Source: Thermoplasmata archaeon
GTDB lineage: Archaea; Thermoplasmatota; Thermoplasmata; Lutacidiplasmatales; UBA184
Assembly: GCA_022750125.1 (NCBI GenBank)
Contig: JAKIWH010000001.1
Coordinates: 1 to 57,176, forward strand
Direction of reading: 5' to 3'
Length of the DNA: 57,176 bases
Shown: positions 1 to 57,176 of the stretch, one piece after another
Layout: each line of letters begins with the position of its first letter
Position numbering within the stretch: the stretch's first letter is position 1
The notes under the pieces: generated by a model
Seen by the model: the letters and a program-made list of their open reading frames with translations, nothing else
Databases searched by the model: none
Told to the model about the DNA's origin: nothing
Program-made: the position numbers and the translations under genes

Positions 1-66
1 TGGCAGAATGGTTAATGCGACGGACTGCAGATCCGGTTCCTGGGGGTTCGATTCCCTCCCTTGGCT
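1..66 (+). tRNA. tRNA-Cys: tRNA-Cys(GCA), 5' end (acceptor strand) cut off by the window edge
   Basis: Anticodon stem-loop is acgga/CTGCAGA/tccgg, giving anticodon GCA. T arm is ggggg-TTCGATT-ccctc. 3' acceptor strand is ccttggc followed by discriminator T (U73 is typical of tRNA-Cys). Window base 1 corresponds to tRNA position 8. No encoded CCA (next bases are cct). Confidence 0.85.
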
Positions 67-398
67 CCTCCCCTCAACGCCGGGGGCTCGGCGCTTCCGC
101 CACGTGCAGAGCTCAAACTTCTAGGCTTGGGCCGAGCAGTTCCACCTCGAGGGGAAAGAAGGACCTATCGAAATTCGTACCCGCGTTGACGACCGTTTAT
201 TAGGATGGGTCAACGCTCGACCGTCGGGGTGAAGGGACGCCGGCGGCCCCTAAGTTCCGGTCGATCCGTCGACTCGCTCCGGCTCCATCCCACCGAGCAG
301 GTCCACCCGAACGTCGGGGCCGAACGGAACGCCGTACCCGACTGCGCCGTCTCCCATTCCTCTCGGCGCTGAGCGCGGCCCTAGCCATTGGGCTCACC

Positions 399-2480
399 GT
401 GGCGCTCGCCGGGGGGCCCGCGCTGACGGCCCTACTCGACTCTCGGCCGCAGGGCGCTCCCGCGCCCTCGTTTCGAGCGGAAGCGGCCGGCGCGGCGGGC
501 GCCCTCCACGTGGGTCCGCCGATTGCGGCGACCCCCCCGGACTTCTGGTCGCTCGTCCTCCAAACGACATGTCCGAACTGTATCACCACCCAGCCGTTCA
601 TCGGCGCCTACCTCAACGCGACCCCCTTCACGACCTTCCGTGTCGGACAGGACAGCGACCAGTGCAACGCCTCCGCGGACGTGCAGTACGGCGACAACGG
701 GGCTCCGATGGGGCCGTGCAGCACCAACCTCTCGGCGTACCGCTCCTGGTGTGGGTCGCGCGCGCCGCACTGCGAGTCGATTGTCGACCTGCCCGCCGAG
801 AACAACAACAGCGCCGAGGACGCCGCCATCGCGCAGTACATCGTTGACACGGTGGGGTTCCAACCTGAGTACTGGGCGATCGGCAACGAACCGATGGGGT
901 GGAAGCATTACGGTATTCCCTGGTCGCACTGGTCGGTCTCCGACCATTCCACCCCTACGCCCATCGCGTTCGCGTACGACGCCCGCGCGGTCATCGCAGC
1001 CGTCCGCGCGGTCGACCCTTCGGCCCGGTTCATCGGCATTCAGGGTGCCTGCGAGTGCAACGGGGACTACTTCCAGGCGGATGTGGAAGTGAACGGTCCC
1101 AACCTTTCCGGGATCGCCTACCACACCTATCCTTCCACCGCCCGGTCCACCTTCGAGACGCTCCAGCAGTTCTACGACCCCCTCGCGAGTTCGACCAACA
1201 TTACCACGAGCTACGCCAAGGTGCGGGCGTCGGTTGTGGGCCACTGCGTCCCCTGCAGCACGCTCCCCATCTTCGTCACGGAGTACAACGCCGGCCCCGG
1301 CTGGGCCCCCTCGAACTGGGGAGGAACGTATGCCAACGCCGTGTTCCTCGCCGCGTCGGCGACCCAGGCGCTCCAGGCGAACGTCACGCGCTGGGCCATT
1401 TCGGACTTGCAGACCTACGCCACGAGCTCCGCCGACTTCTCTTTGATGACGGCCGACGGCACCGTGCGGCCGCCGGGGCTACTGTTCTCGGCCGTGCTCA
1501 GCCACCTGGCCGTCGGCGAGGTGCTCGGGACCCAGGTCCGGACGCCGGTGTCGAGCGTCTGGGCCGTCGTGAGCCGGAACGCCTCGATGACGAGCCTCCT
1601 CCTCGTGAACGCGAACCTCGAGAGCTCCGTCTCGCTGAATCTCCCCGCCCCCTTTTTTCCGGATGACCCGGCCACCTTCTACCAGTGGTCCCCCGCGACC
1701 CTGACTCCAAGGATCGAGCCGGGTTTCCTCGCCCCGGTCCTGACGGTTCCGCCTCAGGGGATCCTGCTGGTGGACGAGCCGACCGGCGCGGCCCCGCTCG
1801 CGGCGGCCGCCTCCGCGATCCCCGCGGTCGTTCCCAACACGGTCTCCTTCAGCCTGAACACCACCGGCGGCGAGGCGCCGTACCGTAGCGTCTGGGGCTT
1901 TGGAGACGGCGGAGCGTCCGGCGCGGCTAACGTCAGCCACACCTACTCCTCCCCGGGGCCGTACCAGGCGACCGTCGCCGTAACCGATGCCACGGGGGCG
2001 ACGAGCGTAGCGGAGCTGACGGTGACCTTCGCGCCCGGCCTCCCGGCCCTCCGAGCCGCCTGCGACGCCGGGCCCGTCTCCGGCGCGGCCCCGCTTGCCC
2101 TGTTTGCCCGATGCCTGGGGACGGGCGGTCCTGCGCCGTCTGCTTACACTTGGACGCTGGGAGATGGCGTCCACGTGGACGGATCGCAGGTCGAGCGCAC
2201 GTTCACGCAAGCGGGAACCTATCGCGTCAGCGTCCAGGCGAACGAGAGCGGAGCGATAGTCGTTCTCGGAAGCTGGAATGTCAGCGTGGCCGCCGGACCG
2301 CCTCCGGTGCCGGATCCTGCCCCCGAAGCGCGATCGGGTGGCGGCCTCACGTACGGCCTCGAAGCAGGCCTCGTCGCCGGGGTCGCTTCGATGGTACCGT
2401 ATCTCCTGCACCGATCCCGGTCGCGAGCCCGGGGTCCGCCGGTCCCTCCCGGTCGCGACGGCAGTAGGTTCCCACCATGA
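399..2480 (+). CDS. Secreted clan GH-A (TIM-barrel) glycoside hydrolase with two PKD-like domains and a C-terminal membrane anchor
   Basis: AIGNEPMGW (NEP acid/base motif) and FVTEYNAGPGW (nucleophile Glu motif). Two PKD-like modules (SVWGFGDGGASG...SHTYSSPGPYQATVAVTD; YTWTLGDGVHVDG...FTQAGTYRVSV). C-terminal hydrophobic helix plus Arg-rich tail. Start is uncertain: the hydrophobic leader continues upstream of the first canonical start codon. Confidence 0.85.
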   Translation: MALAGGPALTALLDSRPQGAPAPSFRAEAAGAAGALHVGPPIAATPPDFWSLVLQTTCPNCITTQPFIGAYLNATPFTTFRVGQDSDQCNASADVQYGDNGAPMGPCSTNLSAYRSWCGSRAPHCESIVDLPAENNNSAEDAAIAQYIVDTVGFQPEYWAIGNEPMGWKHYGIPWSHWSVSDHSTPTPIAFAYDARAVIAAVRAVDPSARFIGIQGACECNGDYFQADVEVNGPNLSGIAYHTYPSTARSTFETLQQFYDPLASSTNITTSYAKVRASVVGHCVPCSTLPIFVTEYNAGPGWAPSNWGGTYANAVFLAASATQALQANVTRWAISDLQTYATSSADFSLMTADGTVRPPGLLFSAVLSHLAVGEVLGTQVRTPVSSVWAVVSRNASMTSLLLVNANLESSVSLNLPAPFFPDDPATFYQWSPATLTPRIEPGFLAPVLTVPPQGILLVDEPTGAAPLAAAASAIPAVVPNTVSFSLNTTGGEAPYRSVWGFGDGGASGAANVSHTYSSPGPYQATVAVTDATGATSVAELTVTFAPGLPALRAACDAGPVSGAAPLALFARCLGTGGPAPSAYTWTLGDGVHVDGSQVERTFTQAGTYRVSVQANESGAIVVLGSWNVSVAAGPPPVPDPAPEARSGGGLTYGLEAGLVAGVASMVPYLLHRSRSRARGPPVPPGRDGSRFPP

Positions 2481-2489
2481 GGAGAGTCC

Positions 2490-3145
2490 GGAGCCGGCGC
2501 CGGACGAGTCGGGGACCCGCACCGTACGGTGCCGTCCCCCGGGAGCCCCCCGTCGGGAACCGGGCGAACGCCCCGAACCAGTGGTTCGCCGCTCCGTCCG
2601 CGAAGACCGGATAGGTCTCCACGACCCCACCTCCGGCGCGCCGGGTCGCCCCCAAGGCCGCCCGTAGCCCGAGCCGTGCCGCCCCGCGGTGCCGCCTCGA
2701 GGGGGGGACGAGGAGGCAGGCGATCCGCCAGTGCGCGGGGGCGTGCCCGCGGCCCGGAACACGCGGTATCTGCGGCCACCGTCGATCAAGGGTGGCTCCG
2801 TGACGCGTCCGAACTGGCACCACCCCACCGTCTCGCCGTCCTAGGAGCCCAGGATTCCGCGGGACCCTCCCTCCCGTACCCGGGCCCGGCGGTCCCGACG
2901 GTTGCGTTCCGAGCGCGCCTCTGGGTGCGGCTCGTGACCGCGGTCGGCCCGGTGGTAGTGCACGCATCGGCAATCTACCGCCACGCCTCGGAAGCGGCCG
3001 AAGAGCGCTTCGAAATCGGCCCACGTCGAGGGGGTGAGGCCGAGGAGAAGGTTGGAGAAGCACCAGCGGCCGAAGGTGCCCCTGAACAGCTTCGCGGAGG
3101 AGACGAGCGAGCGCCAGGCGCGGTTCTCCTCCAGAGGATCACGGT
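2490..3145 (-). pseudogene. Decayed chimeric duplicate: fragment of the 5190..6083 membrane-protein gene fused to a GNAT gene copy, with an in-frame TAG and a frameshift
   Basis: The reverse strand reads ...EENRAWRSLVSSAKLFRGTFGRWCFSNLLLGL-TPSTWADFEALFGRFRGVA...GILGS*DGETVGWCQFGRV...RVFRAAGT then shifts frame to APAHWRIACLLVPPSRRHRGAARLGLRAAL...RLVRRRL. Compare the intact neighbours: 5190..6083 (YEENSAWRSLVRSAKLFGGTFGRWFFTNLLLGL) and 4509..5183 (TTWADFEAFFGRFRGVAGG...GILVYHDGEPVGWCQFGRV...ADWRITCFFVAPSKRQRGAARFGLRAAL). Stop codon at 2841..2843 (cta on the + strand); 1-nt frameshift near 2740. Confidence 0.75.
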
Positions 3146-3288
3146 CTCACGTTGAAACGCTCGCGGCGCGCCCTCCACGATCCGAGCCGAGTGGCCCAAC
3201 CCTCTCCCTCGTCAGAGGGCGAGGGGAGCCGCTTGGAGCAACGGCTTAGAGAGCTCCGCGGCTCCCTTCGCGTGTCCCGGACGGGGAG

Positions 3289-4458
3289 TTGAGGCGCCGG
3301 AAGGACTCGCCGACAACGGGAGAGCTGGACGGCGCTCCGCGGAGCGTCCGTCGGCGCACGCGACTCCCACGACGCGCTCGCGGCCCGAGCCCCGAGGATG
3401 CGATCTCCGCGTCGCCCCCGCGGTGGGGCGAGATCGGCCGACTCGCGCAAGTCCTCCTCGGCCTCTTTTCGGTGGGGTTCGCCGTCGTCGTACTCGCGTC
3501 CCCCCAGATCTCCCCCACCGGGCTCCTCCTCCTGCTCGCCGAGGCGGTGGGGTTGATCTCGGCCCAGACGATTCTCGCGGGGGGTCGGCTCCTCACCCGG
3601 GACGATGCGGGGTTCCACCTGCCGCGCTCCTGGCGCCGGAGGGTCCAGTCGCTGGGGATCGTCGGGGTCGGGCTCGTCGCGCTCGGGTTGGCCGCCTTCG
3701 CCGTCCTCGACCCGGCCCTCGCGGAGACCGCCGCCCTCGCCGCGCTCTCCCTGGCGCTCGTTTCCCAGGGGTTCGGGCGCGTGCTCCAGGGCACGGGCGT
3801 CGACCTCCCCCGGTGGCTTCGCGGCTCCACGCTCGGCACGGGCGTGCTGAGCGTCCTCCTCGTGCTCCTCGCGATCGCGTTCAATGGATTCGCCCTCACG
3901 GCGTTCGCGATCTTGGTCGGGGTCATCCTCATCATCACTGGAGTGGAGACGGTGGTCGCGGGGCTCCACCCGACCGACCCCCGCCAGTTCGTCCTGCTGA
4001 AGCTCGTCCTCTTCTCGGCGTTCTACGGCCTCATCCTGATCAATTGGATCGACCTCTACGGAAAGAGCGTCCCCGCGTACGGGGTCTGGCTCATCCTCAC
4101 CTACATGGCCCCGTTCGGGGTGCTCATCGTCTTCGAGGGCTGGCAGTCCTGGCCGCTCGCCACGAGCTTGGGCCTGCTCGTCTCCCTCAACAACGACCTG
4201 GGCTACTTCTTCGTGGGCAATCTGATCTTCGGATTCCACGTCCCGCTCGGCCCCTGGATTGCGGGCCAGCTCGGACTTGAGGGTTCGACAATCGTGACGA
4301 CCTTCGACGCCGGTCGTCTGACCTTCGACGTCACCTCGTGGATGATGGGACTCTCGATCTACGTACGGGCCGCCGTGGTCGGGCTCATCCTGTACTATTG
4401 GTGGCAGCATCCGGGAGAGATCGTGGCTCGAAGCGCGCCGCCGCCGGCGGCGACGTAG
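3289..4458 (+). CDS. Polytopic integral membrane protein, family unassigned
   Basis: Long ORF with many hydrophobic helices (LLGLFSVGFAVVVLA, LLLLLAEAVGLISAQTIL, IVGVGLVALGLAAFAVL, VLSVLLVLLAIAFNGFALTAFAILVGVILIITGV and others). The only canonical start upstream of the first helix is TTG at 3289, so the start is uncertain. Confidence 0.7.
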   Translation: MRRRKDSPTTGELDGAPRSVRRRTRLPRRARGPSPEDAISASPPRWGEIGRLAQVLLGLFSVGFAVVVLASPQISPTGLLLLLAEAVGLISAQTILAGGRLLTRDDAGFHLPRSWRRRVQSLGIVGVGLVALGLAAFAVLDPALAETAALAALSLALVSQGFGRVLQGTGVDLPRWLRGSTLGTGVLSVLLVLLAIAFNGFALTAFAILVGVILIITGVETVVAGLHPTDPRQFVLLKLVLFSAFYGLILINWIDLYGKSVPAYGVWLILTYMAPFGVLIVFEGWQSWPLATSLGLLVSLNNDLGYFFVGNLIFGFHVPLGPWIAGQLGLEGSTIVTTFDAGRLTFDVTSWMMGLSIYVRAAVVGLILYYWWQHPGEIVARSAPPPAAT

Positions 4459-4508
4459 GTCGCCTCGCAGCCGTTTCCTCCGAGAGCGGCAGGGATGGCC
4501 GCTGGACG

Positions 4509-5183
4509 CTAGCGCCGGATTCGACCGGCGCCGGTCGCTCCCCCGGCCCGCCTCGAGCCAGGAAGCAGCCGGCGGCGGACGAGGCGGTGGTGCGCACCGT
4601 ACGGAGCTGTTTCGCGAAACCCCTCGCGCGTGAACATCGATAGGGTGCCGAACCAGTGGTTCATCGCGGCACCGCGCGTGATGGGGTACGCCTCGACGAC
4701 CCCGCCGCCCGCGTTGCGGATCGCTTGGAGTGCGGCACGGAGCCCGAACCGTGCCGCGCCACGCTGGCGCTTCGAGGGGGCGACGAAGAAGCAGGTGATT
4801 CGCCAGTCGGCCGGCGCTGTGCCGGCCGCGAGGAGGGCGCGGTACGTCCGGCCAGCTTCGACGAGGGGAAGTTCCTCCACGCGACCAAACTGGCACCATC
4901 CGACGGGCTCGCCGTCGTGGTAGACGAGGATTCCGTGGGCGCGTCCCCTTCCCACGAGCGCGCGATGATCGCGTCGGTTCTGTTCGGCGCGCGCGGGGGT
5001 GTGCGGCGCGTGGTCCCGCTCGGCCCGGTGGTAGTACATGCACCAGCATCCGCCCGCGACGCCGCGGAACCGGCCGAAGAACGCTTCGAAGTCGGCCCAG
5101 GTCGTGGCGGAAAGCTCCGCGGTTCGGAAGCTGTTGGACGGTCCCTGGGTGGAGGCGCCTTCGCGCACGATACCCCGAGGCAC
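4509..5183 (-). CDS. GNAT-family N-acetyltransferase (intact copy)
   Basis: GNAT-like core (ILVYHDGEPVGWCQFG...ITCFFVAPSKRQRGAARFGLRAALQAIRNAGGGVVEAYP). The uninterrupted frame contrasts with the decayed paralogue at 2490..3145. Confidence 0.85.
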   Translation of the reverse strand: MPRGIVREGASTQGPSNSFRTAELSATTWADFEAFFGRFRGVAGGCWCMYYHRAERDHAPHTPARAEQNRRDHRALVGRGRAHGILVYHDGEPVGWCQFGRVEELPLVEAGRTYRALLAAGTAPADWRITCFFVAPSKRQRGAARFGLRAALQAIRNAGGGVVEAYPITRGAAMNHWFGTLSMFTREGFRETAPYGAHHRLVRRRLLPGSRRAGGATGAGRIRR

Positions 5184-5189
5184 GCGACC

Positions 5190-6083
5190 CTAACCCGAGC
5201 GGAGCGGGGGCGGCGGAGGGGGAGGGAGCGGCTGGAAGCCGGCGACCGCGGGGAGCGTGGAGGGGAGGAAGGCGGGGTCCACCTGGCCCGTGGTTGCGTA
5301 CCGGTACAGGGCGGCGCGCAGGACCCCTTCGACGGTGGTCGCGAAGATCATGGCGAACACCCAGACCACGACGGCGACGAGGAGAAGAGCGATGCCGAGC
5401 GCGAGCGAGGTCCCGAGAAGGAGAAGGCCCGCGATGAACGGGACGAGTCCAAGAAGGAACACTCCGACGATGATGAGGCCGAGGAGGAGGTTCGTGAAGA
5501 ACCACCGACCGAAGGTGCCCCCGAACAACTTCGCCGAGCGGACGAGCGAGCGCCAGGCGCTGTTCTCCTCGTAGAGGATGACCGGCAGGACGAAGTAGGT
5601 CGCAACGCTCCAGGTGATCCCCGCGCCGACCGCGATGAGGAGCCCGACGATCCCGCGGAACCGCGAGGCGATCGCGCGAATGAGCAGCCCCACGGTCCCC
5701 GCGATCAGGCTCCACACGAGGAGCCGTCCCCTGCGGCCCCAGGCGATCCGGAGACCGTCGCCGACGGTCGCGTTCTTCCCGTCGAGCTTCAGCATCGAGG
5801 CGCCGATGAGCGCAGCGAAGAAGAAGTTCGAAAGGAACACGAGTACGAAGTAGAGGACGAGGAAGGAGACGACGATGAGCGCCGTACCGCCCGTCGTGTG
5901 GACGAACGCGAGCATCCCGCTTGGGTTCAGCAGGAACAGAGTAAGGTACGGAACGAACACCACCGCCACCGCGGCGATCATGAGGAGACCGCTCAGCAGC
6001 GGGAGCAGCAGAAGCGCCCGGTCCTCGCGGACCGTACGGAGGACGGCCTTGGTAATGCGCACCGAGTCAGACCAGCGCCCCAT
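5190..6083 (-). CDS. Polytopic membrane protein, family unassigned
   Basis: ATG at 6083. About 6 hydrophobic helices and a Pro-rich C-terminal tail. TATA-like box about 35 nt upstream (6113..6122). A 90-nt fragment of this gene is duplicated at 3046..3145. Confidence 0.75.
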   Translation of the reverse strand: MGRWSDSVRITKAVLRTVREDRALLLLPLLSGLLMIAAVAVVFVPYLTLFLLNPSGMLAFVHTTGGTALIVVSFLVLYFVLVFLSNFFFAALIGASMLKLDGKNATVGDGLRIAWGRRGRLLVWSLIAGTVGLLIRAIASRFRGIVGLLIAVGAGITWSVATYFVLPVILYEENSAWRSLVRSAKLFGGTFGRWFFTNLLLGLIIVGVFLLGLVPFIAGLLLLGTSLALGIALLLVAVVVWVFAMIFATTVEGVLRAALYRYATTGQVDPAFLPSTLPAVAGFQPLPPPPPPPLRSG

Positions 6084-6112
6084 GGATGTCCGGGAATGTA
6101 CTCGGTCCGAAC

Positions 6113-6122
6113 GGGTATAACG
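6113..6122 (-). promoter_or_regulatory. TATA-like box (cgTTATAccc on the - strand) for 5190..6083
   Basis: AT-rich island in GC-rich DNA, centred about 35 nt upstream of the ATG at 6083. Confidence 0.4.
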
Positions 6123-6177
6123 ATACCTTCCACGGGCAACCCCTTCGCGGAACGGTTAACTCGGCCGGTACGGTCCG

Positions 6178-7179
6178 GTGCCCCTCGAACGGACCGTGAA
6201 GGCGCTTGTCCTGGTAGGCGGGTTCGGCACCCGCCTACGCCCCATCACCTACGCGCTTCCGAAGCAGCTCATCCCGCTCGCAGGGAAGCCGATGCTCTAC
6301 CACGTGCTCGACCAGCTGCCGGCCGACATCGAGGAGGTGGTGTTCGCGAGCGGCTACAAGGCGGACGTGCTCGAACGGTATCTCACGCAACACCCACTCC
6401 GGTGGCCGACCCGAACCGTCCCGGAGGCGACGCCGCTCGGGACCGGAGGCGGGATGCGGAACGCGGGAGCCGGACTTTCCGACCCGTTCCTCGTCCTCAA
6501 CTCGGACGTGATCGCGGAGATCGACGTCCCGGGCCTCATCCGTCTCCATGCCCACCGCGGCGGGGTGGGCGCGCTCTCCCTCTCGGAGGTCGAGGACACC
6601 CGACCGTACGGCGTGGCCGCCCTAGGGGCCGACGACCGGATCGAGCGGTTCGTGGAGAAGCCAACCCCCGAGGCCGCGCCGTCCCACTGGATCAACGCGG
6701 GGCTCTCCATCTGGCGGAAGTCGGTGCTCGAGAGGATTCCCGAAGGTCGAGCTGTGAGTTGGGAGACGGAGATCGTGCCTGGACTCCTCTCGGAGGGAGT
6801 GTTCGGGTTCCGGTGTCCCGGGTTCTGGGAAGACGCAGGTACCCCCGAGCGACTGCTGCATTCGCAACGACTTCTCTTCGACGCCGGTCGTGGGGGCCCC
6901 GCGAAGCTCCCCGACGGGAGCCGAGGGCGTGGTCCGGTGGCTTTTGCCCCTTCCGTGCGCGCCGAAGGGGCGGAGTTCGGCGGGTACGTCCACCTGGATG
7001 CCGACGTCCGGTTGGGCGCAGGCTCCTTCGTGGAGGATTCCATCCTGATGGAGGGCGTGCAGGTCGGTCCCAACGCCCACGTTCGCCACGCGATCCTCGG
7101 CCCGCACGTTCGAGTGGCGTCGGATGCCGCCGTGGACGGCGAGGTGCTGGCGAGCAACCTGGATTCGCGAGCCCCGTAG
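6178..7179 (+). CDS. Sugar-1-phosphate nucleotidyltransferase (NDP-sugar pyrophosphorylase) with a C-terminal left-handed beta-helix
   Basis: KALVLVGGFGTRLRPITYALPKQLIPLAGKPML is the GGxGTRLxPxT signature. The C-terminal region has hexapeptide-like repeats. An alternative GTG start at 6196 would give the canonical MKALVL N-terminus. Confidence 0.88.
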   Translation: MPLERTVKALVLVGGFGTRLRPITYALPKQLIPLAGKPMLYHVLDQLPADIEEVVFASGYKADVLERYLTQHPLRWPTRTVPEATPLGTGGGMRNAGAGLSDPFLVLNSDVIAEIDVPGLIRLHAHRGGVGALSLSEVEDTRPYGVAALGADDRIERFVEKPTPEAAPSHWINAGLSIWRKSVLERIPEGRAVSWETEIVPGLLSEGVFGFRCPGFWEDAGTPERLLHSQRLLFDAGRGGPAKLPDGSRGRGPVAFAPSVRAEGAEFGGYVHLDADVRLGAGSFVEDSILMEGVQVGPNAHVRHAILGPHVRVASDAAVDGEVLASNLDSRAP

Positions 7180-7244
7180 AGCTTCCACGGGTCCCTCCCG
7201 AATCCCGATGAGTTCAGCGTACAACCGACGTACCAGGAGGCCGC

Positions 7245-7253
7245 GTTTAAGAA
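7245..7253 (+). promoter_or_regulatory. TATA-like box GTTTAAGAA
   Basis: About 27 nt upstream of the ATG at 7276, implying a leaderless or very short-leader transcript. The same GTTTAAGAA string recurs at 35601. Confidence 0.45.
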
Positions 7254-7275
7254 CCCGGCGCGCGCCCTCCTATCG

Positions 7276-10200
7276 ATGTTCGGCTCGCGCCCCGCAACCG
7301 CGATGAGGGAGACTCTCGAACCCACGGATCCGGCCCCCAGGGTTGGTCGCCGAAGCCATCGCATCTCGGACGGAGGGCGGGCCAGCCCGGTTCGACCCGC
7401 GCAAGCTCGTGCGGGTTGGGTCATGATCATTGCCGTCCTGGTGCTGCTCTCGCTTCCCACCTACCTCCACGCAACGCCCTCGCGCGCGTCCACGCCGCCG
7501 TCCTCCAACGCGCCGGTCGCGCGCCCAGCTGCGGTCGTGGACCCGGGTGCCGCACTCCTCGCGGCCGCGTCCCGCTCCCTCGCCGCCCCCCCTCCCCTCG
7601 CGGGAGCTCCTGCCCCATCCTCCCACCTCCACCCCTCGGCAACCGCGCTGACTTGGCACGCCGCGGCGACCAACGGGTCATCTCCCTCGGCTCGCGCGGC
7701 ACCGGCCCTGGTGTACGACCCGATCCTGGGGACGGTCGTGCTGTTCGGCGGGTACGACCCGATGAATGCGGCCGACCAGGACACTTGGGAGTACAGCGCG
7801 GGGAACTGGACGCAGCTCTCCCTCCCCGCCTCCGCCTCGCCTCCGGGAAGATGGAACGCGAACTTCGTCTACGATGCCGCGGACGGTTACGCGCTGCTCT
7901 ACGGCGGCCGGAGCCTCTATCAGTTCTTCAACGACACCTGGACGTTCACCTCGATCGGCTGGAGCCAGCTGAGCCCGACCCACCCCCCGCCGGCGGGTTT
8001 CGGCTCGATGGCCTACGACGCGAAGGATTCGGTCGTGCTCCTCTTTGGGTCCGCCCAAGGGAATATTCCCGGCGGATCGGGCTCGCCGTGGAGCGACCTA
8101 GCCGTCACGTGGGAGTTCCACGGCGGCCGTTGGAGCAACATCACCTCCACGGCCGGCACCGCCCCCCCGGCCGCGTTCATCGGGGCGATGGCGTACGACC
8201 CGGTCGACGGGTATGTACTTCTGTACGGCGGTGAGACCGCGAAGCAAGCGGACTCCACCGGCCCGTACGTCCCGGCGCTTACGTGGAGCTTCTCGAACGG
8301 TACTTGGACGAACCGGACCCCGAGCTCGGCTACGAACAGCCCCGGGGGCGCGGGCGGGATTGTGAATACCGGGCTAGCGTACGATCCGGTCCTTCAGGGG
8401 CTTATCCTGTTCGGGGGACAGCTCTGGGCGGCCGGAGGAGCCGGCCCCTCGTCGGAAACGTGGGAGTACGTTCACGGCGGTTGGACGAACCTCACGGGTT
8501 CGTTCGGCCTCTCGCCCCCTCCCCGGAGCTTCACCCCGCTCGCCTACGATCCCCTCGGAGCGCAGCTCCTCGTCGTAGGCGGTGGCGGTTACAGCGGACA
8601 GTACCTCGGGGACACCTGGGCTCTCGGGCCGGCCAACGGCTCCCCCCGGCTCTTTGTCACGATCAACTCTTCCTCGTACACGGGAGTCGCACCGCTGACG
8701 GTCCACCTGAGCGCGAACGCGAGCCAGGGGATCGCGCCGTACACCTACAGCTGGAGCTTCGGGGACGGCTCCGCCAACGCGAGCGGGGCGAATGTGACAC
8801 ACACCTTCGGTTCGAGCGGGGGGTTCACGGTGACCGTCAGCGCCACCGACTCGAACCTGACCCACGGCAGCGCCACCGCCCTCGTCTCGGTTCTCCCGCA
8901 TTGGGCGCTCGCCAACGCCTGGAGTGAGGTGGGTGGGCCGAACGCGAGCGTCCTGCCCCAGCCGGCGAGCCGCTCCGCTGCGGCGCTCGCCTACGACCCT
9001 TCGCTCAAGGAGGTGGTCCTGTTCGGGGGATACGCGGTCAACGTCTCGGCCTACGGCGACACGTGGGCCTTCTCGAACGGGAGCTGGACCGACCTCACGA
9101 CGACGCTCACTTCGGCCCCGCCCGCCCGTTGGGAGGCTCGGCTCGTCTGGGACGCCCAGGACGGCTACCTGCTCCTCTTTGGGGGCCGGGACCCAGCCCA
9201 GTTCTTCAACGACACTTGGAGCTTCTCGGCGAACGGCTGGACCCAGCTCCACCCGACGCTGAGCCCTCCCGAGGGATGGGGACAGCTCGCGTACGACGGG
9301 AAGGACGGCTACGTGCTGCTCTTCAGCGCCTCCCAAGGGAACCTACCCGCCGGGACGTACAACGCATGGGTCCATTGGGACATCACGTGGAAGTTCGTCG
9401 GAGGGAACTGGACGAACCTGACCGCGAGCGTCGGTACCCAGCCTCCCGGGGTGGTCGCGGGCGTGATGGAGTACGACGCTGCCGCCGGCTACGTGCTGCT
9501 CTTCGGCGGCCAGACCTCGAACAATCTGAACGGCGGCTGCGAGTACGCTCCCGGTCTCACATGGACCTACACCCAAGGACATTGGACGAACCGGACCCCG
9601 AGCAGCCTCAGCTCCGTTCCCGGCGGGAGCACAGGAATCGCCAACGCGGCCGCGGCGTACGATGCGGGACTCGGGGGCGTTCTCCTCTTTGGGGGCGTCG
9701 TGCCTACACCCGGTGGCGGCTGCCAGTCGGTCGCGGACACCTGGCTCTACGTGAACGGCTCCTGGTCCGTTCTTCCTTCCTCGGCAGCCAACCCCGTGCC
9801 GATCGACCGGCAATCGTTCGCGATGGCCTACGACGCGGTCGACAACGAATCGGTGATCGAGGGGGGCAACGTGTACAACTCCTACCTCTATCTCAGCGAC
9901 AGCTGGGTGTTCGGACCGGCCCGGTCCTCGCTCGTCGCCCAGGTAACGGTCGGGAACACAATCGGCGTCGGCAATCTGACGGTAGAGTTTACCGCGCGTG
10001 CTTTCGGAGGCCACGCGCCGTACCGCTTCAACTGGAGTTTCGGAGATGGGCATGCGGTCACGGGCACGGCTTCGCAGGACGCCGCGTCGTCCGCGCACCC
10101 GGCTGTCTACTCCCCTTCGCTCCAGGTGGTGGATCACGCGGGCCACTCGGTGACCACGTTCCTCCCGCAGGTGCGCGTCGCGGCGGCGCCCCACAACACC

Positions 10201-10410
10201 TCTCCTCCCACCAAAGCAAACCCGACCTCCTCCCTAGGCTCGGTCCTCGCCCCGAGCCCGCTCGGGATAGTGGTGCTGCTCGCGCTCGTCGCGGGCGCGC
10301 TCCTCGGCGGGACGGTGGTCGCTTGGTGGGGCCGAACTCGGAATCGATGGAGGAACGAAGGCTACGCCCTCGCCGCCGGGCTGCAGCGGGGCGGACCCCC
10401 ACCGGAATAG
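7276..10410 (+). CDS. Large surface protein: (Kelch-type beta-propeller + PKD) x 2, with a C-terminal membrane anchor
   Basis: Repeated Kelch-like blades (LVYDPILGTVVLFGGYD, FVYDAADGYALLYGG, MAYDPVDGYVLLYGG, LAYDPSLKEVVLFGGY and others). Two PKD modules (YSWSFGDGSANASGANVTHTF; FNWSFGDGHAVTG). N-terminal signal-like helix MIIAVLVLLSL. C-terminal helix IVVLLALVAGALLGGTVVAWW plus a basic tail. Many N-x-S/T sequons. Confidence 0.88.
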   Translation: MFGSRPATAMRETLEPTDPAPRVGRRSHRISDGGRASPVRPAQARAGWVMIIAVLVLLSLPTYLHATPSRASTPPSSNAPVARPAAVVDPGAALLAAASRSLAAPPPLAGAPAPSSHLHPSATALTWHAAATNGSSPSARAAPALVYDPILGTVVLFGGYDPMNAADQDTWEYSAGNWTQLSLPASASPPGRWNANFVYDAADGYALLYGGRSLYQFFNDTWTFTSIGWSQLSPTHPPPAGFGSMAYDAKDSVVLLFGSAQGNIPGGSGSPWSDLAVTWEFHGGRWSNITSTAGTAPPAAFIGAMAYDPVDGYVLLYGGETAKQADSTGPYVPALTWSFSNGTWTNRTPSSATNSPGGAGGIVNTGLAYDPVLQGLILFGGQLWAAGGAGPSSETWEYVHGGWTNLTGSFGLSPPPRSFTPLAYDPLGAQLLVVGGGGYSGQYLGDTWALGPANGSPRLFVTINSSSYTGVAPLTVHLSANASQGIAPYTYSWSFGDGSANASGANVTHTFGSSGGFTVTVSATDSNLTHGSATALVSVLPHWALANAWSEVGGPNASVLPQPASRSAAALAYDPSLKEVVLFGGYAVNVSAYGDTWAFSNGSWTDLTTTLTSAPPARWEARLVWDAQDGYLLLFGGRDPAQFFNDTWSFSANGWTQLHPTLSPPEGWGQLAYDGKDGYVLLFSASQGNLPAGTYNAWVHWDITWKFVGGNWTNLTASVGTQPPGVVAGVMEYDAAAGYVLLFGGQTSNNLNGGCEYAPGLTWTYTQGHWTNRTPSSLSSVPGGSTGIANAAAAYDAGLGGVLLFGGVVPTPGGGCQSVADTWLYVNGSWSVLPSSAANPVPIDRQSFAMAYDAVDNESVIEGGNVYNSYLYLSDSWVFGPARSSLVAQVTVGNTIGVGNLTVEFTARAFGGHAPYRFNWSFGDGHAVTGTASQDAASSAHPAVYSPSLQVVDHAGHSVTTFLPQVRVAAAPHNTSPPTKANPTSSLGSVLAPSPLGIVVLLALVAGALLGGTVVAWWGRTRNRWRNEGYALAAGLQRGGPPPE

Positions 10411-10452
10411 CCAAGTGCCGGAGGCCTTGACACGAGGCGGGGGCCGCCCCGG

Positions 10453-11619
10453 TTGATCCACCGCCCGCTCGGCCATCGGGGCCGCTTCTGCCGGGACAAA
10501 TCCATCCGTGCGCCTGTCCTCTGGCTCGCGGCGTTCCTGCCCGTCCTTCTCCTGGGGACCTGTCTCACGAACGGAGCTGGGCACTCGGACGGCGAGCTAC
10601 TCCTTCCAGCTCACCCGGGTCTTCCGTGGGTCGATCTTGGGGCCGCCAGGTCACCTCCGGTCGACCCGGGCTCGACACGAGTGTGCGTTGGGGCCGTGCT
10701 CTCGGAGCACTCCCCCCTCCTCGCTCGCGTTCTCCCCTGGAGCTTGCTCTCGTCGATTTCCGTCTCGATTCGCGCTTCGCAGACCGCGGGCTTCGCCCCG
10801 GCCTCGGTGAGCTTCGAGGCGACCCCCGGGGGGGGCACGCCTCCCTACACGAAGCTGCTCTGGAGCTTCGGGGACAGCACGAGCGCGAGTGGTGTAGATG
10901 CGGTCCACGCCTTCGGCAACGCCGGCAATTTCGAGGTTCGGTTCGACCTTCAGGATTCGGCCGGTGCGACGGCGTTCGCGACGACCTGGGTCAATCTCTC
11001 GTCGTCGTCGCCGCCGGCGGTCCCGGCCGCTCCCCCCTCGATTCTCTCCTGGGTGTTGCCCCCCGTGCTCGGCGCGGGGTCCGCCGCCCTGGTCCTGTGG
11101 GTGGGGTTGCGTTGGCAGGCGCGCAGCGCGCGACGGGTGAACGGCTCGCCCAGCACGAAGGGATACGGCGACACGGACGGATCTCTGACGCCTAATCATG
11201 GTCAGTCTCGCACCGGTAGCGAAGAGGCTCGGGTCGGAGCTTCGGGAGCGTCACCTCCGGCAGCCACGTTTCTGCCTCCCCAGGGCGGTCCTCGTCCGAC
11301 CGTCGCCCAGCGTCGGCTCACCCAAGAGGTGCTCGTCCACCTCTACACGTTTGGACGATGGAGTCCGGACACGCTCCCCCCGGCGGGTGCAACGCAGGGG
11401 GGAATCTCGAGCGCCATCGGATCCGGCCAGAGCGCCCTCAGCAATGTGCTCCGCCGGCTCGAGGCCGCCGGATTCCTGACGAGCGAACTCACGCACGCCT
11501 CGGGGCGGACCCGACGGGTCAAGGCCTACCGCCTGACCCCGAGAGGCGAGTCGCTCGCACGGACGCTCCCACCGCGCGGAGGAGGAAGCGGTCCTGAGCC
11601 TTCGGCCAGGACCCGCTAG
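10453..11619 (+). CDS. Membrane-tethered putative transcription regulator: N-terminal helix, extracytoplasmic PKD domain, TM helix, cytoplasmic winged-helix (MarR/ArsR-like) domain
   Basis: PKD module ASVSFEATPGGGTPPYTKLLWSFGDSTSASGVDAVHAFGNAGNFEVRF. TM helix ILSWVLPPVLGAGSAALVLWVGL followed by RWQARSARR. C-terminal wHTH-like segment LTQEVLVHLYTF...ISSAIGSGQSALSNVLRRLEAAGFLTSELTH...RVKAYRLTPRGESLA. TTG start, so the start is uncertain. Confidence 0.75.
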   Translation: MIHRPLGHRGRFCRDKSIRAPVLWLAAFLPVLLLGTCLTNGAGHSDGELLLPAHPGLPWVDLGAARSPPVDPGSTRVCVGAVLSEHSPLLARVLPWSLLSSISVSIRASQTAGFAPASVSFEATPGGGTPPYTKLLWSFGDSTSASGVDAVHAFGNAGNFEVRFDLQDSAGATAFATTWVNLSSSSPPAVPAAPPSILSWVLPPVLGAGSAALVLWVGLRWQARSARRVNGSPSTKGYGDTDGSLTPNHGQSRTGSEEARVGASGASPPAATFLPPQGGPRPTVAQRRLTQEVLVHLYTFGRWSPDTLPPAGATQGGISSAIGSGQSALSNVLRRLEAAGFLTSELTHASGRTRRVKAYRLTPRGESLARTLPPRGGGSGPEPSARTR

Positions 11620-11664
11620 TTTCATCTCGGCGAGCCGAGCCGGCCGCCTGAACTTGACGTCGCG

Positions 11665-11982
11665 TTAGGCGGAGCGTGTCAGTACGGTTGCCGAAGGCCG
11701 ACCCCGCCGGAACTGGCCCGCGAAATCGATCGCCGCAGCCATCGTGAGGTAGGCACCGGCGACCGCGAGGGGGAGGAGGAGCCACCAGCCCCAAAGTCCG
11801 CTCGCGATCGGGCAGGGGTGGGGCGGACCTTGAGCGGATTGGCTGCACTGCTCGTTCGCCTGGTGGGCCAGCCCCGTAGAGACCAGCACAGCTCCGAAGG
11901 CGAGCAGGAGGAGCAGGATCCCGAGCGCCAATCGGATCCGCAGCTTTGGGGCGGAATCACGGTCGGCCGTGCGATTCGGCAT
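11665..11982 (-). CDS. Small two-helix membrane protein (105 aa)
   Basis: Internal ATG at 11982 of the 211-aa track ORF gives MPNRTADRDSAPKLRIRLALGILLLLLAFGAVLVSTGL...GLWGWWLLLPLAVAGAYLTMAAAI. The upstream part of the track ORF is Arg/Gly-rich and unconvincing. Confidence 0.5.
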   Translation of the reverse strand: MPNRTADRDSAPKLRIRLALGILLLLLAFGAVLVSTGLAHQANEQCSQSAQGPPHPCPIASGLWGWWLLLPLAVAGAYLTMAAAIDFAGQFRRGRPSATVLTRSA

Positions 11983-12104
11983 AGGCGTAGCCGGCGCAGT
12001 TCGTCGCGCTCCAATAGGCGTTTCCAAGCACAATCCGCCGGGCCGGCTAGGCGAGGTTGCCGGTCGCGGGAGCTCGGGCTGGAATCCGTAGGAGCATCGG
12101 ACGA

Positions 12105-12575
12105 TCAGACGGGCTTGGCCATGATGATGTTCGTGGGCTTGAACCCGAGCTTCGCGTACAGCGATTGGGCCCCCGCGTTCTCCCCGAAGACGTGGAGCGC
12201 CACTCGCGTGGCCCCCCGCTCCCGTGCATCCTTCTCGAGCTCGGCGAACACGGCGGTCGCTAGGCCCCGCCGGCGGTGCTTCTCGTTGATCCCGATCCAA
12301 AACAGAAACAGCTGGGGTGGCCCCTCGGTGTGCTGGAAGGCGAACCAGACCTCGCCGACCCGCTCCCCCGTCGCCCCGTCGCGCACGACTCGGAGCACAT
12401 GATCTGGCGTCTCGACCCCGTTCGGGAGGAGTCCGGCGAGCTCGGCACGGGCTCGGGCAGGAGCATCGGCCGGCGTCCAGGTTCCGGCACGGACATGATC
12501 CGCGGCGTACAGATCGACCGACTCTGCCGCGAATCGTTCGTACTCGTCCGGGGTCATCGGGACGAGCTGGATCAT
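12105..12575 (-). CDS. GNAT-family N-acetyltransferase (156 aa)
   Basis: ATG at 12575 (MIQLVPMTPDEYERF...). GNAT core WIGINEKHRRRGLATAVFAELEKDARERGATRVALHVFGENAGAQSLYAKLGF. Confidence 0.85.
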   Translation of the reverse strand: MIQLVPMTPDEYERFAAESVDLYAADHVRAGTWTPADAPARARAELAGLLPNGVETPDHVLRVVRDGATGERVGEVWFAFQHTEGPPQLFLFWIGINEKHRRRGLATAVFAELEKDARERGATRVALHVFGENAGAQSLYAKLGFKPTNIIMAKPV

Positions 12576-12582
12576 CGGACCG

Positions 12583-13686
12583 CTAGAGGGATTCTCCCGA
12601 TAAGCGCGCGGCCGAACTGAGAGTCGTGGCGGCCGGCTCGTCGCGCCGGCCCGCGAAGGCCGGCCCGGTGACCAGCACCTTGAGGGCCACCCCGGGTCGT
12701 GCCGCGAGCTCGAACGCTTCCTCGATCTCTGCGAGCGGGGTCCGGTGGGAGACCAGGTCGGCGACCGGGAGACGGCCTCGCGCCACGAGCGCATGGAGGT
12801 CCGCAACGTCCCGTTCCGTGGTGGCGTAGGTCGGCACGACCCGGAGCCCACGAAGGTAGAGCTGTTGAAGGTCCATCCCGAGCCGGCTCCCCGCGAGGGG
12901 GAGCCCGAACAGATTCACGGTTCCGCCCCGGCGACCCAGGCTCCCTGCGAGCTCGACCGCGGCGGGTGCACCCGTTGCGACCACCACGAGGTCAGCGCCT
13001 GCCCCATGGGTGCCTCGCTCGACCGCCTCGCGTACCTTTGCGGGGTCGCGGGGGTCGAGGACGACCTCGACGCCTCCCCGCGAAGCGGCGTCGCGCCGGA
13101 GCGGGGAAAGCTCCGTACCTCCGATCCAGCCCGCCCCGAGAGCGTGGGCGACGCGCGCGTAGAGGAGACCGACCGGGCCTAGCCCGAGGATCATGACCCG
13201 GTCGCCGGAATCGAACCGAACCGCGCGGAGCGCCGTGAGGGCGCACGCGGCGGGCTCGAGCAGCGCCCCCTCCTCCCACGTGAGCTTTGGGTCGAGCCGA
13301 AGCACCGCGCCCTTGCGCACGTGATCCGCGGAGACCCGGAACTTCTCGGCGAATCCCCCCGGGTCAAGGTTGCTCTTGGCATACTCGGGGCAGAAGGTGA
13401 AGGCGCCGCGACGGCAGACCTCGCACGCGTAGCAGGGAACGTGGTGGTGCACGAACACCCTGTCCCCTACGTGGAACTTCTCGACGCCTTCCCCGAGCGC
13501 GTCGACGGACCCCACCGCCTCGTGGCCCAGGATCCCCGCCGTGCGGTAGTTCCCCCGGAGCTTCTCGAGGTCGGTGCCACAGATGCCGCAGGCGGCGAGA
13601 GTAACGACGAGCTCGCCCGGTCCCGGTGTGGGGGCGGGGCGTTCCTCGATCTGGACCCGTCCTTCCGAGAGGACCCCGACCTTCAT
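12583..13686 (-). CDS. Zn-dependent medium-chain alcohol/polyol dehydrogenase
   Basis: MKVGVL... with CGICGTDLE, GHEAVGSV and VPCYACEVCRRG (structural Zn Cys cluster) and the Rossmann motif ILGLGPVGLL. The start ATG at 13686 overlaps the upstream stop (ATGA at 13683..13686). The 542-aa track ORF is an artefactual N-terminal extension. Confidence 0.9.
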   Translation of the reverse strand: MKVGVLSEGRVQIEERPAPTPGPGELVVTLAACGICGTDLEKLRGNYRTAGILGHEAVGSVDALGEGVEKFHVGDRVFVHHHVPCYACEVCRRGAFTFCPEYAKSNLDPGGFAEKFRVSADHVRKGAVLRLDPKLTWEEGALLEPAACALTALRAVRFDSGDRVMILGLGPVGLLYARVAHALGAGWIGGTELSPLRRDAASRGGVEVVLDPRDPAKVREAVERGTHGAGADLVVVATGAPAAVELAGSLGRRGGTVNLFGLPLAGSRLGMDLQQLYLRGLRVVPTYATTERDVADLHALVARGRLPVADLVSHRTPLAEIEEAFELAARPGVALKVLVTGPAFAGRRDEPAATTLSSAARLSGESL

Positions 13687-15074
13687 CCCGCCTGCACGGC
13701 CGCCGTGATCGCCGCGTCGAGGATCTCGACCCCTTCGTCGAGTTCCTCCCGCGTAATGACGAGCGGGGGGATGTAGCGGATCGCGGACTTCCCGCACGGG
13801 AGCATCAAGAGACCGCGCCGGTAGGACTCCTCGATCACGCGATCGCGAAGGAGGGGCGCTGGGAGCTTGCCGGGTCCCTTCTCGATGAACTCCGTCGCGA
13901 CCATCAAGCCGAGCCCGCGCACGTCGCCGATCTCGGCATGCTTGCGCTGGAGCTCGCGCAGCCGCTGCATCAGGTGTTCGCCGCCCGTACGGGCGTTGTC
14001 GAGCAGCTTCTCCCGGTCGATGACGTGGAGCGAGGCGAGGGCCGCTGCGCCGGCGACGAGATTCCCGCCGAAGGTGTTGGAGTGCGCGCCTTGGTGCGGG
14101 TAATCGAGCTCCTTCCGGAAGACGATCGCGCCCATCGGAAGCCCTCCGCCAAGCGCCTTCGCGCTCGCGATGATATCCGGGACCACCCCGTGGTGCTCGA
14201 TCCCGAACCACTTCCCCGTGCGGCCAATGCCCGCCTGCACCTCATCGGAGATGAACAGGATCTGATGTTCGTCGAGGATCCGCTTCATCGCCGCGTGCCA
14301 GCCCGGCGGCGGGACGATGTAGCCGCCCTCCCCGAGCACCGGCTCCGCGATGAACGCCGCGACATCCTCGGGCGGGATGGAGGTCTCGAAGTAGAGTTCC
14401 TTGAGGATCTTCGCGCAGTAGAGATCGCAGCTCGGGTAGGTGAGCTGGTACGGGCACCGGTAACAGTACGGGGAAGGGATGTGGTGGCCGCCGCCGACGT
14501 ACGCCCCGAACCGCTCCCGCTGCGTCGACTTCGACGAGGTGAGGGTGAGCGCTCCCATGCTCCGGCCGTGGAACGCCCCGAGCAGGCCGATCGTGATCGG
14601 CTTCTGGCGGTAGTACCGCGCGAGCTTGACCGCGGCCTCGACACTCTCGGTGCCGCTGTTCGTGAAGAACACCTTTTTGCCGAAGGTGCCTGGAGTGATC
14701 TCCGTGAGGCGCTCGGCGAGCTTCACCTGGACGTCGTAGTAGTAGTCGGTCCCCGCGAAGTGCATGAGCTTCGCCGCCTGCTGCTGGACCGCGCGGACCA
14801 CGTCGGGGTGGCAGTGACCGACGTTGAGCACGCCGACGCCGCTCGTGAAGTCGAGGATCGTGTTGCCGTCGACGTCGTGGATCCAGACGCCGCGGGCGCT
14901 CTCGGCCGCGATCGGAGCGCTTTTCGTGGAGGTCATGAGGAGCCGCGTGTCCTCGGCGACCATCGCGCGCGCCTTCGGCCCGGGGATGGGGGTCACGATC
15001 CGCACCCCGCGGTGTCCGGGAGCGGCCGCCGGTACGTTCTGCGTCGGCATCGGGGCGGTCGTCGTCTCACTCAT
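13683..15074 (-). CDS. Class-III PLP aminotransferase (4-aminobutyrate/omega-amino acid aminotransferase-like)
   Basis: DVDGNTILDFTSGVGVLNVGHCHPDVV, FISDEVQAGIGRTGKWF and TFGGNLVAGAAALA are typical class-III motifs. Confidence 0.9.
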   Translation of the reverse strand: MSETTTAPMPTQNVPAAAPGHRGVRIVTPIPGPKARAMVAEDTRLLMTSTKSAPIAAESARGVWIHDVDGNTILDFTSGVGVLNVGHCHPDVVRAVQQQAAKLMHFAGTDYYYDVQVKLAERLTEITPGTFGKKVFFTNSGTESVEAAVKLARYYRQKPITIGLLGAFHGRSMGALTLTSSKSTQRERFGAYVGGGHHIPSPYCYRCPYQLTYPSCDLYCAKILKELYFETSIPPEDVAAFIAEPVLGEGGYIVPPPGWHAAMKRILDEHQILFISDEVQAGIGRTGKWFGIEHHGVVPDIIASAKALGGGLPMGAIVFRKELDYPHQGAHSNTFGGNLVAGAAALASLHVIDREKLLDNARTGGEHLMQRLRELQRKHAEIGDVRGLGLMVATEFIEKGPGKLPAPLLRDRVIEESYRRGLLMLPCGKSAIRYIPPLVITREELDEGVEILDAAITAAVQAG

Positions 15075-15209
15075 GGGCTTCCTGCGCGGGGAAAGAGGGC
15101 TCCGAAGAAAAGGGTTGGGTCGACTCCGGAACTTTCGCTGGGTCGTCCCGAAGCGAACGGTTAACAGAACCGGTTCCCTCGGTCAGGAGGAGAACTCCCC
15201 TCGACGCGG

Positions 15210-16529
15210 ATGGAAGAAGCTCCCGAAGAAACGGCTCCGCTCGAGCTCGAGGAATCCCTCGGCGCTTCGCCGGAAGATACGTCGGCGACCCCCGAGCTGG
15301 AGGAGGCAGACCCTTCCATCGATGCCGGCGAGGAGCCGCCGGTCGTACCGACACCGCACCGACAAGGCCGACTCCTGATCGTCGTCTCGGTCGTTCTCGT
15401 TGTGCTCCTCCTCCTCGCCGCTGCCCTGTACACGGGAACCCTCGGGCCGAACTCCAAGTCGCGGAACGCTCCCCCGGCTCCGAACTCGATGAGCTTCTCG
15501 GCCGCGTTCGCCGCGGTGAATAGCTCCGCCCAGTCCGTGAGCGGCGGGCCGTGGGCGCTCGTCGCTGCGGTTGGTCTCGACGTTCTCGCGAACGGCACGA
15601 ATCCGTTCTCCTTCAACTCCACAGCGAGCGGGGTGTGTGCGACGGGCGCTCCCCCTCCTTTGGTGCTCGCCTCGACGACCGACGCCGTGCGAGGGCTCTC
15701 GCCATACTGGGTCATCTCGTTCGAGTCCACCTCGAGCAACAGCATCCTCGACGCCGTCGTTGCTAACGGCCAGGCGCAGATCCTCGGGACCACGCCACCG
15801 ACGAGCCACTGCTTCGGTCCCGGTCGCGTAGGGACGCTTCCTCCCGTGGGGAACATCGAGGATTCGGCCCAGCTCGCCCCCGCGCTCCCGAGCCTGACGC
15901 TCTTCTCGATGAGCTATCCCAACGCCACGATAGTGTTCTCCCTTTCCGGCGAGGGGAGTGGCATCGGTCGGAGCTCGGGTACCGCGTACTGGCTCGTGGA
16001 GGGGAGCCCCTGCTTCGGGCCCGGGGGAACGTCGACGTCCTCCCCCGCCCCCGGCGACCCGGTCTACCAGGGCGGCGCCAACGCGACCTCGAGCGGCAAC
16101 CTTGGGGATCGTATCATTCCCGGCATCGGTCGATGCGAGACGCCCGGGACGCTCGCTCCGAGCCTCCAACTGTTCGCCTCCCAGCTTGTCCTTGCCGGTT
16201 CCGGCTACGGCTACGTGAGCGCCGTGCGGAGCGTCGCGAACGGCGTTACGCCCGGCATGTTCCGTCCCGTGGTCGTCGCGAGCGAGTTCGTGAACCCCGG
16301 GATCGCCGACCCCCAAAGTCAGGTCACCGGGTTCGACGTGATCGCACTGAACGGCTCGACCGTCGCAGTCTTCAACACAAGCGTGGACGCGTGGACCCAA
16401 GGCGGGAACCTTCCGCTCACCGCTACGGATTCCCTCCGACTCCTCACGACGAGCCAGATCGACGGCGCGAGTTTGGTGCTCGAAGCCAACTTCCCCGAGA
16501 GCGGGGAGATCGGGATCTCGCTCCCCTGA
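15210..16529 (+). CDS. Hypothetical type-II membrane-anchored extracellular glycoprotein
   Basis: Acidic N-terminus, single TM helix LLIVVSVVLVVLLLLAAALY, then a Ser/Thr/Gly/Asn-rich ectodomain with many N-x-S/T sequons. I recognise no domain. Confidence 0.7.
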   Translation: MEEAPEETAPLELEESLGASPEDTSATPELEEADPSIDAGEEPPVVPTPHRQGRLLIVVSVVLVVLLLLAAALYTGTLGPNSKSRNAPPAPNSMSFSAAFAAVNSSAQSVSGGPWALVAAVGLDVLANGTNPFSFNSTASGVCATGAPPPLVLASTTDAVRGLSPYWVISFESTSSNSILDAVVANGQAQILGTTPPTSHCFGPGRVGTLPPVGNIEDSAQLAPALPSLTLFSMSYPNATIVFSLSGEGSGIGRSSGTAYWLVEGSPCFGPGGTSTSSPAPGDPVYQGGANATSSGNLGDRIIPGIGRCETPGTLAPSLQLFASQLVLAGSGYGYVSAVRSVANGVTPGMFRPVVVASEFVNPGIADPQSQVTGFDVIALNGSTVAVFNTSVDAWTQGGNLPLTATDSLRLLTTSQIDGASLVLEANFPESGEIGISLP

Positions 16530-16984
16530 CCCGGGCTTCGCCGGACCCTCAGGGTTCGCCGAGTTCGCGAGCGGACTCCTCGGTCGCTGTTCCTGCGGTG
16601 CGTTCAACAGCGGACAGCACGAGGGCGTCGCGCGCGTCGTATCGAGCATCGGGCTTAAGGGGAGGATTCCCGGCTCGCCGCCGGCGGGGGAGGATCACGG
16701 AGTCCCGGAGACGTCGGGGGCGGGAGGAGCCCGGCGCTCCCCCTCCCGCACCGACGTACGTGTTGACCGAGCTCGCCCGCGGGTTCCTCCTGAACCAATC
16801 CGAGCCGGGGCGCGCGAGCCGTTTCGCCTCCCAGTTTCTTCAGGAGCAGACCGGTGGACCGCTCTCCCACGCGCCGCTCCACGAGCGACCGCTCGCAATC
16901 CGGCCGGCCCGCTTCGTGCCCCCGACCGGCGAGTCGGAGCGCTAGGCGACGACCTAGTCGCTCGGTCACGGGCGCCGAGCCGCG

Positions 16985-17971
16985 CTACCGGAGAAGCCCG
17001 AGCTTCGCCTTGACCTCGCGATACGCAGCGAAGTCGGCGGGAAACGTGGACCGGGTGAGACAGACCCGGACCCCGTTCGGGTCCCCGAAGAACCGCCCGG
17101 GACACACCAGCACTCCACGTCGGAGCGCAGCGCGGGCGAGCCGGTCGCCGCCGAGGGTGCCGACGTTCCGGTCGAACCAGACCGGTGCGGCGATCGTCGC
17201 GGCGCTCGGTTCGACCTCCACGAGCGCGCGACGATTCCGAACGAACCGTTCGCGTACCTCTCGGAGGATGCGGGGCCGATGCCGATCCAACGCGAGCGCA
17301 CCGGAGATGGAGGGCGGCGGGATCCCGTCGAGGAGCCAGCTCACGCTGCGAAACGACTCGACCTGCCCCTCGGGGGCAATGGCGTATCCCACCCGCAGGT
17401 CGTCCGCGCCGAACGCCTTCGTGAACGTTCCCGTGAGCCACAGCTCCGCACTTCCCCCATCGTGCAGGGGTGGCGCGGAGGTGAACTCACGGAACGTCTC
17501 GTCGACGAGGAGCTCTCGGCTCCTCTCCGCCAACGCCCGGACGGACTCCGACGGGAGAAGCATTCCCTCCGGGTTCGAAGGATTGGAAAGGAGCGTGAGT
17601 TCGACCTCGCCCACCTCAGAGATCGTGCGGAAGCCAGCGAATCGAGCCGTATCAAGGAGAGGCGGATACTCCGGCAGCCGGACGCGGACTCTCGGGCGTC
17701 CCCCCGCACGTCCGGCATGGCGCCGCGCGAGATGGAGCAGGACGAGCGTGTTCGCCTCCGTCGCACCGTGCGTGAGGAACACCCGCTCTGGCACGACTCC
17801 GTGCCGACGGGCGATGCGCCGTGCAAGTTCTTCCGGGTCGGGCAGCGGCGGTCGCCGCAGCGGCGCCCGCACGCTCCGGATCTCGCCCCGCATGCCGCTC
17901 TGGGCGAGGTCGTGCGGGAGACCGGCGTTGCGACGGATGTACTCCCCGAGAGGAAAGCGCGGGTGGGTCAT
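16985..17971 (-). CDS. Class I/II PLP aminotransferase (HisC/CobD-like)
   Basis: ATG at 17971 (MTHPRFPLGEY...). THGATEANTL, LLSNPSNPEG, and TGTFTKAFGADDLRVGYAIAP (the SxSK-type PLP-lysine motif). Confidence 0.8.
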   Translation of the reverse strand: MTHPRFPLGEYIRRNAGLPHDLAQSGMRGEIRSVRAPLRRPPLPDPEELARRIARRHGVVPERVFLTHGATEANTLVLLHLARRHAGRAGGRPRVRVRLPEYPPLLDTARFAGFRTISEVGEVELTLLSNPSNPEGMLLPSESVRALAERSRELLVDETFREFTSAPPLHDGGSAELWLTGTFTKAFGADDLRVGYAIAPEGQVESFRSVSWLLDGIPPPSISGALALDRHRPRILREVRERFVRNRRALVEVEPSAATIAAPVWFDRNVGTLGGDRLARAALRRGVLVCPGRFFGDPNGVRVCLTRSTFPADFAAYREVKAKLGLLR

Positions 17972-17985
17972 CTCGGAGCGCACGG

Positions 17986-18918
17986 TCAGGTGGGTCGCTG
18001 GCCGTCCGGTCGCATGAGCTTCAGGTAGGCGTCCTCGAGGCTCAACGTCGAGGAGGCGAACGAGCGGATCGCGCCGACCTGCTGGCACGCCACGAGGAGC
18101 TTCGTGCGCGCTTCGTCCGACCCATCGAAGGTGAGGCGGTAGCGGCTCGGGCCGACGGCCTCCAGCTTGGACGCGAGACCCGCGAGGGAGGCGAGCCGGT
18201 CCGCCGAGGGTGCTGCGACGAATTCGACATCGATCTGAGTCTCCTTGAACCGGCCCGCGAGCCCCGCGACCGTGTCCTGGGCGACGATCCTCCCCTCGTT
18301 CACGAAGATGACTCGGTCGCAGATCTCGGTCACCTCGGGGAGGAGGTGGCTCGACATCAGGATGAGTCGTTCGCGCTTCAGCTCGACGAGCAGGTTCCGG
18401 ATGATGACCCGCTCGGCGGGATCGAGCCCGCTCGTGGGCTCGTCGAGGAGGATGATCGCCGGCTCGGAGATCAGGGCGGAGGCGAGGACGATCCTCTGCC
18501 GCTGCCCTTTCGAGAGCTTGCCGGTCCGCCGCTCGAGGGGCGGAAGCTCGAGGAGCTTCGCGTACCGCTCGATCTGGTCGTGCAACCGCTCGGAGGAGAG
18601 TCCACGGAACTCCCCCACCATCTCTAGCGCCTCCCGACCGGTCTGCTGCGGGTACGGGTCCGGGGATTCGATGACAGCCCCGACATCCCACAGCGCCGCC
18701 TTGGGTCGCGACGTAACGTCGGTGCCGTTGATCCGAGCGTGGCCGGTCGTCGGACGGAGGAGCCGGGTGAGGAGCTTGAGCGTCGTGGTCTTCCCCGCGC
18801 CGTTCGGGCCGAGGTAGCCGATCGCCCCCACCCCGTCGAACCGGAACGTCGCGCCCGTGAGGGCCGCTGTGCTGCCGAACTTCTTGCCGAGCTGCTCGGC
18901 CTCAATCGAGAGCGGCAC
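17986..18918 (-). CDS. ABC transporter ATP-binding protein (ABC-2 type)
   Basis: Walker A GPNGAGKTTT, signature LSKGQRQR, Walker B ILLDEPTSGLD. Confidence 0.92.
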   Translation of the reverse strand: MPLSIEAEQLGKKFGSTAALTGATFRFDGVGAIGYLGPNGAGKTTTLKLLTRLLRPTTGHARINGTDVTSRPKAALWDVGAVIESPDPYPQQTGREALEMVGEFRGLSSERLHDQIERYAKLLELPPLERRTGKLSKGQRQRIVLASALISEPAIILLDEPTSGLDPAERVIIRNLLVELKRERLILMSSHLLPEVTEICDRVIFVNEGRIVAQDTVAGLAGRFKETQIDVEFVAAPSADRLASLAGLASKLEAVGPSRYRLTFDGSDEARTKLLVACQQVGAIRSFASSTLSLEDAYLKLMRPDGQRPT

Positions 18919-18921
18919 GGT

Positions 18922-19749
18922 TCACCCCGTCGACTCCTTGAACTCGTAGATCACGTAGCTCAGCAGCAGACAGACGACGAGATAGGCCGCCATGATGACG
19001 AGCCCCTCCCAGAGGTACGGCTGGTACGCCGCGAGGGGACCCTCCAGGCGGTGGGGAAGGGAGACGATCGGCTCGGTGATGGCGACTTCCGCGTAGTTCA
19101 GGGCGAACCACGGTTCGATGTTGGCGATGGCCGAGACCACGCCGGTAATGATCGGGAGGATGACGAAGAACATCAGCACCGTGAGGAGGATGCTCAGCGC
19201 CGGGGTCTTGACGAGCGAGCTGAAGAAGAAGGCAAGCGCGACCGCCGCGGCGCTGAAGAGGAGCGCCACGAGCATCGACTCGATGACCGGCCCGACCGGA
19301 AGTCCGCCCGTGAAGTAGAGGTCCATCGCGATCGCGAAGATGTAGTAGAGGAGCGCGATGAGGAACGTTGTCAGCACGGCCGCGATGTACCGGCCGAGCA
19401 GCAAGATGCGCCGGCGGATCGGCAGGACGAGCGTGTAGTAGCCGGTCCGTGCTCCAAAGTCGGTCGAGATCGCGTCGCCGCCGAGGAGCGCCGCGCTGAA
19501 GTAGACTATCGTCGCAAGAAATCCGAGGACGCCCGGTCCCCCCGGCCCAGCAAGGAACGCCGAGGAGTCCGAAGTGAGCCGGATCGTCCCGTTGCCCTGG
19601 AGGTAGGCGAAGACGCTGAAGACGATCGTGCCGAGCGCGAGGACGATCCCCACCATCGCGAAGAAGCGGTACGTCCGGAGGTACGACTGGAGCTGGTAGC
19701 GCACCGCGACGAGGAGCTGGCGCTCGTCGGGAAGGACCGCTTCGGTCAT
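18922..19749 (-). CDS. ABC-2 type transporter permease
   Basis: Six hydrophobic helices. Lies 3 nt upstream of the ATPase gene on the same strand. Confidence 0.8.
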   Translation of the reverse strand: MTEAVLPDERQLLVAVRYQLQSYLRTYRFFAMVGIVLALGTIVFSVFAYLQGNGTIRLTSDSSAFLAGPGGPGVLGFLATIVYFSAALLGGDAISTDFGARTGYYTLVLPIRRRILLLGRYIAAVLTTFLIALLYYIFAIAMDLYFTGGLPVGPVIESMLVALLFSAAAVALAFFFSSLVKTPALSILLTVLMFFVILPIITGVVSAIANIEPWFALNYAEVAITEPIVSLPHRLEGPLAAYQPYLWEGLVIMAAYLVVCLLLSYVIYEFKESTG

Positions 19750-19804
19750 GGCGCGTTCCGCGGGGGACCCGGCGCGGCCTATTTAGCGCCGGCCCAAACT
19801 TCGG

Positions 19805-20776
19805 CTATCGGGGGCCGCGCGGACCGGCACCACGACCGCTTCCGGGGGGCCGCTCATACTCCTCGGGTACCGTGAGCGTAAGGACCCAGTTTGGTTCGTC
19901 CACCGCCTCGGCGATCCGGACCACGCCCGCAAGGCTCGTGATCGCGTACGCAGCCTCGGGGCTCCAACCGTTCCCTGCGAGCCGGTCGATCATCTGCTCG
20001 AGCGCGTGGCGCGCGGCCTCCCGAGGGTCCGGCCCGATCCCCAGCGTCGATATCGACGCGGCCTCGGGTTCCCGCGCCGCGGGCGAGCGGACCTGGGGAG
20101 CACGGACCGGGCGGCGCTTTCGAAGCATGAGACGGAGCCGGACTCGTGCCGGCATCTCGATCCCCGTCCCGCAAAGCTCGCCCCAGCCTTGCCGGCCGTG
20201 CGGGTCCCCTACGGAGAGCCCAGCCCCCGGGACTTCGACCGGTAGGTCAACGCGCGCGCCCTGCGAGAGGAGGGGGAGGTCCAGGTTTCCCCCGAACCGC
20301 TCGGGAGGAACCATCGGATGCTCCCCCTCCGAGGGGAGGACGCCGAGCACCCCGAGCATCGGTCGCAGCGGGAGCTGGACGCCGTCGAGAAATCCCGGAC
20401 GGGCGACCGCCACCCCACCCCGAAGTCGCCAGGTGGAGAGCGTATCCTCGAACCGCATGCGGAGGAGTCCGAACTTCTCGAACACCGCCGTCCAGCCCCA
20501 CGTTCCGGCCTCGATGGAGAGGATCTCCACGCGGAGAGCGTCTCCCGGCTCCGCCCCTCGAACGCCGATGGGACCGACCGCGGCATCGACCCGCTCCCAG
20601 TCCATACGGGCGAGGTCGGCGGAGGTGGACTTCGGAGTGAGCTGCCCCGTGGAGGAGTCGGGCACGAGGACCTCCACGATCTCCCCCGCGTCGACCTCGA
20701 GAATCGCCGGAGTGTTGGGACGCCAGCGGAGCTGCTGGTTCTCGGGAACGCGCCCGTCGAGACGGTGGAGTTTCAT
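19805..20776 (-). CDS. Acetamidase/formamidase-family amidohydrolase
   Basis: The N-terminal region ...PAILEVDAGEIVEVLVPDSS...VGPIGVRGAEPGDALRVEILSIEAGTWGWTA matches the FmdA/AmdA family pattern. Confidence 0.82.
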   Translation of the reverse strand: MKLHRLDGRVPENQQLRWRPNTPAILEVDAGEIVEVLVPDSSTGQLTPKSTSADLARMDWERVDAAVGPIGVRGAEPGDALRVEILSIEAGTWGWTAVFEKFGLLRMRFEDTLSTWRLRGGVAVARPGFLDGVQLPLRPMLGVLGVLPSEGEHPMVPPERFGGNLDLPLLSQGARVDLPVEVPGAGLSVGDPHGRQGWGELCGTGIEMPARVRLRLMLRKRRPVRAPQVRSPAAREPEAASISTLGIGPDPREAARHALEQMIDRLAGNGWSPEAAYAITSLAGVVRIAEAVDEPNWVLTLTVPEEYERPPGSGRGAGPRGPR

Positions 20777-20803
20777 CGCGAGGGGCAGGCGCGCCGCGGC
20801 TTA

Positions 20804-20817
20804 ACGCGAATTCGCGT
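20804..20817. repeat. Perfect 14-bp palindrome ACGCGAATTCGCGT (candidate operator)
   Basis: Self-complementary by inspection. Overlaps a TATA-like CTTAAC about 28 nt upstream of the formamidase start, in the divergent intergenic region shared with the HNH gene. Confidence 0.4.
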
Positions 20818-20864
20818 CCCGTCCAAGGGAAGGTTCTTCCCCCACACCGACCCGGCACGATCGC

Positions 20865-21335
20865 ATGCGGGCGGGACCTGCGATGCGCCGGCGCAGCGAG
20901 CTCACCCGGGACTCCATCGCCTGGTTCGGAAGGGGCGCTGCGCTCCGCGTGGCCGCGCGACGGTCCGCGAGTTGCGTCGAGTGCGGGGTCGCCTTGCGCA
21001 CCCGACGCACCCCGTACTGCAGCCGCGGGTGTCGTTGGCGCTTTCACGGCCGCTTCTTCTGGGACGCCGCCCGTCGGGTCGTCCTTCGGCGCGACCGGTA
21101 CACGTGCCAGGCCTGCGGCATCCGAGGGCGGAAGAGCGCCCTCGACGTCGACCACATCCACGAGATCGCGCTCGGGGGAGCGCCGCTCGATTACAACAAC
21201 CTCCAGACCCTGTGCCGCCCTTGCCACCGCGCCAAGACCTCACGGTTCCTGCGCGAACGGCGCGGAGTTCGGGTGGGAGGACCCCCGGCAGCCCCGGACT
21301 CACCCATCGAGAGCCCCGAGTGGTTCCCCGCGTGA
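20865..21335 (+). CDS. Stand-alone HNH endonuclease-domain protein
   Basis: CVECG...YCSRGC zinc-ribbon-like pair, then CQACG...LDVDHIHEIALGG...NLQTLCRPCHRAKT (the HNH motif). Confidence 0.8.
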   Translation: MRAGPAMRRRSELTRDSIAWFGRGAALRVAARRSASCVECGVALRTRRTPYCSRGCRWRFHGRFFWDAARRVVLRRDRYTCQACGIRGRKSALDVDHIHEIALGGAPLDYNNLQTLCRPCHRAKTSRFLRERRGVRVGGPPAAPDSPIESPEWFPA

Positions 21336-21427
21336 GCAGGGACGGGTCCCGCTCTTGGAGTTAGTTTACTCAACACCAGCCCACCGTTATCCGACGACTG
21401 GGCCTCATCGGGCGGGGTAATCGAACA

Positions 21428-22339
21428 ATGTTCCGCGCTGTCGAAGAGGTCCTAGAGGCTCAGCCCACGATCGAGGGGGCCGGCGTGCACCTACGTCGCG
21501 CCTTCGGCCACCGGGAGGTCCCGCGCCTCGACCCGTTCCTGCTGCTCGATGATTTCCGCTCCGAGAACCCAGCCGAGTACGTCGCGGGATTCCCGTGGCA
21601 CCCTCACCGCGGGATCGAGACCGTCACGTACATGCTCGACGGTCGAGTCGACCACGAGGACAGCCTCGGGAACAAAGGCTCGATCGGACCCGGGGACGTC
21701 CAGTGGATGACCTCCGGGAGCGGGATCATCCACCAGGAGATGCCCAAGATGGGGGACTCCAAGATGGGAGGCTTCCAGCTCTGGGTGAACCTGCCCCAGG
21801 CCCGCAAGATGAGCGACCCGGGCTACCAAGAGGTCGCCGATCGTCGGATTCCCGAGGCAACCCCCGCCCGAGGAGTCCGGGCCCGCGTGATCGCGGGGGA
21901 GCTTGCGGGGGTCCAAGGACCGGTCCGGGAGATCTCCGTCCAACCGCAGTTCCTCGACGTGCGGCTCGAACCTCGGGCGGAGTACACGCATCCGACCGTT
22001 CCCGGACACACCGTCTTCTCCTACCTGCTCGAGGGGTCCGCCACGTTTGACGAGCAGGCCGCCGACCGGGTCGACAACGGAAACCTCGTCCTGTTCGGCG
22101 ACGGAGCGTCGGTGCGGCTGCGCGCGGGTGAGCGCGGCGCCCGCATGCTCCTCATCTCGGGCCGGCCGCTCAAGGAACCGGTCGCCTGGTGGGGGCCTAT
22201 CGTGATGACGAACCGCAAGGAGCTCGAGACCGCGGTGGAGGAGTTCCAGAACGGGACCTTCCTGCGGCACGGAAACCCGCGGAAGCCTGCCCCACCCTCA
22301 GCGGCCGACGCAGAGCGTGCGGCGCACTCTTACAAGTAG
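21428..22339 (+). CDS. Pirin-family protein
   Basis: FPWHPHRGIETVTYMLDGRVDHEDSLGN...GDVQWMTSGSGIIHQEMP is the bicupin pirin signature. Confidence 0.92.
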   Translation: MFRAVEEVLEAQPTIEGAGVHLRRAFGHREVPRLDPFLLLDDFRSENPAEYVAGFPWHPHRGIETVTYMLDGRVDHEDSLGNKGSIGPGDVQWMTSGSGIIHQEMPKMGDSKMGGFQLWVNLPQARKMSDPGYQEVADRRIPEATPARGVRARVIAGELAGVQGPVREISVQPQFLDVRLEPRAEYTHPTVPGHTVFSYLLEGSATFDEQAADRVDNGNLVLFGDGASVRLRAGERGARMLLISGRPLKEPVAWWGPIVMTNRKELETAVEEFQNGTFLRHGNPRKPAPPSAADAERAAHSYK

Positions 22340-22362
22340 GCGGAAGGGGGCCGCGAGCGCGG

Positions 22363-23184
22363 CTACTTGCTCGCCTTGGCGGGGGGCGGGTCCGCGGGCT
22401 TGGGGGGAGCCGGCGCAGCCTCCGGCTTCGCCTCCGGCTTGGGTCGCGGAAGCTGGAACTGCTGGATCGTGTCCCCCACCCGCTTCGCCACCTCGGCCGA
22501 GAGGGCCTCCCGCTCCTCGGGGCGCCGGATCATGATCGTGAGAGTGAGCTCCGTCCCTTGCGCCGTCCGCGACTTGAGCGCGAGCACCGGCGGATAGCGC
22601 CGGTCGAGCCTCAGCCGGAGCTTGCTCAACCGCTTCAGGAGCTCGCTCTCGAAGAGCGGAAGGTCGACCCCGCTCCCAAGGGTGAACGGCACGGTGAGCT
22701 CCTTCCAGGCCTGGGGGGAGGTGTTGACGAGCACCTCGGTCATGAAGATCGAGTTCGGGATCGAGACGAGCTGGTCGTCGCCGGTGATGAGCACCGTGCT
22801 CGTCGCGTTGATCTCGATCACCTTTCCCGAGAACTCCCGGACCCGGATCGAGTCCCCCACCTTGTACGGGGAGTAGATGTCGGTGAAGTACTTCGCCCCG
22901 AAATTCTCGAGCTGCTCGCGGAGGGCGATGAGCACCGCCACCCCGGCGAGCGCGATGACGAGGATCAACACGTCGGAGTTGATCCCCAGCTCCTGGATCG
23001 CGAAGATTCCCCCGATGAGCCACACGAGGATGGCGCCGAGCCGTCGGGCCCCCGCCGCCACCTGCGGTGCGCTCTGGCGCATCCCACGGCCGATGACGAA
23101 GGAGGCAAGTCCCGCCACAAGGGCGGTGATGGCGACGATGAGCGCCGCGTAGAGTTCGGGGAGGAACTGGACAAGGGGATTCAT
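22363..23184 (-). CDS. Small-conductance mechanosensitive channel (MscS family)
   Basis: N-terminal TM helices, then GDSIRVREFSGKVIEINATSTVLITGDDQLVSIPNSIFMTEVLVNTS (the MscS beta-domain pattern). Confidence 0.85.
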   Translation of the reverse strand: MNPLVQFLPELYAALIVAITALVAGLASFVIGRGMRQSAPQVAAGARRLGAILVWLIGGIFAIQELGINSDVLILVIALAGVAVLIALREQLENFGAKYFTDIYSPYKVGDSIRVREFSGKVIEINATSTVLITGDDQLVSIPNSIFMTEVLVNTSPQAWKELTVPFTLGSGVDLPLFESELLKRLSKLRLRLDRRYPPVLALKSRTAQGTELTLTIMIRRPEEREALSAEVAKRVGDTIQQFQLPRPKPEAKPEAAPAPPKPADPPPAKASK

Positions 23185-23187
23185 GGA

Positions 23188-24639
23188 CTACGCTCCCACG
23201 ACCTCGGCAAGAAGGCGGGCCTCCGCCTCGGACGCGGCCTCGATCGAACATTGCCGGGCGGTCGTGAAGCCTTGGCGACCCAAGCGGCGGCGAAGCGCTT
23301 CATCCCCCAACAACTTCGACATCTTCACCACGAGCTCGTCGGGCTCGTCCGGGTCGAACAGTACCCCATTGCTCCCCTCCTTGATGAGTTCCGCTACCCC
23401 GGCCCGTTTGGTCACCACGATGGGCCGGTGGTGGAGCCACCCCTCCACGGCCACAAGTCCGAATCCTTCCCTCAGCGACGGGAGGAGGGCGACCGAGCAC
23501 CGTTCGTAAAAGCAGTCGAGCTCCCGCTGGGGTAGGTGACCCGTGAACACCACGCGGGAGCGGAGCCCGAGCTCGTCGACGAGTCGCTCGAGGTGTTCTC
23601 TCCACGCCGAGGACTTCGATAGCCCGAGTCCCTTGCCGGAGCCCGAGAAACTTCCGTTCCCGACGAGCGCGAGCTTGAGCCGCGGCTCCTCCCGAACGAG
23701 CCTCGGGAGAGCCCGGAGGACCCGGTCCTGCCCCTTCATCGGGTCCATGCGCCCGACGACGAGCAACAGCACATCCCCCGGCTCCACCTGGTAGCGCGCG
23801 CACACCCGCGCCATCTCCTCTTCGGTCGGAGTCGTGTAGTCGCTAGGATCCACGTACGGGTAGATGCGGCGGGCCGCCCCCGAATGCCCGAACGACTGGA
23901 GCGCCGCCAGGTACCGGTCGGTGCTCACCACGACCATGTCGTAGCTGTTGAAGTAGGAGGAGAGGGCCGGCTTCCATGCCTCCGGGATCTTCTCCTCTTC
24001 GAACGGGATGTGCCAGCGGAACACCTTCGGCTTGAGCGTGTTCAGCATCTGCCCGACGGGCAACTGCTGGAAATCGTGGATGTAGAACAGGTCGAAATCC
24101 TGCTCCTGGTCGAGCGCACGCATCCGCTCCGCGGTGATCCGATTGTAGTACGCGTAGTCGGTGAAATCGACGCTCCAGAACAGCTCCTCGTCGAGGTCGG
24201 TGTCGGGCAGGCCATGGACCGTCCCCCAGATCGCCTCCTTCGTCCTGGCGTAGCTCGCAAGGCGGGCCGGGTCGAGCGCGAGGTTGTGGAGCGTGACCCC
24301 CTCGAACGTGAGTGTCGCCGGAGCGGTCGGATTGAGAGAGATCCAGTGCGCCTCCCCCAGCACCCCCGAACGGAGAAGCCGCTTCACGAGCGGGAAGACC
24401 ATGCGTGTCACCCCTCCGGGAGAAAACCGGTAGTCGACGCCTTCCGCCAGCGCGGAGAGTCCCGACTCCGCATCGAGGGGGGGCATGAGCTCGAGCTTCT
24501 GGGGGGAGATGAGAAACAGAACGGGCGGCGTCTGTGTGTTGATGCACACTCCGAGCCCCGTCGCCTTCGCTACGCGCCGGGAGGCTCCGCGTGGGACGGG
24601 TGCGTGTGCAGGCCGACGGGCGGCGCTCGACTGCGACAT
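23188..24639 (-). CDS. GT4-family glycosyltransferase, TreT (trehalose glycosyltransferring synthase)-like
   Basis: FYIHDFQQLPVG...FRWHIPF...YDMVVVST in the N-domain. GT4 C-domain VGRMDPMKGQD...LPSLREGFGLVAVEGW...GVAELI. Stop lies 3 nt from the MscS start. The N-terminal start is uncertain. Confidence 0.8.
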   Translation of the reverse strand: MSQSSAARRPAHAPVPRGASRRVAKATGLGVCINTQTPPVLFLISPQKLELMPPLDAESGLSALAEGVDYRFSPGGVTRMVFPLVKRLLRSGVLGEAHWISLNPTAPATLTFEGVTLHNLALDPARLASYARTKEAIWGTVHGLPDTDLDEELFWSVDFTDYAYYNRITAERMRALDQEQDFDLFYIHDFQQLPVGQMLNTLKPKVFRWHIPFEEEKIPEAWKPALSSYFNSYDMVVVSTDRYLAALQSFGHSGAARRIYPYVDPSDYTTPTEEEMARVCARYQVEPGDVLLLVVGRMDPMKGQDRVLRALPRLVREEPRLKLALVGNGSFSGSGKGLGLSKSSAWREHLERLVDELGLRSRVVFTGHLPQRELDCFYERCSVALLPSLREGFGLVAVEGWLHHRPIVVTKRAGVAELIKEGSNGVLFDPDEPDELVVKMSKLLGDEALRRRLGRQGFTTARQCSIEAASEAEARLLAEVVGA

Positions 24640-24804
24640 CTCCGTCGACCAACCCCCGCTACTGGCGTGAGTAGAACTGGGTATCGGTCTCTTGGCGCGG
24701 AGCTTACGTCCCGCGACCCGCCCGGGGGGAGAGGAAGGTCAGAGAGCGGAATCCGAGAGAGTCGAGCGGAGTGAAACCCGTGCGCGTGCCGACCTTCGGG
24801 CGAG

Positions 24805-24814
24805 TTACAAATAG
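24805..24814 (+). promoter_or_regulatory. TATA-like box TTACAAATAG
   Basis: About 30 nt upstream of the ATG at 24839. This argues the true start of the Mo-enzyme gene is 24839, not the GTG at 24815. Confidence 0.45.
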
Positions 24815-24838
24815 GTGGACTCCCCACGACCCGGCGTC

Positions 24839-25969
24839 ATGGCCGAAGCGCCGGCTCGAGGCAGGTCCACCCTCACCGATCGATCGTCGGTCGGGGGAGA
24901 GATCTCCGAGCTGCTCGAGGTCGTGAACCGAGAGCCCGCTTGCGCCGAGGCGCCCCCCGCCCTCCTCGATTCCGCGATCACTCCCAACGACCGCTTCTTC
25001 GTGCGCAACCACTTCCCGGTTCCGACGATCGACCTGCAGAAGTGGAAGCTCGAAGTAGGTGGAGCCGTTGCCCGGCCTTTCGAGCTCACGTACGAGGAAC
25101 TCACGGGTCGCCCGCCACGGACCCTGAGAGCGCTGCTCGAATGCGCCGGTAACAGCCGTCGAGCCATGTACCCGCCCGCCGAGGGGGTGCCGTGGAAGCA
25201 CGGCGCGCTCGGGGCTGCGGAGTGGCAGGGGGTCCCGCTCTCCGCGCTGTTGAGCGAAGCAGGGGTTCTCGATAGCGCGCAGGAGGTCGTGCTCACCGGC
25301 GCGGACCGCGGCACCGAGCCCGGGGTCCCCGGCGAGATCGCCTTCGAGATGAGCCTCCCCCTCGCCAAGGCGCAGGAGCCGGACACCCTCGTGGCGCTCC
25401 GTATGAACGGCGAGCCGCTCTCCGCGATCCACGGCGCGCCGGCGCGGGCCATAGTACCCGGCTGGTACGGGATGGCGTCGGTGAAGTGGCTCACCCGGGT
25501 GACCGTGAGCAACGAGCCGTTCGGCGGATTCTTCCGGACTCAATCCTACGTGATGATCCCCGAAGGCCCGGACACGGGCACTCCTGTCCTTCCCGTGACC
25601 ACGCTTCGGGTGAAGTCGATGATCACGTGGCCCGGGGAAGGGGTCACCCTTGCGCCGGGGAGCTACGCCGTCCGGGGGGCGGCTTGGTCCGGCGAGAGTG
25701 CGATCGCTCGCGTCGAGCTCACCGCGTCTTCTTCAAAGACGAACGGCGCGGTGGAGCGCTGGCTCCTCGCACGGCTTCTCGACGAGCCTTCGACCCACAA
25801 CTGGAGCCGATGGGAGTGTCCGATCGACCTGAGCGAGGAGGGTCACTTCGTGCTCCGGGTCCGAGCGACCGACCAAGCCGGGAACACCCAGCCGGCGCAC
25901 GCTCCGTGGAACTACCGCGGCATGTCGACCAATTCCATCCACGCGGTCCGGGTGACGGTTCGACGGTAG
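24839..25969 (+). CDS. Sulfite-oxidase-family molybdopterin oxidoreductase
   Basis: FFVRNHFPVP...LLECAGNSR (Mo-co binding Cys motif)...PGWYGMASVKWL, plus a C-terminal Ig-like dimerisation domain. Confidence 0.87.
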   Translation: MAEAPARGRSTLTDRSSVGGEISELLEVVNREPACAEAPPALLDSAITPNDRFFVRNHFPVPTIDLQKWKLEVGGAVARPFELTYEELTGRPPRTLRALLECAGNSRRAMYPPAEGVPWKHGALGAAEWQGVPLSALLSEAGVLDSAQEVVLTGADRGTEPGVPGEIAFEMSLPLAKAQEPDTLVALRMNGEPLSAIHGAPARAIVPGWYGMASVKWLTRVTVSNEPFGGFFRTQSYVMIPEGPDTGTPVLPVTTLRVKSMITWPGEGVTLAPGSYAVRGAAWSGESAIARVELTASSSKTNGAVERWLLARLLDEPSTHNWSRWECPIDLSEEGHFVLRVRATDQAGNTQPAHAPWNYRGMSTNSIHAVRVTVRR

Positions 25970-26049
25970 GGAGCGGGACTTCGGCGGGCGTCCCGCCGCC
26001 GCCCCGCCGCAGCCGATAAGCGGACGCGTGTCCGAGGGGGAACGATTGG

Positions 26050-26985
26050 ATGGCCGAGAAGGCAGTGGCCGCCGCTCCAGGGTCGAGCGCGCCAACCGGA
26101 CGAGCGCCCCTCGGGGCGTCGGAGGTCGGGATGATCGTGCTCCTCGGCCTCATCTGGGGCTCCGCGTTCGTCGTCATCCGGCTCGGCCTCATCTCCGGCG
26201 CCTCGCCGCTCGCCTTCGGCTTCGGTCGATTCGCGGGCGCCGCGATCGTGATGGGCGCCCTCGCCCTGCTCGCCCGCGAGCGGGCGCCCGACCGGCGGAC
26301 GCTTCTCCTTTCGGCGCTCGTCGGAGGCGCCTTCTTCATCGGGGGCTACGCCGCGCTCCTCTACCTCGGGGAGGCGGTCCTCTCGGGAGGATTCTCCTCG
26401 GTGCTCGTCGGCACGCTCCCGCTTTGGAGCTCGCTCTTCGGCTTCGGCATCCTGCCGACGGAGCGGCTTGGAAGAAGCGGCACCCTCGGCCTCGGGGTCG
26501 GGTTCGTGGGCCTCACGGTCCTCTTCCTCCCGGATCTGCTCGCCGGCGCTTCCGGCTCTCTCCGAGCCGAACTGCTCGTGATCGGGGCGGCGGTCGTCGG
26601 TGCAGGATCCTCGGTCCTACTTCGGCGCTGGCTTTCAGGACCGACCGGTCAGTGGGGTCTCACGACCGAGTTCGCCGCCGCCGCGGTCATGCTGGGCTTG
26701 CTCGCGGTCGCCGTGCCGGGGCAGGCGGCGCTTCCGTTCACCCCGGTCGTGCTCCTCTCCCTCGCCTACCTCGTCGTTCTCCCGTCCATCGTTGGATACA
26801 CGATCTACTTCCGGCTGCTCCACCGGGTGGGACCCGCCCGGGCGAATCTCGTCGCCTACGTGAATCCGCTCGGGGGACTCGGCATTGGGGCGCTCCTTCT
26901 CGCAGAATCGGTCTCGGGCTTCGAGGTGGCGGGCTTTCTTCTCATCGTCTCGGGCCTCTTCCTCGTCCAGCGGGACCGATCGTAG
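26050..26985 (+). CDS. EamA/DMT-family transporter
   Basis: Ten hydrophobic segments in two EamA-like halves (LIWGSAFVVIRLG...; YLVVLPSIVGYTIYFRLL). Confidence 0.85.
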   Translation: MAEKAVAAAPGSSAPTGRAPLGASEVGMIVLLGLIWGSAFVVIRLGLISGASPLAFGFGRFAGAAIVMGALALLARERAPDRRTLLLSALVGGAFFIGGYAALLYLGEAVLSGGFSSVLVGTLPLWSSLFGFGILPTERLGRSGTLGLGVGFVGLTVLFLPDLLAGASGSLRAELLVIGAAVVGAGSSVLLRRWLSGPTGQWGLTTEFAAAAVMLGLLAVAVPGQAALPFTPVVLLSLAYLVVLPSIVGYTIYFRLLHRVGPARANLVAYVNPLGGLGIGALLLAESVSGFEVAGFLLIVSGLFLVQRDRS

Positions 26986-27004
26986 CGCTCGGATCGCGCG
27001 CGAC

Positions 27005-27679
27005 CTACGCTTCGAGACTCGGGAACCGGTAAAGGCTCCATGCGAGCCCGACGAGACCAACGACCGCGAGCCCGACAGGAAAGAGGAGGCTCAGGCTCCG
27101 TTCGAGGAGGAACCAGCTTCCGACCCCGGCCGCCACTACTCCGGCGAGGACCCCCGCGACGAGAGATTGCGCCGCGCTTCGGGTCACCACCGCCCCGGCC
27201 GCGGTGACACCGCCCAGGAAGAGCAGAAGACCCGGCAAGCCCAGGGCAAGGTGAAGCGGGATCAGGATGGGGGCGGTCGCACCGGTCGGGGTGCCGACGA
27301 TGAGCCCCGAGAGCTCCCAGACGAGCGCGGCCCCGACGGCGTAGGATCCGAGGACCCCCACCAGGACGAGCGTGAGCCGTCCTCCGAGCTGCGCGCGACG
27401 ACCCTGCGGGAGAGCGAAGGCGGTCAGGTGCGCGCCGATCGCGAGGTCTTCGCCGACCGCGAGCGCGACGAGGTCGAGCGCGAGGACCCCAGCAAGTCCC
27501 GCCGTGATGAAGAGACCGAGCACCCGCGCCGTGTCGACGGAAGGGACGTGGAGGTAGAGGTCCGCGACCGCGCTTCCGACCGGCGCTGCGACGAGGGGGA
27601 GGATGAGAAGCCAGAGCCGGCGGGATCGGCGGAGGCGTCTGAGCTCCCAGCGCGCGTTCAAGAGGAAGGCGTTGGTCAC
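27005..27679 (-). CDS. ABC-2-type exporter membrane subunit
   Basis: Six hydrophobic helices. Its start overlaps the stop of the upstream ATPase gene (27676..27679). Confidence 0.7.
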   Translation of the reverse strand: MTNAFLLNARWELRRLRRSRRLWLLILPLVAAPVGSAVADLYLHVPSVDTARVLGLFITAGLAGVLALDLVALAVGEDLAIGAHLTAFALPQGRRAQLGGRLTLVLVGVLGSYAVGAALVWELSGLIVGTPTGATAPILIPLHLALGLPGLLLFLGGVTAAGAVVTRSAAQSLVAGVLAGVVAAGVGSWFLLERSLSLLFPVGLAVVGLVGLAWSLYRFPSLEA

Positions 27680-28635
27680 GGTTCCTCTTCCCTCCCCACC
27701 GTTTCGAGGTACCGCCGCGCGAGATTCCCCTCGGCAGGTGTGGCCGCGAGGAGAGGCAGACCGTGCCCAACGAGCTGCGCGAGTAGCGCCTCCTGCTCCT
27801 CGTCGCCCCCCGCGAAGGCAACGGTGACCTCCGGACCCGAGGCTTCCACCACCTCGACCCCGGTGGTGAGGCCCGATCGGAGCTCTTCCGTGGCGAGGGG
27901 ACGTCGGAACCGGAGCCGGAGCGCGCGGAGGGGAACTCCCTTCGCATCCCGGGGCGATCGGTCGACCGGCTCGTCGCCCACGAGCCGACCCCCCCTAAGG
28001 AACAGAATGCGGTCGCACACCTCCGCGACATCCTCCAGGAGGTGGGTGGAGAGGAGGAGCGTCCGTCCCTCGCGACGGAGCCCGCGCAGGAGCGCTCGGA
28101 GGTCCTGGCGCGCCGCTGGGTCGAGGCCGAGCGTTGGTTCGTCGAGGAGGAGAAGCTCCGGGTCGCCGAGCAGCGCGACCGCGAGGAGAACGCGGCGATT
28201 GAGGCCGGTCGAAAGGGCGCCCATCGGCCGGTCGAGGTGTCGCGCAACCCCCGTCTGCACCGCGGCGGCCTCGACCGTGCTCTCCTCCGTCGATCGCGGG
28301 AGCCCCTTCGCCCGGGAGGCGTACTCGAGAAGGTCGCGCCCCGTCAGGTACGGCACGAGACCCGGGGTTCCCACGAGCACCCCGACCTTGTGGAGAGCCG
28401 AGCCGGACGCAGGGTCGGGACCCCGGCCGAGCAAACGTACCGAGCCGGAATCCGGCGCCGTGAGCCCGGCGAGGAGCTTCAACGTCGTGGTCTTGCCGGC
28501 GCCGTTCGGCCCGAGGTAGCCGACCGCCTCCCCCGATCCAATCCGAAAGCTGAGATCGCGGAGGGCGACGTGGTCGCCGTACCGCTTGGAGACCCCTTCG
28601 AGCGCGACCGCCTCGGTGCTCACGCGGTCGGCCAC
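27676..28635 (-). CDS. ABC transporter ATP-binding protein
   Basis: Walker A GPNGAGKTTT, signature LSTGLNRR, Walker B LLLDEPTLGLD. Confidence 0.92.
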   Translation of the reverse strand: MADRVSTEAVALEGVSKRYGDHVALRDLSFRIGSGEAVGYLGPNGAGKTTTLKLLAGLTAPDSGSVRLLGRGPDPASGSALHKVGVLVGTPGLVPYLTGRDLLEYASRAKGLPRSTEESTVEAAAVQTGVARHLDRPMGALSTGLNRRVLLAVALLGDPELLLLDEPTLGLDPAARQDLRALLRGLRREGRTLLLSTHLLEDVAEVCDRILFLRGGRLVGDEPVDRSPRDAKGVPLRALRLRFRRPLATEELRSGLTTGVEVVEASGPEVTVAFAGGDEEQEALLAQLVGHGLPLLAATPAEGNLARRYLETVGREEEP

Positions 28636-28805
28636 GCGCCCGGTCGAATATCATACTCGCGATGCGCAGGCAGGTGCCTGCTCCCAGAGTCCAGCCCCCC
28701 GGAGCCGGGGGGTGAGGCGCTCACCGAAATGCAATTGGCGCCTCCTCCTTTCAGTTCGCGGGGCATTCGTTGGCAGGGAAGGCGCCTCGAACGATTCGAA
28801 GAACG

Positions 28806-29270
28806 ATGCGCGTCCGGAAGCTTATCCGGGCCCCGCTGCCGTTCGTCTACCGGTGGTGCACCGATTTCCGCGAGGACGACGACCGGATCACGAACTCGAT
28901 CTACCACTACCGTGCCGAGATCGTGCGTCTCGGTCCACGGCGGCTCCTGCGCCTCATTACCCTCCCCGGAGAACAGTTCGCCGACGACACCCAGGTCGAG
29001 CTGATCCGGCTCGCGCCTCCCGACCGTTGGCGGCTCGACCTCGTGAGCGCCGAACTCGACGAGACCGGCTCTTACCAGCTCCGCCGGGTCGGACGAACCC
29101 GAACCCTGCTCGAAATGCGATTCGAGAAGAGGTGGAGGCTCCGCAGAGCTCCGGACCAGCGCGCGTACAGGAAGCTTTTCGATCGAGTCTGGGACCTGTA
29201 TGTGCTCTCCATCGAGCCGCAGTACGGCCGAGCGCCGAAGAGTCCCTCCCGCCGCAGCGCGAGCGGCTGA
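28806..29270 (+). CDS. SRPBCC (START/polyketide-cyclase-like) superfamily protein, tentative
   Basis: MRVRKLIRAPLPFVYRWCTDFRED... resembles SRPBCC N-termini. I prefer the ATG at 28806 over the TTG at 28770. Confidence 0.6.
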   Translation: MRVRKLIRAPLPFVYRWCTDFREDDDRITNSIYHYRAEIVRLGPRRLLRLITLPGEQFADDTQVELIRLAPPDRWRLDLVSAELDETGSYQLRRVGRTRTLLEMRFEKRWRLRRAPDQRAYRKLFDRVWDLYVLSIEPQYGRAPKSPSRRSASG

Positions 29271-29324
29271 GAAGGCGGAGCTGCAAAAGCTTCGAACTAC
29301 GCCCCCTTCCGGGGGCACGGGGGA

Positions 29325-29516
29325 TTACCAGCTACGAAGGGCCTGGGCTGCCTGCTTCCTCGCGGCCTTCGTCTGGTGCCCCGGACCGGTCCGCGTGTAG
29401 GCAGTGCAGGCGCACGCCCGACACTTGCCGTCCTCCCCGTGCAGCCGCCGCTGGTGCAAGCAGCCCGGGGTCTCGCATTCGGTCGTCACGTCGTGCGGGG
29501 TGTACGACGTTCGCAT
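29325..29516 (-). CDS. Small Cys-rich (putative zinc-binding) protein, 63 aa
   Basis: ECETPGC...GKCRACAC Cys cluster. Third codon positions are mostly G/C, like the confident genes here. Confidence 0.45.
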   Translation of the reverse strand: MRTSYTPHDVTTECETPGCLHQRRLHGEDGKCRACACTAYTRTGPGHQTKAARKQAAQALRSW

Positions 29517-29598
29517 CTCATATAGAACCGGGTGGGCACGAACGAACGTACTTCTCGTCGCCCACTGACCACAGGGCGCTCGTCCGCGGTCGGCGTAC

Positions 29599-30030
29599 CT
29601 ACGCGAATTCGCCCTTCGGCCGCAGAAACTTTACGACGTACCCGTCCGGGTCGTTGAGCGTGAAGGCCGTTCCGTACGGCCATTCCCTCAGACCGGACTC
29701 GATCTTCGCCTTGGCCTTCTTGGCCCTCGCGTACACCCTTTCCACGGGGCGGAGCTCGATGTTCACGATCACGCCGGCGCCGAGAGGCGTGCTCACCCAC
29801 TTGCGATAGTTCCGGTACTCGCCGCCACTTTCCCCTGGCATGATTCGACCTAGGGCGATTACGGCCTCGCCGAGGCCGACGCCCGCGTAGGCTAGCTTGC
29901 CGTCCTCCCCCTTCCATTGCCAGCGAGCCGTGAATCCGAGGGAGCGGTAGAACGCGAGCGACCGCTCGACATTCTTCACGTTGAACATGACGCTGATCTC
30001 GGCCTTCATCCGCCTACCTGCGCCCTCCAT
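29599..30030 (-). CDS. VOC (glyoxalase/bleomycin-resistance) family protein
   Basis: FNVKNVERSLAFYRSLGF...FTLNDPDGYVVKF. An alternative start lies at 30009. Confidence 0.8.
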   Translation of the reverse strand: MEGAGRRMKAEISVMFNVKNVERSLAFYRSLGFTARWQWKGEDGKLAYAGVGLGEAVIALGRIMPGESGGEYRNYRKWVSTPLGAGVIVNIELRPVERVYARAKKAKAKIESGLREWPYGTAFTLNDPDGYVVKFLRPKGEFA

Positions 30031-30091
30031 TCGAGGAGGGGAGATAGGCTGGCGCTCGAGTCCGTGCCCTCACCGTTCCGTCGGGGAGGGG

Positions 30092-30640
30092 CTACGTGGA
30101 CCGGTGCGCGACGGGTCTCGAGATTGTTCGACGCGTGTCGATCCAGGTCATCTCGGGAGGCTCGACGTCCTTCTGCCAAAGTGCGCCGATGATCTCCCCG
30201 AGGTGGTGCGCCTCCTCCAAGGTGGTTTGGAGGATGGCATCCCGCAAGGTGTAGTTCCCGGGCATCCAGAACGCCTTCACTCTGCGTTCGAGGTCAGGTG
30301 GGCCGAGCGCGCTCAGCGTCTCGTCTACGCCCTTCCAGACCCGGGAGGCGTACGCGTCGAACCCCTTCCATTCCTTCGGATGACGGGAGGAGTCTTCGAA
30401 CAGCGCCTCGAGCTCCCGGTCGCTGTTCCGACCCCGAGCGATGTAGACGAGCCAGACCTCCTGGACGTTCAGGATGTGCACGAGGGTGTCGAACAGCGAT
30501 TCGTGTCCGATCCCCCGCCGGCGGAACGCGCCCTGACGGGGAAGTCTTCGCACACGGCGAGCGAACCGCTCGAACACGGCGCGGTTGTACTCGGCGACCG
30601 AAAGCGCGTCCCCTAGGGGGAACTTGAGTGGGCGGGCCAT
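30092..30640 (-). CDS. DinB-family (four-helix-bundle, metal-binding) protein
   Basis: ATG at 30640 (MARPLKF...). LVHILNVQEVWL ... TTLEEAHHLGEI is the DinB-like His pattern. The 321-aa track ORF fuses it artefactually to the upstream VOC remnant. Confidence 0.8.
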   Translation of the reverse strand: MARPLKFPLGDALSVAEYNRAVFERFARRVRRLPRQGAFRRRGIGHESLFDTLVHILNVQEVWLVYIARGRNSDRELEALFEDSSRHPKEWKGFDAYASRVWKGVDETLSALGPPDLERRVKAFWMPGNYTLRDAILQTTLEEAHHLGEIIGALWQKDVEPPEMTWIDTRRTISRPVAHRST

Positions 30641-30753
30641 GCTCGCTAGATCCGACGGCGGCCTTAGTCTCCGATGCGCTACCGTTCCTGCGCGGGGGGC
30701 ACGGTGAGCCCCCCGGTCTCGACCGGCATCGGGCCCACCGCTGAGTCTCCCTT

Positions 30754-31015
30754 CTACTGCTTTCCCATCTGGTAGAGGCCGATGGTGTTCCCTTCGCTGT
30801 CCTTGAAATAGGCGGTGAACCCCATCGTACCGTCTCCGATCGGGGTCTTCTTCGCCGTGATCTTCCCGCCGTTCTTCTCGATCGTATTCTCCGCGGCAGT
30901 GATGTCGTCGACGATGCATGACGTTCATCTTCCAGCCGAAAACGGCGGAGTAGAACTTGCGCGCGCGTTCGGGTTTGTCCGCTGGGATCTCAAAATGTCC
31001 AACTTCGCCGCTCAT
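30754..31015 (-). pseudogene. VOC-family gene with an internal deletion (about 120 nt) and a frameshift
   Basis: The frame from the ATG at 31015 gives MSGEVGHFEIPADKPERARKFYSAVFGWKMN and then nonsense. A shifted frame from about 30925 gives IVDDITAAENTIEKNGGKITAKKTPIGDGTMGFTAYFKDSEGNTIGLYQMGKQ* (stop 30754..30756). Both halves match the ends of about 125-aa VOC proteins; the middle is missing. Confidence 0.65.
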
Positions 31016-31150
31016 GGCTCTTCGGGCCACTGGACTATTTTGAGCCTTAAAACCCATTGCAGGGGCGATGAAACACTCCCCCTCGGGGGAGTCGCCTAAC
31101 GGGGGTCCCGGAGCCGACCCGCCGACAGGCGAGCCGGCTCCTGGAAGAGG

Positions 31151-32692
31151 TTACTGGCCGGGTCCCGTGCCCGGACTCGTCGGGGGCGGGGGGGTCGGGT
31201 ACCCTGGCGCGGGGGGGTAGCCGCCCGGTCCCGGGGGCATCTGCCCAGGGTAGACGCCAGGGGGCGCTCCGCCCTGCGGCCCCCCGTAGGCGGCCGGCGG
31301 GGCACGGCGGCGGCGCCGCATCACGACGAGCGCCGCGAGGAGCCCAGCGAGCACGACGACGACGGCCACCACGACGAGGACGGTGGGGAACGAGGAGCTG
31401 CTCGAGCCCCCGCCCTGGGAGGTGGTGATCGCCTTGTACTGGCTCTCCGCCACGCTGACGGGCTCTGGGCCCGCCTTGACCGAGAGCGAGTGGGGCGCGG
31501 ACCCGTTCGATCCCGGTAGGGAGAGGGAAGAGGTGCCGGAGGCGCTCGTCCCGATGATGCCCCCGTGCTGCTGGTAGTAGGCGGACTCTCCCGTCGTCAG
31601 TCCGGAGAGACCCGCGTTCGGCTGCGCGCCCGCGGCGGGGCTCACGGAGCCCGAGAGGATGCCCAGGTAGCCGCCGAGGCCCGAGTAGAGGACCGCGGGC
31701 ACCATGACCCAGCCGTCCGAGGCCGCGAAACCGCCCGCGCCGAAGTCGAGCAGGATGATCTGCGCGGTGGTCGACGTCGCGGGGTTCGTGTAGTTGTCCC
31801 AGAGGGTGTAGGAGCCGAGGTCGGTCCCGTTCACCGAGAGGTTCCCGGAGGGGGCGACGTGCCCGCTCAACCACTGGCCGGAGGCGGCCGAGTGGCCGCC
31901 GATGTTCTCGGTGAGGCTGTATCCGCTGTGGTAGCCGCCCGTCGCGGAGTAGGGGGCGAAAGCGGTCCAGGTGTCCCCGGGGGAGGGGTTCAGGGGGACG
32001 AGCCCGAGCGGGCTCGGGAAGTTCACGGTGGAGCTCTCGTTCCCGCCGAAGACGAAGCTCGCGGTCCCGCCGGTCGAGGTCGAGTTGATCGCGATGCCCT
32101 GCACGTTCAGGTTGCCGCTAAAGTTGAACGACTCGCTCGAGGCCGCGTTCATGATCGCAGTCGCGGCCACGTTGCTGCCGGTGAAGCTCCCCGAGGGGGT
32201 GAGGTTCACAGTGCCGGCCGTCAAGTTGGTGAAGCCGACCGCCGTCTCGAGGCCCTGGATGTTGAGGCTCTCCGAGACCTGGTGGCAGCTGCCCGTCCCG
32301 TTGGTGTTGAGGCAACCGGAGACGGAGAAGGCCGCCGAGACATTGAGCGCCGCCTGGCCCTCGACCTGGGTCTGCGTCGAGGAGACGTTCGTCTGAGTGT
32401 AGATGACCACCCAGCCGATGTAGTAGTGGAAGCTCAGCGTGATCGTCTGGCCGCCCGTGAGGTTCGCGCCGAAGCAGCCGTTGTTCATGCAGGAGTAGGC
32501 TGCGGAGGCGTTCCCCCCGAACGCCCACTGCTGGGTGGCGCCGGTGGCGGTGTGCACCGGGGCGATCATGGGCGAAATCGCGACGGGGGAGCCGAACGCG
32601 GCGCCCGAAAGCGCCATCGTGAGGGTCATGCAGAGCGCAAGACCCAGGCTCGTTCCCTTGACTAGGCGGCTTAGCTTCGACAACGTTGTCAC
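31151..32692 (-). CDS. Secreted Ser/Thr/Gly/Asn-rich surface glycoprotein with a C-terminal TM helix and a Pro/Gly-rich cytoplasmic tail
   Basis: GTG at 32692 gives a signal-like N-terminus (TTLSKLSRLVKGTSLGLALCMTLTMALSGAAFG). Dense N-x-S/T sequons. TM helix VLVVVAVVVVLAGLLAALVV followed by RRRRR and PPGxYP repeats. The upstream part of the 619-aa track ORF is not credible. Confidence 0.7.
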   Translation of the reverse strand: MTTLSKLSRLVKGTSLGLALCMTLTMALSGAAFGSPVAISPMIAPVHTATGATQQWAFGGNASAAYSCMNNGCFGANLTGGQTITLSFHYYIGWVVIYTQTNVSSTQTQVEGQAALNVSAAFSVSGCLNTNGTGSCHQVSESLNIQGLETAVGFTNLTAGTVNLTPSGSFTGSNVAATAIMNAASSESFNFSGNLNVQGIAINSTSTGGTASFVFGGNESSTVNFPSPLGLVPLNPSPGDTWTAFAPYSATGGYHSGYSLTENIGGHSAASGQWLSGHVAPSGNLSVNGTDLGSYTLWDNYTNPATSTTAQIILLDFGAGGFAASDGWVMVPAVLYSGLGGYLGILSGSVSPAAGAQPNAGLSGLTTGESAYYQQHGGIIGTSASGTSSLSLPGSNGSAPHSLSVKAGPEPVSVAESQYKAITTSQGGGSSSSSFPTVLVVVAVVVVLAGLLAALVVMRRRRRAPPAAYGGPQGGAPPGVYPGQMPPGPGGYPPAPGYPTPPPPTSPGTGPGQ

Positions 32693-32909
32693 GGCTGTAT
32701 CTCCGAAAATGGCAGACCGGGGAGGGGGGAAATAGCTTCCGGTACGGGGGAGCGACTCCCGGGCGACCCCCAGGGGGGCGAACGGTCCCACGCTCGCCAC
32801 CGCCTCGCGAACTCCACCGTGGGCTCCTCCGCCGCGGTCCGCGGCTGGGGAACCGCGGCCCCACCTGAAATATTGTGCCGTGCTAGGCCTGGAATCGGCC
32901 CGGTCTGAG

Positions 32910-33356
32910 ATGGCGAGTCGGGCACGTTCTGATCGAGCGTCGGCGCAACCTACGCCGAAGGTGGGGAAGCTCGACGAAGTGCACCTACCTGTCCTAAATC
33001 TGGCACGCATGCGAGATTACTACGAAGCAGAGCTTGGGTTCGGGGTGGCGTTCTCACACGAGGACCGGATAGTCGCGTTCGATACGGGCGGCGCGATGCT
33101 TGTGCTCGACGCCACCAAGCCCAGGACGGGCCCCGTGTACCTCGGATTCCAGGTGACGGGGACCGCCGAGCTGATCGCACGCCTTGCGGCCAGAGGGACC
33201 CCTGTGGTGGTGCCGACCTCGAAGCAGCATTGGGGAGAGCTCCTCACCATCGTCGAGGATCCCGAAGGAAACAGGCTTGCGTTCGAAGAGGGGACCGGAT
33301 CGAAGGGGCACCATCATCGGCCCCAACGTGCCCGGGTCCGGGCTGAGGGAAAGTAG
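32910..33356 (+). CDS. VOC (glyoxalase) family protein
   Basis: LPVLNLARMRDYYEAELGF...HWGELLTIVEDPEGNRLAF. The AT-rich TGAAATATTG at 32866..32875 favours the ATG at 32910. GTG at 32961 is also possible. Confidence 0.75.
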   Translation: MASRARSDRASAQPTPKVGKLDEVHLPVLNLARMRDYYEAELGFGVAFSHEDRIVAFDTGGAMLVLDATKPRTGPVYLGFQVTGTAELIARLAARGTPVVVPTSKQHWGELLTIVEDPEGNRLAFEEGTGSKGHHHRPQRARVRAEGK

Positions 33357-33564
33357 AACCTGGCCCGGGCGCATCCTAGCTCCTCCGGCCCGCCTCGGAG
33401 CTCGCCCGGGCCCCACGAGGCCGCCGCTTTCTCGCGACGGCGAATAGGCCGCCGTCGTAGGTACGACCATGTTCGCTGTGCCGCTCGACCGCCGGCACGA
33501 GGGGTCTTGGCCCTGCCCTTTGCCACCCTTCATAGCGAAGCTAACCTACCACGCCCGAGCCCAG

Positions 33565-35073
33565 ATGGGTCGGGACCAAATGGCGCTACGAAAGCTAGGG
33601 GATTCCTCGAGTCCTGCGCGGTACCTGCCGCTGCCGATTCTCGACCCGACTACGGGTGCCACTAGGACTCGCTATTCCCAGCCGACCCCGGCGGAACTCG
33701 AGAGCAAGATCTCGCGTGCCGCCGCTGAGTTCGTTCGCTGGAGCCGGATTCCCGTCGCTAAGCGGACCGACCACCTTCGGGCCGTCGCGAAACTGTTCCG
33801 AGTCGGCGCGCCGCGCTGGGCCGAGCTCATGGCGACAGAGATGGGTAAGCCGGTCCGCGAAGGGGTCGCCGAGTCGGAAAAGTGTGCTTGGGCGTGCGAG
33901 CATTACGCCGAGCACGCGGAGGCATACCTACTGCCTGAGTCTCTCGGGGTCTCGGGCTCGGTCGCGGTCGCGGGCTACGAACCGGTAGGCGTCGTGCTCG
34001 GAGTCATGCCCTGGAACTTCCCGTTCTGGCAGGCGATCCGATTCGCGGTGCCCGCGCTCGCGGCTGGAAACGTAGTGCTTCTCAAACCCGCTTCCAACGT
34101 CGCCGGATGCGGTCTCGCCCTCGAGAAGATCTTCCGGAAGGCGGGTGCCCCCGCGGGAGCGTTTCAGACGTTGCTCCTGGAGAGCTCGCGCGTCGCGGAG
34201 GTGGTGGGAGATCCGCGGGTGCGGATGGTGAGTGTCACGGGAGGCTACCGGGCCGGGACCGAGGTGGCACGCGCCGCGGGAGCGGTCGCCAAGAAGGTGC
34301 TCCTCGAACTCGGAGGAAGCGACCCGTTTCTCGTGTTGGGCGATGCCGATGTCCGGGCCGCAGCCGTCGCGGCCGTGACGGCGCGATTCCAGAACACGGG
34401 GGAGAGTTGCATCGCCGCGAAGCGATTCATCGTGGTCAACTCCTGCCTCGCCGAGTTCCTCGAGGTCTTCGAAGCCAGGGTCCTCCGACTGCGGGTGGGG
34501 GATCCGCACGATTCTCGTACCGATGTCGGACCGCTGGCGAAGAAGGAGCTTCGCGAGGAGCTCGTGCGCCAGATCGAGGGCTCGGTCCGCGCAGGGGCGA
34601 GGATTCGGCTTGGCGGCGCGCCGCGTGAGGGCCCCGGGTTTTTCTTTCCTCCGACCGTCGTCGACCGGGTCCGGCCGGGCATGCCGCTCTTTGACGAGGA
34701 GGTGTTTGGCCCCGTCGCCTCGATCATCTCGGCCCCGAGCGACGCGGGGGCCGTTGCTCTCGCGAACGAGAGCCGGTTTGGGCTGGGGGCGAGCCTCTGG
34801 ACTCGAGACCCTCGGCGGGCCTCGGAGCTCGCCCGCGAGATCCAGGTGGGCATGGTGTTCGTGAACGGGATGGTCCGCTCCGACCCCCGAGTTCCGTTCG
34901 GCGGTGTCAAGGAGTCGGGATTCGGCAGGGAGCTCGGGCGGCACGGCCTTCGAGAACTGACGACCACGAAGCTCGTCTGGATCGAGGGAGGAAGTGCGAG
35001 AGGGGTCGACCACGGGGGGCGCCCCCAGGTCCAGGGTCGCGACCGGTCGCGATCTAGGCGGGACCCTCGTTGA
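33565..35073 (+). CDS. NAD(P)-dependent aldehyde dehydrogenase, succinate-semialdehyde-dehydrogenase-like
   Basis: MPWNFPFWQ, LELGGSDPF (catalytic Glu) and FQNTGESCIAAKRF (catalytic Cys). Start taken at the ATG at 33565. Confidence 0.9.
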   Translation: MGRDQMALRKLGDSSSPARYLPLPILDPTTGATRTRYSQPTPAELESKISRAAAEFVRWSRIPVAKRTDHLRAVAKLFRVGAPRWAELMATEMGKPVREGVAESEKCAWACEHYAEHAEAYLLPESLGVSGSVAVAGYEPVGVVLGVMPWNFPFWQAIRFAVPALAAGNVVLLKPASNVAGCGLALEKIFRKAGAPAGAFQTLLLESSRVAEVVGDPRVRMVSVTGGYRAGTEVARAAGAVAKKVLLELGGSDPFLVLGDADVRAAAVAAVTARFQNTGESCIAAKRFIVVNSCLAEFLEVFEARVLRLRVGDPHDSRTDVGPLAKKELREELVRQIEGSVRAGARIRLGGAPREGPGFFFPPTVVDRVRPGMPLFDEEVFGPVASIISAPSDAGAVALANESRFGLGASLWTRDPRRASELAREIQVGMVFVNGMVRSDPRVPFGGVKESGFGRELGRHGLRELTTTKLVWIEGGSARGVDHGGRPQVQGRDRSRSRRDPR

Positions 35074-35578
35074 GGGTTCGCGTCATCTCCACCATGTGGA
35101 CGCCCTTGCCGTTGTAGTCCCGCGTTGCCCAGACGGTCCCGACTCGAATCCGGACGCCGGAGTACTCCGCCCGGAAGCCCATCTCCTGGTGGAAGCGAAG
35201 CGAACGGGCGTTGTCGGGGTTGACGATGCAGCGGACTGTTCGGCAACCACGCGCGCGGAACCGGCGGAACAGCTCTTCGTAGAGGCGGTGGGCGATGCCG
35301 CGTCGCTGGGCAGTCGGGTCGGTGGCAACGAGGTGGATGTACCCGATTCCACGTTTCGACTGCGCAACAAACCCGAGGACGAAGCCGACGACCTTGCCGC
35401 GCTCGCGCGCGACGAGAGAGGTGGCGGAGAAGTACTTCGTGAAGAGGTGGTAGATCGAGTTCCGCTCGTGGAAAGTGGGCCAGGCCCGGTGGGCCACGCG
35501 GATGCAGTCGAGAAAATCCTCGGGAGCGGCGGAGCGGATGGTGACCCGCGCCGCCGGCGCGGCTCGCGCGCGTCGCAT
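35054..35578 (-). CDS. GNAT-family N-acetyltransferase
   Basis: VGFVLGF...IHLVATDPTAQRRGIAHRLYEELFRRFRARGCRTVRCIVNPDNARSLRFHQEMGF. Confidence 0.85.
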   Translation of the reverse strand: MRRARAAPAARVTIRSAAPEDFLDCIRVAHRAWPTFHERNSIYHLFTKYFSATSLVARERGKVVGFVLGFVAQSKRGIGYIHLVATDPTAQRRGIAHRLYEELFRRFRARGCRTVRCIVNPDNARSLRFHQEMGFRAEYSGVRIRVGTVWATRDYNGKGVHMVEMTRTLNEGPA

Positions 35579-35600
35579 CGTCCCGGAAGAGTTCGCGATT

Positions 35601-35610
35601 GTTTAAGAAG
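35601..35610 (+). promoter_or_regulatory. TATA-like box GTTTAAGAAG
   Basis: About 35 nt upstream of the ATG at 35640, in the divergent gap with the GNAT gene. Identical core to the box at 7245. Confidence 0.4.
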
Positions 35611-35639
35611 CAGGGTCTCCTCCCCTCGGCCACTCGCAC

Positions 35640-36332
35640 ATGCCAACTCCCGGGGCGGGCAAGTTCTACCACCTGGCGCTCACCCTCGTCGCGATCACCG
35701 CGCTCGCGATTGCGTTCGCGGGGTCGGTGATCGTCGGAGGGGACAACCTCCTCGTGAAGGTCGTGATCGGCGTGGCGACCGGCGCGACGAGCTCGCTCGT
35801 CATCCTGGGCCTCCAGCAGCACTTCCCGAGGGACGAGGCGCGGTTCGGGGTGATCCGCGGCCACCGGAAAATCTACGAGCAGTACGAGAAGTCAGTGCGG
35901 CAGCTCGACGACCGGCGCACCCACGCGGTCTACACGACCTCCGCCTCCGTGCAGTCGCATACGGTCGCGGAGGAGTGGGACGGATTCCTGACAGCGTTCC
36001 TGCGCGCGAACGATTCGGTCGAGTACCACCGGATCCTCGTGTTCGACCCCCAGAAGATGAGCCCCGAGTGGACGGGGCGCCTCGAGGACATCCGGAAGCG
36101 CTACGCCGGGCTCTCCAACTACTTCGAGTACCACTCTAGTGGACCTGCGACGATCGAGTTCCTTCTCGTGGACGAGGACCACGCGTTCTTCACCTTCCCC
36201 GCGACGCCTCGCAGCGGGGAGTCGAACGGAGTCATCGTCCGCGACCCCGAGACCTGCCACGAGCTCGCGGCGTACGCGCGCCACCTCACGAGCGTGCTCC
36301 CCAACGTAGCCTCCTCCGCCGCGGCCGCGTAG
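35640..36332 (+). CDS. Hypothetical protein: two N-terminal TM helices plus a cytoplasmic domain of unknown family
   Basis: FYHLALTLVAITALAIAFAGSVIV and VVIGVATGATSSLVILGL, then a soluble approximately 160-aa domain. I recognise no motif. Confidence 0.65.
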   Translation: MPTPGAGKFYHLALTLVAITALAIAFAGSVIVGGDNLLVKVVIGVATGATSSLVILGLQQHFPRDEARFGVIRGHRKIYEQYEKSVRQLDDRRTHAVYTTSASVQSHTVAEEWDGFLTAFLRANDSVEYHRILVFDPQKMSPEWTGRLEDIRKRYAGLSNYFEYHSSGPATIEFLLVDEDHAFFTFPATPRSGESNGVIVRDPETCHELAAYARHLTSVLPNVASSAAAA

Positions 36333-36447
36333 GCGCGGACCGCGGCGACCGTCCCCGAACTCCTTCCGACCCAACCGGCCTGACGGATTCAGGAGGGGGG
36401 CGAAACGCCCGTTCCCTCACCGACCGTTTCCTACCCTCCGTTTCCGA

Positions 36448-36455
36448 CCTTAAGC
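36448..36455 (+). promoter_or_regulatory. TATA-like box CCTTAAGC
   Basis: About 33 nt upstream of the ATG at 36484. Would give a leaderless or short-leader transcript for the three-gene polB operon. Confidence 0.4.
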
Positions 36456-36483
36456 GGTCACGACCCCGTCTTCTCCCGGTACC

Positions 36484-37323
36484 ATGTTCGAGGTCGAGAG
36501 TCCCGCGTACGAGCTTCCGTCGATACGGCCGGGCTCCTCGGCGATCCTCCTGCCCCGCCCGCTCCTTCGGCCCGCCTCGGAGCTCGCCCGGGCCCCGCGC
36601 GGTCGCCTCTTCCCGCTCGCGCCGCACCTCTACAGCTGGCTCGAGCGCCGGTTCGCCCCGGGGGAGGCGACGTACCTCTCGGGACCCGCCGGGGCGGTCC
36701 ACGGCTTCGTCTCCTTCCTGCTCGCCGCCGTCGCGGCGGCGGAGCGCACCGTCTCCCTCCGGGACGGGGCGAACCGGTTCTCGCCGTACGCCATCGCCGC
36801 GCTCGGGCGGCGCTGGGACGTTCCTGTGGAGGACCTCCTCCTGCGCATCCGGCTAGCCCGCGCCTTCACGGCGCACCAGATGGTGACGCTCGCCGAGACC
36901 TGGCGGGACGACGAGGTCGGGGAGACGGCGCCCGCCGACCTCCTCGTGGCGGGGGACCCCGCGCTCCTCTTCGCCGAAGAGGAGGTCGAGCCGTACGAGC
37001 GGGCGGCGCTCCTGCCGTACGTCGCACGCTGTCTCAAGGATCTCCTGCGGGTCACGAACCTCCCGCTCCTCCTCGTGCGGTACTCCTCCCTCGGGGATTT
37101 CGAGTGGGAAGGAGGGGGCGTCCCGTTCCACGAACTGCTCACGCTCCGGCCGAGCGAGTCGGGCGGCGTGCTGCTCGAGGCGGGCCGGGCGCGGGAGCGG
37201 CTCGAGCTCCTGGAGCTCACGCCCCACCAGCACCACCTCGAGGAGTACGAACTCGACCCCGCGGCCGCGGGGGGAGGTGTGGAGCCGTGGGACGGACCGT
37301 CCCTACCTACCGCGATGCCCTGA
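36484..37323 (+). CDS. RadB/RecA-fold protein with a degenerate P-loop (predicted pseudo-ATPase)
   Basis: It aligns by eye to RadA/RadB cores. GEATYLSGPAGAVHGFVSFLLAAV occupies the GxxGxGK[ST] position, with Lys/Thr replaced by His/Gly (nt 36679..36705). RIRLARAFTAHQMV matches the RadA 'ArAyn.dHQ' element. DLLVAGDPALLF is Walker-B-like. LLRVTNLPLLLV matches the position of RadA/RadB 'la.e.n.avv.tNQV'. Confidence 0.7.
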   Translation: MFEVESPAYELPSIRPGSSAILLPRPLLRPASELARAPRGRLFPLAPHLYSWLERRFAPGEATYLSGPAGAVHGFVSFLLAAVAAAERTVSLRDGANRFSPYAIAALGRRWDVPVEDLLLRIRLARAFTAHQMVTLAETWRDDEVGETAPADLLVAGDPALLFAEEEVEPYERAALLPYVARCLKDLLRVTNLPLLLVRYSSLGDFEWEGGGVPFHELLTLRPSESGGVLLEAGRARERLELLELTPHQHHLEEYELDPAAAGGGVEPWDGPSLPTAMP

Positions 37324-37583
37324 CCGAGCTCCTCGCCCGGTGGGAGCGGGAGTTCGGCCGAGCGCTCACGAGCCCCGCGGACCGGGCGGCGTTCCACGAG
37401 CTCGTGGTGGCCGCGCGCCGGTACGTCTCGCAGGGCACCCTCATGACGAGCGGGGACCTCATCGAGCGGGCGCTCCTCTCGGTCCTGGTGGACCTGTTCC
37501 GGCGCTCGCTCGAGCGGGAGTCCGCGCTCCCCGTCGTAGCGGAGCTGCCGCTCGAGAGCTTCGCCCCGGACGAGTCTCCGTAG
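37287..37583 (+). CDS. Small (98 aa) predicted all-helical protein, unknown family
   Basis: GTG at 37287 is preceded by GGAGG (37273..37277, 9-nt spacer). Overlaps the upstream gene by 37 nt; its stop lies 9 nt before the polB GTG. Amphipathic sequence YRDALTELLARWEREFGRAL...IERALLSVLVDLFRRSLE. Confidence 0.5.
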   Translation: MGRTVPTYRDALTELLARWEREFGRALTSPADRAAFHELVVAARRYVSQGTLMTSGDLIERALLSVLVDLFRRSLERESALPVVAELPLESFAPDESP

Positions 37584-37592
37584 GGAGGGCGC

Positions 37593-39893
37593 GTGCCCCG
37601 GGGATGGCTCCTCGACATCACCTCCTCCCGCGCCGGCGACACGCTGCTCCTCTGGATCCGGGAGCGCGGCGGACCCGTGCACCGCGTCGAGGTGCCGTTC
37701 CTCCCACCGTTCTACGTGACGGGCAAGGAGGATCGGCTCCGGGAGCTCGGCACGCTGCTCGAGCCGCGCTCCGACGTGGCAAAGCTCGGAGAAGAGCCGA
37801 CCCTCGCCTCCCTCTTCGAACCCGAGGACCCCCCGCGCCCGACGCTCGCCGTCACCCCGAACTCCCACGGACGGCGCCGGCGCCTCGCGACCGAGATCGA
37901 CAACTGGGGCGGTTGCACCGATTTCCGGCTCTACGACGTCGACGTGAGCGCGCCCCAGCAGTACTACGCGGAGCACGTGCTCTTCCCCGGGGCGCCCATC
38001 GCCTGGAGCGGCCAGCAGCTCACGGCGCTCGAGCCCGCGGAGGAGCCCGAGTACCTTCCCCCGCCGCTCAAGGTGCTCGAACTCTCGGTCGAGGTGGTAG
38101 GGGCGCGGCGGGGCCGGCCCGCGGAACCCACCGACCCTGTGGCGCGGGTGCTCCTCGGCGAGGCGGTCGCGGAGGAGGAGAGCGAGAAGGAGACGTTGCT
38201 CGCGCTCGTGGAGGAGCTCCGCCGGCAGGACCCGGATCTCCTCTGGACCCAGGGCGGGGACCAGTTCCACTTCCCGCAGCTCTACCGCCGCGCGATCGCC
38301 TCGGGGTTGAGCCCCGAACAGTTCCACCTGGGGCGGGAGCCCGCCCCGTTCGGGCTCGGCCGCGTCGGCTCCTCCTACATGAGCTACGGCCGGATCTACC
38401 ACCAGGCGCCCGCCTTCCCGCTCGCCGGCCGGTTCCACCTCGACATGAACGAACGGTTCGTCCAGGATGTCTCGCTCGCCGGGTTCCTCGACATCGCCCG
38501 GATCTCCCGGCTCGGCCTGCAGACGGTCGCGCGCCAGTCCCCCGGGACCGCCTTCTCGGCGATGGAGATCGCCCGGGTGCTCGCGGACGGCTTCCACGTC
38601 CCGTGGAAGAAGAACCTCCCCGAGCGGCCGAAGAGCGCGCGCCGGCTCGTCGCGGCGGACCGCGGGGGGCTCATCCTCACTCCCCCGGTCGGCCTCTTCG
38701 AGGAGGTGGACGAGTTCGACTTCGTCTCCCTCTACCCGTCGATCATGGTCGAGCACAACCTCTCGGTCGAGACGCTCGATTGCCCGTGCTGCCCCGAGAG
38801 CCCCCACGTCGCCCCGGGGCTCGGCTACCGCTCCTGCACGCTCCGGGACGGGCTCGTGCCCCGGACGCTCCGGCCGATCCTCTCCCGGCGCCGGTACTTC
38901 AAGCGGCGCAAGAAGGAGACGACGGGGACGGAGAAGGAGCGGTACACGGAGCTCGGCAAGGCCTGGAAGTGGGTGCTCGTCACGAGCTTCGGCTACCAGG
39001 GGTACCGCAACGCGAAGTTCGGCCGGATCGAGTGCCACGAGGCGATCAACGCCTACGCGCGGGAGCTCCTCGTGGAGCTCATCGCGACGGCGCGGAGCGC
39101 CGGCTGGGAGGTGGTGCACGGGATCGTCGACTCGCTCTGGATGCTCCCGCCCCCGGGGGGAGACCCCGAGGCGTTCTGCGCCGAGGTCTCGGAGCGGACC
39201 CACCTCCCGCTCGGCTACGAGGGGCGGTACCGCTGGATCGTGTTCCTGCCGGACGCCGAGTACGGTCTCGGCGTACCGCAGCGGTACTACGGGCGGTTCC
39301 ACGACGGGGAGTTCAAGCTCCGGGGGATCGAGGTGCGGCGCGGGGACACGTGCGACTTCGTGCGGGTCACGCAGGAACAGGTGCTCGAGCTGCTCGGCAA
39401 GGCCGCGAACGGCAACGAGTTCCGGGCGGCGATCCCCCGGGCGCTCGCGCTCGGGAAGGTACGGGTGGACCGCCTCGCGGAGGGGAACTGGCCCCGGGAG
39501 GAGCTGCTCCTCACGCAGCGGATCGCGCAGTCGCTCGAGGAGTACCGACTCCTCTCGCCCACGGTCGCCGCGCTCCGGCAGCTCAAGGAGGTCGGGATCC
39601 TGCGCAAGCCCGGACAGGAGGTGAGCTTCCTCCTGATGGAGCGCTCCTCCCGGGACTGGCGACGGAAGGCGCGGCCCGAGCAGCTCGTCACGGGGCAGGA
39701 GGATTACGATGTCCAGGCGTACGCGGAGCTGCTCGCGAGGAGCTTCGCGACGTTGTTCGCCCCATTCGGTCTCACCGAGGGGCGGGTGCTGCGGGGCTGG
39801 GGGTACCCGTACCGCGCCGCGCCCACGCCGACCGTGCGGGACCACAAGTCGCTCGAGTTCCGTGGGCAACGGAGCCTCGGGAGCGTAGTGTAG
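37593..39893 (+). CDS. polB: Family B DNA polymerase, divergent: exonuclease motifs I/II and polymerase motif C eroded (PolB2-like?)
   Basis: Motif A DFDFVSLYPSIM is intact (38718..38747). Motif B reads KWVLVTSFGYQGY. Motif C reads VVHGIVDSLW instead of Y.DTDS (39111..39143). KxY region reads QRYYG. ExoI reads LELSVEV instead of a DxE-type FDIET (38076..38096). ExoII reads GGDQFHFPQLY instead of N..FD..Y (38253..38285). GGGAGGG lies 5 nt upstream of the GTG start. Confidence 0.9.
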   Translation: MPRGWLLDITSSRAGDTLLLWIRERGGPVHRVEVPFLPPFYVTGKEDRLRELGTLLEPRSDVAKLGEEPTLASLFEPEDPPRPTLAVTPNSHGRRRRLATEIDNWGGCTDFRLYDVDVSAPQQYYAEHVLFPGAPIAWSGQQLTALEPAEEPEYLPPPLKVLELSVEVVGARRGRPAEPTDPVARVLLGEAVAEEESEKETLLALVEELRRQDPDLLWTQGGDQFHFPQLYRRAIASGLSPEQFHLGREPAPFGLGRVGSSYMSYGRIYHQAPAFPLAGRFHLDMNERFVQDVSLAGFLDIARISRLGLQTVARQSPGTAFSAMEIARVLADGFHVPWKKNLPERPKSARRLVAADRGGLILTPPVGLFEEVDEFDFVSLYPSIMVEHNLSVETLDCPCCPESPHVAPGLGYRSCTLRDGLVPRTLRPILSRRRYFKRRKKETTGTEKERYTELGKAWKWVLVTSFGYQGYRNAKFGRIECHEAINAYARELLVELIATARSAGWEVVHGIVDSLWMLPPPGGDPEAFCAEVSERTHLPLGYEGRYRWIVFLPDAEYGLGVPQRYYGRFHDGEFKLRGIEVRRGDTCDFVRVTQEQVLELLGKAANGNEFRAAIPRALALGKVRVDRLAEGNWPREELLLTQRIAQSLEEYRLLSPTVAALRQLKEVGILRKPGQEVSFLLMERSSRDWRRKARPEQLVTGQEDYDVQAYAELLARSFATLFAPFGLTEGRVLRGWGYPYRAAPTPTVRDHKSLEFRGQRSLGSVV

Positions 39894-40051
39894 GCGGGAA
39901 GCCGGAGAACGGAGAGAGGAGAGGGAGCAGCCGCAGAGGGCCGCTCCAGGGCAGGACCCCCCGACGCTCGGTCACGAGGGAGGGGTCCGCGATAACGGCT
40001 CCGAGGTGTGAAGTAGCGAGGAGGACTGTCAACCGAGGCGGGGTAGGGAGG

Positions 40052-42826
40052 ATGGAATCACGCCGCCCCCTGGGATCCATCTCGTTTCTCCTAGTCGCAC
40101 TTCTCCTCATACCGCCCTCGCTGGGAGCGGGGGGAAGCGGTCCGACAGCCCACGCCCCCCAGGCGTCGAGTGCGACGGGGAACTCGGCCGGGGCACATGC
40201 GTGGAGCCCGGACTCCGGCCTCTCTTCGCCGGGGGCTCCCCGGGACCATCTGGTCACAACCCAGCTCAGCCCGCTTCCCGGGGCCAACGCCGGCTTCGGC
40301 ACCCCTGCTTGGCTCGCCTTCGACGCGGCGGACTCGGCGTTCTGGGTGGCCGTCCCCCCCTCGAGCCTCGACGAGATTCCGGCGAACGACACGACCCGCG
40401 TAGCGGCCTCGGTGACCGTCGGGGGCGACCCGTTCGGCGTGGCGGTGGACAGCGCGACGGGAAACGTGTTCGTCACCAATGCCGGCTCGAACACGGTGAG
40501 CGAGGTTTCCCCTGTCAGTGCCACGGTCATCGGATCGCTCTGGACGGGGGACGAACCGAAAGGGATTGCCTACGACAGCCAGGACAGCGAGCTGTACGTG
40601 GCGAACTTCTACGCCGACTTCGTCTCGGTCTACTCGGCGGGAGGGACGAGCGTCGACCTGGTTGCTACGATTCCTGTCGGGCACAACCCGCTCGGGGTGG
40701 CTTACGACCCCGCCTCGGGGAAGGTGTTCGTCGCGAACTCGGGCTCGATGTCCGTCTCGGTCATCAGTCCCACACGGAACGTGGTCGTCGCGACGCTCCC
40801 GGCCGGCGCAGGTCCCTACGGGGTAGCGATCGACAACGCGACGGACAACGTCTACGTCACGAACGAGGGCTCGTACAATATCTCGGTCTTCAGCGCCTCG
40901 AGCTATGCGACCGTGGCCTCCATCCCCGTGGTAACCGGCAACATCGACCTGCAGGGGCTCGCCTACGACAGCCGCACCGGTCAGATGTGGGTGGGCGCTG
41001 GAGGGGAGTACCTCGTCCTGGTGAACACCAGCACGGAGAGCGTGGCGACGTACCTGACGGTCGATCCCTCCGGGGTCGCCTACGACCCGTCCACGGGCCT
41101 CATGTGTGTCACGAACACGTACAATACGACGTTCGAGTGCGCGACGGTCCTTCCGTACGGATCGAACTCGGCCAACGTCACCTTCACCGAAACGGGGCTG
41201 CCCCCCGGGACGACCTGGGAGGTCGCGGTCGAAAATAGCGCGGTCCAAACCTCGAACACGAGCCAACTCGAGATCGCCCCCTGTCCCCAGGGCCCCTGCG
41301 TTTCGGACTACTACTTCCTGATCCAGCCCGCCGGCGGCCTCGTTCCTACGCCCGCGACGGTATGGGTGAACTTCACCTATCCGTTCAAGCCGCCCCCGAT
41401 CAGCATCGGCATCGCCGCCGGCGCGCGGCTGTTCAACGTGACCCTCCAAGAACGGGGACTCGTGCCCGGGACCGGGTGGATGGTGGACCTCGACGGTGTC
41501 CTCTTGGCCTCCACAGGCGGCACGTTGACGGTAGAGCGGACGAACGGCTCGTATCCCGTCGACTTCACCTGCCCCAACTACATCGTCCTCTCGCATTCCT
41601 CGGGCGTTTATGTGCACGGAGCCGATGCGAACGGCTCCGTCAACTTCTCCCTCGCGAAATGGGGTGCGAGCTTCTCCGAGACGGGCCTTCCGTCGGGCTA
41701 CGCCTGGTACGTCAACTTCACGACGGGACCGGTCGGCTTCGCGCTACCTTCCTCGGGACCAGTAACCTACGCGTACGCGAACATGGTCGCACCGAACGGG
41801 ACGTACAACCTCACCGTACAGGATGCGGGCAATCTCTACCAGACCACGGAGAATCGGACCGTCGAGATCGACAGCGGCCGCGTTCTCCCCGTGGCGGCCA
41901 CCCAGGTCGTGTTCACGACCGTGAGCTTCTCGGTGGAGTTCCAGGCGCGGGGGCTGCCGGCGAACGCGGTCTGGAGCGTCGCGCTCGACGGCACGAAGAT
42001 CTCCTCCACCTCTCCGAACATCACCTTCACGGAGCCGGTCGGGAACTACTCCTACGTCGTCACGACCGTAGCGGGGCTCGCGGCAGCTCCCGCCTCGGGC
42101 TGGGTAAACTTCACGATCGGTCCTCCTCCCGCTGTTCCGATCCTGTTCAGCTCCACCGAACGGTTCGCGGTCGTGTTCCACGAGACCGGACTTCCCTCCG
42201 GTACCGGTTGGGCCATCGCCATCGGGAGCTCCTTCGAGAGCTCGGCGACGAGCAACGTCAGCTTCGAGGAGCTGAACGGGAGCTACTCCTACCTCGTCTT
42301 CGATGTTCCCGGGTACACCACGACCTACTCAGGTCAGTTCCAGGTCAGCGGCTCCGCAGTGCGCGTTGTCGTCCCGTTTCTTCCGCAGACCTACCCGGTG
42401 ATCGTCGTCGAGTTCGGCCTGCCGAACGGCACCCAGTGGAGCATCACGGTCACCAACGCATCCTCCGGGTACAACCGGACGTACTCCACGAACGGTTCGG
42501 CGATCCTGTTCTACCTCCCGAACGGCACCTTCGATCTTTCCGTGGGCTTGCCCAACGGATACACCGCGGTCGTCTCGCCCTCGACGTTCACCGTCGCGGG
42601 CCGCGTCACCACCGTGCCGACCGTGCATGCCAGCCGGACCTTCGCGCCGACGGGACCGACCCCCGGAACCCGCCCGGCGGGTGCTTGGCCGCTCTGGTTG
42701 GAACTGGTGGTCTTCGGTGGCATCGCGTTGCTCGTGGTGGCCGCCGCCTTCGCGGGGAGAAAACGACGGCCACCGACGGGCACGACCACCCCACCCCGAA
42801 CGGAAGGTTCCGCTCGACTCGGCTAG
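40052..42826 (+). CDS. Surface protein: signal peptide, YVTN-type beta-propeller, six tandem 'GLPxGTxW' Ig-like modules, C-terminal TM anchor
   Basis: ATG at 40052 (MESRRPLGSISFLLVALLLIPPSLG). YVTN repeats (NVFVTNAGSNTVSEV, ELYVANFYADFVSVY, KVFVANSGSMSVSVI, NVYVTNEGSYNISVF). Six modules are headed by FTETGLPPGTTW, LQERGLVPGTGW, FSETGLPSGYAW, FQARGLPANAVW, FHETGLPSGTGW and VVEFGLPNGTQW. TM helix LWLELVVFGGIALLVVAAAFAG followed by RKRR. The upstream 925 codons of the 1849-aa track ORF are an artefact. Confidence 0.87.
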   Translation: MESRRPLGSISFLLVALLLIPPSLGAGGSGPTAHAPQASSATGNSAGAHAWSPDSGLSSPGAPRDHLVTTQLSPLPGANAGFGTPAWLAFDAADSAFWVAVPPSSLDEIPANDTTRVAASVTVGGDPFGVAVDSATGNVFVTNAGSNTVSEVSPVSATVIGSLWTGDEPKGIAYDSQDSELYVANFYADFVSVYSAGGTSVDLVATIPVGHNPLGVAYDPASGKVFVANSGSMSVSVISPTRNVVVATLPAGAGPYGVAIDNATDNVYVTNEGSYNISVFSASSYATVASIPVVTGNIDLQGLAYDSRTGQMWVGAGGEYLVLVNTSTESVATYLTVDPSGVAYDPSTGLMCVTNTYNTTFECATVLPYGSNSANVTFTETGLPPGTTWEVAVENSAVQTSNTSQLEIAPCPQGPCVSDYYFLIQPAGGLVPTPATVWVNFTYPFKPPPISIGIAAGARLFNVTLQERGLVPGTGWMVDLDGVLLASTGGTLTVERTNGSYPVDFTCPNYIVLSHSSGVYVHGADANGSVNFSLAKWGASFSETGLPSGYAWYVNFTTGPVGFALPSSGPVTYAYANMVAPNGTYNLTVQDAGNLYQTTENRTVEIDSGRVLPVAATQVVFTTVSFSVEFQARGLPANAVWSVALDGTKISSTSPNITFTEPVGNYSYVVTTVAGLAAAPASGWVNFTIGPPPAVPILFSSTERFAVVFHETGLPSGTGWAIAIGSSFESSATSNVSFEELNGSYSYLVFDVPGYTTTYSGQFQVSGSAVRVVVPFLPQTYPVIVVEFGLPNGTQWSITVTNASSGYNRTYSTNGSAILFYLPNGTFDLSVGLPNGYTAVVSPSTFTVAGRVTTVPTVHASRTFAPTGPTPGTRPAGAWPLWLELVVFGGIALLVVAAAFAGRKRRPPTGTTTPPRTEGSARLG

Positions 42827-42951
42827 CGCGACTTCCCTCGGGGCCCAAGTTCTGCTCGTCCACCCCGGGCGGACTTCGGAGACTAGGGCGGAGGTCGGGA
42901 CCGCAGGGGGCGCCTCGAGGAATTTGGTGCGGTAGCGCGCGTCCCCCGGCT

Positions 42952-43060
42952 CTCACCGAGGAGCGGACCCTGCGGGAATGGGGGTATCCGTTCCGGGCGG
43001 CCGGTATCCCCGCCGGCGGGAATCGGAGGTCGCTCGAGAGAGGCGGTCAGCGAACTCTGC
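42952..43060 (+). pseudogene. Orphan remnant homologous to the last ~40 codons of polB
   Basis: 42952.. translates LTEERTLREWGYPFRAAGIPAGGNRRSLERGGQRTL; the polB C-terminus (39771..) reads LTEGRVLRGWGYPYRAAPTPTVRDHKSLEFRGQRSL. Ungapped nucleotide alignment matches at 71 of 110 positions by hand count. There is no upstream polB-like sequence or start codon. Confidence 0.5.
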
Positions 43061-43189
43061 CCCCCGCGGCGAACCTCGGGCCGAGCGGGCCGACCCCGAG
43101 CGAGCCCAAGTCTGGGAAGGGAGCGTCTAGACGGACGCTCCCCCGGCCGGACGCGGGTAACCCCGGACCCGGCGCCTGCGGTTGGGCTC

Positions 43190-44587
43190 CTAGGTCTTCC
43201 CTGCCTTGCGGTTTCGCATGAGGAGCACGGCCGCGAGGGCGCCCAGGGCGAGGAGGACCGCGAGCCCGATGGCGATCCACTCCCAGGTGGGCATTCCGCT
43301 CGACGAGGTGCCGGGCGAGTTGGACCCGCCGCCACCGCCGCCGCTGCCGGCCGTGGTGAACACGATCGGTTGGGCCACGGAGTTGCCGGTTACCGTGAGG
43401 GTCCCGGAGGAGGGGGTCGCGTCGTAGCCGGACTGGGCGGCGATGGTGTAGGTGATCGTCCCGTTCGCCTCCGAGAAGGCGTTGGTGTCGGTCAGCGAGT
43501 TGATCAGCACCCCGTTCAACGTGACCGACCAGCCGGTTCCGGCGGTGAGTCCCGACTCGGTGAACGTCACGGTGCTGAAGCTGCCCGAGGCGCCGGCCGT
43601 GAACTGGATGGTCGCGGCGGCTGGGGCGCCGTTCACCGGCACGCTCCCCGAGGCGGGGCTCGCGGTGTAGGCGGCGACGGTGCCGGCGGTGTACGCGTAA
43701 CTTCCGCTCGGGACGTTGAATTGATTGGTGGTGCCCATCGAGCTACTCAGAACCCCGGCGAAGGTGACCGACCAGCTCGTCTGGGCCGGAAGGCCGCTCT
43801 CGGTGAAGGTGACCGGATAGGTGGTCGGCGCGGTCGTGGTGGGCACGACGATGGTGGCGCTCGCGAGGGTCACATCCCCGGTGGCGGCCAGCGCCCGGCC
43901 GTTCAGCTGGGCACCGGTGCTCAGGGTGATCGAGGTGTGCGCGAGGAGGGTGCCCTGCATGACCGAGGTGGTCCCGAGCGACGCGGAGCTTCCCATCTGC
44001 CAGAAGACGTTGCCTGCCTGCGCGCCGTTCGTCAGGACGACCTGGCGGCCGGAGGTGGTGGTGAGGGCGGACGCGACCTCGAAGACGAAGACCGCGTTCG
44101 GGTTTCCGCCGCCGCTCAGGGTGAGGTCCCCGGAGGAGATCGCGAGAGACGAGGTGGACTTGTACAGGCCCGGGGTCAGGGTCTGGCCCCCGAGGTTGCC
44201 GGCGACGCTGACCGCGCAATTGGAGCGACCCGCAGCGTCGTTGAATGCCGTCGTGAGGTCGAGCTTGGCGGCGGCCGAGGCCGTGTTGGCTACGTTCTCG
44301 ACGCCCGTGTGGGTTCCGGGCGGGAATCCTGTCACCGCGGAACCGGGGCTCACCCCGATGTCGCCCGTGAGGGAGCTCGGACCGGTGTTGGTGATCGAGG
44401 TGGCGGAGAGGGCCGCGTACGAGGATGTCGAGCCCAGCGCGACGGCGCCCTGTCCGCACGTCGCGGCGGGGACGACGCTCGTGCCCGTCGCCCGCGGAAT
44501 CACCGCCACAAACGCAGCGAACACCATGGCGAATCCGACCAGTACGCTCAAAGCTCGAACGCTTCCTCGCTTGCTCTCCATCGACAT
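43190..44587 (-). CDS. Surface protein: DUF3494 (ice-binding-like beta-solenoid) domain, two 'GLPxxTxW' modules, Gly-rich linker and C-terminal TM anchor
   Basis: ATSITNTGPSSLTGDIGVSPGSAVTGFPPG...GQTLTPGLYKSTSSLAISSGDLTLSG...AVFVFEVASALTT...NVFWQMGSSASLGTTSVMQGTLLAHTSITLSTGAQLNGRALA matches the DUF3494 pattern. Then FTESGLPAQTSWSVTF and FTESGLTAGTGWSVTL. TM helix WIAIGLAVLLALGALAAVLLM. Start taken at the ATG at 44587; the track start at 44617 is a TTG. Confidence 0.82.
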   Translation of the reverse strand: MSMESKRGSVRALSVLVGFAMVFAAFVAVIPRATGTSVVPAATCGQGAVALGSTSSYAALSATSITNTGPSSLTGDIGVSPGSAVTGFPPGTHTGVENVANTASAAAKLDLTTAFNDAAGRSNCAVSVAGNLGGQTLTPGLYKSTSSLAISSGDLTLSGGGNPNAVFVFEVASALTTTSGRQVVLTNGAQAGNVFWQMGSSASLGTTSVMQGTLLAHTSITLSTGAQLNGRALAATGDVTLASATIVVPTTTAPTTYPVTFTESGLPAQTSWSVTFAGVLSSSMGTTNQFNVPSGSYAYTAGTVAAYTASPASGSVPVNGAPAAATIQFTAGASGSFSTVTFTESGLTAGTGWSVTLNGVLINSLTDTNAFSEANGTITYTIAAQSGYDATPSSGTLTVTGNSVAQPIVFTTAGSGGGGGGSNSPGTSSSGMPTWEWIAIGLAVLLALGALAAVLLMRNRKAGKT

Positions 44588-44652
44588 CTGCTTCAATCCA
44601 TGCGGTCCGTAGACCAAGGCGCCATCCGCGCCGGCCAGGGGATATACTGTTC

Positions 44653-44668
44653 CTGAACTCGAGTTCAG
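44653..44668. repeat. Perfect 16-bp palindrome CTGAACTCGAGTTCAG (candidate operator or hairpin)
   Basis: Self-complementary by inspection. Sits just upstream of a TATA-like GATATAC (44641..44647, read GTATATC on the - strand) of the DUF3494 gene, and 38 nt downstream of the stop of the REC-HTH regulator gene. Confidence 0.45.
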
Positions 44669-44705
44669 CTAGGATGGCACTGGTCCGGTCGATCTCGCGA
44701 GGGCC

Positions 44706-45755
44706 CTAACGCGCCGACGGCGCCGACGGGAAGATCCGGTTCCCGCTCCCCTTCACCGAGTCGAGATCGTCGATCGCGCTGAGGATCTTGGTCGCCCCCT
44801 TCCCCCGCGCCGTGAGCTTGTACCGCTCGCGCGCGAGGTGGGCAACGAGCCCGCTCTCGGTCAGCTTGCGGAGGTGGAAGGAGATCTTCGACGTATCGTC
44901 GAGGTGGGCCGCTTCCATCGCCTGGGTGAAGCTGCAAGGCCCTTCCGCGAGCCGCTTGAGCACCAGCCGACGGATCGGGTTCCCCAGGGATTCGAGCGTG
45001 GTGTGGGCGTCGGCCGACACGATGGACGCCTGGACGGCGAGGGCGCCGGTGGCGCTGATCTTTTCCGGATCGTACCCCACGGCGAGCGGCCCCTTGCCTT
45101 CGAGGACCGCACGCAGCCGTTCGAGCAGCTCGGCGATCTCCTCCTCGCGGTGGCGTGCGAGGAGCTGCTCCACGGCCGCGAGGACCACCCCCGCCCGATC
45201 CTTCGGGGCAACGAAATCCTCCACGGCACCCCGGATCAGGAACGGGTTCTCGGCGTCGAGAACGATGTGGCTCACCTTGTCCGCCACCGCGGGCGGTGGG
45301 GGGGGCGAGATCAGCAGCACCTCGTACCCTCCTTCCGCCGCGAGGGACTTCGCGTACTTGGCCGGGTCGAGCGGTCGAGCTCCGGTACGGATGAGCGCAA
45401 GCTGTTGGCTGACCAGCTCGAGCACGCGTCGTACCTGGTCAGGCCGGATAGGCTTGGTAAGATAGTCGAACGCCCCGAGTCGGAACGCTTCGACCGCGGT
45501 TGCCACGGTCCCCGGGGTGGTGAGCATGACCACCTGGAGCCGCGGCCACCGCTTGCGCGCATCCGTGAGCAGGTCGAGGCCGCTCTTCCGTCCCATCCTG
45601 AGGTCGGTAAACATCACATCGTACTCTTCGCCTTCCAGGGCTGAGAAGGCAAGCGCGGCGGAGGGCACGTCCGTGACGCGATGGCCGGTGCTGTTCAGAA
45701 GGCCACTGAGGTCTTCCCGGAACTCCGCATCATCGTCAACGAGCAGTATGCGCAT
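44706..45755 (-). CDS. Response regulator: CheY-like receiver, central domain (possibly DUF835-like) and C-terminal ArsR-type winged helix
   Basis: MRILLVDDD...VMFTDLRMG...YLTKP gives the receiver Asp/Asp/Lys pattern. C-terminal NPIRRLVLKRLAEGPCSFTQAMEAAHLDDTSKISFHLRKLTESGLV is an ArsR-like HTH. No histidine kinase lies in the window. Confidence 0.85.
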   Translation of the reverse strand: MRILLVDDDAEFREDLSGLLNSTGHRVTDVPSAALAFSALEGEEYDVMFTDLRMGRKSGLDLLTDARKRWPRLQVVMLTTPGTVATAVEAFRLGAFDYLTKPIRPDQVRRVLELVSQQLALIRTGARPLDPAKYAKSLAAEGGYEVLLISPPPPPAVADKVSHIVLDAENPFLIRGAVEDFVAPKDRAGVVLAAVEQLLARHREEEIAELLERLRAVLEGKGPLAVGYDPEKISATGALAVQASIVSADAHTTLESLGNPIRRLVLKRLAEGPCSFTQAMEAAHLDDTSKISFHLRKLTESGLVAHLARERYKLTARGKGATKILSAIDDLDSVKGSGNRIFPSAPSAR

Positions 45756-45895
45756 CGCTATGGGAGCCCCTCCCCCGCTCGGTCTTGGGGGTTACCTTGC
45801 GGCGGCGCATAGAAAGGGGCCGAATAGAGTTTTCGAACGACCTTCATCCGACGGGCTGGAGGTGGTACTAGGGTGGCTAGCCCGGCTTCGTTCGC

Positions 45896-45909
45896 CGTTC
45901 GGCCGAACG
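45896..45909. repeat. Perfect 14-bp palindrome CGTTCGGCCGAACG (candidate operator)
   Basis: Self-complementary by inspection and preceded by another CGTTCG half-site. Lies in the divergent gap between the REC-HTH regulator gene and the 46058 membrane-protein gene. Confidence 0.4.
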
Positions 45910-46057
45910 AGGGAACCGAGGATCCGCCGAGTCCAGGGAGGGACGAATCCTCATGCGGCGCTACACTCCTCAACTAGAATCGAGGGACGCCTTATCCTCC
46001 GCGAGACGGAGCGGTGCCCATCGGCCGGGGTTGATCTCCGGCGGATGGAGCAGTACG

Positions 46058-46489
46058 ATGACCGCAACAACGACAAGGACGACGAGAACCGGTTTCGCCT
46101 ATCGACACAGCAGCCCCGTAGGGGAACTCCCAATCCTGGTGGGCATTCTGGCCATCCTCATCGGGCTGGTCGGGTTGTTCTTTCTCCTCGTCGGGCTGCT
46201 CGTCACGCTCGGCGCCGTCGGGTTCGCCCTCCTTCCCGCAGCCTCAGCCTACGCCGTATTCTCCGGCACCGCGCTCCTCGCGGGAGTGATAACACTCGTC
46301 TTCGGAGCCGTCCTCGTCTTCGTCGCGACCGGCCTCTGGGACCTCGAGGTGTGGGCGCTCGCCCTTACGGGGATCGTCGTCGCGCTCCTCGTCGTCCTGC
46401 TCGTCGTGGCCGGGAGCTTCGGCTGGTCGCTCCTGATCTCGGTTGCGCTGTTGATCTACCTCGTCGCCGTCCGGGGCCACTTCTACTAA
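46058..46489 (+). CDS. Small four-helix membrane protein
   Basis: ATG at 46058 (MTATTTRTTRTG...), then four hydrophobic helices (ILVGILAILIGLVGLFFLLVGLLV and others). Confidence 0.6.
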   Translation: MTATTTRTTRTGFAYRHSSPVGELPILVGILAILIGLVGLFFLLVGLLVTLGAVGFALLPAASAYAVFSGTALLAGVITLVFGAVLVFVATGLWDLEVWALALTGIVVALLVVLLVVAGSFGWSLLISVALLIYLVAVRGHFY

Positions 46490-46788
46490 TCCGGTGAGCC
46501 GTAGCCCTTCGGAACCGGGACCGCAGCTGAGGGGTGCGGATGCCGGGAGGGATTCGGACGCGCGTTCCTCGAACTCAGCACGCCGTCTCTTCGGGCCCCG
46601 GAGCGAGGGACTGTGCCGCCATCTTCCCAAGTGCTTGTCCCTGGTGGGAGTCGACCGACACATGCCCGCCTGGAAGCGGCCGGACGCACTCGGGGGTACG
46701 GTGACTCCCGCTCGTACGGTATCGGAATCCTCCGCACCGCCAGGTTTCGGGGTCAGCTGCGGACCGGCGACGGTGGGAGTTTGCGTAG

Positions 46789-47505
46789 ATGGCGAATAGC
46801 GAAGCGGAGGTCGGCGCCGACGAGCCGAAGGGACTGCGCCGGATCGGCCTGGGAGCCGCGATCGGCCTCGCGGCTGGGATCGCGGGTCTCGTGCTCCCGG
46901 TCGCCCTGATCCTGCTCGCGACCTACAGTCCGGGAACTCCGTTCCTACGCGGAGTCCAGCTGATCCAGGTGACGGCCATCATGGCGCTCGCGGGAGCGAT
47001 CCTCTTCGCCCTTGCCCTGCTCGCCTACCGTCTCGGGTTCACGGCACTCCGGCGCTTCGACCCGCGATTCTGGACGGCCTCGATCCTCTGCATGATCGGG
47101 ACCGTCGGCGTGCTCCTCGTCGTCCTCGCGATCGCCATCGCGTTCACCTCGTCGGATGTGATGGCGAACTGCATTCAGGGAGCCCCCACGCACGCGCTCA
47201 CGTGCCTGCAAGCCGCGGCGCCGCTCGCTTCCTATTCGGCGCTCCTCGGATTCTGGCTCCTCTGGCTCGGGGGCCTCGGCATCGTGGTGGGGATCGCGCT
47301 CGCTGCCTTCCGTTACACCCAGGGCTGGTTCTACGGGGGCGCAGCCCTGTACGCGATGCTCTTGCTCGGGCTCATCGCTCCCGCCCTCGGACTTCTCTTC
47401 CCCATCGGGGCGCTAACCTACCCGATCCTCGCCGCTCCCGTACTCGCCCTTCTCGCGCCCGTCACGATCCTCGAAGGTAGTCAGCGGGCACGTCGGCGGA
47501 ACTAG
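46789..47505 (+). CDS. Polytopic membrane protein, unknown family
   Basis: ATG start and six to seven hydrophobic helices. A Cys pair sits in one loop (ANCIQGAPTHALTC). Confidence 0.7.
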   Translation: MANSEAEVGADEPKGLRRIGLGAAIGLAAGIAGLVLPVALILLATYSPGTPFLRGVQLIQVTAIMALAGAILFALALLAYRLGFTALRRFDPRFWTASILCMIGTVGVLLVVLAIAIAFTSSDVMANCIQGAPTHALTCLQAAAPLASYSALLGFWLLWLGGLGIVVGIALAAFRYTQGWFYGGAALYAMLLLGLIAPALGLLFPIGALTYPILAAPVLALLAPVTILEGSQRARRRN

Positions 47506-47869
47506 ACTCCGCCCGGACTCGTCGCTCTTCCGCTCGACTTCTCGCGTTTCGGGCCGATCGCCCGCACGGGGGGGGGCGGGCTTCCGACGTCTTTCGAGCT
47601 CAGCTTCAGCTTTCCGGGATATCCAAACGCCGTGCGATGCGCCGCTCGGCCGGCTTTGGGCGAGTCCTTCGGTCTCAACTCTCGAGACGTCTAATGGCGC
47701 AACGTGACACCTGATCCGCCTGCAAGGTCCTGCAAGAAGGGCGGGGGAGGATCGGGCCCGCCGTCTCATCGGTGGAGGGTGAGCCGAGGCAGCGCTGCGG
47801 CGGCGTGGAGCGGACCACGCCCGCCCAACCCTCCGTCCGCTCCCTTCGAGCTCGAGCGCCGCTATCGGA

Positions 47870-48058
47870 CTACTTCGTGCCCTTCTTCGCCATGAACGTC
47901 ACGCGCGTTCTCCGTGGCGACTTCTTGCCCTCGAGGAACGAAACCCGCTTCGCCCCGCTGGACTTCGGCGCCGTGTACTTCGCTCGAACTCGCCGCGGCA
48001 TCTTCTTCCCTTCTAGGAAGGAAACTGTCTCCCTGCGCTTGGTTGCCATGGGAGACAC
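47870..48058 (-). CDS. Small very basic protein built from two tandem ~26-aa repeats
   Basis: RRETVSFLEGKKMPRRVRAKYTA / AKRVSFLEGKKSPRRTRVTFMA. The repeat is also visible at nucleotide level. Start is either the GTG at 48058 or the ATG at 48049 (MATKRRE...). Confidence 0.5.
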   Translation of the reverse strand: MSPMATKRRETVSFLEGKKMPRRVRAKYTAPKSSGAKRVSFLEGKKSPRRTRVTFMAKKGTK

Positions 48059-48136
48059 TGCGGCGAGCCACTGCTAAGCGGTTGCTGAAATCGACTTGAG
48101 CGAGCCATCATCCCCTGCGGGCTGCTCGCCTGTCCC

Positions 48137-48310
48137 ATGGCAGTCCATCAGATCAGCCTCGCCGGCGCTTTGGTCATCATCCTACTGGCGATTGTGTTCC
48201 TGTTTGTGATCGGGCCGTTCGGGCTTCTCATCCTGATCCTAGCCGGTGTGCTGCTCTGGTACGCGTTCGGACCGGGCGGAGTGCGCGTGGTCGTTCCCGC
48301 TTCGAGCTGA
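48137..48310 (+). CDS. Small (57 aa) two-helix membrane protein; below the ORF-track length cut-off
   Basis: My own translation: MAVHQISLAGALVIILLAIVFLFVIGPFGLLILILAGVLLWYAFGPGGVRVVVPASS*. ATG at 48137, TGA at 48308..48310. Confidence 0.4.
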   Translation: MAVHQISLAGALVIILLAIVFLFVIGPFGLLILILAGVLLWYAFGPGGVRVVVPASS

Positions 48311-48381
48311 GCGAGAACTCCCGCAGGCCGCCGAGCGCAAGCTGCCTGCTCAGGTTGGTCAGTCTTGCGAGCGCCAGAGTC

Positions 48382-48612
48382 TCATGTACGCCGGCCCTTC
48401 CGAGCGCTCCGCCCGCCAGAGGTTCCCGGCTCCGACTCTATCCGCTTGATCTTTTGGTCCGCATCGTCCAAGCGCCGGTCCCGCCCGTCCGCCTCGAGCT
48501 TATCCGAGAGTCGGCCGGTCTCGTCCGCCCGGTTGGCCGCGTCCTCCCAGAGGACGGCGGCTTCCGCTCTATCGAACTCCGCCGCCTCGAGCCGCTTCGG
48601 CTTGGTCGCCAC
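48382..48612 (-). CDS. Small charged, probably coiled-coil protein (76 aa)
   Basis: GTG start. Third codon positions are strongly G/C-biased, like the confident genes. Sequence MATKPKRLEAAEFDRAEAAVLWEDAANRADETGRLSDKLEADGRDRRLDDADQKIKRIE. I recognise no family. Confidence 0.4.
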   Translation of the reverse strand: MATKPKRLEAAEFDRAEAAVLWEDAANRADETGRLSDKLEADGRDRRLDDADQKIKRIESEPGTSGGRSARKGRRT

Positions 48613-48822
48613 GGCTTTTCATCGACCCCGCGAATCGGGATAAGTTCGATAGCCGTCTCCAATCCGACCCGAGTCCACAGGGCCGAAGCGAACCTTCGCA
48701 ACCCTAGCGATGGGTTCCCGGCGGGTCCCGAGGAGGCACGCGCCTGCAGATCGATGAGGCCACAGGGGGGGAGGACGCCCGAGCGCGCTCTCCTTCGAGT
48801 CGTCAGGGGCCGTTACTTCTGG

Positions 48823-48829
48823 GTTTAAC
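48823..48829 (+). promoter_or_regulatory. TATA-like box GTTTAAC
   Basis: About 31 nt upstream of the ATG at 48857. Confidence 0.4.
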
Positions 48830-48856
48830 CGCTCTGCGGGCTGACCCCTCTGCGGC

Positions 48857-49570
48857 ATGACCCCTCGAGTGCGGCGACGCGGCCCACGGATCCTGGTGAT
48901 CGACGTCGGAGGGACCCACGTGAAAGCGGGCTTCCCGAACGAGGCCCGGGAGATCCGCATCCCCTCCGGGCCCTCGATGGATCCGGAGAAGATGGTCCGG
49001 AAGCTCAAGAAGCGACTCCGAGGGAAGCGGTACAACCGGGTGGCCATGGGGTATCCTGGGCTCGTGATCCACGGCCGGATCCTTCGGGAACCGCACAACC
49101 TCGCGAAAGGGTGGGTGGAGTTCGATTTCGGGAAGGCGCTCGGTCATCCGACCCGGATCCTCAACGACGCAGCGATGCAGGCGCTCGGGAGCTACGAGGG
49201 GGGGCGGATGCTCTTCCTCGGGCTCGGGACCGGACTCGGAACCGCCATGATCGTCGACGGCGAGCTCGAGCCGATGGAGCTCGCCCACCTGCCCTACAAG
49301 AAGGGCGGCTCCTTCGAAGATTACGTCGGGGAGGCCGGGCTCAAGCGGCTCGGGAGGAGGCGCTGGCAGAAGGAGGTCTTCGCGATCGTGCGCACGCTCT
49401 CCTCTGTCCTCGAGCCGGACTACGTCGTGCTGGGGGGCGGAAACGTCCGGAAGCTCAAGGGGCTCCCCCCGGGGGCACGGCGCGGGGACAACCGCAACGC
49501 CTTCGTCGGCGGAGAACGACTCTGGACGGACCGCGGAAAACGCGCTCCACTCGGAACTCGCGCCGGGTAG
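48857..49570 (+). CDS. ROK-family sugar kinase, polyphosphate/ATP-glucokinase-like
   Basis: ILVIDVGGTHVK (ATPase phosphate-1 motif), ILNDAAMQALG, and LGLGTGLGTAMIVDG. Confidence 0.85.
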   Translation: MTPRVRRRGPRILVIDVGGTHVKAGFPNEAREIRIPSGPSMDPEKMVRKLKKRLRGKRYNRVAMGYPGLVIHGRILREPHNLAKGWVEFDFGKALGHPTRILNDAAMQALGSYEGGRMLFLGLGTGLGTAMIVDGELEPMELAHLPYKKGGSFEDYVGEAGLKRLGRRRWQKEVFAIVRTLSSVLEPDYVVLGGGNVRKLKGLPPGARRGDNRNAFVGGERLWTDRGKRAPLGTRAG

Positions 49571-49700
49571 CGGGCCACAGGCCTAGCCCAGGTTGCGGGT
49601 CGGGCAGATCGTGGAGCGGAGGGGCGCGTATCGGAGATCGATGAAGCGCGGGACACGAGTACATATCCGAGGCGTCCGTGCGTCCGGGCGAGGACGCATC

Positions 49701-49856
49701 ATGTGCTTGACCTGTGGTTGCAAGATGCCCAACGACCGACACAAACCCGGCGACATCATCCGGGCCGACATCGAGAAAGCGGCCAAGAACTGGGAGCTCA
49801 CGCCTGCCGAGGCGCTCCATAACCTCGACGAGACGGCGAAGCTCGTCAAGAAGTAG
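49701..49856 (+). CDS. Small (51 aa) protein with an N-terminal MCLTCGC Cys cluster
   Basis: ATG at 49701: MCLTCGCKMPNDRHKPGDIIRADIEKAAKNWELTPAEALHNLDETAKLVKK. The upstream part of the 87-aa track ORF is Arg/Gly-rich. Confidence 0.45.
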   Translation: MCLTCGCKMPNDRHKPGDIIRADIEKAAKNWELTPAEALHNLDETAKLVKK

Positions 49857-49867
49857 GACGGACGCGG

Positions 49868-50677
49868 CTACCCAGAAGGGCGGGGCCACGGGGGGACGAA
49901 GGAAGGGTCCAACGCCCGCACGACCTCAAGGAACCGCTCCGCGGAGGTGGGCCCGAACCCCTCAAAGTGGTTGTTGAAGAACGCCCACGCATCCGGGAGG
50001 CCCGAGGTGCGAAGCGTCTCCGCCCACCGCTTCATCTCGCTCCCCCGGTCGACCCGGATCTCCCCGTGGAGGTCGGCCGGAACGGTCTCGTGGTCCCCGA
50101 TGAAGCGGAGGTAGGCGAAGTTACCGGTGATCGCGGGGGGCACGTCCACGAAGGTGAGGCTCGACCAGCACAGCGCGATCTTCTGTCCCCCGAGGAGGCG
50201 GCCGAGCCAGGCAAGCCCCTCTTCGGTGAACCATCCTTTCTCCCGGAGCTCCACAACGTACTGCGGGCCCGGCGGGAGCGCCTCGAGGAACTTGGTGAGG
50301 TAGAGCGCGTTCCCCCGGTCGAGCGATGGCGGGGCGCGGAACCATGGGGCGAACTGGACCACGATCGGTCCGAGCTTAGGCCCGAGGAGGCGAGCGCTCT
50401 CGACGAAGGCGAGGATCGACTCGGGGGAGAGCTCCTTCTTCGCGTCGAAGAGGTCGCGAGGCAGCTTGAGCGCGAACCGGAACCCGTCCGGCGTCTTCTT
50501 CGCCCAGCCCTTCACCACGTACGGGTTCGGTGCGGCGTAGTAGGTGGAATCGACCTCAACCGTGGCGAACTTGCCCGCGTAGAAGGCGAGCCGGTCCCCG
50601 TCGGGGATCCCTTCCGGATAGAAGCGCCCAGCCCACGCGGGCGAAGTCCAGGAGGAGCACCCAACCCTGAGCTCCAT
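49868..50677 (-). CDS. DUF72 (UPF0759) family protein
   Basis: MELRVGCSSWTSPAWAGRFYP...VEVDSTYYAAP...WAKKTPDGFRFALKLPR...AFFNNH is the characteristic DUF72 pattern. Confidence 0.9.
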   Translation of the reverse strand: MELRVGCSSWTSPAWAGRFYPEGIPDGDRLAFYAGKFATVEVDSTYYAAPNPYVVKGWAKKTPDGFRFALKLPRDLFDAKKELSPESILAFVESARLLGPKLGPIVVQFAPWFRAPPSLDRGNALYLTKFLEALPPGPQYVVELREKGWFTEEGLAWLGRLLGGQKIALCWSSLTFVDVPPAITGNFAYLRFIGDHETVPADLHGEIRVDRGSEMKRWAETLRTSGLPDAWAFFNNHFEGFGPTSAERFLEVVRALDPSFVPPWPRPSG

Positions 50678-50781
50678 CGAAGCCCAGCAGGCGGTTCGGG
50701 AGCCTTAGGCGTATCGAGCGAGCCCTCCCTGTCCCCCCACGGCGTCCTCAACCCTGAAGGGCCGCGCCGGATTCCCCTGCC

Positions 50782-51303
50782 ATGGCCGATCTCGGATTCG
50801 CAGACCTTCTCAGCGTGGTCCAGACCATCGCGATCATCGCGGCGCTCGTGATGACCGTCTACTTCTCGCGACGACAGATCCAGGCGTTTACGGCCGACCT
50901 CGAGACCCGGGTGCTGAACGACATCGACGAGAAGTTCCACCGGATCGGCGAGATCCTGATCGAAAAGCCTCAGCTCCTCCCGTCGATCTATCGAGCGTCT
51001 GGGACTGCGGCGGCCGACATCCCGTTCACCTACTATGTGCTGTTCTTCTGCGCGCACATCCACCACATGCGCGAGCGGAAGATCCTTCAAGACAACGAGT
51101 GGGCCGGGTGGCTCCAGTGGATGAAGAACGCATTCCAGTTCGGCGACCTCGGGAAGCACTGGGTCGAAGGGAGGATGGAGAGTTGGTTCGACCCGTCGTT
51201 CCGAGCTCCTACGCGGTTCGGCGCAGGTAGCGCACCCCACCGGGGCCGGGGCGACGTCACCATCGAGTGGGCCGGGGGGCGTCGGGCGACCGAATCCCAT
51301 TGA
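50782..51303 (+). CDS. Hypothetical protein with one N-terminal TM helix
   Basis: LLSVVQTIAIIAALVMTVYF, then a soluble helical region. No recognisable family. Confidence 0.6.
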   Translation: MADLGFADLLSVVQTIAIIAALVMTVYFSRRQIQAFTADLETRVLNDIDEKFHRIGEILIEKPQLLPSIYRASGTAAADIPFTYYVLFFCAHIHHMRERKILQDNEWAGWLQWMKNAFQFGDLGKHWVEGRMESWFDPSFRAPTRFGAGSAPHRGRGDVTIEWAGGRRATESH

Positions 51304-51384
51304 CACGCAAGAGACGGAGGAGTCATGACGAACGGAATGCTTCGAGCCTAGATCTCGACCCGGTCCTCAGGCATTGCTTGCGGG

Positions 51385-54261
51385 TCACACTGACCCGGGT
51401 GGCCTGCGGGCGCCTCGGTTTTGGCCACCAATCAGGAGCATCACTACAGCGATGGCGAGGCAAGCAACGGCCACCCCGAGTCCCACTAGCACCAGAGCGA
51501 GACCCTCAGGAACACCGAGGAGGCTAGGGGTGGGATGTACGGGTGGCGGAATCGGGCTCGTCCTCGCCGTCAACGTCCAAGAGGCGTTCGCGGAGCCTCC
51601 GACACTGTCGTTCGCCCATACCCGCGTCGCGTAGGCTCCCGCTCTCGGGAAGGTATGGGTCACCGTTGGGCCCTCACCCGTTGCCCCATCCCCAAACCTC
51701 CACAAAAACTGAAGAGGTCCCGTACCGCCTGCGCCCACTACTGCAAAGCTCACCGGCTCTCCCGCGAGGGTGTCTGAGGCGTTTGCGACGACGGTAACGG
51801 TTGGGGGCGGGTTCACGACGAGGGAAACCGCCGGAGACACCTGCTCGAATCCATTCGAGTCGCTGAGGGCGAGCGATATCGTGTAGACACCCGCCACCGA
51901 TGGAACAAGGAGTGCACTCGTTCCGCTAGGGGAAGAGCCGGGCGGAAGTCCGAGCCACTGCTCGAGGTATTCTCCCGTCCCACCCGAGATTGAGACGTTG
52001 GCCGTAACGCTCTGTCCAGCATCGATCACCGATCGAGACAGCCAAGGTTGGGTGATCACAGGATCAGCGTACGAGGTAAGGGTGACAGGGCCGAAGGTCG
52101 AGGGCCAGCCGTTCGAGTCGGTCGCCGTGACGGTGGGTCCGAACCTCCCGGTCCCGTTAATGGCCGAACACACGACTACGGGCGAGTCCGCAGGAGGGGG
52201 GCAACCGGGCGGAAGTCCGCTCCAGACGAAATCGAACCCGCCGGAGCCCAAAGTAGCTCGAGCTTCGACGAGCAGGCCCTGGCCGAGGTCCACGGAGGTG
52301 GGCGCCTGCAGGACGACCTTCGGGTCCGCGAAGACGTCGAAGCTCAGGTTGGAGGAGGTGAGCGATGCCCCCGCTGCGTCGGTGACCGTTACCCAGACTA
52401 GGAAACGACCAATCGCGCTAGGGTAGCAACTGATGGATCCCACCGTCCCGGCACAACCTGCGGGTAGTCCCGTCCAAACGTATGAGTAGCCCCCGGGACC
52501 TGCGAAGGCCGATACGGAGAGAGTCACCAGCTGTCCTACGTCTAGAGATGTCCTCGACGCGCTTGCCGGAGTGAGCGAGAGGGCCGGTGTGACTGTGATT
52601 TTGGACCGAGCCCATACCGTGCGTGGAGCCCCGTCGGTGACGTTCAGCCAGAGGGTGTACTCGCCGGGCATGCTGGCCAGACAGGTTGCGCTCAGCGGGC
52701 CGGTGAGGTTCTGAATCTTCACGGTGGACTCCAACGAGCAGGTGAGCCCGACCGCCGGCTCGACCGTAGCGCTCGCGTTATCCCTCCCGTTCCCCACCGC
52801 CCACAGGGAGGCGTTCACCGAGAAGTTCCGGCCCACTTCCTGGAGGGGGCCGGACGCTAGGGTAGGCGCCCGGATTCCTAGCAGCGTCGACAAGATCGTG
52901 ATGTTGGGCCCCCAAACTGGGTCACCGACGAACACGGCCCCCGCCATGGGGTCGTAGACCAGGCCGGCTCCCCCACTGTAAAAATCCGAAGAACTGGTGC
53001 AGGGACACGGATTGATCAGCGAGCTCGTCACCTCCTTTGAGCCGTTGAGGGCAATGAGTTCGGTCACCCCCGAAGTCATGACGTAGTCGAGCCCGTTGGC
53101 CGGGTCAAACACCGTCTGGACGGTGGTCTCGTTCGCGGGGACTTTGATTTTCGCGAGTACCCCGGAGCCATTCGTCTCGTTCCCCGCGACGACGGTAACA
53201 AAGGAGCCGTTCCAGTTGGTGACCACGAGATCGTTGTGCAAGGGATCGTAGCTGAGTCTGAGGGGACTTTGGAAATCGTTCCCACCGCAGCACGAGGCGA
53301 CACCGCCGATGGATCCTACCACCTGGGTCCCGTTGATGACGGTAAGGCTCGAATTGGAAAAGTCTACGGCGTAGACGAGCCCGTTCGATGAGTCGTACGC
53401 GACTCCAGCGTATTCTCCAGGAAGACTCAGTACGGAAACGATCCGGGTACCCGAAAGGATTGTGATTCGTGAACCGTAGTTGCTGACGTATACGTAGCCG
53501 TTTGCCGGATCGTAAACAGCGCCACTGGGACCATCGAACGCGCTCGCGTTCGTAAGGTTCTGAACGATGGTCGTTCCGTTCAGGACCAGAACTGTTTCCC
53601 CGGCGGAGGCGTCGGGGTTCAACTCCTCTGTGCCATACAGGTAGCCGGACTTGGGATCGAGCGTCAGGCTGCTGACGTAGCTCGGCATTTGGGTGCTTCG
53701 AACGACAGTGCCGCCGCGCACCTCTAGAATGCGGCCGAACGCCCACGGAGGTAGGATTGGACAGTAGATGCAGCCCGAAGAATCCGCTAGGAAGACCGTT
53801 GCGTGACCTGGATCATAGACGCCCCCAACCTCGTGCACCACTCCGAGGTATGCTCCCGATCCGTTACTCAGCTGGCCAACGGGCGTCCCGACCTCTGGAG
53901 CGGGAGTCGAATTCAACCCAACAACTCTGGACCCTGCATCCGAGAGGACGGAACTCGTCAGCGACGGGGGCTCGGCTAGCGGCTTCGAGTCCAAGCGTGA
54001 ATGCCAGAGGAGAGGAGCATGAACTGAAACTGCAGAATCCCCCGAGAGCAGCTCGGCCGGTGCCGAACGATCGCTGTCCGGACGGAGCGTCTCACGTGGC
54101 GGCTCGGTCGAGGCCGCTTCGGGAGTCGAGCTCCCGGGCGCGGGCAACTCACTCCGTTCTGAGAGGAGCGCACCCGCGTCCGAAGGGACGGCTAGGAGGA
54201 CGACGAGGAGCCCCGTCCCGACGACTGTGACTGCGCCGATGGCCCGCAGTTGAAGTCCCAT
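51385..54261 (-). CDS. Large surface protein: signal peptide, YVTN-type beta-propeller, several PKD-like modules, C-terminal TM anchor
   Basis: YVTN repeats (GYVYVSNYGSRITIL, GLVYAVDFSNSSLTVI, DLVVTNWNGSFVTVV). PKD-like modules carrying W(T/S)GLP(A/P)GC, and a canonical FLWRFGDGATGEGPTVTHTF module. TM helix LALVLVGLGVAVACLAIAVVMLLI. Confidence 0.87.
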   Translation of the reverse strand: MGLQLRAIGAVTVVGTGLLVVLLAVPSDAGALLSERSELPAPGSSTPEAASTEPPRETLRPDSDRSAPAELLSGDSAVSVHAPLLWHSRLDSKPLAEPPSLTSSVLSDAGSRVVGLNSTPAPEVGTPVGQLSNGSGAYLGVVHEVGGVYDPGHATVFLADSSGCIYCPILPPWAFGRILEVRGGTVVRSTQMPSYVSSLTLDPKSGYLYGTEELNPDASAGETVLVLNGTTIVQNLTNASAFDGPSGAVYDPANGYVYVSNYGSRITILSGTRIVSVLSLPGEYAGVAYDSSNGLVYAVDFSNSSLTVINGTQVVGSIGGVASCCGGNDFQSPLRLSYDPLHNDLVVTNWNGSFVTVVAGNETNGSGVLAKIKVPANETTVQTVFDPANGLDYVMTSGVTELIALNGSKEVTSSLINPCPCTSSSDFYSGGAGLVYDPMAGAVFVGDPVWGPNITILSTLLGIRAPTLASGPLQEVGRNFSVNASLWAVGNGRDNASATVEPAVGLTCSLESTVKIQNLTGPLSATCLASMPGEYTLWLNVTDGAPRTVWARSKITVTPALSLTPASASRTSLDVGQLVTLSVSAFAGPGGYSYVWTGLPAGCAGTVGSISCYPSAIGRFLVWVTVTDAAGASLTSSNLSFDVFADPKVVLQAPTSVDLGQGLLVEARATLGSGGFDFVWSGLPPGCPPPADSPVVVCSAINGTGRFGPTVTATDSNGWPSTFGPVTLTSYADPVITQPWLSRSVIDAGQSVTANVSISGGTGEYLEQWLGLPPGSSPSGTSALLVPSVAGVYTISLALSDSNGFEQVSPAVSLVVNPPPTVTVVANASDTLAGEPVSFAVVGAGGTGPLQFLWRFGDGATGEGPTVTHTFPRAGAYATRVWANDSVGGSANASWTLTARTSPIPPPVHPTPSLLGVPEGLALVLVGLGVAVACLAIAVVMLLIGGQNRGARRPPGSV

Positions 54262-54556
54262 ACAAACTCTCCCTAGGGCACTTCGGACGCATCTCTCGTG
54301 CCAATCCGGTTCGATCGCCTCTCCAGCCTTGAGTCCGAGAATTGCGGCTTGAAGCAGCGTGGCAGACTCATGGACAGCCAGCCCTTCTCCACCACGGTCG
54401 AGCCACCCGCGCGTCTACGACCCGCCTGGGGGTGATGGACCTTTGCAAACTAGGATTGGTCGAGCCGCGGGCGGGCGAACGATTGAACACGGGCGATGCG
54501 TCGCAAGCTACCCCGGTCCCGCCGACGCCGTTCGGGGCAGCCCGCCCGCCTCAACT

Positions 54557-54564
54557 CTTAAAGA
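54557..54564 (+). promoter_or_regulatory. TATA-like box CTTAAAGA
   Basis: About 33 nt upstream of the GTG at 54594. This supports the shorter tdh start. Confidence 0.4.
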
Positions 54565-54593
54565 CGCGAATCGTTCGACCGGTTGAGGAAGGC

Positions 54594-55655
54594 GTGCAGG
54601 CGTTCGTCAAGACTCACAGGGGGCCCGGGGGGGAGCTCGAGAAGGTCCCGGATCCACGACCAACCGAGGACGAGGTCCTGGTCGCCGCCCGGGCTGCCTC
54701 GGTGTGCGGCACCGATGTCCACATCTGGGAGTGGAACGAGTGGGCCCAGTCCCGGATCAAGCGGGTGCCTATGATCCTCGGGCACGAGCTGAGCGGCGAG
54801 GTCGTAGAGGTCGGTGCCCGCGTAAAGAGCCTGGCCGTCGGCGACCACGTCTCCGCCGAGACGCACATCGCGGACGGTACCTGCTACCAATGCCGGACCG
54901 GCAAGATGCACATCTGCGAGAATGTCCAGGTCCTCGGGGTCGACCGGGACGGGGTGTTCGCCGAGTACGCCGTGCTACCCGAAACGAACGCATGGAAGAA
55001 CGATCCCGCCCTCGACCCCTCGCTCGCCTCCATCCAGGAGCCGCTCGGGAATGCGGTCCATGCCCTCCTGCCCGAGGACAACGTGGAGGACCTCGCCGGC
55101 AAGAACGTGCTCGTCACCGGTTGCGGCCCCATCGGGCTTCTCGCCATCGCGGTCGCCAAGACGTTCGGGGCGTCAAGTGTCATCGCGACCGAAGTGAATC
55201 GGGTGCGCTCGGATCTCGCGCACCTGATGGGCGCCGACCTCGTGCTGAATCCGCAGACCGAGGGGGCGAACCTCGCCGAGCGGATTCGTGAGGCGACCGG
55301 CGGCTACGGCGTCGACGTCGCCACGGAGATGTCGGGACACCCGAGCTCCCTGCCGCTCGTCTTTGAGGCACTCCGCCTGGGAGGACGGGTCTCGCTGCTC
55401 GGACTCTTCGACCGCCCGGTTCCCCTCAACGTCGACGACGCGATCATCTTCCGCGCGGCGCGGGTCTACGGCATCTTCGGCCGTAGAATGTTCGCGACCT
55501 GGTACACCGTGAAAGGGCTACTCGCGAGCCCGAGCTTCCGCGACAAGATGGCCCGTATCATCACCCACCGCGTCCCGATCTCCGAGCTCCCGCGGGCGAT
55601 GGAGCTCATCCACTCGAGCGAAGCCGCCAAGGTCTCCCTCCTCGCCAAGTGGTGA
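54594..55655 (+). CDS. tdh: L-threonine 3-dehydrogenase
   Basis: From the GTG at 54594: (M)QAFVKTHRGPGGELEKV...VCGTDVHIWEWNEWAQSRIK.P.ILGHELSGEVVEVG...CYQCRTGKMHIC. Immediately followed by kbl. The upstream 84 codons of the track ORF lack homology. Confidence 0.9.
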   Translation: MQAFVKTHRGPGGELEKVPDPRPTEDEVLVAARAASVCGTDVHIWEWNEWAQSRIKRVPMILGHELSGEVVEVGARVKSLAVGDHVSAETHIADGTCYQCRTGKMHICENVQVLGVDRDGVFAEYAVLPETNAWKNDPALDPSLASIQEPLGNAVHALLPEDNVEDLAGKNVLVTGCGPIGLLAIAVAKTFGASSVIATEVNRVRSDLAHLMGADLVLNPQTEGANLAERIREATGGYGVDVATEMSGHPSSLPLVFEALRLGGRVSLLGLFDRPVPLNVDDAIIFRAARVYGIFGRRMFATWYTVKGLLASPSFRDKMARIITHRVPISELPRAMELIHSSEAAKVSLLAKW

Positions 55656-56854
55656 ACCCCGTGCGAGACCCGACCTCCTTCCTTCGAAGCGAGTACGAGG
55701 AGCTGGTCCACGCTGACCTCGACTGGAAGATCCGCATCTTGGACGGTGCGAGCGCCCCCTGGTCGATCGTGGAAGGAAAGAAGGTACTCATGTTCTGCTC
55801 GAACAACTATCTCGGGCTGAGCAACCACCCCGCCCTCAAGGAGGCGGCGATCGAGGCCGTGCGGACGCACGGAGTCGGCTCGGGCTCCGTCCGACCGATC
55901 GCCGGGACGATGGACCTGCACGCCGAGCTCGAGCGCCGGCTCGCGCGATTCAAGGGCGCCGAAGCGTCCCTCGTCTACCAGACCGGGTTCGCCGCGAACT
56001 CGGGGCTCATCCCCCAGCTCGTGGGCGAGGGGGATCTCGTCGTGAGCGACGAGCTGAACCACGGGAGCATCATCGACGGGGTCCGCCTCTCGCGGGCGGA
56101 GCGGGCCGTCTACAAGCACGCGGACCCGGCCGACTTGGAACGGGTCCTCCTTGAGGCAGAGCGCCACTCCCCGAGCTACCGTCGCGTCCTGATCATCACC
56201 GACGGCGTGTTCTCGATGGACGGCGACATCGCCCCTCTCGACAAGATCGCGGCTCTCGCCTCGGGCCACGGAGCGATGGTCTACGTGGACGACGCGCACG
56301 GGGAGGGGGTCCTCGGCGAGGGCGGGCGGGGAATCGTCTCCCACTTCCACCTCTCCCGCGAGCAGGTCCAAGTGGAGATGGGCACCTTCTCGAAGGCGTT
56401 CGGCGTCGTAGGCGGCCACGTTTCGGGTTCGCGGGACCTCGTCAACTTCGCGTACAACAGGTCCCGGACCTGGCTCCTGAGCGGATCCCATCCGCCCGCG
56501 GTGGTGGCCGCCTGCCTCGCTGCCGTCGAGGTCCTCGAGAAGGAGCCGGAGCACGTCCAGCGGCTCTGGGAGCGAACGCGGCAGTTCAAGAAGGCGATGG
56601 CCGCCCTCGGATTCGACATCGGGCGGAGCGAGACCCCCATCACCCCGGTCCTCGTCGGCGAGAGCCGTGTGGCGAAGCGGCTCAGTCAGCGTCTGTTCGA
56701 ACTCGGGGTCTTTGCCTTGCCCATCATCTTCCCCATGGTCGCCAAGGACAAGGCCAGGATCCGCACCATCATGAACGCGGCGCTCACGCCCGAAGACGTC
56801 GATTTCGCAATCTCCGCGTTCGAAAAGGCGGGGAAGGAACTCGCCCTTCTCTAG
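55649..56854 (+). CDS. kbl: 2-amino-3-ketobutyrate CoA ligase (glycine C-acetyltransferase)
   Basis: FCSNNYLGLSNHP, DELNHGSIIDG, DGVFSMDGD, and GTFSKAFG (PLP lysine). The GTG start overlaps the tdh stop by 7 nt. Confidence 0.9.
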   Translation: MVNPVRDPTSFLRSEYEELVHADLDWKIRILDGASAPWSIVEGKKVLMFCSNNYLGLSNHPALKEAAIEAVRTHGVGSGSVRPIAGTMDLHAELERRLARFKGAEASLVYQTGFAANSGLIPQLVGEGDLVVSDELNHGSIIDGVRLSRAERAVYKHADPADLERVLLEAERHSPSYRRVLIITDGVFSMDGDIAPLDKIAALASGHGAMVYVDDAHGEGVLGEGGRGIVSHFHLSREQVQVEMGTFSKAFGVVGGHVSGSRDLVNFAYNRSRTWLLSGSHPPAVVAACLAAVEVLEKEPEHVQRLWERTRQFKKAMAALGFDIGRSETPITPVLVGESRVAKRLSQRLFELGVFALPIIFPMVAKDKARIRTIMNAALTPEDVDFAISAFEKAGKELALL

Positions 56855-57176
56855 GAAAACCAGGCGCCACCTGCCGCTCGGCTCGCTCCGGCGCCGGACC
56901 GCTGGCGTCGCGCGCCGGAGCCCGGCTTCCTCCCGCTTCCCTTGTGCGTGAGGGTTATGCATCTCCTCCTGCTCCGACGCTCCCGATGGAGCCTACCGAC
57001 GATTCCCGTGGATTCATCACGGACGGCGTAGGTGCTGGAGACCGCTCAGCTCGTCGCCCGATTCCGGCTTGCCGAGTCCCACGCCAAGCTCAACGCACCT
57101 CGGTGGTACTCGTAGCCCTCGCTGCGGTCCTGCTCCTCGCGCTTCCCGGCGGCGGAGTCGGAGCCGTCCTGAGCGC

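Follow-up and report, generated by a model that had tools for sequence, protein, structure and literature searches.

A tightly packed set of three genes on a Thermoplasmata contig raises the question of what a RadA-like protein, a small helical protein and a family B DNA polymerase with eroded motifs do together. A first-pass annotation, which regarded the gene linkage as undescribed, proposed a 'mutasome-like' lesion-bypass module combining a pseudo-RecA and a small helical protein with a polymerase devoid of proofreading. Here we analyse the locus within its 57,176-nt stretch of DNA (hereafter, the window). Diagnostic motifs, synteny and the literature support such a module, but its novelty does not stand: Makarova & Koonin 2013 and Makarova et al. 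2014 (PMC4104785) were the first to describe the linkage, and a near-identical Thermoplasmata operon has been tabulated (PMC11791011). We find that the trio is the known iRadA–PPB2 (arCOG07300/DUF8156)–PolB2 operon of published type '1a', and that the region is very probably a chromosomal PolB2 operon encoding a damage-induced, non-proofreading extender complex.

Organization of the operon

The operon, very probably chromosomal, lies in a contig of a Thermoplasmata archaeon metagenome-assembled genome (MAG; locus tags L3K07_*) and comprises the following features, shown together with a more distant DUF72 gene.

36402..36455, + strand: putative promoter/operator, with GTTTC/GAAAC boxes plus a TATA-like TTAAGC
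36484..37323, + strand: iRadA (gene 1), ATG start, 279 aa
37273..37277, + strand: GGAGG Shine–Dalgarno site for PPB2, inside the iRadA 3′ end, 9 nt 5′ of the start
37287..37583, + strand: PPB2 (gene 2), GTG start, 98 aa
37584..37588, + strand: GGAGG Shine–Dalgarno site for PolB2, within the 9-nt spacer, 4 nt 5′ of the start
37593..39893, + strand: PolB2 (gene 3), GTG start, 766 aa
49868..50704, − strand: DUF72 gene (Pfam DUF72, 4.7e-50)

The close packing and the Shine–Dalgarno sites before the second and third starts, both noted at first pass, were reproduced: iRadA and PPB2 overlap by 37 nt in different frames, and PolB2 starts 9 nt past the PPB2 stop. The overlap measures 31–49 nt in all loci compared, and GGAGG precedes the PPB2 start in every one (as a partial GGAG in locus L008). 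Third-position GC (0.91 in iRadA, 0.95 in PolB2) gives a coding signal, and the three genes are translationally coupled.

Upstream of iRadA, GAAAC occurs at 36402–36406 and GTTTC at 36426–36430 and 36440–36444, the last falling within two CCGTTTCC repeats with a spacing of 14 nt. Nowhere else in the window do three such pentamers fall within 60 nt. Six of eight loci have three of them in the 120 nt 5′ of iRadA, the background rate being 0.09 per 120 nt. The TATA-like box that had been placed about 33 nt before the first ATG is TTAAGC at 36450–36455, 34–29 nt upstream, the sole AT-rich hexamer there. The whole block is conserved in the related loci L001, L003 and L009, which keep the hexamer as CCTTAAGCGG or CCTTATGCGG. 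Damage induction of the Sulfolobus PolB2 operon by Orc1-2 through ANTTTC boxes has been demonstrated (PMC6061795); the window, by comparison, has only a look-alike GTTTC cluster, and neighbourhood annotation of the 57-kb contig found no orc1/cdc6 or SRAP gene near the operon.

Features of the three proteins

iRadA is an inactivated protein whose predicted structure has the RadA/Rad51 fold, with the ATP-binding residues and the N-terminal helical (oligomerisation) domain gone. Its P-loop reads G67-P-A-G-A-V-H73-G74 as opposed to GxxGxGKT in RadA, so that the Walker A Lys/Thr are replaced (V72-H73-G74), as the initial reading had it, and these positions vary freely among 30 homologues. The AlphaFold2 model (pLDDT 78.8; core residues 45–245 mostly >85) matches RadA/Rad51/DMC1 ATPase cores best in Foldseek (E~1e-11, probability 1.0), bearing out the proposed RecA fold. 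Pfam Rad51 (PF08423) is matched by 22 of 30 family members; the Pfam search gave no such match for the window copy itself. The C-terminal tail is disordered and bears a PIP-like Q249-HHLEEY.

Gene 2 encodes a three-helix PPB2 carrying the invariant MGRTVPTYR arm. This N-terminal arm (M-G-R-T-V-P-T-Y-R) is the diagnostic PPB2 signature, published as an 'MGRT' motif plus Arg3/Arg9 (PMC11791011); across 31 sequences MGRTVPT is invariant and Y8/R9 nearly so, and PF26485 (DUF8156; arCOG07300) is found in all 40 homologues. In agreement with the helical character first ascribed to the protein, the AlphaFold2 model (pLDDT 82.7) has helices at 8–22, 30–50 and 58–79. Foldseek against the PDB returned no significant match for it, a sigma-factor N-domain appearing only at E~2.

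Gene 3 is a PolB2 whose exonuclease domain is decayed and, judging by the residues lost, catalytically dead. NF004416 and NF004418 match at about 1e-110 and other type-B NCBIfam families at 1e-38 or weaker; Pfam DNA_pol_B is also detected. We mapped the motifs by MAFFT alignment to KOD polymerase, the KOD sequence having been checked over its full length against PDB 1WNS. MAFFT misplaced the ExoI block, which we re-aligned manually by eye; in that alignment, KOD D141 corresponds to S165 and E143 to E167, the latter not kept in relatives. ExoII has G221 and H226 for KOD N210 and D215. A stretch of about 50 residues that spans KOD Y311/D315, the whole ExoIII segment, is missing, a loss that had gone unremarked. 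In the polymerase domain, motif A retains its aspartate (KOD D404, here D376), motif C reads HGIVDS, with I510 and D512 for D540 and D542, and motif B retains the lysine (K487, here K459). The erosion of ExoI, ExoII and motif C and the intact motif A are as first described. For motif B, the replacement of Tyr by Phe stands (Y494, here F466), but Asn is replaced by Val rather than Thr (N491, here V463), the neighbouring T464 pairing with KOD S492. D376, D512 and K459 are invariant among relatives. An 'ADRGG' motif (D356-R357), invariant in ten aligned sequences, likewise occurs in the PolB2 sequences that the published table gives for haloarchaea (PMC11791011). The C-terminus bears a degenerate PIP-like QRSLGSVV; neither this motif nor that of the iRadA tail has the aromatic pair, and for the near-identical Thermoplasmata operon no clamp motif is called in the published table (PMC11791011).

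By the diagnostic tests, the three genes are thus iRadA, PPB2 and PolB2. The active-site string of the polymerase is identical to that of the published PolB2 entry MCI4363004.1 (PMC11791011, supplementary table 1), tabulated with MCI4363002.1 and MCI4363003.1 as group 1a, with IVD at position 509 and DUF72 nearby, from a Thermoplasmata archaeon; over the N-terminal stretch shown, the sequence differs from the published Thermoplasmata entry at a single residue.

Genomic neighbourhood

The three genes are contiguous in seven of eight related MAG loci seeded with PolB2, and a ninth, L009, found through iRadA, has the trio split by an insertion. Such splitting of the operon by insertions is seen in sister genomes. 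In L001 and L003 the operon shares one chromosomal position, with a glyoxalase-family gene on one side and a ROK gene on the other; in L001 the ROK gene starts about 55 nt past PolB2. The window shows rearranged surroundings and, 3 kb downstream of the operon, the relic of a polB2 3′ end. Directly upstream is a lineage-specific ALDH–GNAT–230-aa block; its membrane protein (the two-TM product of 35640..36332), initially considered a possible member, is lineage-restricted in the synteny comparison and is a passenger outside the module. The DUF72 family is reported to be enriched near PolB2 operons (PMC11791011); an 8.9-kb insertion puts the DUF72 gene here 10 kb from the operon, and L001 also has a homologue. 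The association in the window is circumstantial.

Alternative interpretations

The eroded motifs admit another reading, namely that PolB2 is catalytically dead and the trio forms a non-enzymatic structural or regulatory complex acting at stalled forks or in origin or replication control. The family is said to have been viewed as a dead polymerase by Rogozin in 2008, and Makarova et al. 2014 proposed the same (PMC4104785); the change of the first motif C Asp to Ile, the replaced motif B Asn and Tyr and the destroyed exonuclease all agree with it. We nevertheless consider it unlikely, as Dpo2 enzymes of S. islandicus and S. solfataricus with the equivalent IID are robust polymerases in vitro, Dpo2 alone accounts for targeted mutagenesis in vivo (PMC7390963, PMC8764526, PMC11791011), and the window protein keeps the invariant D376, D512 and K459. 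That PolB2 might instead be the main, replicative family B polymerase, with two unrelated genes upstream, can hardly be right. The 57-kb contig, the extent covered for PolB3 and PolD, contains no other DNA polymerase gene, a point in favour of this reading, and PolB3 and PolD are expected elsewhere in a Thermoplasmata genome. Against it stand the missing proofreading site with its deleted ExoIII segment, far better matches to NF004416/NF004418 than to replicative PolB families, the conserved linkage and overlap with iRadA and PPB2, and the cataloguing of a near-identical gene as PolB2 (PMC11791011).

A further reading assigns the module to a mobile element instead of host repair, the element being either casposon-like or a plasmid or virus that carries a protein-primed PolB. 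The operon is far closer to L001 than its flanks are (93% versus about 81% nucleotide identity; 0.80–0.86 versus 0.41–0.69 at fourfold sites), and the rearranged surroundings with their relic polB2 point the same way. However, no integrase, Cas1, transposase, tRNA gene or terminal inverted repeat was found in the window around the operon, the polymerase is of neither casposon nor pPolB type, and the chromosomal slot is shared with L001 and L003. This origin is very unlikely, and homologous exchange of a chromosomal operon accounts better for the divergence pattern.

Proposed model for an extender complex

For the PolB2 mutasome, we transfer complex formation, stoichiometry, induction and extender activity from Sulfolobus experiments and from AlphaFold models built for other species. 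The assembly would consist of a single PolB2, a single iRadA and a trimer of PPB2. iRadA would dock on the PolB2 β–α segment just before ADRGG through a contact like that of Rad51 oligomerisation, and one PPB2 N-terminal arm would enter between PolB2 and iRadA, beside the DNA. Induced by DNA damage, the complex would serve as a non-proofreading 'extender', elongating mismatched or lesion-paired primer ends, with targeted mutations as the probable price of damage tolerance. Any clamp contact would be made by a degenerate QxxL motif, either that of the PolB2 C-terminus or that of the iRadA tail.

Comparison with known systems

The window operon shows no substantive difference from PolB2 operon group 1a, sharing its three families and gene order, the PPB2 MGRT arm with Arg3 and Arg9, an iRadA devoid of the N-terminal domain and ATPase residues, a PolB2 with IVD for DxD, the D(K/R) motif and a dead exonuclease, and DUF72 in the wider neighbourhood. 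Set against that group are the absent orc1/cdc6 or SRAP neighbour, the degenerate clamp motifs and the lineage-specific upstream block. The three-protein complex was modelled and named 'PolB2 mutasome' by Timinskas, Timinskas & Venclovas 2025 (PMC11791011), and Sulfolobus PolB2 has been characterised genetically and biochemically (PMC7390963, PMC8764526). Dpo2 from S. islandicus and S. solfataricus falls in this PolB group too, with the first motif C Asp likewise changed to Ile (IID there, IVD here), no 3′–5′ exonuclease, and iRadA and PPB2 homologues encoded alongside; in contrast to the window protein, it is crenarchaeal, low-GC and shorter, with a more decayed exonuclease domain (PMC11791011).

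In the E. coli Pol V mutasome (UmuD′2C–RecA–ATP), similarly, an oligomerisation-like motif links the translesion polymerase to a member of the RecA/Rad51 family, and the small subunit puts an N-terminal arm near the active site (PMC11791011). Its polymerase, however, is of the Y family, its RecA remains active and also serves in recombination, and its small subunit is an unrelated dimer; the likeness is analogy, not homology. Bacterial imuA–imuB–dnaE2 cassettes combine a recombinase-dead RecA-fold protein, an adaptor and an error-prone polymerase in a damage-inducible operon. The comparison with them drawn at first pass holds as analogy and goes no further, given a C-family polymerase, the Y-family-like adaptor ImuB and no orthologous component. 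Eukaryotic Pol ζ (Rev3–Rev7(2)–Pol31–Pol32) is likewise a multisubunit B-family enzyme with an inactive exonuclease that acts as a post-insertion extender at lesions (PMC11791011), but it uses other accessory subunits and has no RecA-family component.

Organization of the operon

The module comprises three adjacent, co-oriented genes encoding iRadA, PPB2 and PolB2 (genes 1–3). A third-position GC of 0.91 in gene 1 and 0.95 in gene 3 provides a very strong coding signal (the genome is 68–72% GC), and every statement that the first-pass annotation had made about the sequence of this region was reproduced.

Genes and translation signals of the operon
36484..37323, forward strand: gene 1 (iRadA), ATG start, 279 aa
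37273-37277, forward strand: GGAGG, 9 nt ahead of the gene 2 start
37287..37583, forward strand: gene 2 (PPB2), GTG start, 98 aa; in another frame than gene 1, which it overlaps by 37 nt
37584-37588, forward strand: GGAGG, 4 nt ahead of the gene 3 start
37593..39893, forward strand: gene 3 (PolB2), GTG start 9 nt past the gene 2 stop, 766 aa

An iRadA/PPB2 overlap of 31–49 nt is kept at every related locus having both genes, as is a GGAGG-type site upstream of PPB2, which is partial (GGAG) at one locus (L008). Within 37287-37323, the same nucleotides encode the iRadA tail (W-D-G-P-S-L-P-T) and the PPB2 arm (M-G-R-T-V-P-T-Y) in two frames; the tail may be conserved simply because of the overlap. 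The overlap also holds a GGGGGGA run, and the PPB2 reading frame is already open at 37104. We considered a programmed -1 frameshift yielding an iRadA–PPB2 fusion and set it aside: its signals cannot be told apart from the Shine-Dalgarno site, nor from the scarcity of stop codons that goes with 70% GC. Fusions of iRadA and PPB2 are known in other lineages.

iRadA is an inactivated RadA

Profile searches of gene 1 against Pfam and NCBIfam returned nothing significant, and comparison of its sequence with the PDB gave only marginal RadA matches (E 0.04). We found 53 homologues in the database, of which the taxon-labelled ones all belong to Thermoplasmata or to unclassified euryarchaeal metagenome-assembled genomes. 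Among the 30 homologues aligned, 22 match Pfam Rad51; the window copy does not, because it is too diverged for the model. An AlphaFold2 model built on the family alignment is confident at residues 45–245, and a Foldseek search of the PDB with this model retrieved RadA/Rad51/DMC1 ATPase cores as the best matches (E 3.5e-11, probability 1.0, target-normalized TM scores reaching 0.74), bearing out the RecA fold assigned to the 279-aa protein on first inspection. Residues 1–44 are poorly conserved and modelled with low confidence, and the model contains no N-terminal helical domain. The RadA Walker A motif GxxGxGKT is replaced by G67-P-A-G-A-V-H-G, and the Lys/Thr columns vary freely across the family, in agreement with the dead P-loop noted initially. 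Gene 1 is an inactivated RadA, the group that comprises arCOG07763, arCOG04294 and arCOG08101.

PolB2 has a decayed exonuclease and an altered motif C

Gene 3 encodes a family B polymerase, as indicated both by Pfam and by comparison with the PDB. The NCBIfam models NF004416 and NF004418 match it at 368 and 357 bits (~1e-110), and the other type-B NCBIfam models reach at most 130 bits (1e-38 at best). These scores, together with a 61-residue active-site string identical to that of the catalogued PolB2 protein MCI4363004.1, group the predicted protein with PolB2, apart from PolB1, PolB3, Pol II and the casposon polymerases.

To map the motifs, gene 3 and nine relatives were aligned with MAFFT to KOD polymerase, the sequence of which was verified end to end against PDB 1WNS. 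MAFFT misplaced ExoI, which was placed manually, by eye, on the basis of the LK(V/M)L...(S/D)(V/I)E block and its distance to ExoII.

Motif states of gene 3 relative to KOD polymerase
Motif A: KOD D404 corresponds to D376, kept (context DFVSLYPS)
Motif B: KOD K487 corresponds to K459, kept
Motif B: KOD N491 corresponds to V463, lost
Motif B: KOD Y494 corresponds to F466, changed
Motif C: KOD D540 corresponds to I510, lost (context HGIVDS)
Motif C: KOD D542 corresponds to D512, kept
ExoI: KOD D141 corresponds to S165, lost (manual re-alignment)
ExoII: KOD N210 corresponds to G221, lost
ExoII: KOD D215 corresponds to H226, lost

Around 50 residues surrounding ExoIII in KOD polymerase are deleted in gene 3. 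The alignment reveals neither an intact exonuclease site nor the first Asp of motif C, as the first-pass annotation had claimed. The motif A and motif C states are invariant in 10 relatives, and D356-R357, which lies within 'AADRGG' 20 residues ahead of the motif A Asp, is invariant in 10/10 sequences.

PPB2 is a small helical protein with DUF8156 homologues

Gene 2 had no significant match in NCBIfam or in the Pfam set searched, which did not contain the PF26485 (DUF8156) model; all 40 of its homologues, one of them 97% identical, carry a precomputed PF26485 match. Its N terminus reads M-G-R-T-V-P-T-Y-R from the GTG start; G2–T7 do not vary among 31 sequences, in which conservation of M1, Y8 and R9 is 90% or higher. 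The model of the 98-aa protein consists of three helices (residues 8–22, 30–50 and 58–79; pLDDT 82.7), in keeping with its initial description as helical. PPB2 family members are expected to be about 90 aa long, with a sigma-factor N-domain-like fold and a trimeric coiled-coil assembly. A Foldseek search with this model, proposed at the same time, gave no significant match: the N-domain of SigE (8b3z) and other sigma fragments appeared only at E ≥2.

Synteny and insertions at the PPB2/PolB2 junction

A synteny scan using one genome per species recovered eight Thermoplasmata loci with a relative of gene 3. The iRadA, PPB2 and PolB2 genes are contiguous and in this order at seven of them (L001 and L003–L008), so the trio that had been singled out in the window is co-localized in related genomes as well. 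A ninth locus, L009, was found through iRadA. At L009, and probably at L002, a block encoding an aldehyde dehydrogenase (ALDH), a GNAT acetyltransferase and a 230-aa membrane protein splits the operon between PPB2 and PolB2.

Locations of the ALDH–GNAT–230-aa block
33469-36332 of the window: upstream of iRadA, with GNAT on the reverse strand
L009 2458-5213: 3.1 kb, between PPB2 and PolB2, with GNAT on the opposite strand
L002 1-1457: probable block resembling that of L009; the contig begins inside the dehydrogenase

This block is absent from the L001 locus. The 230-aa protein (L3K07_00170), whose possible membership of the module had been left undecided, was considered as a fourth component. 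It matches just two database entries, of which one is the window itself, is absent from 6/8 related operons and travels with ALDH and GNAT; on these grounds we regard it as a passenger rather than a component. At L003, a low-GC (61–63%) pair encoding a MazE/AbrB-type antitoxin (69 aa) and a PIN toxin (123 aa) sits between PPB2 and PolB2 (5198-5794). DNA seems to have been inserted recurrently at the PPB2/PolB2 junction. Such insertions would decouple PolB2 from iRadA and PPB2, and sister-genome operons split at this point could reveal if the three subunits need to be tightly co-expressed.

A conserved GTTTC cluster upstream of iRadA

The sole AT-rich element ahead of gene 1 is a TATA-like box, TTAAGC (36450-36455, 34–29 nt before the ATG), which is conserved in three related genomes. 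Directly upstream, three GTTTC/GAAAC pentamers occur within 45 nt (the block, with the box, spans 36402-36455), and two copies of CCGTTTCC lie in the cluster, 14 nt apart. Three pentamers are found upstream of iRadA at 6/8 loci (the window, L001, L003, L005, L006 and L009), which fall into two sequence-divergent groups. The background density of GTTTC/GAAAC is 0.09 per 120 nt, and the cluster is the only one of its kind in the 57-kb window. The octamer CCGTTTCC is not enriched window-wide (3 matches against 3.3 expected); the one unusual feature is how densely the GTTTC core is grouped here.

In Sulfolobales, the damage element ANTTTC lies 23–55 bp before the ATG and is bound by Orc1-2 (PMC6061795). 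The GTTTC cluster resembles this element in sequence, which we regard as a lead, not as evidence. If the cluster were an operator, Thermoplasmatota too would have a DNA-damage regulon of the Orc1/Cdc6 type; the conserved cluster is a testable candidate damage-response operator outside Crenarchaeota.

Possible operon exchange and surrounding DNA

The operon (36399-39902) shares 93% nucleotide identity with L001 4808-8312, with a fourfold-site identity of 0.80–0.86, whereas the flanking orthologues are 80–85% identical (fourfold-site identity 0.41–0.69). Part of this gap reflects the extreme codon bias of the operon (GC3), as indicated by the smaller excess against L002, L003 and L009; the remaining excess suggests that lineages have recently exchanged the operon, by recombination or transfer. 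A joint reading, in which a triple-box operator controls the PolB2 operon of this clade, the operon recombines between lineages and the PPB2/PolB2 junction is prone to insertion (of the toxin–antitoxin pair and of the ALDH–GNAT–membrane protein block), is conceivable and, taken as a whole, rather doubtful.

Downstream of the operon, L001 and L002 lack the segment 39903-48808 (8.9 kb), and in both a ROK-family gene comes directly after PolB2. This segment includes several open reading frames with no family match, and no mobility genes were found in it. It also carries a relic of a polB2 3′ end (42951-43052, forward strand, roughly 100 nt), which reads ...LTEERTLREWGYPFRAAG...RRSLERGGQRTL and has no start codon. 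Located 3 kb downstream of the intact gene, the relic is closer to the 3′ end of the L002 gene (78% identity) than to the resident one (70%), and it appears to have been left behind by an earlier replacement or rearrangement. Genes for large predicted surface proteins, with PKD, Kelch, NHL or ice-binding-like domains, are unusually numerous on the contig; the sequence of one of them (31151-33010) was read and shows many N-x-S/T sequons together with a C-terminal membrane anchor.

Genes surrounding the operon
204-2480: large predicted surface protein
7180-10410: large predicted surface protein
31151-33010: large predicted surface protein
40052-42826: large predicted surface protein, NHL/beta-propeller (8.9-kb segment)
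43190-44617, reverse strand: large predicted surface protein, ice-binding-like domain (8.9-kb segment)
44706-45755, reverse strand: response regulator with an HTH domain (8.9-kb segment)
49868-50704, reverse strand: DUF72, a TIM-barrel family related to UV-damage endonuclease

DUF72 genes are reported to be enriched near PolB2 operons (PMC11791011), and the L001 locus also carries a DUF72 homologue, apparently downstream of the ROK-family gene next to PolB2.

Proposed function and alternatives

Feng et al. reported that Dpo2, the PolB2 of Sulfolobus islandicus, is induced by damage and accounts on its own for targeted mutagenesis, and that it is an active, exonuclease-less polymerase extending mismatched and lesion-paired termini (PMC7390963, PMC8764526); its induction depends on Orc1-2 (PMC6061795). 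Beyond the gene structure, folds, motif states and synteny observed here, the published family would imply the following mode of action. Expression would be induced by damage, as shown for Sulfolobus Dpo2 only. PolB2, iRadA and PPB2 would form a 1:1:3 complex, in which PolB2 may bind iRadA in a Rad51-oligomerization-like manner through the segment before ADRGG (roughly residues 335–355, GFHVPW followed by a helix), with one PPB2 arm inserted beside the DNA. The complex would then extend distorted primer termini without proofreading, an activity likewise shown for Sulfolobus Dpo2 only. Clamp use is uncertain: the PolB2 C terminus retains a putative QxxL motif (QRSLGSVV; better forms are QRSLAGW in L002 and QGTLDRW in L004), and the iRadA tail Q249-H-H-L-E-E-Y, with Q249 and E253 nearly invariant, fits QxxLxx[FY] with the second aromatic missing. 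Many iRadA family members, though not all, bear a clamp-binding motif at the C terminus; none is called for the near-identical Thermoplasmata operon in the published table (PMC11791011).

The loss of the first motif C Asp might suggest that the polymerase is a dead-enzyme scaffold, a view contradicted by the Dpo2 experiments, which concern an enzyme with the equivalent IID substitution. A replicative role for gene 3 is argued against by the missing exonuclease and by the conserved partners. A mobile-element origin of the operon was rejected: the search for an integrase, Cas1, other mobility genes, a tRNA gene and terminal repeats came up empty, and the operon holds its chromosomal position in L001 and L003. 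The reading of the trio as a mutasome-like lesion-bypass module, put forward in the first-pass annotation, is supported by the published family features that its sequences display.

Comparison with known systems

Makarova et al. (2014) described predicted operons in which an inactivated PolB2 is joined by RadA-family genes, likewise inactivated, and by the gene for a small helical protein, arCOG07300, and proposed that their products form a repair complex (PMC4104785). The names iRadA and PPB2 come from Timinskas et al. (2025), whose model of a PolB2:iRadA:PPB2(3) heteropentamer they termed the PolB2 mutasome and compared with Pol V (PMC11791011). Their table lists a Thermoplasmata operon of group 1a with DUF72 nearby (PolB2 MCI4363004.1, iRadA MCI4363002.1 and PPB2 MCI4363003.1); in the stretch shown, the N-terminal sequence of this entry differs by one residue from that encoded in the window. 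The string 'HGIVDSLW' occurs 256 times in the PolB2 table, and ADRGG is also present in its haloarchaeal members (PMC11791011).

The operon described here is an ordinary member of this published system. As in the PolB2 mutasome, PPB2 bears an 'MGRT' arm with Arg3 and Arg9, PolB2 combines a D(K/R) motif with a replaced first DxD Asp and a decayed exonuclease, and iRadA lacks the N-domain and the ATPase residues; as in the published operons, the three genes are adjacent, co-oriented and conserved in relatives. The initial observation is confirmed and its functional interpretation supported, whereas the suggestion that the gene linkage had not been described is refuted (PMC4104785, PMC11791011), and nothing in the linkage is new. 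In contrast to casposons and protein-primed PolB elements, the exonuclease is dead, and none of the hallmark genes or repeats of those elements were found.

The bacterial imuA-imuB-dnaE2 mutasome combines the C-family polymerase DnaE2 with the Y-family-like ImuB and with ImuA. The parallel drawn with this cassette at first pass holds for the logic of the two modules only: here, the polymerase belongs to the B family and the small protein probably to DUF8156. With the window, a family already recorded from hundreds of genomes gains one further example from Thermoplasmata, which confirms that the published diagnostics, namely the MGRT arm, ADRGG, IVD and the dead P-loop, can identify the module from raw sequence.

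What the first reader, a model, noticed from the sequence alone, without database searches (positions are those of the whole stretch)
39771..43060. Decayed copy of the polB 3' end lies 3 kb downstream, so a ~3.1-kb surface-protein gene is bracketed by direct repeats
Seen in sequence: the last ~110 nt of polB (39771..39880, LTEGRVLRGWGYPYRAAPTPTVRDHKSLEFRGQRSL) reappear at 42952..43060 (LTEERTLREWGYPFRAAGIPAGGNRRSLERGGQRTL). The ungapped alignment matches at 71 of 110 nucleotides by hand count, with conserved residues spread through the peptide. The segment between the copies contains only the YVTN/GLPxGTxW surface-protein gene (40052..42826).

Inference: either DNA carrying the surface-protein gene inserted into the 3' end of an ancestral polB and brought or duplicated a replacement 3' end, as integrating elements do at tRNA genes, or this is the relic of a tandem polB duplication. 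No integrase is present, so the mechanism is unclear.
Basis: partly seen in the sequence, partly recalled or inferred. Interest (0 to 1): 0.65.

Follow-up and report, generated by a model that had tools for sequence, protein, structure and literature searches.

The report
Stump of a second polB allele
About 3 kb downstream of an archaeal DNA polymerase gene lies a dead 120-base fragment of the end of a different version of that gene, fused to a fragment of another nearby gene; it is a scar of messy recombination in a variable genome region, not the footprint of an integrating mobile element.

Summary
The repeat is real: 39771-39880 vs 42952-43060 match at 71/110, against at most 55 anywhere else in the window (z≈8; blastn and tblastn E≈1e-7).

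1. Copy B is not a decayed copy of this polB's own end. It falls outside the clade of the window's tail and its two closest relatives (98% bootstrap). It keeps every family-conserved residue: 44.5 bits on an independent profile, against 2.7±4.4 for simulated neutral decay (0/2000).
2. polB, its stop codon and at least 25 nt of native spacer are intact. Relatives show the extra DNA is an ~8.4-kb island (~39.95-48.39 kb) in the polB-downstream spacer, with copy B inside it.
3. Copy B is fused, at a CGG(TC) microhomology, to a 55-nt decayed fragment of the window's own DUF72 gene, whose source lies 7.4 kb downstream. The order is head-to-tail.
4. No integrase, att core or tRNA was found, and composition is not foreign.

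Best reading: a non-functional stump of a second polB allele, left at an illegitimate-recombination joint in a hypervariable region around a conserved polB operon. A mirror-image relic of the operon's first gene lies upstream at almost the same spacing (3182 vs 3181 nt); I could not explain this.

The parts
36484..37323 (+). up1, a 279-aa protein of unknown function and the first gene of the conserved up1-DUF8156-polB operon. The operon block with its leader spans about 36386-39917.
   Evidence: Its homologue sits directly upstream of polB in nearly all relatives. No Pfam or NCBIfam hit. DUF8156 is annotated between up1 and polB in relatives.
37593..39893 (+). polB, a divergent archaeal family-B DNA polymerase of 766 aa. 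Motif A (DFVSLYPS) is present; motif C reads HGIVDS.
   Evidence: PF00136 at 73 bits. Below every NCBIfam cutoff. Only residues ~340-713 match Thermococcales PolB structures. 1691 homologues in Thermoplasmata.
39770..39890 (+). Copy A: the native, functional last 40 codons of polB.
   Evidence: 103/120 and 102/120 nt identical to the tails of L001 and L009. Clade (W_A, L001, L009) has 98% bootstrap. Homology to the relatives continues through the stop codon and for at least 10-25 nt beyond.
39894..39960 (.). Native polB-downstream spacer. The left edge of the strain-specific island lies within or at the end of it.
   Evidence: blastn homology to L001 ends at 39902 and to L009 at 39917. A weak global alignment extends to about 39960.
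40052..42826 (+). Surface-protein gene: signal peptide, YVTN/NHL beta-propeller, repeated GLPxGTxW modules and a C-terminal transmembrane anchor.
   Evidence: Pfam NHL/Lactonase/YNCE and TIGR02276. The nearest homologue is only 46% identical. Homologues occur singly in unrelated contexts.
42896..42949 (-). DUF72 fragment: a decayed 55-nt copy of internal codons ~121-138 of the window's own DUF72 gene, in the same orientation as that gene.
   Evidence: 47/54 identity plus a 1-nt deletion against 50264-50318, E=3e-12. An ungapped scan gives 47/61 against a maximum of 35 elsewhere. Own-type at 11/11 informative sites. All 7 differences are private, including L->R, L->R, L->P and G->V at conserved residues.
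42947..42954 (.). Illegitimate joint between the DUF72 fragment and copy B, at a CGG(TC) microhomology.
   Evidence: DUF72 parent ...TCCCCCGG|TCGAGCG; polB parent ...CCATTCGG|TCTCACC; scar ...TCCCCCGG-C-TCTCACC.
42951..43071 (+). Copy B: a stump of the last 40 codons of a different polB allele. It has no stop codon and no in-frame start upstream.
   Evidence: 75/120 nt to copy A. Equidistant (74-82/120) from all sampled tails, nearest L002 (92% bootstrap). 44.5 bits on an independent tail profile, against 0/2000 neutral-decay simulations reaching it. Frame context.
43190..45755 (-). Ice-binding-like surface protein gene (43190-44617) and response-regulator/HTH gene (44706-45755): the first genes of the block that follows copy B.
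   Evidence: PF11999; PF00072 with HTH. In L009 the homologous pair lies after DUF72, not after polB, and differs at ~47% of third codon positions. The pair is absent from the 10 kb downstream of polB in L001.
48385..48422 (.). Right edge of the island. Homology to the L009 sequence immediately downstream of polB (the 3' end of small ORF X) resumes here.
   Evidence: blastn resumes at 48422 (L009) and 48809 (L001). An alignment extends to about 48385.
49868..50677 (-). Intact DUF72 gene. Positions 50264-50318 are the source of the fragment at 42896-42949.
   Evidence: PF01904; self-blast.
33379..33442 (+). U': a relic copy of up1 codons ~23-44. It lies at the outer joint of the strain-specific left insert (33369-36385: aldehyde dehydrogenase, GNAT, up2).
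   Evidence: 46/51 nt identical to 36561-36611, with a 29-nt identical run followed by a one-codon deletion. Boundaries are sharp. It lies 10 nt after the end of synteny with L001.

Best explanation
Copy B is a dead stump: the last 40 codons, with the stop codon lost, of a second and different polB allele. A 3-5-nt microhomology joins it to a decaying 55-nt stump of this genome's own DUF72 gene. Together they form the left joint of a block (copy B, an ice-binding-like gene, a response regulator and further genes; 42951 to ~48385) that the nearest relatives do not carry at this site.

The most likely history is as follows. DNA from a related Thermoplasmata lineage was incorporated. That DNA began about 120 nt before the end of its own polB and carried the genes that lay downstream of polB there. 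Its left end was joined illegitimately to a local DUF72 copy. Its right side was probably anchored by homology in the X-ROK-DUF72 region. This transiently duplicated X-ROK-DUF72'. The surface-protein gene now occupies the place of most of that left duplicate.

Shown: the repeat; B's membership of another lineage and its selection-type divergence; the own-type decayed DUF72 stump; the microhomology; the empty sites in relatives; the absence of any recombinase.

Inferred: the direction of transfer, the homology anchor and the order of events.

I give the general claim (a non-functional scar of illegitimate recombination involving a second polB allele) about 0.75. I give the specific import scenario about 0.4.
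For: The repeat is significant. B is excluded from the W_A/L001/L009 clade (98% bootstrap) and pairs with L002 (92%). It shares RSLERGGQR and LP with L002/L003/L010 and lacks the clade-specific K and Y/F-R states. On a profile built without W-clade sequences, B scores 44.5 bits (functional tails score 41.9-46.8), against 2.7±4.4 (maximum 28.1) in 2000 neutral-decay simulations. Amino-acid identity is 24/40, against 14.4±2.1 in the simulations. In L001, L002 and L010, polB is followed directly by ROK. L009 has polB-X-ROK. The island therefore sits in the spacer, and copy A plus the spacer are native. The DUF72 fragment is own-type and decayed, and it abuts B at a CGG(TC) microhomology. The two halves of the scar differ from their local parents by 13% and 37.5% (Fisher p=0.001). 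There is no integrase or transposase, no att-like repeat, no tRNA, no Rfam family and no foreign composition. The block after B differs from L009's homologous block at a saturated level (~47% of third positions). Homology-facilitated illegitimate recombination with 3-10-bp joints is an established route for foreign DNA (PMC6382021).
Against: No donor with an intact B-type tail followed by the ice-binding-like gene was found in 5.8 billion proteins or in the contig collections. The scenario needs a second event, replacement of the left X-ROK-DUF72' duplicate by the surface-protein gene, and that event left only 55 nt of evidence. B's placement rests on 120 sites, and both L002 and B are long branches. 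B does show some decay: the stop is lost, RD[HY] has become GNR, I/V has become T, and 8/40 codons end in A/T. The near-identical spacing of the upstream relic pair (3182 vs 3181 nt) is not predicted by this model. The window is a metagenome contig, and read support could not be checked.
Confidence: 0.6

Rival explanations
1. Stump of the resident allele. The window's lineage originally carried a B-type polB. A local head-to-tail duplication or template switch created the DUF72|tail joint. Later the up1-DUF8156-polB operon was overwritten by recombination with an allele of the L001/L009 type. Copy B is therefore what is left of the replaced polymerase gene.
For: The DUF72 half of the scar is own-type, which suggests an intragenomic event. 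The 3.5-kb operon is 91-93% identical among W, L001 and L009, with 15-26% difference at four-fold sites. Its boundaries are the same and sharp in all three pairs. The syntenic flanks are only 74-85% identical, with 36-53% difference at four-fold sites, and the flanks are rearranged. L003-L010 show the same contrast. The operon has higher GC (0.72) and GC3 (0.91-0.95) than its flanks. GNAT-up2, which abuts polB in L002, lies just left of the operon in W.
Against: The upstream relic U' is of the present A-type clade and is closest to W's own up1, so the present operon type was already there when U' formed. The low synonymous divergence of the operon is seen in every pair. It could reflect a lower synonymous rate at an extreme GC3 rather than transfer. 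This rival needs more events: a duplication, a gutting of the first copy and an overwrite.
Confidence: 0.2
2. In-situ tandem duplication of the present polB 3' end, followed by neutral decay of the downstream copy.
For: The repeats are direct. The joint with DUF72 has head-to-tail order. Differences between A and B are enriched at third codon positions (7/11/19), which could partly reflect AT-biased decay of GC-rich third positions.
Against: Neutral decay from the clade ancestor to the observed divergence never reproduces B's conservation (0/2000). B lacks the synapomorphies of the W/L001/L009 tails and groups elsewhere. The DUF72 half of the same joint is only 13% diverged, against 37.5% for B. 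The closest relatives lack the structure.
Confidence: 0.05
3. A site-specific integrative element inserted into the polB 3' end and supplied a replacement end, as e14 and phage 21 do at icd or as many elements do at tRNA genes.
For: The geometry resembles icd/e14/icdC: a functional gene, then an insert, then a C-terminal pseudogene fragment (PMC13626634). An 11-nt identical run (TCTCACCGAGG) lies at the 5' edge of the repeat.
Against: No integrase or other recombinase was found in the island or in the ~40 ORFs scanned across the window. The gene-contiguous copy and at least 25 nt of its spacer are orthologous to the empty sites, so they were not brought in by an element. The DNA absent from relatives is ~8.4 kb with no repeat at its ends. 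B is preceded by a DUF72 fragment rather than by element DNA. Homologues of the cargo gene sit in unrelated places without any polB.
Confidence: 0.03
4. Assembly artefact: the contig chimerically joins strains that carry different polB alleles.
For: The window is a complete 57,176-nt metagenome contig (one search lists a contig of that length). Several related lineages evidently coexist in public data.
Against: Assembly chimeras arise at long identical k-mers. The longest identical runs here are 11 nt (A/B), 13 nt (DUF72 pair) and 29 nt (U'/U). The fragments carry private substitutions and indels typical of real pseudogenes.
Confidence: 0.05

Closest known systems
icd / e14 (and phage 21) / icdC in Escherichia coli: a prophage integrated in the 3' end of a protein-coding gene, with a C-terminal pseudogene fragment at the far end
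   Same: A functional gene is followed by inserted DNA and then by a direct-repeat fragment of the gene's C-terminal coding region. That fragment differs mostly by conservative or synonymous changes (PMC13626634, read; it cites Hill et al. 1989).
   Different: In e14 the element encodes its own site-specific recombinase, supplies the functional 3' end and excises precisely. Here there is no recombinase. The functional end and its spacer are native. The insert boundaries do not coincide with the repeats. The fragment is fused to a piece of another gene.
Homology-facilitated illegitimate recombination (HFIR) and microhomology-mediated joints in the acquisition of foreign DNA
   Same: A joint at a 3-5-nt microhomology lies between local DNA (the own-type DUF72 stump) and DNA of another lineage (the B tail and the following block). 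Homologous sequence is available on the other side (X-ROK-DUF72). HFIR uses 3-10-bp joints (PMC6382021; it cites de Vries and Wackernagel 2002).
   Different: HFIR was defined experimentally in naturally transformable bacteria. Here it is inferred from a scar in an archaeal metagenome contig. The homologous anchor cannot be mapped, and the topology implies a transient duplication that has since been remodelled.
Tandem-duplication or template-switch (MMBIR/FoSTeS-type) breakpoint joints with short copied patches (comparison from my own knowledge; no paper read)
   Same: The two source sequences are joined in head-to-tail order: distal DUF72 lies upstream of the proximal polB tail. The patches are short (55 and 120 nt) and have sharp edges and microhomology. 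A similar 64-nt patch of up1 lies at the other insert's joint.
   Different: Patches copied from the same genome at one time should be about equally diverged from their sources. Here the values are 13% (DUF72), ~10% (up1) and 37.5% (polB tail).
Flexible genomic islands next to conserved core genes in prokaryotic populations (comparison from my own knowledge)
   Same: A conserved, low-divergence core operon is flanked by strain-specific surface-protein and sensor genes whose content and order differ between close relatives.
   Different: Such islands are usually recognised by gene content alone. Here the joints preserve identifiable gene stumps, one of which comes from a different allele of the adjacent core gene.

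Membership tests
Site-specific integrative element targeting a gene's 3' end (e14/icd type; tRNA-gene type) | The element encodes an integrase or recombinase. | tested here: not met
   Pfam scans of the island ORFs and of ~40 ORFs across the window found none.
Site-specific integrative element targeting a gene's 3' end (e14/icd type; tRNA-gene type) | The gene-contiguous repeat copy is supplied by the element, and the displaced copy is the native one. | tested here: not met
   Copy A and at least 25 nt of its spacer are orthologous to the uninterrupted sites in L001 and L009. Copy B belongs to another lineage.
Site-specific integrative element targeting a gene's 3' end (e14/icd type; tRNA-gene type) | Relatives with an empty site lack exactly the DNA between the repeats, and an identical att core flanks the element. 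| tested here: not met
   Relatives lack ~8.4 kb (about 39.95-48.39 kb), not 3.1 kb. There are no repeats at those edges. Only an 11-nt identical run exists within A/B.
Simple tandem duplication relic | A novel joint in head-to-tail order (the end of the duplicated segment joined to its start). | tested here: met
   Mid-DUF72 (source 50264-50318) is joined upstream of polB codon ~727. The source order in the genome is polB tail ... DUF72.
Simple tandem duplication relic | Both sides of the joint are copies of the local genes and of the same age. | tested here: not met
   The DUF72 half is 7/54 different and own-type. The polB half is 45/120 different and of another lineage. Fisher p=0.001.
Illegitimate / homology-facilitated illegitimate recombination scar | Short microhomology at the joint. 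| tested here: met
   CGG(TC) is shared by both parental sequences at the crossover.
Illegitimate / homology-facilitated illegitimate recombination scar | DNA of foreign (other-lineage) origin lies on one side of the joint. | tested here: met
   B's phylogenetic placement and its selection signature. The following block is absent at this site in the nearest relatives. However, composition is not distinguishable from the host's.
Illegitimate / homology-facilitated illegitimate recombination scar | A homologous anchor on the other side of the insert. | tested here: inconclusive
   X-ROK-DUF72 provides homology. However, synonymous sites are saturated among all lineages, so no crossover can be mapped.
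Casposon / self-synthesising transposon carrying PolB | Cas1 integrase, terminal inverted repeats and a target-site duplication around a PolB-containing unit. | tested here: not met
   There is no Cas1 or other recombinase. No inverted repeats were found at the operon ends. The operon is syntenic across the family down to 51% polB identity.
Family-B DNA polymerase (for the gene whose end is duplicated) | PF00136 polymerase domain with motif A (DxxSLYPS) and motif C (DTD). | tested here: inconclusive
   PF00136 scores 73 bits and DFVSLYPS is present. Motif C reads HGIVDS in this protein and in all homologues inspected. The protein is below all NCBIfam cutoffs. Catalytic competence cannot be judged from sequence.

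The most novel reading that the evidence does not exclude
The up1-DUF8156-polB operon behaves as a cassette that has recently spread across deeply diverged Thermoplasmata lineages. Copy B, and perhaps U', are the physical stumps of the polymerase operon it displaced in this genome. The near-identical 3181/3182-nt spacing of the two relic pairs on either side of the operon would then reflect a single symmetric rearrangement mechanism that has not yet been described.
Probability: 0.12. Interest if true: 0.6.

Novelty: new member of a known kind. Interest (0 to 1): 0.35.

Why it matters
Gene stumps at island joints are rare direct evidence of how flexible DNA enters archaeal chromosomes when no mobile-element machinery is present. 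Here the stumps point to microhomology-mediated, illegitimate joining, and they show that a second allele of a replication-gene operon was once physically present at this locus. If the operon-overwrite reading is right, the stump would record the allelic replacement of a family-B polymerase operon between lineages. That bears on how replication genes move in archaea. As it stands, this is a well-documented recombination scar, not a new system.

Tried and rejected
1. Chance similarity: rejected.
2. A mosaic in which only W's polB was imported: the W/L001/L009 trio is equally divergent in every segment, and L001-L009 show the same contrast between operon and flanks. The asymmetry is therefore not specific to W.
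3. Campbell-type integration through the tail. A is A-type through the stop codon and spacer, and B's downstream sequence is unrelated to A's. No crossover position fits.
4. Tandem-array models for the equal 3181/3182 offsets. The up1-fragment-to-tail distance (3209 nt) exceeds the period, and there is no similarity on that diagonal between the two anchors.
5. Small ORF or expressed peptide. There is no in-frame start codon between the surface-protein gene's stop and B, and the stop codon is lost.
6. Structured RNA or terminator. Only one sub-threshold Rfam hit outside B, and no terminator pattern.
7. Donor search. The polB scan of metagenome contigs found nothing. The degenerate tail pattern gave 10 chance hits. 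The B-peptide search found no candidate.
8. Tracing the surface-protein gene. Its nearest homologue is 46% identical and sits in unrelated contexts.
9. tblastx of 46.4-48.45 kb for further stumps. The output was swamped by compositional hits in 68%-GC DNA and was discarded.
10. Foreign composition of the inserts: none found.
Full report
OBSERVATION. The window is 68% G+C. The ORF at 37593-39893 encodes a 766-aa family-B polymerase (PF00136). Its last ~110-120 nt recur 3181 nt downstream. The ungapped match of 39771-39880 to 42952-43061 is 71/110, while the neighbouring registers give 29-38. Slid over the whole window on both strands, the same 110-mer never exceeds 55 (mean 32.5, sd 4.9, z=7.9). 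blastn gives E=8e-8 and tblastn gives 39 aa at 56% identity with E=6.5e-8. The repeat finder lists the pair independently (D3). In register it covers all 40 terminal codons (39771-39890 / 42952-43071; 75/120 nt). Homology begins abruptly at TCTCACCGAGG.

CONTEXT FROM RELATIVES. The polymerase has 1691 homologues, all from Thermoplasmata. I obtained eleven related loci. A conserved unit recurs: a 279-aa protein (up1), DUF8156 and polB. In the closer relatives this unit is followed by a ROK-like gene and DUF72. In L001 (96% polB identity), L002 (82%) and L010 (78%), polB is followed directly by ROK. L009 (95%) has polB, a small ORF X, then ROK. Nucleotide homology between the window and L001 runs to 39902, and with L009 to 39917. 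That is 10-25 nt past the stop codon at 39893. Homology resumes at 48809 (L001) and 48422 (L009). An explicit alignment places the edges near 39960 and 48385. Relative to its nearest relatives, the window therefore carries an ~8.4-kb island in the polB-downstream spacer. polB, its tail and its spacer are uninterrupted. Copy B lies inside the island, between the convergent 3' ends of the surface-protein gene (40052-42826) and an ice-binding-like gene (43190-44617, minus strand). In L009, homologues of that gene and of the adjacent response regulator lie elsewhere, after DUF72. They differ from the window's copies at ~47% of third codon positions.

WHAT COPY B IS. The family's C-terminus has a conserved signature, roughly L.EER.L..WG ... 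RSLE.(P/G)GQR.L. It ends in a Q..L..(W/V)-type motif that looks like a PCNA-binding box; that reading is my inference and is untested. Copy B keeps the whole signature (LTEERTLREWGYP...RSLERGGQRTL). Over 120 nt, the window's functional tail matches L001 and L009 at 103 and 102 positions. Copy B matches every sampled tail at only 74-82 positions, which is the same range as true orthologous tails of different clades. Its differences also have the same codon-position pattern as those orthologue pairs. Neighbour-joining with 1000 bootstraps gives (W_A, L001, L009) 98% and (W_B, L002) 92%. B joins the window's clade in about 4% of replicates.

I then built a profile from the tails of other clades only. 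On it B scores 44.5 bits, as good as the functional tails (41.9-46.8). In 2000 simulations I let the clade ancestor decay neutrally to the same 44 nucleotide differences. These gave 2.7±4.4 bits (maximum 28.1), and none reached B. Amino-acid identity is 24/40, against 14.4±2.1 in the simulations. B is therefore not a decayed copy of this gene's own end. Most of its divergence accrued while it was part of a functional polB of another lineage. It is nonetheless dead. It has no stop codon (GCG GCG AAC where L009 has GCG GCG TAG). There is no in-frame start between the upstream stop and B. It also shows some private damage: RD[HY] has become GNR, I/V has become T, and 8/40 codons end in A/T. No protein in the 5.8-billion-sequence collection shares even three 5-mers with it.

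THE JOINT. A search with the 124-nt spacer between the surface-protein gene and B showed that its last 55 nt (42896-42949) are a fragment of DUF72. The fragment matches the window's own DUF72 gene at 50264-50318 (47/54 plus a 1-nt deletion, E=3e-12) and L009's DUF72 (E=2e-9), and it has the same orientation as the gene. An ungapped scan gives 47/61, against a maximum of 35 elsewhere. The fragment agrees with the window's own gene at all 11 sites where that gene differs from L001 or L009. All 7 of its differences are private. They include radical replacements of conserved residues (L->R, L->R, L->P, G->V) and a frameshift. It is therefore a decaying copy of the local gene.

The fragment ends at 42949, and polB-tail homology begins at 42951. 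The parental sequences read ...TCCCCCGG|TCGAGCG (DUF72) and ...CCATTCGG|TCTCACC (polB). The scar reads ...TCCCCCGG-C-TCTCACC. The joint therefore sits at a CGG(TC) microhomology. In the genome, the polB tail lies upstream of DUF72. A joint of 'mid-DUF72 | polB codon ~727' thus has the head-to-tail order of a duplication, a circle reintegration or a backward template switch. However, the two halves are not the same kind of copy. The DUF72 half differs from its local parent at 13% of sites. The polB half differs at 37.5% and is of another lineage (Fisher p=0.001).

WHAT IT IS NOT. No integrase, transposase, Cas1 or other recombinase appears in the island or in ~40 ORFs scanned across the window. 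There is no tRNA. There are no att-like repeats at the island edges and no inverted repeats at the operon ends. There is no Rfam family or terminator pattern at B. Tetranucleotide usage of every inserted segment lies within the window's own range (z from -1.6 to +0.7), and GC differs only modestly. The surface-protein gene has no homologue above 46% identity. Its relatives occur as single genes among housekeeping genes, without a polB or a recombinase nearby. The e14/icd/icdC arrangement of E. coli (PMC13626634) is the closest textbook geometry. Each of its defining features that I could test failed here.

MECHANISM. The best-supported reading is a scar of illegitimate, microhomology-mediated recombination involving a second polB allele. 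My preferred scenario (about 0.4) is as follows. A chromosomal fragment from a related lineage was incorporated. It started 120 nt before the end of its own polB and carried the genes downstream of polB there (the ice-binding-like gene, the response regulator and others). Its left end was joined to a local DUF72 copy. Its right side was anchored by homology in X-ROK-DUF72. This is the HFIR pattern (PMC6382021) in a topology that duplicates X-ROK-DUF72'. The left duplicate was later almost entirely replaced by the surface-protein gene.

The main rival (about 0.2) is that B is the stump of the lineage's former polB and that the whole operon has since been overwritten. This rival draws on a striking pattern. 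The 3.5-kb operon block is 91-93% identical among W, L001 and L009 (15-26% difference at four-fold sites). Its boundaries are identical and sharp in all three pairs. The syntenic flanks are 74-85% identical (36-53% at four-fold sites) and are rearranged. L003-L010 show the same contrast. The operon is also richer in GC and GC3 than its flanks. However, the pattern is common to all pairs, so it may instead reflect a lower synonymous rate at extreme GC3. In addition, the upstream relic described next is of the present operon type.

A MIRROR RELIC AND AN UNEXPLAINED REGULARITY. Positions 33379-33442 copy up1 codons ~23-44 (46/51 nt, a 29-nt identical run, then a one-codon deletion). The peptide reads LLRPASELARAPRGRRF-LA, against LLRPASELARAPRGRLFPLA in up1. 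The relic's edges are sharp. It lies 10 nt after synteny with L001 ends and 27 nt before the start codon of an aldehyde dehydrogenase gene. The strain-specific left insert (aldehyde dehydrogenase, GNAT, up2; 33369-36385) is thus bracketed by up1 fragments, just as the surface-protein gene is bracketed by polB tails. The two spacings are 3182 and 3181 nt. Only 14 of 24,900 offsets in the window carry any match of at least 37/50, and these two are adjacent. The up1 and polB fragments are unrelated in sequence. I tested tandem-array and Campbell-type models, and none reproduces the pattern. I estimate the probability of coincidence at roughly 1e-3 to 1e-2, and I leave it unexplained.

Relatives show related phenomena. 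The ~60-nt operon leader is duplicated in L003 and L010, where a Kelch gene separates DUF8156 from polB. A copy of the leader also precedes polB in L002, which lacks up1 and DUF8156.

VERDICT. However, the relic comes from a different polB allele. It lies inside a larger island in the spacer rather than in the gene. It is fused to a stump of another local gene at a microhomology. Nothing indicates a site-specific integrating element. This is a new and unusually legible example of a known kind of thing, a recombination scar in a flexible region next to a core operon. Its interest is modest. That interest would rise if the operon-replacement reading or the equal-spacing regularity proved to be general.

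Noticed in passing
window 33379-33442 vs 36561-36627; 39770 vs 42951: A second relic: a 64-nt copy of up1 codons ~23-44 at the outer joint of a strain-specific left insert (aldehyde dehydrogenase, GNAT, up2). Its spacing to the real up1 segment is 3182 nt, almost the same as the 3181-nt A-to-B spacing. The two pairs are symmetric about the middle of the polB operon (~38165). I found no mechanism for this.
   Followed up: partly
window 36386-39917; L001 and L009 8801-12308: The up1-DUF8156-polB block is 91-93% identical among three genomes whose syntenic flanks are only 74-85% identical and are rearranged. Four-fold-site differences are 15-26% in the block and 36-53% in the flanks. The block has sharp common boundaries and higher GC and GC3. 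L003-L010 show the same contrast. Either there is gene flow of the operon between lineages, or the operon has an unusually low synonymous rate.
   Followed up: partly
window ~39120-39140 (polB motif C) and all homologues P0001-P0109 inspected: Motif C of this polymerase family reads (H/L)HG(I/M)VDS instead of the canonical YxDTDS, so the first catalytic aspartate is missing. Only the palm and thumb regions match solved PolB structures, and the protein falls below all NCBIfam cutoffs. It may be a non-canonical or inactivated PolB that works with up1 and DUF8156.
   Followed up: no
window 39860-39890 and the C-termini of homologues: The family's extreme C-terminus ends in GQRxLxx(W/V/F). This resembles a PCNA-interacting (PIP-like) box.
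   Followed up: no
L010 5748-5803 and 9833-9888; L003 7937-8003 and 9857-9897; L002 1555-1614; window 36397-36460: The ~60-nt leader upstream of up1 is duplicated in L003 and L010, where a Kelch-repeat gene has been inserted between DUF8156 and polB. The second copy lies just upstream of polB. A copy also precedes polB in L002, which lacks up1 and DUF8156.
   Followed up: partly
window 54547-57176 vs L001 17877-20511: A second low-divergence segment (95.6% nt identity; 5-11% third-position difference) carries a zinc alcohol dehydrogenase gene and an aminotransferase gene. It is separated from DUF72 by ~3.3 kb (51.2-54.5 kb) that L001 lacks.
   Followed up: no
window 41173-41231 vs 43520-43574 and 43759-43813: The surface-protein gene and the convergent ice-binding-like gene share the repeated F-T-E-x-G-L-P-x-G-T-x-W module. 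It shows up as 55-nt inverted repeats at 71-73% identity.
   Followed up: no
window 2492-3142 vs 4567-5582: Two further internal repeats: 549 nt at 72% (4567-5110 vs 2492-3034) and 109 nt at 86% (5474-5582 vs 3035-3142). They lie near PKD-domain and DUF6159 genes. I did not examine them.
   Followed up: no
L001 15038-16174 vs L009 7575-8711: The Fic-domain gene that lies immediately upstream of the operon in L009 is found, inverted, ~3 kb downstream of polB in L001. This is another rearrangement that ends at the operon's edge.
   Followed up: no
window 43119-43142: A perfect 9-bp inverted repeat, GGGAGCGTC-tagacg-GACGCTCCC, lies between copy B and the stop codon of the ice-binding-like gene. 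It may be a transcript-end hairpin for the convergent genes. I read it from the sequence and did not fold it.
   Followed up: no
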